A DNA stretch of 64,000 nt from Euglena gracilis (Eukaryota). The stretch lies in the NCBI GenBank assembly GCA_039621445.1, contig CP154954.1:43937847-44001846 (forward strand). Reading direction: 5' to 3'. Below the pieces are notes generated by a model that ran no database searches, was not told the DNA's origin, and saw nothing but the letters and a program-made list of their open reading frames with translations. Shown here one piece after another: positions 1 through 64,000 of the stretch; position 1 is the first letter of the stretch, and each line of letters opens with the position of its first letter. The position numbers were made by a program, and so were the translations under genes.

Positions 1-529
1 TTGAATTTGAGCTTTTTGGGGGTCCTGGGAAAGCGATTTGCACCCCCACCCCACCGAGGGATTCTGAACTGTGCCTGAAAGGTACCTCCCCCCATGTCAA
101 AATGGACCCCTTGCCCAACAAACAGTGGGTGTCCGGACCGTCAAGTCATTTGTTGACTTTTAAAACGATGCAAATGCCCATACAACCTGAACGTCCCCTG
201 TCCGGACCATGTCGACTGTCACCTTGGTATTCATTGGGCTTGGGGGGGGTACTGTTTCTGAAATCAACCCTTGGATTGTCCCTGTGGTCGGGAGGGTGGC
301 GGAACCAACGCTCCCAGCGGCGTTTTAAGGCCTCGGGGGAGTTGTTGAGCTAGGGCTAAAATTTTGGGCTGGCTATTTATTTGTGCTGGCCAGCTAGTCC
401 CCCCGGGGGGGGGGGATGAACACCTATTGGGCCAGGCTGGACACACTGGACACGCTGGACAATTGCCCAAAAAATGACCTGCAAAATGCAGCTTGGAAAT
501 CAATGAGCATCTGACGGCCCGGCCCACTT

Positions 530-700
530 CTCAGGGGGCCCGGGGCTGGCGCGGGGTCCCCCGCGGGGCCGGTCGCCGGGGCGGCCGCCGGGCCCAAGCG
601 CTTCGCCATCTTTGACGGCGCAACGTCGTTTGAGCCGCGGTTTGCCGCGGAGCCCGCCGCGTGCGGGCCACGGTGTGCCGCTGGGCCCTGCAGGGCCGAT
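530..700 (+). CDS. Putative exon of an unknown + strand gene (PKRFAIFDGATSFEPRFAAEPAACGPR)
   Basis: GC-rich, coding-like island. Its peptide motif recurs at 1460-1520 with mainly third-position differences. Boundaries not resolved. Confidence 0.45.
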
Positions 701-1369
701 CGATGGAGACGCCAACGCAAACAGCCAACCAACCTGCACCCGGTGCCGGTTGGGTGCGGTTCCCCTGGTCGGCATGTTTTTTTTTTCCCACATTCCAGTT
801 CCAGTTCCAGCTAATCAATCACAAGGAACTGGAAAAGGGGCGATTTCCAAGCGTGCACGTGGAATGTTTTTGTGGAATGTGAATGCGTGGCCTGTCCATT
901 TGCGCATCTCTGGACCCATAAGTTCATAACGCACTTTTTTATTTTGCACTCAGGATTTGTGGTAATATATAATGGCAATGCCTTTGGGCACAGATGTCAT
1001 GTGACCATGTGGTTCTATTTCATCTGGCAGTTTTTTTTCGCATCAAGGCATATTTGAAGAAAATATCAAATTTTTAGAAATTGAAATCGAGGAGATTGGA
1101 TGAGCAAAAGAAAAATAATTTGCAAACCTAAAAGCTGATATCGCCTTGAGAAATCATTCCAGAAAACCACAGGAATTCGCATTTTGTTTTCATCCAACTC
1201 AAATGTCTTTCTGCAGATGTTTCTGCCTCTGTTGCTTCGCACCAGCGAGGGTTCCCCAAGTGTTGAACCCTATCCACAAACGTGTACATCACACATGGCC
1301 CTCTCTGACACCTCCCATTTCAACCACAGGCACCCCGCCCCCCCCCCCCCCGCCCGTCCCATCCTCCAC

Positions 1370-1570
1370 AGGGGTCCGCCCCCCGGCCGGGCAGAGCCGT
1401 CGCCCACCGCCCCCCTCCCCCCACCCCCCGCCCCTCCCTCGCCCCCGGAGGCAGAGGGCCCGCGCCGGCTCTGTATCTTCGACGGGGCCACGTCGTTCCC
1501 CCCGCGGTTCGCCGGCGACCGCCCGCCACTGCCGCCCCCGCAGCGGTGCGCCCTGTGCTGCCGCTGGCCG
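1370..1570 (+). CDS. Putative exon of the same unknown gene (PRRLCIFDGATSFPPRFAGDRPP)
   Basis: Second copy of the IFDGATSFxPRFA motif, within ORF 1184..1858. Boundaries approximate. Confidence 0.45.
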
Positions 1571-2040
1571 GCTGGCCCATTTTCTTTGTGTCTCCCACCG
1601 AGAAGGTTGTTGCTGGGCTTTTTATCAGGAAGTTCGCACCCCCCCCCCCTGGAGGGTGGATGCAGGCAGGAGGGGTCGGGGGCTGCTGTAGCACACCCTT
1701 CCACCCCCAGCGCCAATGTGCTGGGGGCGCGAAAATGGCCCACAAGGATAATTTGTCTGGGTCGGCAGGCAGCCGAGCCCAAAACTGACCACTCTTGGGA
1801 CGGTTTGCCTGCTATGGACAGGCACCCCACGGCGCAAGGCACTCCCACCAGGGGTTGATAAAAAAAGAAGTCTGGACGTTGCACTTGGGCTGCCGCGGTG
1901 TAGGCCATGCACCCGTCTTGCCTCAGGGCATCATCTGCGGAAATGGCGCCGGCAGAACCATTGGCCAGGCCAGCCTCCGCCCCATCCCCAACAAGCAGGG
2001 CTGACCGGGAACCAGGAACCCGCCTGTGGTGTGGCGGTGG

Positions 2041-2431
2041 CAACCCCCCTCCCCCAAATAATTTTGCCCCCTGCAAAGTTAGGACCGATCTTTTTGGCCC
2101 CAACCCCCTGCAAATTTATTTGGGCAGTACCCAAAACCATTGATGGATTGATTCACCACGCTTCTTAAAAGAAATTTGTTTCACTAATATTTGTGATATT
2201 ATTTAATATTTATATTCATCTAATAATAGATTATTATGGCATTTCAGATGATTTTTTGTCCTTGCCACCTCCTGATTTCCCAAAAAAGATGCATCATTTT
2301 TCACGGTTTTTCCTTGAAAAGGGAGGGGGGCAAAGTTATTTGGACCGATCTTTTTAAGCTTTCCCCCCTGCAAAGTTCTTCAGGCACACAAAACTTTAGG
2401 ACACTGCAAAGTTATTTGGGAGGGAGGGTTG
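2041..2431. mobile_element. MITE-like element with terminal inverted repeats
   Basis: Ends caacccccctcccccaaataa ... ttatttgggagggagggttg are near-perfect inverted repeats. Internal repeated ccctgcaaagtt and ggaccgatcttttt motifs surround an AT-rich core. Confidence 0.6.
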
Positions 2432-4264
2432 TCTAATCCACACCTTCTGGGGGGGGGTCGACCCCCGACCAGGACTCCCTGGACAGCCCTGCTGACAAGG
2501 CAGGGCTCCGGCCCCTATGGGCGGCTGATGGGTGCGATGGCTTGGCTGCGGGGACACTCGGGTCCCCTGTAAGGTGGCTGTGCCTGCGCCTGTGCAGATT
2601 AGGATACCAGTAGCCCATCAGACAGGGGGGGAGGGAATATGCAGAGTGCATATTTTGCGCATATTTCGCACATTTAGTGCATATTTCACTTTTTTTGTCC
2701 AAGAATCGCATATTTGTGCATATTTCGCATATTTAGCGCATATTTCGAGGTTCTGCAGGAGTTTTCCGCAGTATAATTGCCCATTCCCGACTGCATGGTC
2801 AAGTTTGGGCCATCTGAATCTGTTTTGGGGCGTTTCCTCTCTTTTTGGGGCCATTTTTCGCTATTTTTGGTATAATAAAAAAAAGTATGAATTGGTGTGT
2901 GAATTTGATTCACAGGAAGGAGTGGTCTAATGGGCCGAATTTAGGGCAATTTTGGGGGCATTATCTGCCATAATTGGTGTGCATTTTCTACCGTTCTTTG
3001 TCATAAACTGATCCCAACTTGCCCCAAAAAAACCTGGTTTCCAGCCACATACCAACGCACTAGGGTATTGCGGCAGCAGCCCAGAGGTCCTCGTAGACAT
3101 TTGCCTGGTTCTTTCCAGGACCCACAGAGAGACCTCAGTGGCAACGTGAAGAAACCCCCGCCTGGAGGTGAGAGCTGCTGTCCGTCAGTTGACCATGCCC
3201 TTCACTCTCACCCACCACAAATGGTGTCTGTTCATTTGCCCGCTGTGCCTCTGCCAGCCGCTTCTTCCTATTATTTTTTCGGGGCAGCGGCTCGATGTGT
3301 GGCCACAGCTTGTCCATATTTGTCCAGATTGTGCACATGGCCCCTGCCGCTGTCTGCATGGTGTGTCATTTGTCCCCATATTCTTTGCTTCTCCTGATGA
3401 CCTCTGCCCACCCATCCATCCATCCACCCTCCGCTCTGCCGCCTTGACATGATGACGCAACATAAATTGAAGTTATTCCAGCAGTCATCTGAGAACACAA
3501 AAAAAAACAACAAAATCAGCACACATAAACGCACATATATGCACGCATTCATGGAAGCACTCTCATATGCACGCCTTATGCGCGCGCTGCACACACCCAC
3601 GCAACCCCACATGCATGCACAAAACTCACAACACACATTTGTGCCTGAGTGTGTTTGTTTATGTTACAGTCAGGAATCCCGTGTGGGGATATTCTTACCC
3701 AAGTTTCCTTGAACCATTTATGTGCACCATTGGCTGTTTGCTTTCTTGCGATTTCGTCATTGCAATCCCTTTACGAACCCTCTTAAGAACTTGAGCTAGG
3801 CAAGGCAGCAACATGCACCTTTTTTCAAGGGCCAGGGTCTTACCACCCATCCAGACCGGAGGACCCCCCCTTTCCGGGGAAGCCCACCATTGCCGCACTC
3901 CCTCGAGGAAAAACCCACAAGGGAGGGAGGGACAGACGCCTCGGGCTCCGCACTTTTCCCTTGTGAGGACATGCCTTGCTTGCCGATGGTGTTGCTTGGA
4001 TAGTTTTGCTGCGCTGGGAAAGGCGTTGCTGCTTAGTGCCTTTTCCGCCGGAGTTGGCTGATTCCAAAATTTTGACCTTCGACAACCCAGAAGGCAGGAG
4101 CAGAGCCTAGAACGAAGGCGACCATTCGGGCTCCGCCCTTCGGGATGGCGAGGTCCTGCTTTCCTTGCCGACCAGTCGGGCTCCGCACTGCGAGATGGTG
4201 AGGTCCTGCTTTCCTTGCCGGCTGTTCTGCTCTGGCGTGTTTGTGCGTGCGCTGGGGGTGCTTC

Positions 4265-5093
4265 TTACTGCTTTTTGTTACCGGAGTTTCGTGCTCCCTC
4301 GAGCAAAAACGACAAGGGAGGAAGGGACACCGAGGGCACAAAGACCTTGTGAGGCCATGCCTTGCTCGCCGGCGGTGTTGTCTGGATTGTTTGGGTGCGC
4401 CGGGTTAGGAGGTCCCGCTTAGTGCCGCCTCGCCGGGGTTGGCTGACGATGCTGCTCCGACTTGGCGACGTGACTTCTTGCCCCTGGGGGGTGTCCCCCC
4501 CTCTCCCCCCCTGGCCCCCACTCTCTGACCGAGGGCTTTTGAAGACAAATTTTCTTTTACGGGTGGGGGGGTCGGGCTCACAAGGTCTTTGTGCTTCGCC
4601 CTCGGTGTCCCTTCCTCCCTTGTCGTTTTTACTCGAGGGAGTACGAGACACCTCGGGCTCCGCACTTTGCCCTTGTGAGGCCAGATTGTGCACTGAAATT
4701 AGGGGGGCCAGGGCATGTTCCAGGGCACCTTGGGCACCAAGTCGTAGATAGTGGGCTGTAAAAGCCTCCACCCCCCTCCACTGGCCAATTTCGCAAACTT
4801 CTTGGGCAGAAAGGCCCAATTTTTTGAGTAAACCGACTCCTGCTCCTCTGGTGGAGTGGGCCACCCACACCTGGGGGGTCACCCCATGCTTGGCCAAAAA
4901 ATCTTTTGTGATGGAAGCAACAGTGTCTGCACTTATGGCCCTGAAGGGGGGTTTTAATGAAATCAGCAGGGGGCCCCCAGGTCTGACGAATAAACGTGTT
5001 GCAGAAACATAGCACATCATTAAATGAAATGGGCTTATTTGGGGACATTGGGGAATGGACACCACCCTTTCCCATTTTTGGAATTTTTGTCCT
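4265..5093 (-). pseudogene. Tyrosine recombinase, C-terminal part
   Basis: ORF 4265..5065 contains AHSTRGAG (HxxR) and GQW...FTAHY (catalytic Tyr). It joins in frame to 11481+ when the LTR element and one TSD copy are removed: IKRK-GQKFQKWEKVVSIPQCP. Confidence 0.88.
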
Positions 5094-5097
5094 GTAC

Positions 5098-5608
5098 TGT
5101 AAAGGGGTCCTAACCCAAAAATTGGCCAAAATTTGCCTCAGTGGGGCCGAAAGTCACTGAAATACCACTTTTTGGTTTTCAGTCGAATTTAACCTAGGGA
5201 AAAGATTATTATGGTTCGGCTTGAAAGCCTGAACTCAATTTTTGACCTTGCTGGGTCGATTCTTTGAAATTTTCAAGACCGGCCGACCTATTTTCCACAC
5301 TAGGATTTGCCAATTTTTCCTAATTAACCTAAGAAAGTCCCCACTCGAGCCCACCAATTTCAAACCAATCTCACACACAGGGTTCTTTACCCAACCAATG
5401 CACTGATACAAAACTACAAAAAAAATCAATTGATTGTGCATGCAAGAACAAGGATTTGAAGAAAAAATGGATTTCAATGATCAAGGGAAAAAGCCCAAAG
5501 ACAAAAATAAAAAGATTGAAAAGTTAGGCTTCGAAGCCCGGCGGCCGCCTCAAAAAACAGCCGAGGCCGAAGGATCCGTAAAAACTTCGAACCAAGAAAG
5601 GGTTTTCA
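5098..5608 (+). repeat. 5' LTR
   Basis: tgtaaagggg...ggttttca; direct repeat of 10969-11480. Confidence 0.9.
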
Positions 5609-5627
5609 TGGAGGTCCTACCCCGATT
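5609..5627 (+). promoter_or_regulatory. Primer-binding site, probably for tRNA-Gln
   Basis: TGGAGGTCCTACCCCGATT lies immediately after the LTR. Its reverse complement AATCGGGGTAGGACCTCCA resembles a eukaryotic tRNA-Gln 3' end with CCA. Confidence 0.65.
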
Positions 5628-7470
5628 CTCCGGCCAGAGCGAGGCGCGCCAGGCAGCTGAAGCAGAAGAAAGACAAGGAAGAAAGACAAAAAAGATTGAA
5701 GCTGAAGAAACAAGCACATCATTTACAGCTGCAGCTGGTGGAGGGGGGCCCTGCAATGGCCCCCCAGCGCGCGGTATTGAAGCAGGTGGACATCAGCAGG
5801 CGGACACATACAACACACGACCATGGTGTGCAAGCATACAACCCCCACCCCCAGCCCTAAGGCTTCTAAAGAACCCGAAGAATTGTAGGCATTCAAAGGT
5901 GTCATGTGGGGAAATTTTGTTGCCACATCGCATTCCATCTGCTGATTTTTCAGAAAGATCATTCTTGCCAAATTTACTTGTCGCATCACCAAAGATTTTT
6001 CAGAAAAGTGAATTCCCAGCAGATTTTCATGGGTTACCACAGGATTTTTAGACCCGAGAAGATTTTTCACAATCAACATGGCCAATTTCAGCACGAATTA
6101 CGATGAGGACCCAGAATTTTCTGGAATTTTCTCAAGACTCCCCACAGTTTTTGCCAAAGGCATGCATTTTCATCAATATTTTCAGCAAGATTTATTGTGG
6201 GGGGCAGGGTCCCATTTACAAAGTGGCACGTATTTTCCCCCACAAAAAAACCCAGGCGTTGTCTCACCCAAGGATCTTTCAGTTTTCAAGTGAAAAAAGT
6301 GAATTTTCCCTTTCCCCGTCACAGGAATTTCCTGTGACTTTGGCAGATTTTCAGCCAAAACGGTCGGAGATGGGTGATACCCTCCGTACGGGACGACTTT
6401 CCCTTGTGCTACAGATTTCTGCTGTGGTTTTCACATTTTTTCAGCGAATCTTGTCGGAGATGGGTGGAATCCTCCGTACTGGAATTTTTTTCCTTTTGCC
6501 CCAGGCTGGGAGTGGGCACGGATCAGGCTTTTTGGCTGGTGGAGGATAAACGGGAATTGTCCCCCTCACACAAATTTCAGCCCCCCCTGTGGAAATGGAG
6601 ATGGAGGGGGGAAACAAAGATCCTTGGAAAGAACGTGCAAGGAGGAGAGTGCACAAAATAATTCAATTTGAAGTGCTGGGCGAAGAATGTTTTCAATTTC
6701 CCTGTGCAAAGTTGGAAAAAACTGCAGCTCCCCCAGATTCAAAAATGGAAACCGCTTTGGTCAAAGTGATCAAAATTCAGCGGGATTCCAGCCCAATTTA
6801 ACTTTGGACAACAGCGCCAAAAGGCAAGAACTTTTTTGACGAGAAATTACCAGTTTTGGGTTAAGAAAACTCAAATGAAACGCCGTTTCAGGCAGTTTTG
6901 CTGAAAATTCAGGGATTTGTAGAAAATTCCACTTTGGTTATTGGGATTGAGCGAAGCTTTTCTCAATTAAGGGTCTCAGAATTTTCAAACGGACACGGGC
7001 CCAGTTTATTGCGGAAGGGGGTCAACGTGGACAGTTTTTTACCCCTGCCCAGATCACTGGCCGCAAATTTTGTTTTCACACCACGGGAAGGGAGACCCCC
7101 AACCCCGGCGTCGCTGTGGTGGCGGCGTCCGGGGGCCCACTCCCCCGCACCGCTGTGGTGGCGGTGCAGGGGGGCCCAGCAGCACCCAGCACAACGGCAG
7201 CAACCCCAAGCCCCAGCTATGGGTTGGGTTTTGGCTTTTTGGGTAGGAGAGAACTTTGACCACCCAAGCAGGCGGAGACCGATACCCTCTCAATCCCCTC
7301 TCGAGAGGTGAGTGGGTTGGTTTTCGAAAAATTTCAAAACATCCCCCCGTCGCTCCCTACTCGGGCAACCTAGGCCCAGAGGTAGGGGGAGCGGCGTTTT
7401 TGGGCAACAGTGCCGAAGTGGAGGTCTTGCCCAAAGGGGAGGAGCACCATAAGGTGGTCTCTACCCCCTG

Positions 7471-10052
7471 TTGGCAAAGCCACACTTTGCACGTTCCCAC
7501 TACCCAACCCACAACAGTTTTTACCCCCTCACTCTGTTTTTTGTTTCCCCCAGAATGGTGGATTTTCCTTCCGTAAGTTTGGAAGTAACAGCCTCACAAA
7601 CAATACCCCTTTTGAGTGCCCCCCAGCGAAGAGTGTTGGAAATTCCGGTTGAAACGCATGAAAAATTTCCAGCTGTGTGGGTCCCGGTGCAAATTTTGCT
7701 CACAGGGATGGTGGCAGGGGCAGGGATGATGGGGGAAGGCACCGTTTTTGGTTGCCAGATTTTAATTTTTGTTGGTACCCCATTTTGGGACATGGTGGAA
7801 AATGAGGCAAAAATCAACAGATTTTCAGGTCACAGGCCTGAATTTTCTTTTCGTTGGCAGATTTTTACAACGAAACTGTCCAGACTTTCAACAACGTTTT
7901 TTGGGGATCATTGGAAACATTTTGGGACAGAATTTTTGACGATTCGGAATTTTGCCAAATCTCATGCGGACACCTGTCATGTGCTAAGATGGGAACTTCC
8001 ACAGATTTTTCACAAAGAAAGGAGGAATGAAAACCAGAGCGAAGAAAAAATCACAACGGAGTTGGCTAGGGACAAAAACTGGCTTCTTTCACTCAATGGG
8101 TGGTCAATTGGACAAAAATTGCTGTTTTCCCCCAGCGATTTTAATTTCCCCCCCACTCAAATCATGGGAATGACACATGGATGTCTTGAACAAACGGAGG
8201 GGGGATGGAATTTAAAGGGCCAGGTGCCCCCACTGAAACGAGTCAACCCCCCGATTGGATGGGGGGGACCAAATTCATTCAGAAAACGCGAAACGAGAAA
8301 TTTTTCAGAATTTTGCCAGAAATCCTCAAGAAGGGGGGGCGTTGTCAAAAATTCTTCAGAGGTGAAAGAAGCACCGCTCCCAAACCCCAACTACACAACC
8401 TGTGTAATCAGAGCACCGTGTAAGTGTTGTGGTGAGGTTGGGAATAATGCCTCTAATTGTTGGGCAAAAATTCTGGATGCAAATCAAGCTCCCCCCGCAC
8501 TCAGTTTTGGGCCCCATGCCCATGGGGGGGAGGACGAGGCAAGGGGGGCGGGACGACCAAATTGTATAATTTTTATGACAAATGTTGGGAAACTGCCCAA
8601 GGAAAAAGTGGTGGCCAACGGTTCAGGGGCAGAACTTTTGTTCAAGTGCCCCCAGCGCAAAATTTGTTTCAGAAAATATTTGCGCCACAGTCAAACACTT
8701 TTGTGGACAAAGTCCAGCGATTTTTTGGGTCAAAAGTACCAAAGATTTTGATGCTTTTTATGGGAACAAAATCTGGAGGGGGGTGAACTTGACTTTTGCA
8801 TCCATTCCTAAAAAGAAATATGGTCAAGACCCCACCATGTGTGAAAGAAATTTGGAGTATGCCGATTCTCGCACAAAATGACACTTTCCAACGCCCAATT
8901 TTTACAACCACCCAGAATTTTCATTAAAATTCCCCGAAACGGCCTCATGAAGGACCGTGAATTTTTGAAAGGGCTGATTTTTTTGAATTTTGATTTTTGT
9001 CAATGTAGTCCCTTTGACTACAAAATGCCCACTCCTATATGGGGAATGGTGGAGGGCTTGCCAAACCGTTTGTGGCTGGGTTTTTGGTGCAAGTTCACCA
9101 TCCCCGGGCCCAAAAGACATTTTCACCGTTCTGGTGGAAACATTTTTGGTGGGACGCAACATAAAAAATACCGAGTCCCAGGTTTGGTCATTTTTCAGGT
9201 TGGCGGGAAGGAGGAAAGGCATATTCCAAAGGGGGAGTGTTTGGTGTTGGTCCCCCAGGGTACCCCCCCACGAATGACCCATGACGAAAGCGAATTTTGG
9301 ATTTGGATGAACCCCAGATTTTGGGAAACGGTGGTGGACAAGTGGACACTTTTCAGATGGAAAAGGAAGAGGGGAGGGTTGAAACGCATTTTGCACCCCC
9401 TCATTTTTCCCAAGTGGAAAAATGTGAATTATTTCAATTTTATTCCGCCCGTCTGGGGAAAGAGAAGAAAAAATGGGTTGAACGGTCGACCAATGAAAAT
9501 TTTGAGTCTGCCGATTTTACCCAAGGCAAAAAATCTGACGTTTTTATTGGGCAAGTGTGGGAGGTGGAACTTATTCATTCATTCGGGTTGTGTTGTGTGG
9601 AACAAAGGAATAACGTTGGAAGGAACAAAATGGGGATGAGCCCCACTCATTCGGAGGCGAGTGAGTGGGGGGCGTTCCAACGAAAAGTCGATGTGTTATA
9701 CCGACATAATTTCAGGGAATTTAAAGGTGTTATTTACGGAGAGGAGGTGGAGCCCAACCCCCACGTAAAGGACGGTGTGCAGAATTTTCAGAGAATTTTT
9801 GGAAAGAAACTTGCCCAGGCATGGAACATGGCCGACGATTTCGTCGGTGAGGCTCCCGTAGGTACCCCCCAAGAAATTCTGGTTTCGGAGGAACAATTTT
9901 TGGAATGGCAAGGAGGTGAGAATTTCACAGATTTGGATTTGCTTTATGAAAAGCAAAAGGTGGACAGATTTTCCAAGCGCATTTTTCCTCTAAGAGGTGG
10001 AAATTTGGGCCAAGATTTGAGAGACGGCCCGGGAGGGCACAGGTTGATGTGA
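7471..10052 (+). pseudogene. Heavily decayed pol remnants (RT/RNase H/integrase-like)
   Basis: Weak echoes only: STTFFGDHWKH (RT FS.T.EDH..H), PIGW..(N)FS (RNase H), NNVGRNKMGMSP (integrase NN....TG.SP). Multiple frameshifts. Confidence 0.4.
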
Positions 10053-10954
10053 CCCCCCCACAAAAACGGCCGTAAGTCACATTCCCGTTACGGTTGTGGG
10101 AAAAGTGATGAATTGTCATTGCGGGGAACCAATCCCGCGGTTTGCGGGGTTGTTTTCGTTGATTCTTATTTTTGGTGTTTGGTCGCGACAAGCAACAGAT
10201 CACAAAAATTCAACAATCCTCCCAATAAAAAAGCTGCAGCGTATCAAAAAAAGAGGGTAATTTGCTCCTTAAAAAGGGACTAAGCAAAACCCCCACAACA
10301 AAAAGGGATCCCAACCAACAAAATAGAAGTATTTTGATCCTCAAGAGAAAGAATCCCGGATGGAAAGCTAGCTTATCAAACCCCCAGATTTCTTGAATGA
10401 CGGTTGGTCAAGAAAAAAAACGGTTCGCAAGGGTTGGAAACGCGAAACCATGCCTCGGCCCCATTGTGGCTCGGCGTGCAACTTTCGTAGTTGCAACCCG
10501 ACCCGCCTTGGGTGCGCGCAAAGTGTCATTCTAAGCATGAGTGTTGTGTGGTGTGGGACAAAAACCGCATACCATATTGTGATTGTGAACACACGACTCA
10601 CGCATACGCGGTACCGTGGCAACCACCTCGAGTGGGAGGCGGCGGTTGCGGCGGCGGCGTACGCAGCTGAGTAGCGCCGCACCGTTGCCCACGCACCGTT
10701 GCCCCACCCCGATTTTCCGCACCAACCTGTTGCACCGTTGCACCATCTCCCCCACGGGGTGCGGTGTGGCCCGTTGGGCTGCCCCCCCCCCCACCATCAC
10801 TCGCATGGGGTAAGGCGTGGCGCTTTGGGCTGCCCCCCCCCCTCGTTGCTCTTACCAACCGCACACATACCCCTTTTTTTCGCAAACCAAATTGTTTCTT
10901 TTGTGCGGACCCCTTCTTTTTTACTTACGTTTTTTAAAATCTCCCCGATATTTC

Positions 10955-10968
10955 TAAGTGGGGGAGCG
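10955..10968 (+). promoter_or_regulatory. Polypurine tract
   Basis: taagtgggggagcg directly before the right LTR. Confidence 0.6.
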
Positions 10969-11480
10969 TGTAAAGGGGCCCTAACCCCAAAAATTGGCCA
11001 AAATTTGCCTGAGTGGGGCCGAAAGTCACTGAAATACCACTTTTTGGTTTTCAGTCGAATTTAACCCAGGGAAAAGATTATTATGGTTCGGCTTGAAAGC
11101 CTGAACTCAATTTTTGACCTTGCTGGGCCGATTCTTTGAAATTTTCAAGACCGGCCGACCAATTTTCCACAGTAGGATTTGCCAATTTTCCCTAATTAAC
11201 ACTAAGAAAGTCCCCACTCGACCCCATAAATTCAAACCAATCCACACACAGGGTTCTTTACCCAAACCAATGCACTGATACAAAACTACAAAAAAAATCA
11301 ATTGATTGTGCATGCAAGAACAATGATTTGAAGAATAAATGGATTTCAATGATCAAGGGAAAAAGCCCAAAGACAAAAAGAAAAAGATTGAAAAGTTAGG
11401 CTTCGAAGCCCGGCGGCCGCCTCAAAAAACAGCCGAGGCCGAAGGATTCGCAAAAACTTCGAACCAAGAAATGGTTTTCA
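10969..11480 (+). repeat. 3' LTR
   Basis: Direct repeat of 5098-5608, TG...CA. Confidence 0.9.
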
Positions 11481-12124
11481 TTACGCTTAATCTTGATGTA
11501 GGGTGCCCTACCCAACACACTGGTGGTTCGTTTGACTTGTGCCAAATCTGAGGATCGGTATAAACAGAGGATGCGTGAACGAAAAATCAGTTGTGTTCGC
11601 AATGTACAAATATCAGTGGGCATCAGTGCGCCTTTGCCAGCCCCAGGAGGATTGGGAGGGGATCCCAAAATGCCCCATACTTCTCCAAGTTTTTGGTTAC
11701 AAAGCCTCTTGTAGGGGGTTAACAGAGTGTGGAATCTCAGCCCACCAAACCCAGGAAGCAAAAGCATTGCACCATAGGCATTACGGGTTTGGGCCTTGGA
11801 AAATTGGAATAATTGTATTAAAGCGTCAGCCACTTGGCCAGTGGTGGATTCAGGGGGGGGCACCCCCATTTCTTCCAAAATTACCCACAGAAGTGCAAAA
11901 GCACTCTGATAACCCTTTAAACTGGGGTTTTTCCCCAGGAAATCTTCAATGGTTTTAAACTGAATTTGTTTCCCCTCCAAAATTTGCCTGAGCAAATCAT
12001 GCAAAGCAGGGGCCACCTGGGGGGTGGCATTTGTTCCCCCCTGCAATTGGTGAACATACCCCTGTAGGGGGTGATTTTCAGGCAGGGGGTCCCTGATACT
12101 TTCATTTTTATTAATTGGGGCCAC
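11481..12124 (-). pseudogene. Tyrosine recombinase, N-terminal part
   Basis: ORF 11396..12124 contains LCLYRSSDLA (first catalytic Arg). Cut at 11481 by the LTR insertion. Confidence 0.8.
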
Positions 12125-12400
12125 CGTGTGGCTGAATCCCAGTGGGGGGTGACCATCAAAACTTTGGTCTGGGGATACATTTTCAACCTGGTAAAATTTT
12201 TTGAATTATTGAACTGGGGGGTTTGCATAAAGATCCCCCATGTTGTCCAGTGGACATTGTAATGCATTTACCGCTGTAGATTCCCAATGGGGCCACCTGG
12301 CAACAAATTTGGGCAGTTTTTTGTTGCCTGGTGAGGCAAATAAATCTGTTTCCAGATTTATGAAATCTTTGAACTGCTGTCTGAGCCATTGAAAAAGTTG
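12110..12400 (-). pseudogene. Dam-like DNA N6-adenine methyltransferase domain of the DIRS pol
   Basis: DLFAS...NAL...LYANPP, then after a frameshift LMVTPHW...WPQL. This is the phage-Dam-type domain found after RNase H in DIRS/PAT elements. Confidence 0.75.
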
Positions 12401-13900
12401 GGGGTCTAAAGAATAATCCCCCCTGTCCATTTCCCACCTGCTGATGGGGTCTGCTAGGCATTCCTTTGAAGGCACCCAGTTGACTTGGAGGTTTACTTGG
12501 TGCTCCATGCACCACTTGAAAAATGGTCTTAGCATTTGTTGAAGGGGTCCTTTCTGCCCCCACCTTTTGTTAGGTAAAAGTAAATTACCTGGTTGTCCAC
12601 TGAAAAGGAAACGGTTTCCCCAGGTTTGCTCAAACTTTTCACAGTGCTGATTGCTGCACTGAGCTCCTTTACATTGATGTGCAAAATGGAGTCTTTTCTC
12701 CAAAATTCCTGCACAATTTCTCCTGTGTGGATGTCTAGCCCCCCCCAGGAATGGGTGCTGCTGTCTGAGTGCAACATTCTGGTTGCATTTTGGGGGAAGG
12801 GTCTGCCCCCCCAGGTGTCCAGGAGAATTTTTATTTCCCTTGATTGGGCTTTGATTTCCTGGAAAATGGGGTGTTTTGAGTCCCAAGGGGCTGTGGACTT
12901 TGCCACGAAAAAAATTGCCAGGGTGTCTGTAAAAGCCCTTAAAAAGGGCAGGGCCATTAGGTTGCATCTTATTTGGCCCAAAATGGCAGCCAACTGCCTT
13001 TTTGGCATGTAATCTTTTTTCACGATTTTTCCCAGCTCCTTTTTTATGGTTTTGACTTTCAGGGGTGGCACCTGTAGCTTTCCTTCCTGGTAGTTCAGTT
13101 GAAAACCCAGATGGGTTACCACTTGTGTGGGCTGGAGGGTGGACTTTTTACATTGATTTTGAACCCAGAATACAGCAAATCTTTGACAACTCTGTTCAGG
13201 TGATTTTGCAAATGTGCTTTGGGTGGGGGCCACCAGCAAAATGTCGTCCAGGTAAATAAACACCTGGATGCCTCTTTTTCTCCACAGCTTTTCGAACGTT
13301 TTCGTCACTGACATGAAATTTGGGGCATTACATTTAGCCCAAAGCAGCCTGTTTGAAATTCCCAGGTCTGCCCCCCACCTGATGCCTTAAAAATGGCCTT
13401 ACGCCTGGACGTAATGGAATATGAAAATAGGCATCCTTTAGGTCTATTTTTGCTGCCCAGTGGCCTTTTTCCAAAACTGGAAAAATGTGCTGGATATGAT
13501 CCAGCTTGAAAGGTTTTACTTGAAACTGCTGATTTATTTCTCTGCAGTCGCTGATCATTCTCCACTTGGTTGTTCCTCCTTCTGGTTTTGAAATTAAAAA
13601 CCATGGGATCAAATGCTGGGTTTTTGAGTCCCAAACTCGTTTCACTGCCCCAGTTTTTTCGTAATCCAACAGGATTTTTTCTGCCTGGTTCAGGTCTAGG
13701 TTGGCTCTGGGTTTTGGGTGGGTGGACAATTTTGGGGGATTCACCCAGGGGGGTTGAATTCCATTTTCTATCAATTGACATGTTGCTGGGGGGTATTTTT
13801 TGTCCACCATTTTAGACTTTTCTGAAGTCTTTGGTACAGGGGGGTGTCTCCCCATTTTTCCTCCATGGAGTGTATTTTCCCAACTAGATGATTTTCTGGG
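12400..13900 (-). pseudogene. Reverse transcriptase and RNase H of the DIRS-like element (frameshifted)
   Basis: RT motifs WFLISKP...WRMISDCREIN, KIDLKDAYFHI and VFIYLDDILL. RNase H motifs LHSDSS..SWG, HINVKEL, SVDNQV and WVPS..CLADPISR. Confidence 0.92.
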
Positions 13901-13940
13901 TGCTGGGTGGGGGGTGTTGGACATCGCACCCCTGGTGCCA

Positions 13941-15085
13941 CTAGGGATTGAGTATTCTCTGAAGGTGGCTGGGGGGTGTGCATGCTCTGCTCACAGACTC
14001 TCTGATCCTCCACTTCGTCATTGGCGTTGCCGATTGACATACCATAGGGGCCCCATTTTGGGTCTCCCCCTTGTTTTGGTTTGCCCCTGCCATGGGCATT
14101 GACAAAGAATTTTGAGGGGGGGGTTGCCCCCTTGTCCTCCACTGCCCCTGTGGGAGCATCCTCCTGGGGCTGCCACCGTACATTGAAACCCCCTGCTGGG
14201 GGACAGCCTTTTAGCTTCTGGGGGTTCTCCCCTTCTGATAATTGATGGCCCCAGTGGCCTTGAATTTGTCGTTGTTGAGGATGGTGTTGGGCCCAATGGC
14301 CTTGATAAGAATGACAATGGCCCCAGTGGCCTTGATGATAATTCTGGCCCCGCTGGCCTTCTTGATGTCCCCATTGACTTCTCTTTGATCTTGGGCGCCA
14401 TGCCCATTGAAAATCTTGGGAGGCCTCTGGGGGCCAATCCTTTTCCCCTGATTGGGTTTGTGATGAATAAATGGTTGGGGGGGTTGTGGACCTGTCCTGC
14501 CCCTGCCACTGGGCATCTGTTTGTGGAATCGGCCACCCTGGCCTTGGTATTGTTGGCCACCCTGGCCTTCCATCGGCCGCCATGGCCATTGCTGTTGTGG
14601 CCGCCATGGCCCAGTTTGCTGTTCTGGCCGCCATGGCCCAGCTTGAACAAGGGATTGGTGTAACTGGCATAATGTTGGCCCCAATGGCCCTGGCGCCAAT
14701 GGCCGTAGTGGCCTGCTGGTTGTTGCTTCTGCCCCTTTCGGGGTCTTCTGACCACTGTCTGCCAGGGTCCGTGGCCATCGCTTTCGGACTCCCAAGACAG
14801 AGGAAGGGGGAGGAAGGGACCAAGAGGGCGAAGCACAAGAAGATGGTGAGGTCCTGCTTTCTTTTGTTGCCGGCAAGGAAAGCAGGACCTCACCATCTCG
14901 CAGTGCGGAGCCCGAATGGTCTGGGGGGCTTGGGTTCTGTAAATTTCTGTGGGGGAAATTTCTTTTGGGGAAGGGGCAGCCACGGTTCGCCACAGTTGAC
15001 CCGCGTCGTCAGGTTGTCCAGCTGCTGCTGCTGCTCCCTCTTGAAGTTCTCCAGCGCTGTGCTTCTTTGAAGTTGCATCTGTCAT
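13941..15085 (-). pseudogene. Possible ORF1/gag-like region of the DIRS element
   Basis: Long overlapping ORFs upstream of the RT, with no diagnostic motif. Position-based call. Confidence 0.35.
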
Positions 15086-16131
15086 TGAATTCTTTCGAAA
15101 AAGTCAACAACTTTTGATTTGAAGTTCTTCACGAGCGTGACTTTCTGGATAATTTGAATAGATTGATTGTCTTCTTCTTTTCTCAATTGGTGAGGTATTG
15201 GTGAGGTACTAAGCGGGACCTCCTAACCCAGCGCACCCAAACAATCCAAACAACACTGCCGGCGAGCAAGGCATGGCCTCACAAGGGCAAAGTGCGGAGC
15301 CCGAGGTGTCGGCTGATTCCTAATTCTGCCCTTCGACCTCAAGGAGAAAGAATTTTACTTCAACGAGTACAAGCGAAATTATTTACGAGGAGTACTACGT
15401 TCACGAACTACAATCACTTTATCAACTGGTGGAGCGAACTTTTTTTTTCGGACCTTCAACTTCCTGGAGGAAGAATTCAGCTCTTCGAGTTCAACTGGAA
15501 TTATTTCCAGAAGCATTGCAAATACTAAGAAAGATCAATAACTGGACTTCCATGAAGAATGAATCTGAAAGCTAAGGAGAACCTCAAAGAATTGGGGAAA
15601 GGTATGTCCAACTTTCCCCCCAGGAATTTCAGACACAAAACCCCCAGGGGCAGCAAGCCAATGCCAAAAACAGGCCATGGTGGCCTATATGGGGAATCAA
15701 GAGGGACAGAGAAGAGACAAGAGAAGTCCTGGAGAGAAGGCCAATGGAGGCCATTGCTGCCAGCGTGGGTTCGGATCGCTGGTTCTGTGGCAGAACCAAA
15801 ATAGGGGCGAGGCATTTGTTCGGCCTGTACAGCAAGGAGAGGGGGGCGGTGGGGGGGCAGGGAAGGGAAAGGGGACGGCGGGGCCACTGAGGCCGGCTCC
15901 GGTGTCACTTGGACGGTCCACCCACCAGGGGGACGCGTCGAGGGCCGAAGCGCCTGCGCATCCCCCAGCGGGGCCGTGGCAAGGGGCGTGGCGCGGGATT
16001 GGTTCGGGAAGTGCATTGCGGAAGGGGGGGCAGAAGACAGGGGAGGCGGGGGTACAACAGGAACACGCCAGACGGGGGAGGACAAGGTGCAATGATGGAG
16101 CGCAGGGGGTGTGTGGGACGGGGCCAGCCAG

Positions 16132-19100
16132 TCAGTCCTCCTCGTCGTCCCACCCCGACGCCTGGGTGGGGGACGGCACCTCCATGTCGACGCGGTACTG
16201 CCAGTTCGGGTCCCCCGGCTTGCCTCCAGGGGGTGGGCAGTGGGGGAGGGGGCACTGGCCGATGGGGAGGGCCGGGGGAACCGGGGGGACGTTGAACGTA
16301 GTGGAAACAATTGAGGCCAAAATGCCTGGAGGAAGGTGGGGGCCAGGGGTAGTGGGGTAAGGACCCTTGCTCCCTGGGCGATGCGCTTCTTCTCAAATTC
16401 GAGGTCCATCTTGGCTTTGACCGCCTTCAGCTGCTCCTCATCGATGGTGTTGAAGTCCCCTGCAGGGTCCTGTGACAAAATGACACCCCCCCCATGCATC
16501 GGTCAGGAAACAAATGCTCCACAGACCCCCCTTGTCCAACGACCACTAATGTTCATCTCCGACGGGGGGGGGGGCGCCAAAAACAGCAAACGTTCAGGGG
16601 GGAGGGGGCGTTGGACAGGGGACCCTGTGCCGGCAAAAAATTGGCCACAGCTGGGGCATGCGGCCATTTTGGGCTGCTTTTTTTTTTACCATTTTTGGCA
16701 TTGTTGGCCATTTTTGGCATTGTTGGCCATTTTTGGCCATTTTTTGGCCATTTAGGCGGCTTTCTTGGCTACTTTTCGTCATTTTTGACTGTGTTTGGCC
16801 ATTTGTTTTAATCAAACTTTTAGCGCGAAATGCACAAAAAAAAAACGTCGACCGTCAAAATGGTGCCAAAAAAATGTGACCAGCCCCTGGGACCAGGTCA
16901 GCTGGGTTCCCCACCCCCAAAAACCCCATTGTTGCAGGAACAGGCTTGTGCTTACCGACCGGGGGGGGGGGGTGCCATAGGGTGCCTGCTTGGGCTGGGG
17001 GCTTCCCCCCGGCCCGGGAACCCATTGGGGGTCAACGTTTCCCGAGCCCCCCCCCCCCTCATTGATGGGGTAAAGGCAAAGTCCGAGCCAAGAGGATGAA
17101 GGAAAATTGCCAGAGAAAAGGAGGACGGCGGTAAAGAAGTCTCGAAGCAGCTTGTAAGCACACCATCCCCCAAACTTGTCACCCCCGGACACTTGTGGGA
17201 CATGTATGGGACCTCCGCAAAGGGTCCAAGGGTCCACCAAAAGAAATTTGTCGAGCCCAAACCTTGTCCACCCCCCGAACTGTCCCTACCCAGGCCAGTG
17301 TTAGCCTGGGTATGGGAGAAGATCAGAGGGGGGGATGGTACCCGCGCCCCCCCCCCGGGCAATTGACGCCCCTGGTGGTCATTTGGATTAAATGTGATTT
17401 ACATGGATGGGCAATTGAAGCCCCCGGGCAATTGACGCCCCTGGGCAATTGTCACCCCACTCTGTGCCGGCCAGATTGTCACCCCGGGAAATTGTCACCC
17501 CCCTCCGTGCTGCCCAATTTGTCACGCGACAATTGCCCGGGGGGGGGGGGGGGGCGGTAATCAAAACCTTGTTTCATTCTCCTCGGTTGCAAAGAAAAGG
17601 GTCCTCGGTGCACCACTTGCAACAGAAAACGACCTGCCAGCAACATCACAATCTCGCACACTTACATCAATTTTAGTCATTTTAGAAAATTTGTGATCAT
17701 TTTTGGGGACATTGGCCTTTTTCTTGCCATTGTTGTGGGGCATTTTCAGCATTTTTAGCGGTAGTGCCAACAAATTTCAACAGAAAACTTCTGTGAAACA
17801 TACAAATGTAAAAAGCCAGATTAAACCACACAATTCTTCCTTCGCACACATAAAGATCGCACATGATCGGGGGGTCATCAATTGTTGCCCGTCAGTCGCC
17901 CGGTCGTTGGACAAGGGGGGCGGGAGGTAAATGCACACACACAAACACACACACACACACATGATGGCAAACTGAATGCAAACACCACACATGCCTCGCG
18001 CACACATGCACGCACACACGTGCACATGCACGCATGCACACCTGCGCATACCCACGCATACCTGCCCCCCCCCAGGCCATTGTCGCGCGACAAATTGGGC
18101 AGCACGGAGGGGGGTGACAATTTCCTGGGGTGACAATTTGGCCAGCACACAGGGGGGTGACAAGTGCCCAGGGGCGTCAATTGACCACCCATGTAATCCA
18201 CATTAACACCAAATGACCAAAATCACCATCTAAAACACAAGTGAACACGCAAAAATGCAGCTATGGTTGTGATATTGTGCAGAACATTTGGTATGTGAAA
18301 GTTCTCAGCACGTTGTAGCAAAATAGCAGATCAATCGAGTCGTGTCGGCGAAAAGAAGCTCACAGGCATCTTCTGTGGGGGGGGGGGGGGGACAAATTGG
18401 GCAGCACAGAGAGGGGTGACAATTGCCCGGGGGCGTCAATTGCCCGGCGGGTAAGACACAACCAAACGCCGCAACTAACCCACTTCAAGGGCAGTGCCCT
18501 GGCCGGCTTCATCCCCCTCCAGGGCGATGCCGCCCAGGCGGCCGCCCCCCTCTGCATCGTCGCTGTTGGCGGAGGCGCCGCGGGGCGGAGGGGCCGGTGG
18601 TTCCGCCCCACCGGGGCCTGAGCTTCCCTTTGGGGACAGAGAGGCCAGCGGGCACGGCGTACCGAGTGTGTCCCGGCCGCCTCCATGCATACGTGTAGGG
18701 TTTTGTATCTCAGGGAACTACGGCAGGCAATTTCCGTCCGGCTGTCATTTGGGGGAGTTGATGCTGCCCTGTGACGACCCTGAAAGAGACGAGTGCCATA
18801 TCCCGCTGGCAAGGTAGCCGCCTGCCCCCGCTAGACGATTGCTCCACAACGCATGGAGTCTATGCAACCAGGTTTGGGGGGAAGTGAATTGGGGAAAAGA
18901 GGAGGATTTCGTGACACACACACCCACCCACCCACCCACCCACCCAAGCACACCTTAGGCCCCCCGCCTCATTTCCCCGTTGCCACAGCCCAGGTGGCGC
19001 AGAAAACCCATCACAGCAGCGGCCCTCCTGGGTGGCATGTGCCGCTGCAAGACCTCCAGGAGGGGCACGAGTCGTTCCACCGTCAGCACGTCTGGGTGGA

Positions 19101-22100
19101 CCTTCACCAGCCGCTCCGCCAGCGCCCCGCAGCCGGTGGCGGGGGTCAAATGCCGCTGCCCGCAGAGCCGGGTCTCGCCACACAACGGTTTTTAATTGTG
19201 TGTTGGTGTGTGGTGTGAGCTGCCCAGTGGGGGGGGGGGGTTGAGTGAATGAGTGAGTGAGTGAGGGTGTGGTGTGTGTGGGTGGGTGGGCAGGTGTGTT
19301 TGTGTGCGTGCGGGTTTGTGTTTGTGCATGTGTTTGCGCGCGTTACGGTGCCCCATGGTGGTGCGTGTGAGGGCGAGCGTTTTTTTTGAAAGAAACACAT
19401 TTATTTCCTCAAAAAAAAAAACGTGTCTTAAAACACCCTGTCAAAAAACGATGACCATCCAAGGGGGGCTGGGTAGCCCAGTTCAGTTCACTTTGGGGGC
19501 AGCATACGGCTGGTCTACGGCTGGCCAACGGTGTGACGGAAGCTGGTGTCAAGCAAATTTGAGTAGCAAATGCCTAATTTGGTGTCCGTTCCGAATTCCT
19601 GACTTTAGTGTGCCAATCCCTTTTTTGAGTGCAAATTCCTAATTTTGGGTGCAAAACACTGAATTTTGAGTGGTGATCCCTTACTATTTGATGAGTAATT
19701 TTGAGTGGGAAATTCCTAATTTGTGACAAGGCTCCTAATTTTGAGGAGCGAATGCCAAATATGGGTTGGCAAATGCCTATTGGGTGTAAAATCCTATTCT
19801 CGGGTAATTCTGTGAGGCAAATTCCTAATTTGGTGTGCAAAAATGCATTATTATTTGGGTGAAAATTGCTCAATTTCAGTGGCTAATACTAAATTTGGTG
19901 TGCAAATGCTTTATGTTGGGTACCAAGTCTTCAGATGAGAGCTGATGATTGACAAATTGGGGCAATGCAATAGTTTTTGAAAAAAAATTGCAGCAAGGTG
20001 AATCTTCTATACATCCCCCAAATGCCAAATGAGTGCTAAATGAGGTAAACCCCCCAAATAACCTGCCAGGGTGCCTGGCTATTGGAACCAACTTTTGGCC
20101 CTGCACCCCCCAGCCAGGTTATTTGGGCCCTTTTTTCAGCGCCATAAAGGAATTTTGCCTAAAAAGGGGGGTTCAAGCAGGCAAGGACAGTCATCCCCAG
20201 TTTTTGGCCTCCCGTGGGGTCCGGTGGGATCCAGTGGGATCCGGTGGGATCCGGTGGGTTGCCTTGGGGGGGGGGGGGGCCGGGAAAAAAACACATGCAA
20301 CAAAGTGGTTTGCCCACAGATATTCTTGTTCAAACCATGCAGTAGGTGCACAGCACAACCAATGCATGGCCCCTGGGGTCAGAGCCTTGGCCTCTTTTTT
20401 TTTGTCCCACATGAGTCATCTGTTTGCTCAGTTTTATGGGCCCAGCCAGGTGCTCGGGACCTTTTGCCCCGTCGCCACATGGGATCACCATTACTGTACT
20501 CATTGCTCACCCTAGGGTCCTCGGTTTCATCCGGGGGGGGGGGGGACACCCGCAAAAGCGCCATTGATCACAAAATTGCAATAAAAATGCATTTTGAGTG
20601 AATTTGGTCATTTTTAGGTGTTTTTGTTCCAAATCACCTGGTTTTGCCACCAGATCTCGCCAAGTCTGTACCAATGGTCACCGAATCTGTGCAAGTGGCC
20701 ACAAAATGACCAAAAGTCACCAAAGAGGGGCAAAAAGTGGAAAAGAAGCAGTCCTAAAATGGACAAAAATGTGCAAAAACAGCCAGAAACAGCCAAAGAT
20801 AGGCATAAATGAAGCAAAAATGCATTCAAACAGCCAAAAGTGGTCTGAATCGCCAAAATGCAGTCCAAAGTGGCCAAAAGTGGCGAAAGGTGGTTCAAAA
20901 TGGCCAAAGGAGGCCAAAAATTGCTGATTTGCAGGCAACCAGACAAAAAAAGAATAGAAATAAACCACAGATGGGGTACTGGTGGAAACTTGTGAAAATT
21001 GCATATTCGGAAATGATTCTTCCACGCAGTGCGCGGTGCGCCACGCGGTGCACGCGGTGCGGAAGCATCCCCAATGACCACCAAATATTTGCCATTGAAT
21101 AATTTCCTGCAACTTTTTTTGACCTGAAGGAGCTGGTCTTTTATAATAATTAAAAAAAAGGCAATCCATTGTTTGTGCATCCCTCTTTCAGCATGAGACT
21201 TCAGGGCCATAAATACAGAAGAATGGAAAAAAAAATCTCCGGTGGGATCCAGTGGGATCCGGTGGGATCCGATGGGGTCCGGTGGGAACCCACTAGTCAA
21301 ATGGTCAAAAAAAACCCGGTGGGATCCGGTGGGATCCGGTGGGATCCGGTGGGATCCAGTGGGATCCGGTGGGATCCGGTGGCTGTCCTTGCCTGGTTCC
21401 AAGTTACTGGAACCATCTTTTTTGCCCCTCCCCCCACCAAGTTATTCGGCCCCCGCCAGGAGCAAAGCTATTGGGGGGGAGGGGGGAGGTAGTGGGGGAA
21501 AATGGGGTGAAATTCCTAAAAAAAAAATCTCATTCAAAAATGAGAAGATTTAATGGCTTCCTTTGAATAAAACAGCATGGGAAATTTGGGTCCCCTTGTC
21601 AGGCAACATTGTTTTGTTTTGGAAAAACTCTGCCAACACCTGCAATTGTTTGAGCAGTAAAATAATTGACCATGCCTGAGTCGTGAGAGTAAATGACTCT
21701 CTTCTGGAATGAATTTTTTTTGCCGTCATTTGTTCGTTCATCGTCGTTTGAAATGTTAAGTCTGATGTCTGATGTCCAAGTCAAATGGAGTGCCATTGAT
21801 CCCTGCCGCCCTTGTGCCAACGGATGGTCAGAATATAATTAGGGCGTCGCTTCAGCCGGAACTAGCAGCCTTTTTCCTAGCGACGGTCTCAGCGCTGAAC
21901 GGGAATCCCTAAAATCCAATAGGTGTTGTGGGGGGATGCTTGAGGGAGTTATCCCCTCCAAACAAACACGGGGGGATCTTGAAAGCAAATTTTAAAAAAA
22001 TGCTCATTCTTGAAATTTCTTGAACTTTCTCCATATGGAAAATACCCAAACTTCATGCCTTACCCCCCCCCCCCTATGTCCAACGACCCCCCTATGTCCA

Positions 22101-25047
22101 ATGACCACCCCCCCCGGTTGGAGGACACCTTTTCGGAGGTTTGACCAAATTTTTGGTCCCGGCGCAAAGCGCCGGGACGAAAAATTTTGCCCAAAAATTG
22201 GCCCAAAATTTGGCCAAAATGCCATTTTTGACACTTTTTGGACAAGAATTTGTCAAAATTGCCCAAAATTTTCGGCGCGAAGCGCCGGAAGGGAAAATTG
22301 GGGCATTTTTGGGTGGGTAGGGACCCGGGTGCCCACCAACTTTTTTTTGACCCCATGTCCAACGACCACCCCCCCGGTCAGAGGACACCTTTTTGGTCAC
22401 TACCCTATGTCCAACGACCACCCCCCCGGTCGGAGGATAGAGGTTACTGGTCGTTGGACATAGGGGGGGGGGTAACTTTTTTTTGCCCTTTGAGTGCCTT
22501 GAGTGCGGGAAAGGCTTTCTTGCCATTTTGGAACCAGGCAAGGAGAGGGGTGTCGGGACACCTACTGCCAACATTTAAATCTGCCTCGCCACCATACCCT
22601 TCCGAGGGGGAGAAACCCCCCCCCTTACCACCCACCTCAAAATGGAAAGGCTTCCGATCCATCCTGGTGGGGTCAGGCGACAGGACTGGAGTGGCTTCCT
22701 CCCGTCCACAGAGCAGTCCCCCCTCTGGGCTGAGGTGGATGCGGCGGATGCGGATGCCGCCCAGCGGGGCGCGGTAGGCGACCGCCAGGGAGACGTCCTG
22801 GTAGTGGACCGCCAACCGCACTGGTTGGCCCCGCGCCAAAGCTCGGGAGTCCAAAACGAGCAGCGCACTTCAACCACGGCGATGTGAGGGTCCCCCGGGA
22901 AAACGGGCAGGGTGGCAGTAGGAGGATCCTTCGTTGAAGGAGTCTCTCGAGACTCCTTGAACGTGCTTGAACACATTCGAGGAGGCTCTCGGGCCTCCTC
23001 GAATGTCGTTCGAGCTCGTTCGAGCAGGCTCGAAAGTCTCCTCGAATGTCGTTCGAGGTGGTTCGAGGAGGCTGTTTAAGCCCGCCTGAGGGGGAGGGAA
23101 TGAAAACGTTTGAGGAGGCTCGAGATCGAACGTTTGAGCTCGAGCCTCCTCCTACGGAAACCGACCCCCGTGAAAACGTTTGAGCAGTTGCCCAGATGGC
23201 CCACTTGGTCAATTGTCATCCTTGTTCACACTTGAATACCTTCAGCACACATTAAAAGGAGGGGGCTGAAGTTTAGATTTGGGTTCAGTGCCGAGAGCAG
23301 CGACACAAAATTCGCACCTTTGGTTTTTCTTTGCTGCCCAGCATTCTTGGGGTTTCTTGGCATTGGTAATAATAAACATATGCAAAGGGGGGATCACAGC
23401 ACATCGTCCCAAAATATTCAACGGCAACACTTCTTCCTGCGCATTGATGACCCCCCATCAAGATTACACATTATTTGTTTATGAGCTTCAGAAAATGCTG
23501 AAAAAAAAGGGCACATAACAACTTAACCAAGGCGTGCCAGGCAAAAAAAATTCGGGATCACCCATCACTTGGTGCTGGGCGGAGTTTAATCCAGAAGTTG
23601 CCATGAGTTGATGATCTATGCTTCCAACCCATCATCAAACACTTCGCTAGGGACAATCGTCGTGTGTGCATGTGTGCGCGCACGCGTGTGTGCATGTGTG
23701 TGGGGGGGGGGGTAGGTGCGTGCGCGCGTGTGCGTGTGCATGTCCATGTTTTCTTCTCAAATCAATTAAACAACTTCACACCAAACGAATTTGGGGATAT
23801 CCTCTGCACACTCCTATGGTGACGTTCCAGGATTCCAGGCTGATCTGAGACTGGACTTGCTGAAACAAACTAACTCCTAAACGTTTTTGTTTTGGTGCTT
23901 TTCCTCAAAGGTTGAGACCTATGGAGAAATTGTTGCACAGGAATTATCAAGAATGTTGGTTTTGGTGCAAAGGACACTGACCCTCTCTCCAGGGTCAGGG
24001 GTTGCGACGTTTTGTTGCGACACAAACGAAGCCCGGGCTGAGCCATGGCGCGGATGGACCTTGAGGTCGACGTCCTCCGGGTCACCCCCGCTACTGCGGA
24101 TGGAGGAGCGCGGGGTGAGGGAGGCGCCGTCCGGGTCCCGGCCGCCCTTCTTCTTCCCCAGCTTGCTCCACCACGTCGGCTTCAGCTCGCAGTGGCGCAC
24201 CGGTCCCGCGAGGCACAGGGCCCCGGGGACCCCCTGGCTGGCCCCTGCCTGCCCCCCCCCTTCCGTGGAAGGAGCCCTGTCCTTCCGAGGATGGAAAGAC
24301 GGAGTTCAGCAGAAGTTCGGAAGACCTCCGAGCGTCCACGTCCGAGCTCGTGGGTTGGACCGTTCCATGCTCCGTGGTGTGAAATTCACAGATACGGAGC
24401 TCTGGTGAGTTTTGGCCGAAAGGGAACATATAAAAATGAATTTGGTGGGGTGGGTCCTTCGGGGATCCTCGAATTTCGTTTGAGGATGCTTGAGCTCGGA
24501 CGTTCAAGCTCGAGCATCCTCCTACAGCAACTACAGCAACTCTCCTGGGGACCTCCCACACGCAGGGGGGGGGGGGATGCGCTAGCCTGGCCCCAGAAAA
24601 AAATGCGCAAAAAATGAAAAAAAATGCGAAACATGCACGCAAAACGGCAGTGTGAAGGAAAAAGGCGCCACTCAAAAAAACCAGAATGAAACTGCAACAT
24701 ATAAAAAATGCGTAAGATGCAAAAAATGCGCGAAAAAAAATCAAAAAAGCGCAAAAATGCGCATTTTCCCAAAAATCCGGAAAATGAGCAAAAATGCGAA
24801 AAAATGCGAAACGCATTCCCCCCCCCCCTTGCACACGGCTCCACTGACGTGTGGCCACGGCTGGGGAGGGGGGACACTGCGTGATGTGTGTGTGCTGCAC
24901 GAGATCCCCTCAAGCCAGGGGGTCGGCAGGAATTCGTCGCTCTGGATGGGGCTGTCGGGTGGCTTCGCCCGCTTCTTCAGCTGCAGCTCCGCCACAGTCT
25001 GGAGTGTGTCCGAGGCAGGCCGGCCCATCCGGCGGTGCTGCGCGCGG
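16132..25047 (-). CDS. CEP19: CEP19-domain protein, 3' exons: ~24901-25047, ~24052-24210, 22731-~22831, 19034-19157, 18484-18631, 16380-16469, 16132-16221
   Basis: Spliced peptide PVRLAVHYQDVSLAVAYRAPLGGIRIRRIHLKRHLTPATGCGALAERL...DFNTIDEEQLKAVKAKMDLEFEKKRIKPGDPNWQYRVDMEVPSPTQASGWDDEED* matches the CEP19 pattern (DLNKLDD.EL...K..MD..FEKN...P.DP.F.YD..VEF...GWD). The joins keep frame. Confidence 0.82.
16222..16379 (-). other. Nonconventional intron (158 nt)
   Basis: ATC|GCCCAGGG...CCCCTGGAGGC|AAG: CAG at +4..+6 and CTG at -8..-6. Restores EKKRI-KPGDP. Confidence 0.85.
16470..18483 (-). other. Conventional GT-AG intron containing nested MITEs
   Basis: GAA|GTGGGT...GTCACAG|GAC, in frame. Confidence 0.7.
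17339..17559. mobile_element. TA-flanked MITE family with GGCAATTG/TGTCACCCC motifs (other copies 18059-18453, 25431-25614, ~53028-53505)
   Basis: TA-CCCG..CCCGGGCAATTG ... CAATTGCCCGGG..CGG-TA inverted ends, shared internal ccgtgctgcccaatttgtc. TA flanks suggest Tc1/mariner/pogo. Confidence 0.7.
18632..19033 (-). other. Nonconventional intron (402 nt)
   Basis: ATGCC|ACCCAGGAGGGCC...GGCCTCTCTGTCCCC|AAAG, in frame (MPKG). Confidence 0.8.
21240..21382 (+). repeat. 10-bp minisatellite (GGTGGGATCC)n; also at 20215-20256
   Basis: Directly visible tandem units. Confidence 0.85.
22061..22474. mobile_element. TA-flanked pogo-like MITE family (TGTCCAACGACC motif); other copies ~16525-17930, 44330-44934, ~54960-55610, 61185-61335
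   Basis: TA-C(n)-TATGTCCAACGACC ... GGTCGTTGGACATA-G(n)-TA inverted termini, with the motif reiterated subterminally. Confidence 0.72.
24563..24831. mobile_element. CAGGG-terminated MITE with a (TGCAAAAAA)-type core
   Basis: caggggg..gatgc / gcattcccc..ttg ends, flanked by duplicated cacacg. Confidence 0.6.
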
Positions 25048-26343
25048 GAAACTCAGTTGGGGGTGCAGCACTTCCATGTGGTGTGGTGTGGTGTGTGGTG
25101 CGTGTGTGTGTGTGTGTGTGTGTGTGCGTGTGTGCGTGTGTAGGGGGAAAGATAGGCGGGTGACTCGATTGTCAACCCGACAGGCGGATGGCATGGCGGG
25201 GGTGGGGGCCAAGGGGGTGACGGGCTGCAGTTGTGCTCGAATGAATGTTTGAAGGGGTAAGTAGCCTCTTCACCAAAACCATATCCAAGACAATCCAACC
25301 TCCCCCGGTCAGAGACACTATGCCATACGTCAGGGTATGCTTCGGTGTGTCCAACTTCAAAGTCAGCTCTTCCCAATGCAATCCGAACCAATCCCTGCTA
25401 CATCTCCCCGGTGTGGAGGAGGATCTTTGCTACCCGTCCCCCCCCCCCGGGCAATTGTCGCGTGACAAATTGGGCAGCACGGAGGGGGGTGACAATTTCC
25501 TGGGGTGACAATTTGGCCGGCACAGAGGGGGGTGACAATTGCCCGGGGGCGTCAATTGCCCGGGGGCGTCAATTTCCTGGGGGTGTCAATTTCCCGGGGG
25601 GGGGTGGGCGGGTAAGGGACCCGGGGTGGAGGATTTTTAGGGTTTGGGGGTTCAGCAGCAACCCACCAACCAGGCCACCCCACGGGGGGAGGGGGGGGGG
25701 GCTCGATGAGGTCATCTGGCTCCCAAAAAAATGGGGATACTACCGAAAGCATGGGGAAACCCCCCTGAAGGGAGGTTTTCCCAGTCCAACTGAACCCGCT
25801 CACCCCCCCCACGAGCCAAAAATCAGTCCTGGTGACCGCCGGGAAGAAAATTTTGCCCAACAAAAATCGGTTGAAAGTGCAATTTTGGTTCCTTTTAGGA
25901 CAAAATATTATCAAAATTGCAAAAAAAATTCGGCGTGAAGCGCAGGAGGGGAAAAAATCACCTCCAGGGTCCAGGTGCCCCGGAATCAATCCGGAGCCCT
26001 CTTGGCAGGTTGGGGGCTGGGCTGGGCCAGGCATTATTTTTAAGGTGCTTTAAAAAAGAACCTAAAATCCCTAGAAGAAAACGCCTTAAAATTTTCGGCC
26101 AGAGTTCCTGGGATAAAATCCCATTTAAAACCTTCAAAAAATCTCGAAAAATTTCTGGCGGGACCCACTTTTGGGAGGTCAATTTGACCCACTTTTGGGA
26201 GGTTAATTTTGGGGTCAAAAAAATTCGGCGCTTCGCAGCGAAAAAAAGCGAAAATGACCAAAGCCGCGCCTTTGCGGGGGACCCACAAGACCTTGGGGGG
26301 TGCAGGGGGAGGGGATCCAATGGACCCCCCCCAGGGGTCCAAA

Positions 26344-26344
<1 letters not shown>

Positions 26345-26397
<53 letters not shown>

Positions 26398-26451
26398 TAA
26401 TAATAATAATAATAATAATAACAACAACAATAATAATAATAACAACAACAC

Positions 26452-26490
<39 letters not shown>

Positions 26491-26625
26491 GAATAATAAT
26501 AAGAATAATAATAATAATAAGAATAATAATAATAATAAATAATAAGAATAATAATAATAATAATAATAATAAATAATAATAATAATAATAATAATAATAT
26601 AATAATAATAGTAATAATGATGATG

Positions 26626-26665
<40 letters not shown>

Positions 26666-26720
26666 CAATAATAATAATAATAACAATATTAATAATAATA
26701 ATAACAATGACAACAACAAC

Positions 26721-26765
<45 letters not shown>

Positions 26766-26795
26766 TAATAATAATAAATAATAATAATAATAATA
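26345..26795 (+). repeat. (AAT)n microsatellite; further tracts at 33115-33240 and 34637-34812, the last grading into (GAT)n
   Basis: Directly visible. Confidence 0.95.
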
Positions 26796-29700
26796 TGCCA
26801 TACGGCAGTCAGTATTTCTGTTAAAACAGAAATGAAGGGGTACGCTTATTATTTCTATTCGAGGGCCGTCCAGGAGATGTTGTACCCCAGGGTCCTTCTT
26901 GGCTGACCCATCCGTTTTGGGTAATTCTCATAAAATCGATTTTTTTCAAGGCCAAAAAACGGCCAAATCCTGTGGGAACCCCTTTTTGCCACCCCCGTAC
27001 GGGCCCCAGAACGGTCCGGAGGGGCCGGGGGTATGTGGGGTGTATACAGGCCACTTGGGGGTCCCCCATGGTTGGTTTGGGTCCCCGGGTGGGTCCGTGC
27101 AGTTCCCCATCCGTTTTGGGTAATTTTCAAAAAATCGATTTTTTGGCCCCGGCAAGGCTGAAAAACGGCCAAATCCTGTGGGAACCCCTTTTTGCCACCC
27201 CCGTACGGGCCCCAGAACGGTCCGGAGGGGCCGGGGGTATGTGGGGTGTATACAGGCCACTTGGGGGTCCCCCATGGTTGGTTTGGGTCCCCGGGTGGGT
27301 CCGTGCAGTTCCCCATCCGTTTTGGGTAATTTTCAAAAAATCGATTTTTTTGGCCCCCGCAAGGCTAAAAAACGGCCAAATCCTGTGGGAACCCCTTTTT
27401 GCCACCCCCGTACGGGCCCCAGAACGGTCCGGAGGGGCCGGGGGTATGTGGGGTGTATACAGGCCACTTGGGGGTCCCCCATGGTTGGTTTGGGTCCCCG
27501 GGTGGGTCCGTGCAGTTCCCCATCCGTTTTGGGTAATTTTCAAAAAATCGATTTTTTGGCCCCGCAACGCGGAAAAACGGGCAAATCCTGTGGGAACCCC
27601 TTTTTGCCACCCCCGTACGGGCCCCAGAACGGTCCGGAGGGGCCGGGGGTATGTGGGGTGTATACAGGCCACTTGGGGGTCCCCCATGGTTGGTTTGGGT
27701 CCCCGGGTGGGTCCGTGCAGTTCCCCATCCGTTTTGGGTAATTTTCAAAAAATAGATTTTAAGACCCCCACAAGGCTAAAAAACGGCTAAGTCCTGTGGG
27801 AACCCCTTTTTGCCACCCCCGTACGGGCCCCAGAACGGTCCGGAGGGGCCGGGGGTATGTGGGGTGTATACAGGCCACTTGGGGGTCCCCCATGGTTGGT
27901 TTGGGTCCCCGGGTGGGTCCGTGCAGTTCCCCATCCTTTTTGGGTAATTTTCAAAAAATCGATTTTTTGGCCCCCGCAAGGCTGAAAAACGGCCAAATCC
28001 TGTGGGAACCCCTTTTTGCCACCCCCGTACGGGCCCCAGAACGGTCCGGAGGGGCCGGGGGTATGTGGGGTGTATACAGGCCACTTGGGGGTCCCCCATG
28101 GTTGGTTTGGGTCCCCGGGTGGGTCCGTGCAGTTCCCCATCCTTTTTGGGTAATTTTCAAAAAATCGATTTTTTGGCCCCGGCAAGGCTGAAAAACGACT
28201 AAGTCCTGTGGGAACCCCTTTTTGCCACCCCCGTACGGGCCCCAGAACGGTCCGGAGGGGCCGGGGGTATGTGGGGTGTATACAGGCCACTTGGGGGTCC
28301 CCCATGGTTGGTTTGGGTCCCCGGGTGGGTCCGTGCAGTTCCCCATCCGTTTTGGGTAATTTTCAAAAAATCGATTTTTTGGCCCCCACAAGGCTAAAAA
28401 ACGGCTAAGTCCTGTGGGAACCCCTTTTTGCCACCCCCGTACGGGCCCCAGAACGGTCCGGAGGGGCCGGGGGTATGTGGGGTGTATACAGGCCACTTGG
28501 GGGTCCCCCATGGTTGGTTTGGGTCCCCGGGTGGGTCCGTGCAGTTCCCCATCCGTTTTGGGTAATTTTCAAAAAATCGATTTTTTGGCCCCGGCAAGGC
28601 TGAAAAACGGCTAAGTCCTGTGGGAACCCCTTTTTGCCACCCCCGTACGGGCCCCAAAACGGTCCGGAGGGGCCGGGGGTATGTGGGGTGTATACAGGCC
28701 ACTTGGGGGTCCCCCATGGTTGGTTTGGGTCCCCGGGTGGGTCCGTGCAGTTCCCCATCCGTTTTGGGTAATTTTCAAAAAATCGATTTTTTGGCCCCGG
28801 CAAGGCTGAAAAACGGCTAAGTCCTGTGGGAACCCCTTTTTGCCACCCCCGTACGGGCCCCAAAACGGTCCGGAGGGGCCGGGGGTATGTGGGGTGTATA
28901 CAGGCCACTTGGGGGTCCCCCATGGTTGGTTTGGGTCCCCGGGTGGGTCCGTGCAGTTCCCCATCCGTTTTGGGTAATTTTCAAAAAATCGATTTTTTGG
29001 CCCCGGCAAGGCTGAAAAACGGCTAAGTCCTGTGGGAACCCCTTTTTGCCACCCCCGTACGGGCCCCAAAACGGTCCGGAGGGGCCGGGGGTATGTGGGG
29101 TGTATACAGGCCACTTGGGGGTCCCCCATGGTTGGTTTGGGTCCCCGGGTGGGTCCGTGCAGTTCCCCATCCGTTTTGGGTAATTTTCAAAAAATCGATT
29201 TTTTGGCCCCGGCAAGGCTGAAAAACGGCTAAGTCCTGTGGGAACCCCTTTTTGCCACCCCCGTACGGGCCCCAAAACGGTCCGGAGGGGCCGGGGGTAT
29301 GTGGGGTGTATACAGGCCACTTGGGGGTCCCCCATGGTTGGTTTGGGTCCCCGGGTGGGTCCGTGCAGTTCCCCATCCGTTTTGGGTAATTTTCAAAAAA
29401 TCGATTTTTTGGCCCCGGCAAGGCTGAAAAACGGCTAAGTCCTGTGGGAACCCCTTTTTGCCACCCCCGTACGGGCCCCAAAACGGTCCGGAGGGGCCGG
29501 GGGTATGTGGGGTGTATACAGGCCACTTGGGGGTCCCCCATGGTTGGTTTGGGTCCCCGGGTGGGTCCGTGCAGTTCCCCATCCTTTTTGGGTAATTTTC
29601 AAAAAATCGATTTTTTGGCCCCGGCAAGGCTGAAAAACGGCTAAGTCCTGTGGGAACCCCTTTTTGCCACCCCCGTACGGGCCCCAAAACGGTCCGGAGG

Positions 29701-32700
29701 GGCCGGGGGTATGTGGGGTGTATACAGGCCACTTGGGGGTCCCCCATGGTTGGTTTGGGTCCCCGGGTGGGTCCGTGCAGTTCCCCATCCGTTTTGGGTA
29801 ATTTTCAAAAAATCGATTTTTTGGCCCCGGCAAGGCTGAAAAACGGCTAAGTCCTGTGGGAACCCCTTTTTGCCACCCCCGTACGGGCCCCAGAACGGTC
29901 CGGAGGGGCCGGGGGTATGTGGGGTGTATACAGGCCACTTGGGGGTCCCCCATGGTTGGTTTGGGTCCCCGGGTGGGTCCGTGCAGTTCCCCATCCGTTT
30001 TGGGTAATTTTCAAAAAATCGATTTTTTGGCCCCGCAAGGCTGAAAAACGGCTAAGTCCTGTGGGAACCCCTTTTTGCCACCCCCGTACGGGCCCCAAAA
30101 CGGTCCGGAGGGGCCGGGGGGATGTGGGGTGTATACAGGCCACTTGGGGGTCCCCCATGGTTGGTTTGGGTCCCCGGGTGGGTCCGTGCAGTTCCCCATC
30201 CGTTTTGGGTAATTTTCAAAAAATCGATTTTTTGGCCCCGGCAAGGCTGAAAAACGGCTAAGTCCTGTGGGAACCCCTTTTTGCCACCCCCGTACGGGCC
30301 CCAGAACGGTCCGGAGGGGCCGGGGGTATGTGGGGTGTATACAGGCCACTTGGGGGTCCCCCATGGTTGGTTTGGGTCCCCGGGTGGGTCCGTGCAGTTC
30401 CCCATCCGTTTTGGGTAATTTTCAAAAAATCGATTTTTTGGCCCCGGCAAGGCTGAAAAACGGCTAAGTCCTGTGGGAACCCCTTTTTGCCACCCCCGTA
30501 CGGGCCCCAGAACGGTCCGGAGGGGCCGGGGGTATGTGGGGTGTATACAGGCCACTTGGGGGTCCCCCATGGTTGGTTTGGGTCCCCGGGTGGGTCCGTG
30601 CAGTTCCCCATCCGTTTTGGGTAATTTTCAAAAAATCGATTTTTTGGCCCCGCAAGGCTGAAAAACGGCTAAGTCCTGTGGGAACCCCTTTTTGCCACCC
30701 CCGTACGGGCCCCAGAACGGTCCGGAGGGGCCGGGGGTATGTGGGGTGTATACAGGCCACTTGGGGGTCCCCCATGGTTGGTTTGGGTCCCCGGGTGGGT
30801 CCGTGCAGTTCCCCATCCGTTTTGGGTAATTTTCAAAAAATCGATTTTTTGGCCCCCGGCAAGGCTGAAAAACGGCTAAGTCCTGTGGGAACCCCTTTTT
30901 GCCACCCCCGTACGGGCCCCAGAACGGTCCGGAGGGGCCGGGGGTATGTGGGGTGTATACAGGCCACTTGGGGGTCCCCCATGGTTGGTTTGGGTCCCCG
31001 GGTGGGTCCGTGCAGTTCCCCATCCGTTTTGGGTAATTTTCAAAAAATCGATTTTTTGGCCCCGCAAGGCTGAAAAACGGCTAAGTCCTGTGGGAACCCC
31101 TTTTTGCCACCCCCGTACGGGCCCCAGAACGGTCCGGAGGGGCCGGGGGTATGTGGGGTGTATACAGGCCACTTGGGGGTCCCCCATGGTTGGTTTGGGT
31201 CCCCGGGTGGGTCCGTGCAGTTCCCCATCCGTTTTGGGTAATTTTCAAAAAATCGATTTTTTGGCCCCCGCAAGGCTGAAAAACGGCTAAGTCCTGTGGG
31301 AACCCCTTTTTGCCACCCCCGTACGGGCCCCAGAACGGTCCGGAGGGGCCGGGGGTATGTGGGGTGTATACAGGCCACTTGGGGGTCCCCCATGGTTGGT
31401 TTGGGTCCCCGGGTGGGTCCGTGCAGTTCCCCATCCGTTTTGGGTAATTTTCAAAAAATCGATTTTTTGGCCCCGGCAAGGCTGAAAAACGGCTAAGTCC
31501 TGTGGGAACCCCTTTTTGCCACCCCCGTACGGGCCCCAAAACGGTCCGGAGGGGCCGGGGGTATGTGGGGTGTATACAGGCCACTTGGGGGTCCCCCATG
31601 GTTGGTTTGGGTCCCCGGGTGGGTCCGTGCAGTTCCCCATCCGTTTTGGGTAATTTTCAAAAAATCGATTTTTTGGCCCCGGCAAGGCTGAAAAACGGCT
31701 AAGTCCTGTGGGAACCCCTTTTTGCCACCCCCGTACGGGCCCCAGAACGGTCCGGAGGGGCCGGGGGTATGTGGGGTGTATACAGGCCACTTGGGGGTCC
31801 CCCATGGTTGGTTTGGGTCCCCGGGTGGGTCCGTGCAGTTCCCCATCCGTTTTGGGTAATTTTCAAAAAATCGATTTTTTGGCCCCGGCAAGGCTGAAAA
31901 ACGGCTAAGTCCTGTGGGAACCCCTTTTTGCCACCCCGTACGGGCCCCAGAACGGTCCGGAGGGGCCGGGGGTATGTGGGGTGTATACAGGCCACTTGGG
32001 GGTCCCCCATGGTTGGTTTGGGTCCCCGGGTGGGTCCGTGCAGTTCCCCATCCGTTTTGGGTAATTTTCAAAAAATCGATTTTTTGGCCCCGGCAAGGCT
32101 GAAAAAAGGGTTAAGTCTTGTGGGAACCCCTTTTTGCCACCCCCGTACGGGCCCCAGAACGGTCCGGAGGGGCCGGGGGTATGTGGGGTGTATACAGGCC
32201 ACTTGGGGGTCCCCCATGGTTGGTTTGGGTCCCCGGGTGGGTCCGTGCAGTTCCCCATCCGTTTTGGGTAATTTTCAAAAAATCGATTTTTTGGCCCCCG
32301 CAAGGCTGAAAAACGGCTAAGTCCTGTGGGAACCCCTTTTTGCCACCCCCGTACGGGCCCCAGAACGGTCCGGAGGGGCCGGGGGTATGTGGGGTGTATA
32401 CAGGCCACTTGGGGGTCCCCCATGGTTGGTTTGGGTCCCCGGGTGGGTCCGTGCAGTTCCCCATCCGTTTTGGGTAATTTTCAAAAAATCGATTTTTTGG
32501 CCCCCGCAAGGCTGAAAAACGGCTAAGTCCTGTGGGAACCCCTTTTTGCCACCCCCGTACGGGCCCCAGAACGGTCCGGAGGGGCCGGGGGTATGTGGGG
32601 TGTATACAGGCCACTTGGGGGTCCCCCATGGTTGGTTTGGGTCCCCGGGTGGGTCCGTGCAGTTCCCCATCCGTTTTGGGTAATTTTCAAAAAATCGATT

Positions 32701-33112
32701 TTTGGACCCTTTACACATGGGCTGCACGGCCCCGAAAACGCTTAAGTCGACAAATTTGGGGTCCGACCCCCAGTTGCACCCACCTACGTGCAGTCGCGAC
32801 CCACGACCCATGCCATACAATGGGGGGACCCCATGTACTTGGGAGACTTTTACATCAGATCGGGTCGACCGACTGTCATATCCCGGGAAAACTCTTTATT
32901 ATTATTTGTAGTAGTAGTAGTAGTAGTAGTACTTAGGAGTCCCCTATTTTTGGCCCGTGGCGGCTCCTACCGGGTCGGTCGGACCGAAACTCCGACACCT
33001 ACCCCCCCGTTTGGGGTCTGGCCACTCTCAATGCACCAGGTCCCGAACCCTGGCGGAACAGCGTACCTATACCTACTGGGGTGAACCACCCCCCGAATAG
33101 AAATAATAAGCG

Positions 33113-33114
<2 letters not shown>
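26796..33114 (-). mobile_element. Non-autonomous Helentron/DINE-1-like element, copy 1
   Basis: 21-bp inverted repeat, terminal at 33094-33114 and subterminal at 26841-26861. End hairpins ATTTCTGTT-AA-AACAGAAAT (26814-26833) and TGCC-ATAC-GGCA. Internal (TAG)n and central tandem repeats. Confidence 0.7.
26908..32704 (+). repeat. Tandem array of a ~206-bp unit, ~28 near-identical copies
   Basis: Unit ccatccgttttgggtaattttcaaaaaatcgatttttt...gggtccgtgcagttcc. ORF track recurs every 205-207 bp. Confidence 0.97.
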
Positions 33115-33176
<62 letters not shown>

Positions 33177-33199
33177 GTAATAATGATGATGATGATAAC

Positions 33200-33240
<41 letters not shown>

Positions 33241-33243
33241 GTG

Positions 33244-34634
33244 TGCCATACGGCAGTCAGTATTTCTGCTAAAACAGAAATGAATGGGTACGCTTATTAT
33301 TTCTATTCGAGGGCCGTCCAGGAGATGTTGTACCCCAGGGTCCTTCTTGGCTGACCCATCCGTTTTTGGGTAATTTTCAAAAAATCGATTTTTTGGCCCC
33401 CGCAAGGCTGAAAAACGGCTAAGTCCTGTGGGAACCCCTTTTTGCCACCCCCGTACGGGCCCCAGAACGGTCCGGAGGGGCCGGGGGTATGTGGGGTGTA
33501 TACAGGCCACTTGGGGGTCCCCCATGGTTGGTTTGGGTCCCCGGGTGGGTCCGTACAGTTCCCCATCCGTTTTGGGTAATTTTCAAAAAAAGCGATTTTT
33601 TGGCCCCCGCAAGGCTGAAAAACGGCTAAGTCCTGTGGGAACCCCTTTTTGCCACCCCCGTACGGGCCCCAAAACGGTCCGGAGGGGCCGGGGGTATGTG
33701 GGGTGTATACAGGCCACTTGGGGGTCCCCCATGGTTGGTTTGGGTCCCCGGGTGGGTCCGTACAGTTCCCCATCCGTTTTGGGTAATTTTCAAAAAATCG
33801 ATTTTTTGGCCCCCGCAAGGCTGAAAAACGGCTAAGTCCTGTGGGAACCCCTTTTTGCCACCCCCGTACGGGCCCCAGAACGGTCCGGAGGGGCCGGGGG
33901 TATGTGGGGTGTATACAGGCCACTTGGGGGTCCCCCATGGTTGGTTTGGGTCCCCGGGTGGGTCCGTACAGTTCCCCATCCGTTTTGGGTAATTTTCAAA
34001 AAATCGATTTTTTGGCCCCCGCAAGGCTGAAAAACGGCTAAGTCCTGTGGGAACCCCTTTTTGCCACCCCCGTACGGGCCCCAGAACGGTCCGGAGGGGC
34101 CGGGGGTATGTGGGGTGTATACAGGCCACTTGGGGGTCCCCCATGGTTGGTTTGGGTCCCCGGGTGGGTCCGTGCAGTTCCCCATCCGTTTTGGGTAATT
34201 TTCAAAAAATCGATTTTGGACACTTTACACATGGGCTGCACGGCCCCGAAAACGCTTTAGTCGACAAATTTGGGGTCCGACCCCCAGTTGCACCCACCTA
34301 CGTGTGCAGTCGCGACCCGGGACCCATGCCATACAACGGGGGGACCCCCTGTCCTTGGGAGACTTTTACATCAGATCGGGTCGACCGACTGTCATATCCC
34401 GGGAAAACTCTTTATTATTATTTGTAGTAGTAGTAGTAGTAGTAGTAGTAGTACTTAGGAGTCCCCTATTTTTGGCCCGTGGCGGCTCCTACCGGGTCGG
34501 TCGGACCGAAACTCCGACACCTACCCCCCCGTTTGGGGTCTGGCCACTCTCAATGCACCAGGTCCCGAACCCTGGTGGAACAGCGTACCTATACCTACTG
34601 GGGTGAACCACCCCCCGAATAGAAATAATAAGCG

Positions 34635-34636
<2 letters not shown>
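33244..34636 (-). mobile_element. Non-autonomous Helentron/DINE-1-like element, copy 2 (~4 central repeats)
   Basis: Same ends and hairpins. Inverted repeats at 33289-33309 and 34616-34636; 206-bp units at ~33355-34218. Confidence 0.7.
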
Positions 34637-34690
<54 letters not shown>

Positions 34691-34713
34691 TAATAATAAT
34701 AATAACAAAAATA

Positions 34714-34799
<86 letters not shown>

Positions 34800-35169
34800 G
34801 ATGATGATGATAACAAATCGCTGAATCCAACGTAATTCTGTTTATCACCATATGACTGTCCAGCACTCCCAGCAAAATTGGTCCAAAGTGGCATCTTTGA
34901 TGGTCACACTCATGAAAATTGCCAAATCAAATTTGGGTGGATTTGAGGACAAATTCATGCGGGGGGGGGGTTGCTTTGGTGGGTCAGCCCAGGGTTATCA
35001 TTGGGGGTGGTTTGTTCATGGGGGAGGTTTACAAGCGGGGCAGGGTTCAATGGGCTCCGCCTTCTCCAAGGGGCATAGCCCCATTTTGGTTGGGAATGGC
35101 GCAGCCATTCCCAACCCCCCCCCCCCCCGCCAAGCCCTCCCCTTCCCCCCTCCGGGCCGGCCTGGGGGG

Positions 35170-38100
35170 CGCCCCACGCCTTCTTCAGCCGGGCCGCCAG
35201 GGAGCGGTACGCATCGGCCAGCTCGGCGGGCTCCAGGAAGCCGTCGTTCTCCTCCAGCACGTCTGCCAGCGCCGCCCGGCCCTCCTCCCCAGGGCTGGCC
35301 GGGACAGGCTGGGGGGGGGGGGCGCCGGGGCAGGGGGTTCGTACCGTTGTGGGGAGAAAGCACGGGGCCATCACATCACATTGGACCAAAACCCACAGGG
35401 AAAGATTCGGCAGTTCTCGGCGGGAGAAGGTCGGCATCGGGGTAAAAAAAAAAGTGATTCCTTTTCTTGGACCACTGGCCATCCAACCAGCGGGCATCAC
35501 TCAACGACCCTGGGGGGGGGGGCATGTGTGGGAATCCCTGATGGGGGGGTCTGGACCCCGCCTCCCAACACGGAGGGGGGGTTGGTCCGAACCCCTCCAA
35601 CCTCGAAACGCAGAAATCTCAGCGAGATAGGCATGCCTGGCTTTTAGGTTTGACAAATGCCACCCCACCACCACTTTTCCCGCTGTTGGGGTGCGGACCC
35701 TGGCAGGGTCCCCCCGACCGGCTCCCCCCCATGGTAGGGGGGGGGGGGTAAAGTGGCAGGGGGGGTCTGGACCGGCCCCCTCAGATGTTGGGAGGGTGTC
35801 CATCCCCCCACCCTCTCCTTGGCCGGTTCCAGAAATAATGAGCAATTTTCGGTTTTAAAAAATCGGGTTTTTTTTGCATGACTGGCAGTTTTTGGGGCAT
35901 TTTTTTAGTTTCGATTTTTTTTGTTACCCTCTCCGAACGCCAACTGGGCCAGTTCCAGCCGAGGGTGCCTGTGGGGTCAGCCCAGTCCTTTTCCAGCCAG
36001 TCCATTGTCGACAGGTTTTGGGCAGGCACCTATGGCCACTTCCCATTTTGGTGCTCTGGTCGGCCCTGGTCGGCCCTGGTCGGCCCTGGTCGGCCCTGGT
36101 CGGCCCTGGTCAGCAAATAGTTGGCCATAGGTGGGGGTATCCTTCACAGAAAAAATGTGAAGGGAGGCAATGGTTTTCTGAATTGTCTCGCCAAGATCAA
36201 AAGGAAATGCCCCATAAGGCCTCCATTGGCAAGCACCTTCGGTCACCCACCCCTTTGGGCCCCGCATCGCCATGCATCGCCCTGCATCGCCCTGCATCGC
36301 CCTGCATCGCCCTGCACCACCCTGGAGCCATCCAATGGTGCCCTATAACCGAAGACCAAAATTCAGGCACACAAATACAGCAGGGGCACTGGAAGGGTAC
36401 TGCAAACACGACCACCTCACCCTGCAGCACCCGCAGCTCCTCCAGCCGGTCCCACCGCTGCCTCACCAGCAGCAGCAACCCCTGCCAGTGGTGCTTCTCC
36501 CGACATCGCAGCTTCCTCCACTGAAGGAGAGGACGCTAGTCAGCAAAGGCCTTTGGGGGTCACACTTCCCGGGGGTCCCGCTTCTTGGCCTCCAGCCAAC
36601 CTTCCTCGACATCCAACTCGCGACTTTGTGTATTAAATTCGCGGCTCGTTGGATGCCAATCCTTCCAAAGGAGCAGTATGAGCACCCTACACATGCGCAC
36701 ATGCGCACCCCACAAGCATTCTCGGATTCACATGCCCTACAAGCATCCACGGATGCACATGATTATGCACATGCCTACAACCCCAACTACAGTCGCCCGT
36801 TTATCCCACAACTTAAGATTCCCCCCATAACCTCCCTCTCTCACCAAAGCATCCACTCCAGGGAGTCACTCAGGGAAGGCCAGACGGGCCAGGGAGGAAC
36901 ATCGTCGACTCAGGTACGAAGCAAGCACCAATGTGGAGTCTGCACGCAGGTATGCAGCAGGGGCACGATACCTTCGGCTCCAGGGGAGTCACACGCCTCC
37001 CGGAGGGGGACAGAGAGGTCCAGCACAGCAGCAGAGGCAGAGGCATGGGCAGACATGAAGGGCATGCTGGAGTGGTCTGCGTGGGAGGGAGGGTGTACCC
37101 AGCAGTAGGGGCCCAAATATGGACCCCACTTCAGCCATCCAACAAAAAAGCATCGCCCAGCATCGGAACCCCACCTCTGTCTCCAAAAATCCAGCATCAC
37201 CCAGCATCGCCCAGCATCGCCCTGCATCGCCCAGCATCATCAGAGGTGCTTGTTCCAGAGGGAAAGCTGCCGAATTCCTTCATCCATTCCCCTTCGGTCG
37301 GCCAACCACATGCAAGTCGGCCCTGGTCGGCCCTGGTCGGCCCTGGTCGGCCCTGGTCGGCCCTGGTCGGCCCTGGTCGGAACCCCCACCTACGGGGGTC
37401 CTGAAAATCATAGTCGCCCCTGGTCGGCCCTGGTCGGCCCTGGTTGGCCCTGGTCGGCCGTAGGTGCCTGGTTTTGGGCCTGGCCAATAAACCAAACATT
37501 CAACGGTGCGCCTGTGGCCAAACCCTGATGACAGGGAAGGTGGTTTTCATGGCTGGGGAATACCCCCCTGACATCAGGATGGTTTTGGGTTCGGTGGACA
37601 AGGACTGTTGAAAAATCCCTGTTTTCCCCGCGTTATTATTTTGTGGAAAACACTTAAAAAAACACACTTGGCTGGACCCAGGTTAAGCAACGCCCTGCCA
37701 TCCAAACGTAAAAAAAAAGTGTTTACTGGACCCCTTTCGCCTGAGGGCGGTGTTTGAAGAGCGCTGTCCTGATCAAAAAAAGTGCAGTTCCGGGGTTCCC
37801 GGTCAGCCCTGGGCCTCCCCGAAGGCCTTCTTCGCCTTCAGGTTGCCCTTCTTCTCCATCCCCTCCCAGAACTTGGAGGGAGGGCCCCCGCCGCGGAAGG
37901 CCAGCTGCCCCCCCCCCCGTCCGCAACTGCAGGATGCAGGACGAGGACGTGAGGACTGAAAAAGGCGACCCGCCCCCCACCCCCCCCCCACTGATGGGTT
38001 GGCTGATGTGGGTCCATAGCGGTCCGCATGCCCGTCCTCGGGACCCAATGCCATTTCAAAGTGTCCGCCGGGGTTGGCCCCAACCCCTCCCCCACCTCCA

Positions 38101-38705
38101 GCGGGAGGGGGCCCTCCGCGGAGCCCATCAGCGCGGTGCAGAACGCCGGGACGGTCAGCGCGTCCCCGGCGGCCAGCGGGCGCAGCGCCTCCAGCAGCTT
38201 CCTGTCCCAGCCGGCAGGGGTGTCCAGGCCGGTGTGCTCATACAGGTCGACGGTCGGCCCGCCGGTGCCCGGGTGTTCCCCAGGTCCCCAGCCCCTGCTG
38301 CGTGAAAGTCTTGTGTCGTGTGCCGTATGGCCAGGCACCGATGCACGAGGTTGTCTTTCATTTGTAAACAGGGGGCAGCCTGGACGCACCGCACCGCACC
38401 GCACCGCACCGCACCGCACCGCACTGCACCGCACCGCACCGCACCGCACTGCACCGCACCGCACCGCACCACACCGATTGACCACATGCGGGTGGTCAAT
38501 CACGGGAGGTTTGGCGGCCGGATGTCAGGGTGGTTGGGCCAAAATATGTTTTTTTTTCTGATTGGACCGTGGCCAGACGCGGACCAAACATTCTCGATCT
38601 TGTGGACCCTGAACATCGTTTTGATGGCCCTGGCCAACCCAGCAGCAACTGCCTGCTGGCGTTGCATTGCGCGCTTTCCTTTCAATTATCTGCATCTTAT
38701 GGTGT

Positions 38706-38760
<55 letters not shown>

Positions 38761-39330
38761 ACGCGCGCGCGTGTATGTGTGTTGGTGTGTGGCGTGGCAT
38801 GGCGTGGCGTGGCGTGGCGCGATGCAGTGCAGTGCGATGAGGTGCAGTGCCGGTGGGAAATCACAGGTTGGTTTGTGGGATATCGGTTGTGGGTGTCCAC
38901 GGCCCAACCAAAATGGGTGCTTTCCACGGCCCAACCAAAATGGGTGCTTTCCACGGCCCAACCAAAATGGGTGCTCTGGTTGGGCCATGGATGCATAGGA
39001 CATGACAAAAACAAATTTATAAGGTACTTTTTGGGTTCAAACATTTGAACCCATCCCAGTGAACATCGCTTCTGCGGGGTGCTCAGCGAACCCAAAGAGC
39101 AGTTGGGGTCGCCAGGGGTTAAAAACATGGTGGACCCAAATGAGAGTCCCCCCATCTAAATTACCCTGGCGGTTTGCTAAGCTACAGGGTCAAGTTGTCA
39201 CGAGACAAAGGCGGCCCAAGTCTTCCACGATGGCCACAGCCTCCTTCACGGACATCTCCTTTCGCTTCTCCACGTCATACTTCTTGAACGACTTCTTCAG
39301 GTACTTGCTGATGGATGAGCCGCTGTGCAG
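35170..39330 (-). CDS. Upstream minus-strand exons (~35170-35290, ~36420-36520, ~37812-37905, ~38097-38260, ~39200-39330) with EF-hand-like segments; possibly the N-terminus of the CEP19-domain gene
   Basis: Coding-like GC3-rich islands: KYLKKSFKKYDVEKRKEMSVKEAVAIVEDL, WDRKLLEALRPL, FWEGMEKKGNLKAKKAF, LLLVRQRWDRLEELR, LADVLEENDGFLEPAELADAYRSL. Joins not all resolved. Confidence 0.55.
36058..37460 (+). repeat. 10-bp minisatellites (GGTCGGCCCT)n at 36058-36112 and 37316-37460, and (GCATCGCCCT)n at 36263-36315 and 37190-37237
   Basis: Directly visible tandem units. Confidence 0.85.
38385..38472 (+). repeat. (GCACC)n pentanucleotide repeat
   Basis: Directly visible. Confidence 0.9.
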
Positions 39331-39543
39331 GTCAGCCCCAGGGCAGAATGTGGGGATTCAAAGCACCCATGCCCAACGCCGAGGCCACACAACATGGGGT
39401 AGCACGCTGTGTTGGGAGGGGGGGATCCGGGGGACCCACTCAATTTCCCCCCAAAATGGCCAAAAAATCACGAAAAATGCTAAAAAAAAATAGCACTTTT
39501 TAATAATAAAAAAATCGGCGCCTTCGGCGCCGATAGGCATATC

Positions 39544-39994
39544 CAGGGGGGGGGGGGAATGCAACTTGGCCCTTCAAATTATGCAAGTCAAAAAAATGCA
39601 AAAAAATGCAAAAAAAAATGCAAAAAAATGCAAAAAAAATGCAACTTGCATGAAAACCTTGAGAAAAAGCTGGAATATGACAGAGCTTTGCTGCCTAAAA
39701 TCAAAAAAAACCAGGGCAAAATATTTTATGCAAAAAAACGCAAAAAAATGCAAAAAAATCCAAACGTATGCCAACCAACTACAAAATTTTTTTCAAGGGC
39801 AAAATATTTTATGTAAAAAAATGCAAAAAAAAGCCAAAAAATCCAAACATACGGCAACCAACTACAAAAAAATTTTCCAGGGCAAAATATTTTATGCAAA
39901 AAAATGCAAAAAAATGCAAAAAAAATGCAAATTTCGGGAAAACCTGATTATGCAAAAAATGCAAATTATGCAAGTTGCATTCCCCCCCCCCCTG
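39544..39994. mobile_element. CAGGG..CCCTG MITE with a 7-bp TSD (P-like)
   Basis: TIR cag(g)n aatgcaacttg / caagttgcatt(c)n tg. Flanks gcatatc/gaatatc. Confidence 0.7.
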
Positions 39995-42080
39995 GAATAT
40001 CCCCCCCCGGGGGACCCATGCCCAGGGGGTGGGTGGGGGGGGACCCCCCGCAGTCTTAAAAAAAAGCCCTGGTTGGGAGGAGGGAGACACTGATGCAGCC
40101 CTGCCTCAGGTCAGCCAGCGACATCGTGCACGGCGGAGGGCGGCCCAAACGAAGCCGGGTTTAATGTCGATATCTGAGAACAGGAAGGCGGGATGGATGA
40201 GGGGTGGGGAGGGAGGGTTTTGAACTGGCAACAGCGTAGCACAGGATGCAAAACTGATGGCGTTGCATTTCTGTTATGTCCGGTTCCTCAGACCCAAATC
40301 TCTCTGATTCCCAGAACGTGGAGAGGCAGGGCCAAAGTGGTTCAAAAGCACACACGCACACACCCCAGGGACTGGGAGGCACAGAGACTTGCTGAGGACT
40401 CAGCAATGGTTACACTCATTTGCGGGCGACACCTTCTGCATTCCTGGGATTGTTTCACTCTGAGAATGCTGGATTTCCAGGCTGACTCTCCGGCTGGGTG
40501 CTGTGGAAACGAGGCAGAAACAAAGGGGAATGGCCCCCCCCAAAATTGAAGCAGAAGATTGTCGCACAGAGGTATAGCACAGTCAAATCCCACTGTCTTC
40601 AACACCTACAACGCCAACAAGAAAATACCCGCAATCTTCACGGATCTTCACGGAAGCGGCAGAGCAAGGAAGAATGCGACGGACATCCATGTGCAGCTGC
40701 ACACTACACCGTAGAGCAGAACTGTTCACTGTCCCCCTCCCTGCCCCTCTGACTTTCCTTTTCCTCCCTCTGGTAAAGGGAGCCGATGGAAAGAGGGGCT
40801 AGGGACAGGGCTGGACGGGAAGATTTGGTGTTGGACCCCCCACCACCATCCAAAACAGTGCAAGCAAACTTTCCTTTGGCGCCGAAAGCTTTGAAGGAAA
40901 AAAGTTTGATATGGAAATTGGTGCCCCTGGGGAAAAAAGGGGGGGTCCCACCCACCCACCCACCCGGGGGGGGGGGGGTCCCACCAACCACGATGACAGA
41001 ATGAGGGCGGGGGGGATGCCTACCCCGCATGGGGTTTCTTGGTTCCTCGTCCAACTCTGGCTGGGGCACGGGTGATGTCGCCGCAGGAGGGGAAAAACAC
41101 CCTGCCGGGAAGGGAGGGCCACACAGCGCCGGCTACGGATGCAGGCCAGCCCTGCACCCCGCTGCCAGCGCCCGGACCAGATCGGTGCATCCGGACGGGG
41201 CGACGAGGTCCGCACCTCCATCCTTTCTCCGCAGTTGCACATCGCACAACAATGGCAGCAAAGAAAACGAAAAGTGCCGGGAATAAGTCCAGAACTTCAA
41301 AACATCCATTTCTTTTTTGACAGGCAACCAACAATGAAGACCACTCAAACCCTGGGGATGCCTGGCCTCTTGGGGTGGGTGGGCGGGCTGGGTTGATTCT
41401 CAAAATGGACGGCTGGGGTCAGGCCTTCATCCCTTTAGATGCACTTCATCCCCCTGGGGGTGCAACAAATTCCATCCAGAACCAGAGGCAGACGTTTTCA
41501 AACAAAACATCACACGGTTTCCAGCAGCAGGCAGGGGTACCAGCTTGGCCTGGTCATGTCTACGGCCCCGCAATGGCGGTAGCGCCGTGACTGGGACTGT
41601 GGGCTGTGGGCTGTGGGCTGTGGGCTGTGGGCTGTGCAATGGAGGCGGGCCCCACATGGATCGAGGAAGTGCCCCCCACCCAACCTGCGGCACACACCGG
41701 TGCCTGGGGGAGAGGAACAGACCCCCCACAGTGGTGCCCACACCGGACGTCCTGTGAACAGAGGGAGGGGGCTAAGCAAGCAAGAAAGCAAGACAAACGT
41801 CGGTGGCCAGAGGTGGCCAGGAAGGATATAACATGTAACTTGTAACTTGTATAACAGGTCGGAAGACAGCGGTCCTGTTGCTGCCAGGGCACGGCGCGGG
41901 CTGGGGCCACGGCTGGAGACGCCGCGTGTTACCTTGGCGACGACTCCGGGCTGGTGCGAAATTGTTGAAACGGTCTGTGGACACAGGCAAGGGATTATGG
42001 GACAAGGTTGACAAGGCGTTCCGCCTGTGAAGCCAGCTGTTAGGTCACACACCCCACCCACACACAACCACACCCACATC

Positions 42081-42111
<31 letters not shown>

Positions 42112-42413
42112 CACACGCACACACATACACGTTCACACGTTCAATCTTTCCCATCTGCTTTAAGAAGGTGGTTAGGAATTCCCCCTGCACTGCATTTCAC
42201 ACACTTGCCAACTATTTGGCGCCCCAGGGGGTGCGCAAGTTAGGCCTAAATTAGGCCGAACTCCAAACCCTGAACCTGTTCCATCAACAATGCATTTTTT
42301 TTGATCCCCCTGTACCCACTGCTTGGCCCCCCCTGGGGGGGGGCAAGTAATAGGCAGCTGCCATGTTGTATACATTACATACCATGTGTAATACATACAA
42401 TATGTTTATGTAT

Positions 42414-42461
<48 letters not shown>

Positions 42462-43449
42462 TGTATATATGGCAAGACTAACTCACTGCCCCCCCCCGGG
42501 GGGAGGGCCCAGTGGTTTAACCTGGGGGTGGGGGTCCCGCTTCTTTCACCACCTCCAAATTTTGGTTTTCGCGCCGCGATTTGTATGTATTCCCATTGAT
42601 TTTGGGGTGGGGTTCGGGTTAAAATAAAAAATAGGGTTAGGGTTACGATTTAGGAAGAAGTTAGGCCTGACCCATCGTCGACAACAAGGAGAGATGGGAG
42701 GCTCTCTTTCCTGAGGGACTGAAAAGGGGGTGGGCCCAGGTTGCTGGGCGGACCGCAGCGCGTGTGGCAAAGGGCCAGAGGCCAAAGCGGCATGGTTGCA
42801 GCCAAAGGGAGGGAAATGGAGGCGGCCAGGAGTGACACTGGGGTGTGACATATGCTTGGCATATGCCGTGCTGGGTGAACGACCGAGCGACGCGGCTCTC
42901 CAGTCAGTTGGGATTGTTTGCTGCCATTTTCCTACCTGTGCAGAGTGCCATCCACCTGTGAGGAGGTGCATGGTCAGCAGAACCCACTCTTGCATGCTAT
43001 ATGTACATATACATACATATATGTATATGTGTGTGTGTATGGCAGGCGGGTAGCAAGCCCCCCGGCGGGGCCCTTGCTGCTCACGACCCCCCACTGGGTG
43101 GTTGGAGTTACTGATTGCTGAAGGGTTAGGGTTAGGACTGGCTGGCCGGATTTCTGCCCCCGCATGTGAGACGCGTATCCGGCCTCCCTGCCGGATAACA
43201 ATGCCTGCATCGCAAATCCTAGCACCCGCCCTATTCCTGTCACTCCAAAGGCTAGGAGGGCTCAGTCCCCAAACCATTCGGCGGGCTTTACTGCCAACCT
43301 GCCACCTTTGGGAATCGCGCGGCCGAGGCAGGCCAGATGCGCGTTTCACGCAGGGGGAAAGAATCCAGTCGGCCGGTCCTAACCCAAACCCCTGCGCCTT
43401 CAGTAAGCAGTAACACCAACCACCCTGCTACGCCTGCCCGCCTACGAAG

Positions 43450-44310
43450 CATACATACATACATACATACATACATACATACATACATACATACATACAT
43501 ACATACATACATACATACATACATACATACATACATACATACATACATACATACATACATACATACATACATACATACATACATACATACATACATACAT
43601 ACATACATACATACATGCATGCATACATACATGCATACATACATACATACATGCATGCATGCATACATACATACATACATACATACATACATACATACAT
43701 ACATACATACATACATACATACATACATACATACATACATACATACATACATACATACATACATACATACATACATACATACATACATACATACATACAT
43801 ACATACATACATACATACATACATGCATAAATACATGCATGCATGCATGCATGCATACATACATACATACATACATACATACATACATACATACATACAT
43901 ACATACATACATACATACATACATACATACATACATACATACATACATACATACATACGGCAGCTCCCAACTATAGGGCCCCCCCCCAAAAATCGTATTT
44001 TTGTGTTAATGATGGAATAGGGTTAGGTGCGCGACTTAGGCTTAGGGTTGGCCTAACTTGTACACCTAACACCCGCCTATAAGTTAGGCCTAACCCTAAG
44101 CCTAAGTCGCGCACCTAACCCTATTCCATCATTAACACAAAAAAAATATTTTTTTGGGGGGGCCCTATAGTTGGGAGCTGCCATACATACATACATACAT
44201 ACATACATACATACATACATACATACATACATACATACATACATACATACATACATACATACATACATACATACATACATACATACATACATACATACAT
44301 ACATACATAC
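43450..44310 (+). repeat. (TACA)n microsatellite interrupted by a hairpin element
   Basis: Directly visible. Confidence 0.95.
43959..44182. mobile_element. Palindromic GGC-terminated MITE with telomere-like motifs
   Basis: ~105-bp inverted arms with a ~15-nt loop. TTAGGG-like motifs in the left arm and CCCTAA-like motifs in the right. Confidence 0.75.
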
Positions 44311-44961
44311 ACACACATACATTCATACATACCCCCCCATCTTGCCCAACGATCACTAAATATCGCTACTGACCGGGGGGGGGGTCGCTATTTTGGCCAA
44401 ATATCGCTACTGACCGGGGGGGGGGGTCGTTAGACAAGACCGGGGTCAATTTTTTTTCTCCCGCTTCGTCCCAAGGTGAACAAAAGGTGAACAAAATGGC
44501 CAAAAGTGGTCAAAAGGGGGGAAAAAGTGGAGAAAAGCAGTCAGAAATGGCTTAAAATGGCCTCAAATGTGCAAAAAAAAATAGCCAGATGCAGCCAAAA
44601 ACTGGTATAAATGAAGCAAAAATGCATCCAAAGCAGCCAAAAGTGGTTTAAATTGCCAAATGCAGCCCAGAGTGGCCAAAAGTGGCCGAAAGTGGCCAAA
44701 AGTGGTCGAAAATGGCCAAAAACATGGCCAAAAAAAAGCCAAAAGTTGCTGATTTGCATGAAAACAGGCAAAAAAAAGAATAGAAGTCAACTGCACATGG
44801 GATACTAGTGGAAACTTGTGAAAATTGCAAACGCGAACGTCTGGAAAAAAAGATCACCTGGAAAAAGACTGCTGCTGACCGGGGGGGGGGTCGTTGGACA
44901 AGGCCGGTCGTTGGACAAGGGGGGGGGGGAGGTACATGCACACATACACATACACATACAC

Positions 44962-45195
<234 letters not shown>

Positions 45196-45870
45196 ATGGC
45201 AGCCGTGTTTCCCTGGCGCGGTGGGCCCGAAATGTCGAAAAGTGGGACCCGGGTCCCACCATTCGACCCTCCCCCCCCCCCCTGATCCAACTGGTTTCCG
45301 GGCGACGGATTTGGAGAGGATTCCCGCTTAATTTTCGGAATAGGATTAGGGTTAGGATCGGGCCGAGAATCGGCCAAATTTGGGGCAAATGAGGCCGGAA
45401 GTTAGGTCCCCCTTTCGGAAGATTTTTGACACATTTTTGTCTAAAAATGTTCGAAACTAAATTCGGCCCGAATTCGTCCGGACGGCGGCCTAACTTCCCC
45501 AAAATGGGTGCCCGACGGCCTGCCGGCCGTAACTCTAACCCCATCCCAATCAATAACCCCAAATTTCTTCGATGCTCGGTCCCGGGTCCCACCATACTGT
45601 ACGACCCCCTCCCCCTGCTCCAATTAAACGACCTGCGGGCTGTTTAGTTGGAGGCTGCCACATACATGCATGCATGCATGCATACATAAATACAAACATA
45701 TATTGCATGGTATTTATGGCGCCTGTCCGGGGTTTGGTGAGGGCGGTCCGCAGCTTGCATGTGTGGGATTGTCATTCAGGTTGGGTTGCTTGCTACGTCC
45801 TTCGTTGCACAAAATGCCAAACCCCTGCAGAGATATCGGTAAATGCATAGGCCCAAAGATGGACGCCGGC

Positions 45871-46312
45871 CAGGGTTCGATATAAGGACAGGTGGGGGGG
45901 GGGTGGTCCGGACCCCCCCCCTGCGGGCCAGGAGGGGGGGGGGGGGGGGGGTGGGGGGGGGCCCCCGCCCGCACCTAAACAGGTGCGCGGTCAGGGTGGC
46001 CGAATTTTCGGCCCGGCGCGAAGCGCCGGGCCGAAAATTTTTGACCCCCCAAAACGACCAAAAGTGCCATTTTGGGCACTTTTGGGGCAAAAATGTGCCA
46101 AAAATGCAAAAAATTTTCGTCGCGAAGCGCCGGAGGAAAAATTTGACCCTTTTTGGGGGGGGTCAATTTTTGCCCCCGAGGGTCGGTCCGGACCCCCCTT
46201 GCAGGTGGGGGGGGGGTGGTCCGGACCCCCCCCTGCGGGCCAGGAGGGGGGGGGGGTGGGGGGGACACCCCCCCCACCTAAACCATGTACGCCCTCCTTA
46301 TATCGAACCCTG
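45871..46312. mobile_element. hAT-like MITE (CAG..CTG, 8-bp TSD)
   Basis: TIR CAGGGTTCGATATAAGGA / TCCTTATATCGAACCCTG. TSD ACGCCGGC at 45863-45870 and 46313-46320. Empty site at ~52597. Confidence 0.88.
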
Positions 46313-46782
46313 ACGCCGGCACCACGGGTGTGAATGACTCAGGTGCTCAAACTTAACTTGAGTTTGTTCATGAGGACATGTAATATGAGACGAACATGGC
46401 AGCTGGGTTTCGGGTGGGGTTGCTCTACAGCAAAAGACCACAATTTATTATGGGGCTAAAAATTTTGGCCAATCGTTCGCATTTTCGAGGCTGGGCAAGA
46501 CCATAAAAGCAGGGGATCGGGATACTTCAGGAACGTGCGCATGCCAAGTTTGCCACGTTCTTCCCTTGCTCCCACTTGTGGCCAGCACTGCACCTGGCGG
46601 AGTGGGTCACCTGGCTGTCGTAGGAGGGGAGTCGGTCGGGGGGAACACGGAGCCGGAGCAGACCAAGCAGCTCACAAACCCATCCTGGTGACCAAGGTCA
46701 GGGTCCGGCAATAGGGAGGGGGATGCTGAGGGGGGGGGAAGATAGCGCACACCCACCCACCCACCCACCCACGTAGACACAT

Positions 46783-46832
<50 letters not shown>

Positions 46833-47171
46833 CACACGCACACACATACACATGACCCATCGTCGACAACAAGGAGAGACTGGAGGCTCTCTGTCCTGAG
46901 GGACTGAAAAGGGGGTGGGCGGACCGCAGCGGACCGCAGCGGACCTGCTGGGCGGACCGCAGCGCGTGTGGCAAAGGGCCAGAGGCCAAAGCGGCATGGT
47001 TGCAGCCAAAGGGAGGGAAATGGAGGCGGCCAGGAGGGAGTGACACTGGGGTGTGACATATGCGTGGCATATGCGGGGGTTGCCGTGCTGGGTGAACGAC
47101 CAAACGATGTGGCTCTGCAATCAGTTGGGATTGTTTGCTGCCGTTTTCCTACCTGTGCAGAGTGCCATCCA

Positions 47172-47885
47172 CAAGGATGGATATTGATATTGGGTTGGGT
47201 GGGGGGTCCCGATAAAACCCGATTTTTCGACCCCCCCCCCGATATCCACGATAAATCCGAGGAAAACCGATATGGAGGAAAATTTTAGGCCAACCTTGGG
47301 GCATTTTGGGTCATGAAGCCACTATTTGCTCATTTTCCAATCCACTTTGGCAATTTTGGGTCGTCTTGCGCTCCTTTTGGGCAATGTGGGCTATTTTTGG
47401 CTTTTTTTTGGTCCATCAAGGGTTCCTTTGGGCCACTTCTGGCAAGTTTTGCAAATTTGGGCAATTTTAAGCAATATTCAGGCATTTTGGGCATTTTTGG
47501 CCATTTTTTTGGCTTATTTTTTTTATGTGGGTCCATTTTAGGTCAATTCAAGCTATTTTTGGGCCGGTTTGGCCCATTTTGGGCCACTTTTGCCCTTTTT
47601 GGCCACTTTGCAATATTTTGGCCTGTATTTTTGAACATTTTGCGGTTTAAATTCTGCATTTGGGTTGGTGATTCCTGATTTGGTGCTGAACTCCCAACTT
47701 GATGACATCGATACTTTTTTTCTTCAAATTTTGCTGTTCGGAGATTCCTAATTTGGTTATAACAGGGACCAAAACCAAGGGAAAAGTGCATGAACCCCCC
47801 AATAAAGCCGATATTTTTTTCGGACCCAATATAATCGATAATTTCGATAAAGCCGATATGGGCCGATAACCAATATCCATCCTTG
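47172..47885. mobile_element. P-like MITE (CAAGG termini, 7-bp TSD)
   Basis: TIR CAAGGATGGATATTG. TSD ccatcca/ccgtcca. Empty site at 42945-42960. Confidence 0.85.
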
Positions 47886-47944
47886 CCGTCCACCTGTGAG
47901 GGGGTGCGTGGTCAGCGGAGCCCACCCTTGCATGGTATATATGC

Positions 47945-48439
47945 GGCAAAGCCAATTCTCTGCCCCCCCCCCACCCGGGGGGGCCAGTGGTTGTACCTAC
48001 TGGGGACTTCGGCTGCCCAGGTGAACTACTGGGTCCCCCACATTTTCCCAGGGAAATCCGTGCACCGGAGGAAATTTTTTTTGAAGATGGAGCAGGTTTT
48101 GGGGTTAATTTCCGGAATAGGATTAGGGTTAGGGTAGGGTTAGGGTTAGGGGTTTGGGGTTAGGGGGAATTAGGCAGTTCGAGCAAATTTCGGCCCAGTT
48201 TCGACCGAATTTTAGGCCGAATTTTGGGCCCCCTTTTTTCATCCAATTTCGACCGAACTTTTTTCCGGAATCGTAACCCTAACCCAAATCCAAATCCTAT
48301 CCCTACCCCAAAAATTAACGGAAACACTGTACATCGCGAAACCCAAAAATTGGAGTTGGTGAAAGAAGCGGGACCCCCACCCCCAGGTTAAACCACTGCC
48401 CCCCCCCGGGGGGGGGGGGGGCAGAGAATTAGCCTTGCC
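47945..48439. mobile_element. GGC-terminated MITE with internal (TTAGGG)n-like tracts; relatives at 42471+ and 45198-45659
   Basis: ~55-bp TIR ggcaaagccaattctctgcccc / ggggcagagaattagccttgcc. TTAGGG run at 48120-48165 and CCCTAA-like run at 48274-48310. AT-repeat flanks. Confidence 0.75.
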
Positions 48440-48561
48440 ATGTGCATATATATATATATATATAAACATATATATAGAGTATATGTGCATATATATATAT
48501 ATATATAAACATATCTGTACATGTATGTTTTCTATTATTCATATGGCAGGCGGGTAGCAAG

Positions 48562-49653
48562 CAGGGGGGGGAGAAACTGCACACGGGCCGGTAAAAAACT
48601 GGACTGCAAAAAAACTGCAAAAAAAAACTGCAAAAAAAACTGCACTTCAACAAAAAAGAACAATAAACAAGCTGAAATGGTGTGCATATGCAAAACAACG
48701 TAAATTGCGACCACAGGAGCACGCCCCAATTCACCTAACTTTTTTGCACAGCTTTGGAGCCGATGACGACAAAAATGGAAGCACTCAATCAAGGTGCACT
48801 ATGCATGGCTTTTCATGCACTGAAATGCAAGTCATGTGTTTGGATGCCGGGTCACACCGGTTTTCCTGCACATGCCAAGATGCCAAACGGTTTCCTTTCT
48901 AAATATGGGGAAAATGCACATTTACCCATACACATGAATTTTAAATGCTTTCATTTCTTGCATGGGGATGTTCAGTTTGGAACTTTCGGTCTTTGAAGCA
49001 TTTAGATTGTGTGACATTTGGCCACAATGCTTGGGGCAAGACCCAATCTTCTTCAGGAGCTTGTGCTCCATTGCGCAATCGCGAATTTCGAAATCCTCAA
49101 CTCCAACTTCAGCCAAAATTTGCACAAAAAAGAAACAATTTTTGGATTTAGTCTCTAGGAATCCCAACGTAAATAGTTGAATCTGCTCAGGAGTGTGCAA
49201 ATGGCGCTTGCCAAAATAAGCATCGTGACATCTGTCACCACAGGCTGGAGATGGAGCAATTTTGGTTGGGGAAAAATTGTGGTTTTGTCACCAAAACAAT
49301 CTGTTTTTTTTTTGGAATGGTGGCTACACCAATCTCTGTTGTATTCAGAGGCAAGACAGCTGGCAAGACAGTTTGGGGCAAGACAATTGGTGGGATAACT
49401 GTGGACAACACAACTCGTGAACAGATGATGCTTTTTTTTGAGAAACACCCTTCAAACATAGAATCCAGCACCAAAAAAAAAAACAGACGCCTCAGGTTTC
49501 CTCAAAACTGGAATCAAAAAAACTGCAAAAAAAACTGCACGTGTGCAGTTTTTTCAGAAAAAAGCTGCAAAAAAAAATTGCAAAAAAACCCAAAACGTGA
49601 AACTGCAAAAAAAACTGCAAAAAAAACTGCACGGTGCATGTTTCCCCCCCCTG
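48562..49653. mobile_element. CAGGG..CCCTG MITE with 7-bp TSD TAGCAAG
   Basis: TIRs, plus a single-copy empty site ggcgggtagcaagccc at 43045-43060. Confidence 0.85.
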
Positions 49654-52600
49654 TAGCAAGCCCCCCTGGGGCCCTTGCTATTCACGACCAGGGACCTTAA
49701 CGACGTCCTTAAGGACCCCCCCCCCTGGGGGGTCCAGCCTCCGGCTGAAAAACAGGCTGCTGGCTGGAAACGAGCTGCTGGCTGGACCCCCCCCCGGGGA
49801 GATGGGGGGGTCGCTGAGCTCTTATCCCTTTATGGGTAAGAGCGAAGCTCAATTCTGGGCAAAAGGGGGGGTCGGAACCCCCCCCTTCCCCCCCCCCTGG
49901 GTCGGGGCCACCTCAGGAACCGGCGGATTATCACCATGATCACGGCTCCGTTCCCGAAATTTGTCTTCAGTCACGAGCGACTGGATTTCTAGTTTCCGAA
50001 TCACCTCCGTTTGACCCCCAACTCCCCGCCAGGCCCGAGTTATCCAGCCGCGAAGGGGTCCAAACTGGGTAGGATTGGCCCGCCCTCCCCCTCTTCCGGC
50101 TCTGCCATTTCGCCGGGGTCCAAAAATCGGTCAAAAAATCGCTTTTTCAAAAATATCTGGACATTATCTCCGGAAGTGTCCCACTGACAAAATGTACCCT
50201 CGGAGGCCCTCTATCACCCCGTTCGCCATTTTGGCCGCCGACATGCATGCAAGCCAACTCCGGCCAAGCATGCATTTTTGCGGCCCAAAACGGCCATTTT
50301 GGGGAGTTTTTGGGGCCGTCTTTTGCTCAAAAAATCGGGGTTTCCAAAACATCTCGACAATGAAGCAAAATCAAAGAAAAATGAAGCCCTTCGAATGCCC
50401 TGTCCAACCATACTTTCCCCTCGACTGTTCGTGCAGCCCGAGTTACAGCCATTTTCCGGCCAATTTTGGCCCATTTCTGGGGCCATTTTGGGTCGTTTTT
50501 GGGGGCGAAAAAAACGATGTTTCCAAAATATCTCGAAAATGAAGCAAAATCAAAGAAAACGTCCGGAGACCCAAATTAAAGCCCTTACAGTGCCCCATCT
50601 AAGGGCATTTTAATTTCCCCGCAACTCCCCGCCTGGCCCGAAATATGGCCGATTTACAGCCAAAAACAGCACGGCAGGGCTTGTGACTCAGCCGTTTTCG
50701 GCACCTTTTGGGTCCAAAAATCAATTTTTCTAAGATTGCTCAAAAAATGGTGGGGAATCAAAGGAAATGTCCAGAGACCTGAATTGAAGCCCTTAAAATG
50801 CCCCATCTAACAGTGTTTTGATTTCCCGGCAACTCCCCACCCAGCCCAAGTTACGGCCATTTTTCGGCCGATTTTGGCCATTTTGTGCAGTTTTGGCCTG
50901 TTTTGCCTTAGCCCTTTTGACCATTTTCGGTAAAAAAAAAAGTCGAAAAAAAATCAAAAAAAAATTGTCTGAAACCGTGTTTTTTGGCCTCCCAGCCCGG
51001 AAAACCGGTTTTGAGCCGAAATTAAGTGTTTTTCGCCCCCCCCCCAGCACCCCCCCCCCCGTTTTTGGCCCGAAACCAATGGATTTTGGGTTAAAAATAA
51101 AAATGGGTTAAAAAAACAGGTCGAAAAAGTCGAAAAAATCAATTTTTTTTGCCTGGAACGATGTTTTTTGGCCTCCAGGACCCGGAAAACCTGGTTTTCA
51201 GCCGAAAATGAGCGACCCCCCCCCACCCGGCCCCCGTTTTTTGCCCGGAAAGCCATGGATTTTGGGTCATTTCTGGGTCAAAAAAAGGCGAAGAAAATTG
51301 AAGAAAAGGGGTGGGGAGGGGTATGGTGGGGTCTGTGCTCTAATATTGTGAGTTACCGTAAATTGCAAGTGTGAAATTTGTAAATCATAAATTACGCAAA
51401 GTTGCAATGCTAGTATTTTCGGTCTTCCATTACGTGCAAGTCCGATTAAGAGCTCAGCGCTATTCAAAATCTGGTCCGGGGCTTGAGCGGGCTGGGCTGG
51501 GCTGGGTCGATGAGAAGCAAACTGTTCTAAACCATTTTTGCCTTCTTGACATTTTGATGGACGGAGCTGGATCAAGGTTGGGGGGCTGTGATGGAGGAAG
51601 CTGTGGTGAGGGGAAAAATGCAGGGACAGGTGAGCTGGGCAGCCCAGTTGGCTGGCCAGGCTGCGGCCGGCTGGCCTGGCCTTCGACCGGGATGGACGCG
51701 ACTTTATTTCACTCGACCCCCCCTCCAAGGGGGGGGCAAGCCCCAAATTGGGCTGCTGGCTGGATTTGAGCTGCTGGCTGGATGGACCCCCCCAGGGGAT
51801 GGGGTACCCTCCAGCTTAAGAAATCCCTTGTTACTCACGACCCCGCACTGGGTGGTTGGAGTTACTGATTGCTGAAGGCGCAGAGGGTTAGGGTTAGGAC
51901 CGGCTGGCCGGATTTCTGCCCCCGCACGCAGGTTGCGCATCCGGCCTCCCTGCGCGGGTGGCCTCATAACAATGCCTGCATCGCAAATCCTAGCACCCGC
52001 CCTATTCCTGTCACTCCAAAGGCTAGGAGGACCCAGTCCCCGAACCGTTCGACGGGTTTTACTGCCAATCTGCCACCTTTGGGAATCCCGCGGCTGAGGC
52101 CAGGCCAGATGCGCATTTCACGCGGGGGCGAAAATCCAGTTGGCCGGTCCTAACCCAAACCCCTGTGCTTTCAGTAAGCAGTAACACCAACCACCCTCCG
52201 ACCCACACCCGCTTGCGAAATATACATACATACATACTTACATACACACATATGCACATACGTACATGCATGCATACTTATATACATACACACACACACA
52301 CAGACAGACAGACAGACAGACAGACATTCAAATAGACACAGACACACGGTCAGGCAGGCAGGCAGGCAGGCAGCCAGGCAGGCAGGCAGGCAGGGAGACA
52401 GACAGACAGACAAACAGAAAGACAGACAGACAGACAGAAAGACAGATATATGGCGCCTGTCCGGGGTTTGGTGAGGGCGGTCCGCAGCCTGCATGTGTGG
52501 GATTGTCATTCAGGTTGGGTTGCTTGCTACGTCCTTCGTTGCACAAAGTGCCAAACCCCTGCAGAGATATCGGTAAATGCATAGGCCCAAAGATGGACAC

Positions 52601-54226
52601 TGGCACCACGGGTGTGGATGACTCAGGTGCTCAAACTTAACTTGAGTTTGTTCATGAGGACATGTAATATGATACGAACATGGCAGCTGGGCTTCGGGTG
52701 GGGTTGCTCTATAGCAAAAGACCACAATTTATTCACGGGGCTAAAAATATTGGCCAACCGTTCGTATTTTTAAGGCTGGGCAAGACCAAAAAGCGGGGGA
52801 TCGGGATACTTCAGGAACGTGCGCATGCCAAGTTTGCCACGTTCGTCCCTTGCTCCCACTTGTGGTCCAGCACTGCACCTGGCGGAGTGGGTCACCTGGC
52901 TGTTGTAGGAGGGGAGTCGGTCGGGGGGACACAGAGCCGGAGCAGACCAAGCAGCTCACAAACCCGCCACTCGCACTGTGGCCGGCGGCCGGGTGGGGAA
53001 GGCAGGGAAAAGTGAGCCGTAAACCTATACCCGCCCCCCCCCGGGCTATCGTCGTGTGACAAATTGGGCAGCACGGAGGGGGGTGGCAATTTCCCGGGGT
53101 GACAATCTGGCCGGCACAGAGGGGGGCGTCAATTGCCCGGGGGCGTCAATTGCCCACCCATATAAGCCACATTAACACCAAATGACCAACAACACCATCT
53201 GAAACACAAGTGAATGGAGCAAAAATGCAGCTGTGATCGTGATACTTTGCAGAGCGTTTGGTATGCGAAAGCTCTCAGCACGCTGTAGCAAAACAGAATA
53301 TCAATTGAGTCGTGTCGGCGAAAAGAGAGTTCACAGTGCAATACTGCAAACGGGGGTGATAAATTGGGCAGCACGGAAGGGGGTGACAATTTCCCGGGGT
53401 GACAAATTGGCCGGCACAGCCAGGGGTGACAATTGCCTGGGGGCGTCAATTGCCCGGGGGAGGGGGGGATCAATTACCCGGGGGGGGGGGGGGGGGGGAG
53501 GTGTATGACGCCCGGCAGTCCCCCCTGTGACTAAAGGTGCGTCCCTGCCTGCACTGTGGTTTGCCAGCAAAGCTGTGCCTGTAGCGGTGCCAACTTGGGG
53601 AGACGTTCCCCCTCCATGCCCAACGACTGGTAACCTCTGTCCTCTGGTGGCGGGTGGGCGCTCATGCCTTGTGAGATACAGGGTTCTGGCCAAAAAAGGT
53701 GTCCTCCTTCCAAAGGTGGTCAGTCGCCACAGCCCCCCAGCCTTGACCAAGCTCCATTCATCAAAATGTCGAAAATGGCGAAAATGTATTAGAAAATTTT
53801 GTTTTTCATCGACCCAGCCCAGCCCAGCCCCCTCCAGCCCCTGACCCCCCTGTGCCCCCTGGGGGGGGGGGTCCAGCCAGCAGCTCATTTCCAGCCAGCA
53901 GCCTTTTTGCCAGCCGGAGGCTGGACCCCCCCCCCGGGGCCCTTAATAAAACCCCTGCCCCCAATCCTGGTGAGACAGGGGGGGTTCAGTCCAAAAAAGC
54001 ACTTCCACAGACTGGCCAGACCTCCAACAAAGTGTCCTTCAACCGGGGGTGGGGGGTCTTAGACATCGAGGGTCAATTACGTTTCAAATGCGCTTCATCG
54101 CAGGAAGTTTCACTGGCACCGCGGCGATGATGCTTTTGCGGCAGAGCGGTTTTCCTTCGGGGAAACCCGCCCCGGGACAACCCGGTCCGTGTCAGACAGC
54201 CGGCCGTGCCGCCGGGCGGGAAAGGG

Positions 54227-63462
<9,236 letters not shown>

Positions 63463-64000
63463 AGCACAGGTGCATTCATGCAAGGAACACCCCCCAAAAA
63501 CGAGGCTGGAGGAAACTGGCTTTACGCTGCCCTTACTCACCCACCAAAAACTATTGCATTATATGAAACGCACACAAGAACCAACGGCAGCACAATCTTC
63601 ATTGCGCCTTGGCAAAGTTGTCAGCTGAAAGTCTTCAGCTGACAAGCAACTGGCACAAGCCCACAACTTAGGCCTTTTGAGGACTTACCAGCAAGACAGC
63701 AATCATCAACGTTGAAGAAAATACTTTGGATTTTCTGTTTTTTGGGGGGCGATTTTTGTTACTTGGCCACCCGATGAGGCCCTTTGGGCGGTTGTTAACG
63801 AAAGGCGGGGAAAATCCTGACCTGATGCTTCCAATACAGACCCTCGCGGCAACTTCCAAAGGGCAGATTATAGCCTCGCGAGGATGACAACCACTTCCGG
63901 GGGGGGGGGGACAAACCACCCCTTCAGGAAGGCTGTCAGGGGCGGCGGGCGAGGTACATCTGGCGGGAGTCGCGGAGGTCCTGCAGGGCTCGCTCGCGGC

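What the first reader, a model, noticed from the sequence alone, without database searches (positions are those of the whole stretch)
45863..46320. A MITE with exactly the geometry of a euglenid nonconventional intron (candidate intron-generating element)
Seen: a 442-bp element with TIRs CAG...CTG, a perfect 8-bp TSD (ACGCCGGC) and an empty site in the paralogous block (~52597). Established: euglenid nonconventional introns typically have CAG at +4..+6 and CTG at -8..-6, leaving 3 nt before CAG and 5 nt after CTG; hAT transposons typically have YAG termini and 8-bp TSDs. Inference: 3+5 = 8. Splicing this insertion by the nonconventional rule (ACGCC|GGC-CAG...CTG-ACGCC|GGC) removes the element plus exactly one TSD copy, restores the target perfectly, and gives the Y|R...Y|R junctions. 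The odd +4/-6 register could therefore be the footprint of 8-bp-TSD transposons, with the splicing system neutralising their exonic insertions. Caveats: this copy looks intergenic, and the introns in the two genes here retain no clear TSD.
Basis: partly seen in the sequence, partly recalled or inferred. Interest (0 to 1): 0.88.

Follow-up and report, generated by a model that had tools for sequence, protein, structure and literature searches.

The report
Euglena MITE shaped like a nonconventional intron
A small, high-copy jumping-DNA element in Euglena has ends and an 8-base insertion scar that match the odd splice rule of Euglena's nonconventional introns, and a sister element nearby is in fact removed from a messenger RNA in just that way.

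Summary
45871-46312 is a 442-bp element with perfect 18-bp inverted ends (CAGGG...CCCTG), a perfect 8-bp target duplication ACGCCGGC, and a gap-free empty site at 52597-52604. DNA contigs of a public run diverge exactly at its last base, and word depth points to a very high copy number. Transcript-derived proteins match the window at 96-100%, so this is Euglena gracilis or a very near relative.

With the duplication counted as spacer, the element fits the published nonconventional (NC) splice code N3-CAG...CTG-N5|purine on the + strand. I could not show that this copy is spliced; it is non-coding.

The window does contain the predicted case. Intron 3 of a CEP19-like gene (35285-37814) is a CAG...CTG element of a dispersed inverted-repeat family. 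It is flanked by GGGAGGCC/GGGAGGAG, and the mRNA-derived protein reads straight across it. A third such element with a perfect 8-bp duplication is nested inside it.

The 16 NC introns mapped here show only a weak excess of duplication-like similarity.

The MITE origin of NC introns has been in print since 2014. In what I searched, the "3+5=8, hAT-like" reading and named element families are not.

The parts
45871..46312 (.). Flagged 442-bp non-coding inverted-repeat element (MITE). G/C-run subterminal repeats and a central AT-rich core.
   Evidence: Five ORFs across it gave no Pfam family. As RNA it folds with its ends paired: z = -9.05, and 0 of 100 shuffles fold as well.
45871..45888 (+). Left terminal inverted repeat, CAGGGTTCGATATAAGGA.
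46295..46312 (-). Right terminal inverted repeat, 18 of 18 with the left one. DNA contigs of run X1 diverge right after 46312.
   Evidence: table 7: 35 loose ends 'behind 46312', agreement 0.39. table 3: DNA word depth 1,102,981 at 46305, against 39-126 in unique bins.
45863..45870 (.). Left copy of the 8-bp target-site duplication, ACGCCGGC.
46313..46320 (.). Right copy of the 8-bp target-site duplication, ACGCCGGC.
52597..52604 (.). Empty site in the paralogous block (ACACTGGC). It lies in the 3'-UTR exon of the pyrophosphatase gene.
   Evidence: The stop codon lies in exon 54218-54361. RNA reads cover the site.
52446..52966 (-). Paralogous block B, matching 45712-45870 plus 46321-46682.
35285..37814 (-). 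Intron 3 of the CEP19-like gene: GCC-CAG...CTG-GGGAG|G. It equals the inverted-repeat element 35290-37811 plus 8 nt.
   Evidence: The flanking exons match protein P0121 at 100%, and the junction reads AFGE|EGRAAL.
37795..37811 (-). 5' inverted repeat of the intron element, CAGGGCTGACCGGGAAC. The same 17-mer occurs at 1996-2012.
   Evidence: 5 sites with up to 3 mismatches, 0.31 expected, 0 of 100 shuffles reach 5; similarity starts at CAG.
35290..35306 (+). 3' inverted repeat of the intron element, CAGGGCTGGCCGGGACA.
37812..37819 (-). Left duplication-like octamer of the intron element; reads GGGAGGCC on the - strand.
   Evidence: It matches its partner at 6 of 8; the direct repeat at the junction is 7 nt.
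35282..35289 (-). Right duplication-like octamer of the intron element; reads GGGAGGAG on the - strand.
36023..37470 (.). Nested 1448-bp CAG...CTG element. Perfect 8-bp duplication GTTTTGGG at 36015-36022 and 37471-37478. Ends CAGGCACCTA(T/C)GGCC. Subterminal (CTGGTCGGCC)n repeats.
1996..2491 (.). 496-bp copy of the CAGGGCTG end family. Flanks CCAACAAG/CTGACAAG, 6 of 8.
40806..41059 (.). 254-bp copy of the CAGGGCTG end family. Flanks GCTAGGGA/GCTGGGGC, 6 of 8.
54362..54532 (-). RNA-verified textbook NC intron of the pyrophosphatase gene: GCC-CAG...CTG-CTCAG|G.
   Evidence: joint 54360>54532: X21 15+23 reads, X24 16+0..
52978..54217 (-). RNA-verified NC intron in the 3' UTR: GCC-CGG...CCG-GCCAC|A.
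   Evidence: joint 52977>54218: X21 16+11 reads, X24 12+0..

Best explanation
The flagged sequence is a young copy of a very abundant, non-autonomous cut-and-paste DNA transposon (a MITE), most likely of the hAT kind. A transposase encoded elsewhere recognises the 18-bp CAGGG... ends and inserts the element with an 8-bp staggered cut, which leaves the duplication ACGCCGGC.

The ends read CAG...CTG and the duplication is 8 bp. So a transcript running through such an insertion carries, ready-made, the signal of Euglena's nonconventional splicing. The inverted ends pair. The cut falls 3 nt before CAG and 5 nt after CTG. Element plus one duplication copy (3+5=8) leaves, and the pre-insertion sequence is restored.

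Elements of this build therefore can, and in at least one case in this window do, persist inside coding sequence as nonconventional introns.

Shown here:
- the anatomy, the empty site and the repeat-family status of the flagged element;
- NC introns in both neighbouring genes that share this register;
- one such intron that is itself a member of a dispersed inverted-repeat family, with an 8-bp flanking repeat.

Inferred: the hAT assignment, splicing of the flagged copy itself, and the claim that the 3/5 register arose because of 8-bp duplications.
For: 1. Inverted ends 18 of 18, duplication 8 of 8, gap-free empty site.

2. Other genomic copies end exactly at 46312: 35 loose ends with agreement 0.39. 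DNA word depth in the element bin is about 1.55 million, against 39-126 in unique bins. This is a rough sign of copy number only.

3. Organism and introns. Exons match EG_transcript_1590 and EG_transcript_14797 at 96-100%. Three introns are seen directly in RNA reads. I mapped 16 NC introns in all. With the cut chosen among equivalent cuts by the longest +4/-6 stem, all 16 pair there, with stems of 4-12 bp. All 16 are followed by a purine, and 6 of 16 read CAG...CTG.

4. The published code N3-CDG/CH'G-N5-6|R is met by the flagged element on the + strand. The end stem is predicted.

5. Intron 35285-37814. Its ends belong to a family with 5 sites in the window against 0.31 expected. Similarity among copies begins exactly at CAG. 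Its flanks are GGGAGGCC/GGGAGGAG. Protein P0121 reads ...KKAFGE|EGRAAL... across it with 0 mismatches, whereas the unspliced frame stops after AQG. The retained letters place the cut at duplication position 6 or earlier, which includes the predicted 5|6.

6. A second perfect 8-bp duplication flanks another CAG...CTG element.

7. Published: the one documented newly gained NC intron (E. agilis gapC intron 4) has eight-nucleotide direct repeats (PMC4770533, section 7 read).

8. Across the 16 introns, similarity in the duplication register averages 3.44 of 8, against 2.79 for mismatched pairs. 524 of 20,000 permutations reach the observed mean. Among 13 slid registers, the unslid one scores highest.
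Against: - No read or protein shows the flagged copy being spliced, and it is non-coding.
- Local transcripts run on the - strand (X24 joints 12/0, 16/0, 17/0). There the base after N5 is C.
- No transposase was found: 48 ORFs scanned, 0 transposase families. The hAT label therefore rests on the 8-bp duplication and the CAGGG ends alone.
- Only 1 of 16 NC introns has ends repeated elsewhere in the window.
- The duplication-like signal in the other introns is weak: 13 of 16 match at 4 of 8 or fewer, and the slid register -6 scores 3.31, nearly as high as 3.44.
- N3 is GCC in 7 of 16 introns. The spacers are therefore under their own constraint and are not just decayed duplications.
- In the NC register, intron 35285-37814 also reads GC...AG, so removal by the ordinary spliceosome is not excluded.
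- 3+5=8 would arise by chance in roughly 1 of 9 spacer combinations.
Confidence: 0.7

Rival explanations
1. The element is an ordinary MITE with no causal tie to NC introns. CAG ends and 8-bp duplications are simply common among hAT elements, and the fit to the 3/5 spacers is coincidence. Intron 35285-37814 would be an old intron into which repeat-family ends happened to fall, or it is removed as a GC-AG spliceosomal intron.
For: The flagged copy is non-coding and not shown to be spliced. 15 of 16 NC introns have ends not repeated in the window. The duplication-like signal is weak, and slid register -6 is nearly as high. Intron 35285-37814 has GC...AG ends.
Against: The repeat-family ends of intron 35285-37814 sit exactly at +4 and -6, and its flanking repeat sits exactly in the 8-nt register. 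All three window copies of that family have flanks matching at 6 of 8. A published new NC intron has 8-nt repeats.
Confidence: 0.2
2. The elements are mobile introns that spread through RNA, by reverse splicing or re-insertion of the excised circle. They are not DNA transposons, and the direct repeats come from that process.
For: NC introns are reported to leave as full-length circles (statement in PMC11282704, passages read; original paper not read).
Against: The flagged copy sits in non-coding DNA with a perfect 8-bp duplication and perfect 18-bp inverted ends. A further copy is nested inside another element. This is the signature of a staggered DNA cut. Subterminal tandem repeats are typical of transposase binding sites (recalled).
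Confidence: 0.05
3. The 450-bp difference between the two paralogous blocks arose by repair of a double-strand break with filler DNA, the mechanism proposed for the E. agilis gapC intron. Alternatively, it arose by deletion between 8-9-nt repeats in block B.
For: Milanowski et al. 2016 read their 8-nt repeats this way (PMC4770533). The direct repeat here is 9 nt if the terminal G is counted.
Against: The inserted DNA is a member of a very high-copy family whose other copies end at the same base. It has perfect inverted ends. Neither filler capture nor deletion predicts this.
Confidence: 0.05

Closest known systems
hAT-superfamily non-autonomous elements (Ac/Ds type)
   Same: 8-bp target duplication; short inverted ends beginning CAGGG, which fits the YARNG pattern recalled for hAT; subterminal repeats in the nested element; nesting of one element in another.
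   Different: No transposase partner was seen. The element is GC-rich with long G and C runs rather than AT-rich. The three target octamers seen here do not fit the nTnnnnAn target preference recalled for hAT.
Euglenid nonconventional introns (Milanowski 2014/2016; code of PMC12501133)
   Same: Three nt before CAG, five nt after CTG, a purine next, and paired ends. The flagged element plus its duplication meets all of these on the + strand. Intron 35285-37814 meets them and is spliced.
   Different: The flagged copy is not in a known exon and is not shown to be removed from RNA. On the - strand the purine rule fails with N5.
Introner elements of Micromonas, Aureococcus and dinoflagellates (as reviewed in PMC11282704)
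   Same: A DNA transposon with inverted ends whose target duplication supplies part of the splice signal, so that insertion into an exon creates an intron at once.
   Different: Those use spliceosomal GT/GC-AG sites and 3-5-nt duplications. Here both cuts fall inside the two copies of an 8-bp duplication, and the signal is the non-spliceosomal CAG...CTG stem.

Membership tests
MITE (miniature inverted-repeat transposable element) | Short, with no coding capacity | tested here: met
   442 bp. Five ORFs across it gave 0 Pfam families.
MITE (miniature inverted-repeat transposable element) | Terminal inverted repeats and a flanking target-site duplication | tested here: met
   18 of 18 and 8 of 8.
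MITE (miniature inverted-repeat transposable element) | Evidence of insertion (empty site) | tested here: met
   Gap-free empty site at 52597-52604.
MITE (miniature inverted-repeat transposable element) | Many copies with the same ends | tested here: met
   35 DNA contig ends diverge after 46312. Word depth at the end repeat is about 1.1 million, against 39-126 in unique bins. This is not an exact copy number.
hAT superfamily | 8-bp target-site duplication | tested here: met
   Two perfect cases, at 45863/46313 and 36015/37471.
hAT superfamily | Ends of the form YARNG | tested here: met
   CAGGG, CAGGC and CAGGG in the three families. The consensus itself is recalled.
hAT superfamily | Autonomous partner encoding a hAT transposase with the same ends | not testable with these tools
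   No whole genome is held. 48 window ORFs gave no transposase family.
Euglenid nonconventional intron (flagged element) | Code N3-CDG ... CH'G-N5-6 | purine | tested here: met
   + strand: GGC-CAG...CTG-ACGCC|G (code). On the - strand the purine is met only with N6.
Euglenid nonconventional intron (flagged element) | Ends pair and bring the splice sites together | tested here: met
   The predicted fold pairs the 18-nt ends and part of the duplication; z = -9.05.
Euglenid nonconventional intron (flagged element) | Absent from mature RNA of a gene that contains it | tested here: inconclusive
   No joint across it appears among the 15 joints shown out of 790. The context is non-coding.
Euglenid nonconventional intron (element 35290-37811) | Absent from mature RNA, and cut in the N3/N5 register | tested here: met
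   P0121 reads across it with 0 mismatches. The NC-register cut lies among the 9 equivalent cuts and is the only one with a stem, of 8 bp. GC-AG ends leave the machinery open.

The most novel reading that the evidence does not exclude
The strange register of euglenid nonconventional splicing (3 nt before CAG, 5 nt after CTG) is the molecular footprint of hAT-like MITEs. The two spacers are the two halves of the 8-bp target duplication. The nonconventional machinery exists to remove exactly 'element plus one duplication copy' from RNA. Most of the hundreds of thousands of NC introns are then decayed insertions of families like the three seen in this window.
Probability: 0.4. Interest if true: 0.9.

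Novelty: new variant of a known kind. Interest (0 to 1): 0.72.

Why it matters
The origin of euglenid nonconventional introns and the reason for their odd splice register are open questions. A MITE origin has been proposed since 2014, but the 2014 paper noted that no transposable element had yet been identified in a euglenid genome (PMC3935182, passages read).

This window supplies named end sequences for three CAG...CTG families with 8-bp duplications. One has a proven empty site. One is a working intron in a coding exon.

That turns the hypothesis into a direct genome-wide and reporter-gene test. It also offers a simple reason for the 3 and 5 nt spacers: they add up to the duplication, so splicing repairs the gene exactly.

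Tried and rejected
- No whole genome is held for the window, so family copies could not be collected.
- The metagenome scan for the 18-nt end gave 8 single matches in unrelated contexts with no partner end (GC 0.30-0.60). I read these as chance.
- Rfam gave 0 matches.
- Earlier findings of the scan gave nothing in 3 look-ups.
- No RNA holder was listed by the run search. RNA raw-read runs of the same species label were laid instead.
- Candidate 20609-24438 (8-bp flanks, ends matching 12 of 16) is rejected. The same score occurs in the slid control, and the candidate spans exons of the CEP19-like gene.
48 single ORFs gave only pyrophosphatase and one weak CEP19 hit.
- I considered reading the 9 RNA reads that carry G and C at 52599/52601 as spliced transcripts of the filled copy. 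I did not adopt this. No row appears for the next diagnostic difference at 52617, which lies 16 nt away, and the cleanest such read has only 2 other differences. An allele or strain variant of block B fits better, but this stays open.
- Flanks of 1996-2491 and 40806-41059 show no obvious reading frame running across them.
- One contig's loose end hints that 46950 is joined to about 41897. That would place the flagged MITE in a 5-kb intron. The match has mismatches and the acceptor does not fit the code, so I left it as a lead.

Full report
**1. The observation**

The element runs from 45871 to 46312 (442 bp). Its ends, CAGGGTTCGATATAAGGA and the reverse complement, pair at 18 of 18 positions (pair I17). 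With up to 3 mismatches they are the only two matches in the window. The expected number is 0.04, and 0 of 100 shuffles reached 2.

ACGCCGGC stands at 45863-45870 and again at 46313-46320. As a chance control I took all 7,626 pairs of identical, non-simple 8-mers lying 50-6000 nt apart and scored the 16 nt inside each pair for inverted complementarity. Only this pair scores 16 of 16. With the right arm slid by 5 nt, the best score is 13.

Self-BLAST pairs 45712-45864 with 52446-52598 (98.0%) and 46312-46681 with 52596-52965 (94.6%). After removing the element and one duplication copy in silico, the two blocks align with no gap at the junction. The empty octamer at 52597-52604 reads ACACTGGC. 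Its two differences from the duplication are both CpG-type transitions.

**2. It is a repeat family with a defined end**

I laid contigs of a DNA run (X1) on 44340-56700. Word depth is 39-126 in unique bins but about 1.55 million in the element's bin, and 1,102,981 at position 46305 inside the right end. 35 contig ends run on unlike the window immediately after 46312, with agreement of only 0.39. That means many different flanks.

Word depth is not a copy number, and G-runs inflate it. At 46305, a CpG within the end repeat, 46% of the depth reads A.

A 165-nt core (45997-46161) recurs at 22142-22317 with 77.5% identity, inside a different inverted-repeat element.

**3. Organism and genes**

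A pyrophosphatase exon (62876-63187, - strand) finds 'eukprot:EG_transcript_1590' (P0001, 744 aa) at 97% identity. Residues 303-744 of P0001 map to 63.45-54.23 kb at 86-100% identity per exon.

A second protein, 'eukprot:EG_transcript_14797' (P0121, 385 aa, CEP19-like), maps at 89-100% to ten - strand exons from 39333 to 16177. The window is therefore Euglena gracilis or a very near relative.

The pyrophosphatase stop codon lies in exon 54218-54361. The exon that ends at 52977 is thus 3' UTR, and the empty site lies in it.

**4. Nonconventional (NC) introns surround the element**

RNA reads show three joints:
- 52977>54218: X21 16+11 reads, X24 12+0.
- 54360>54532: X21 15+23 reads, X24 16+0.
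- 54654>56354: X21 25+24 reads, X24 17+0.

On the - strand the third is GT...AG. The second is GCC-CAG...CTG-CTCAG|G. The first is GCC-CGG...CCG-GCCAC|A.

Mapping the two proteins onto the DNA gives 16 NC introns and 1 conventional intron. For each NC intron I chose, among the cuts that give the same protein, the one with the longest +4/-6 stem. All 16 then have stems of 4-12 bp, and all 16 are followed by a purine. Six of 16 read CAG...CTG, and 7 of 16 have GCC as the 3-nt spacer.

This matches the code derived by knock-in experiments, 5'-N3CDG-/-CH'GN5-6|R, including its CGG-CCG variant (PMC12501133, section 11 and passages read).

**5. The flagged element against that code**

On the + strand the insertion reads ACGCC|GGC-CAG...CTG-ACGCC|G. 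The 3-nt spacer, CAG, CTG, the 5-nt spacer and the purine are all present. Removal would leave ACGCCGGC once.

The predicted RNA fold pairs the 18-nt ends and continues into the palindromic GCCGGC of the duplication. Minimum free energy is -315.3 kcal/mol, z = -9.05, and 0 of 100 shuffles fold as well.

On the - strand, where every gene found here lies, the base after N5 is C. A purine follows only with a 6-nt spacer.

**6. The predicted case exists in the window**

A scan for CAG...CTG pairs with ends matching at 11 of 14 or better found 229 non-simple pairs. Two have flanks matching 8 of 8 and five have 6 of 8.

One of the 6-of-8 pairs, 35290-37811, has ends CAGGGCTGACCGGGAAC and CAGGGCTGGCCGGGACA. 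This 17-mer has 5 sites in the window with up to 3 mismatches, against 0.31 expected, and 0 of 100 shuffles reached 5. One of these sites is an exact copy at 1996. Aligned at CAG, the copies share the first 17-20 nt and nothing to the left of it.

On the - strand this element follows the codons ...AAG GCC TTC GGG GAG GCC. Read through, the frame stops after AQG. After the element come GGGAG GAG GGC CGG.... Cutting 3 nt before CAG and 5 nt after CTG joins ...GGG GAG | GAG GGC... in frame.

P0121 reads exactly ...KKAFGEEGRAALADVLEENDGFLEPAEL.... Both flanking exons match it at 100%, and the junction search gives 0 mismatches.

Nine cuts give the same protein. Only the NC-register cut has a stem, of 8 bp. 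The flanking octamers are GGGAGGCC and GGGAGGAG. The mRNA keeps the right-hand version of positions 7-8, so the cut lies at position 6 or earlier, which includes the predicted 5|6.

One caveat applies. In this register the intron also begins GC and ends AG, so I cannot say which machinery removes it.

**7. A third family, nested**

Inside that intron, 36023-37470 (1448 bp) has ends CAGGCACCTA(T/C)GGCC. These are the only 2 matches in the window with up to 2 mismatches, and 0 of 100 shuffles reached 2. The element has a perfect duplication GTTTTGGG and subterminal (CTGGTCGGCC)n arrays. So 8-bp duplications flank two independent CAG...CTG families without a single mismatch.

**8. Do old introns keep the scar?**

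For the 16 NC introns I compared the 8 nt before +4 with the 8 nt after -6. Matches are 1, 2, 2, 2, 3, 3, 3, 3, 3, 4, 4, 4, 4, 5, 6, 6, with a mean of 3.44. Pairs taken from different introns average 2.79. 524 of 20,000 permutations reach the observed mean.

I then slid the right octamer by -6 to +6. The unslid register scores highest of the 13, but -6 gives 3.31. This is weak support from a small sample. Only 1 of 16 introns has ends that recur elsewhere in the window.

**9. What is in print**

- *PMC3935182 (passages read):* proposed MITE-like elements as the source of NC introns, and noted that no transposable element was then known in euglenids.
- *PMC4770533 (section 7 read):* reports a strain-specific, newly gained NC intron with eight-nucleotide direct repeats, and explains them by double-strand-break repair.
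- *PMC11282704 (passages read):* calls CAG/CTG the inverted ends and speaks of duplication-like repeats at the junctions.
- *PMC12501133 (passages and section 11 read):* repeats the MITE idea and reports direct repeats at 84.4% of introns.
- *PMC6221363, PMC11170887, PMC12621601 and PMC12455990 (passages read):* add nothing more specific.

Eight full-text searches found no paper that ties the 3+5 spacers to an 8-bp duplication, assigns a superfamily, or names a Euglena MITE family. Subscription journals and supplements were not searched. The Gumińska 2021 and Huff 2016 papers were seen only as citations.

**10. Context of the flagged copy, and an unexplained detail**

The insertion sits in a duplicated copy of the pyrophosphatase 3'-UTR exon. 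Homology ends at 46682/52966, and no pyrophosphatase exons follow. Minus-strand RNA is present at about 46.69-47.23 kb, but I could not tell whether it runs through the element.

At the empty site, 9 of 9 RNA reads (X21 7, X24 2) read G and C at 52599 and 52601. These are the letters of the duplication. DNA run X1 reads the window's letters there (0 of 86.6).

The next difference between the blocks, at 52617, is not listed in the table. The reads therefore probably come from an allele or strain form of block B that keeps both CpGs. If so, an uninterrupted ACGCCGGC target is attested. RNA-level removal of the element from the filled copy is not excluded.

**11. Verdict**

The MITE is real, young and abundant, and probably hAT-like. 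Its fit to the NC code is exact on one strand. A sister family supplies a working intron of just the predicted build. The flagged copy itself is not shown to be spliced. The evolutionary claim is well motivated but unproven.

Noticed in passing
26907-34217: An array of about 35 copies of a 206-bp satellite (96-99% alike) lies inside a 10,157-nt NC intron (25011-35167) of the CEP19-like gene. The intron's 5' end 17-mer has 27 matches with 3 mismatches inside the array.
   Followed up: partly
39333-37827 and P0001/P0121: The triple-pyrophosphatase protein (EG_transcript_1590) and the CEP19-like protein (EG_transcript_14797) share their first 102 residues or so at about 95% identity. They diverge 4 codons before intron 35285-37814, which suggests a shuffled N-terminal module.
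   Followed up: no
52599 and 52601: 9 of 9 RNA reads from two runs read G and C, which are the letters of the MITE's duplication. DNA contigs of X1 read A and T, as the window does.
   Followed up: partly
22040-22470: An inverted-repeat element with ends CCCTATGTCCAACGACC shares a 165-nt core (77.5% identity) with the flagged MITE. It lies in intron 19158-22730.
   Followed up: no
43959-44182: A 224-bp near-palindromic element (ends GGCAGCTCCCAACTATAGGG) sits in a (CATA/CATG)n microsatellite, so no duplication can be read.
   Followed up: no
16 NC introns, 18632-63300: The 3-nt donor spacer is GCC in 7 of 16 and ends in C in 12 of 16. It is therefore not free sequence in this species.
   Followed up: partly
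54578-54641: Most RNA reads and the X1 contigs differ from the window at four positions of exon 54533-54655. This points to a second allele or near-identical paralogue that is the more highly expressed one.
   Followed up: no
50073-50082 and 53477-53479: Many X1 DNA contigs join these two places, skipping about 3.4 kb. Elsewhere in the genome a high-copy repeat evidently runs straight across what is split here.
   Followed up: no
46305: The CpG inside the right end repeat reads CpA in 46% of the DNA word depth. This fits decay of methylated CpG among the family's copies.
   Followed up: no
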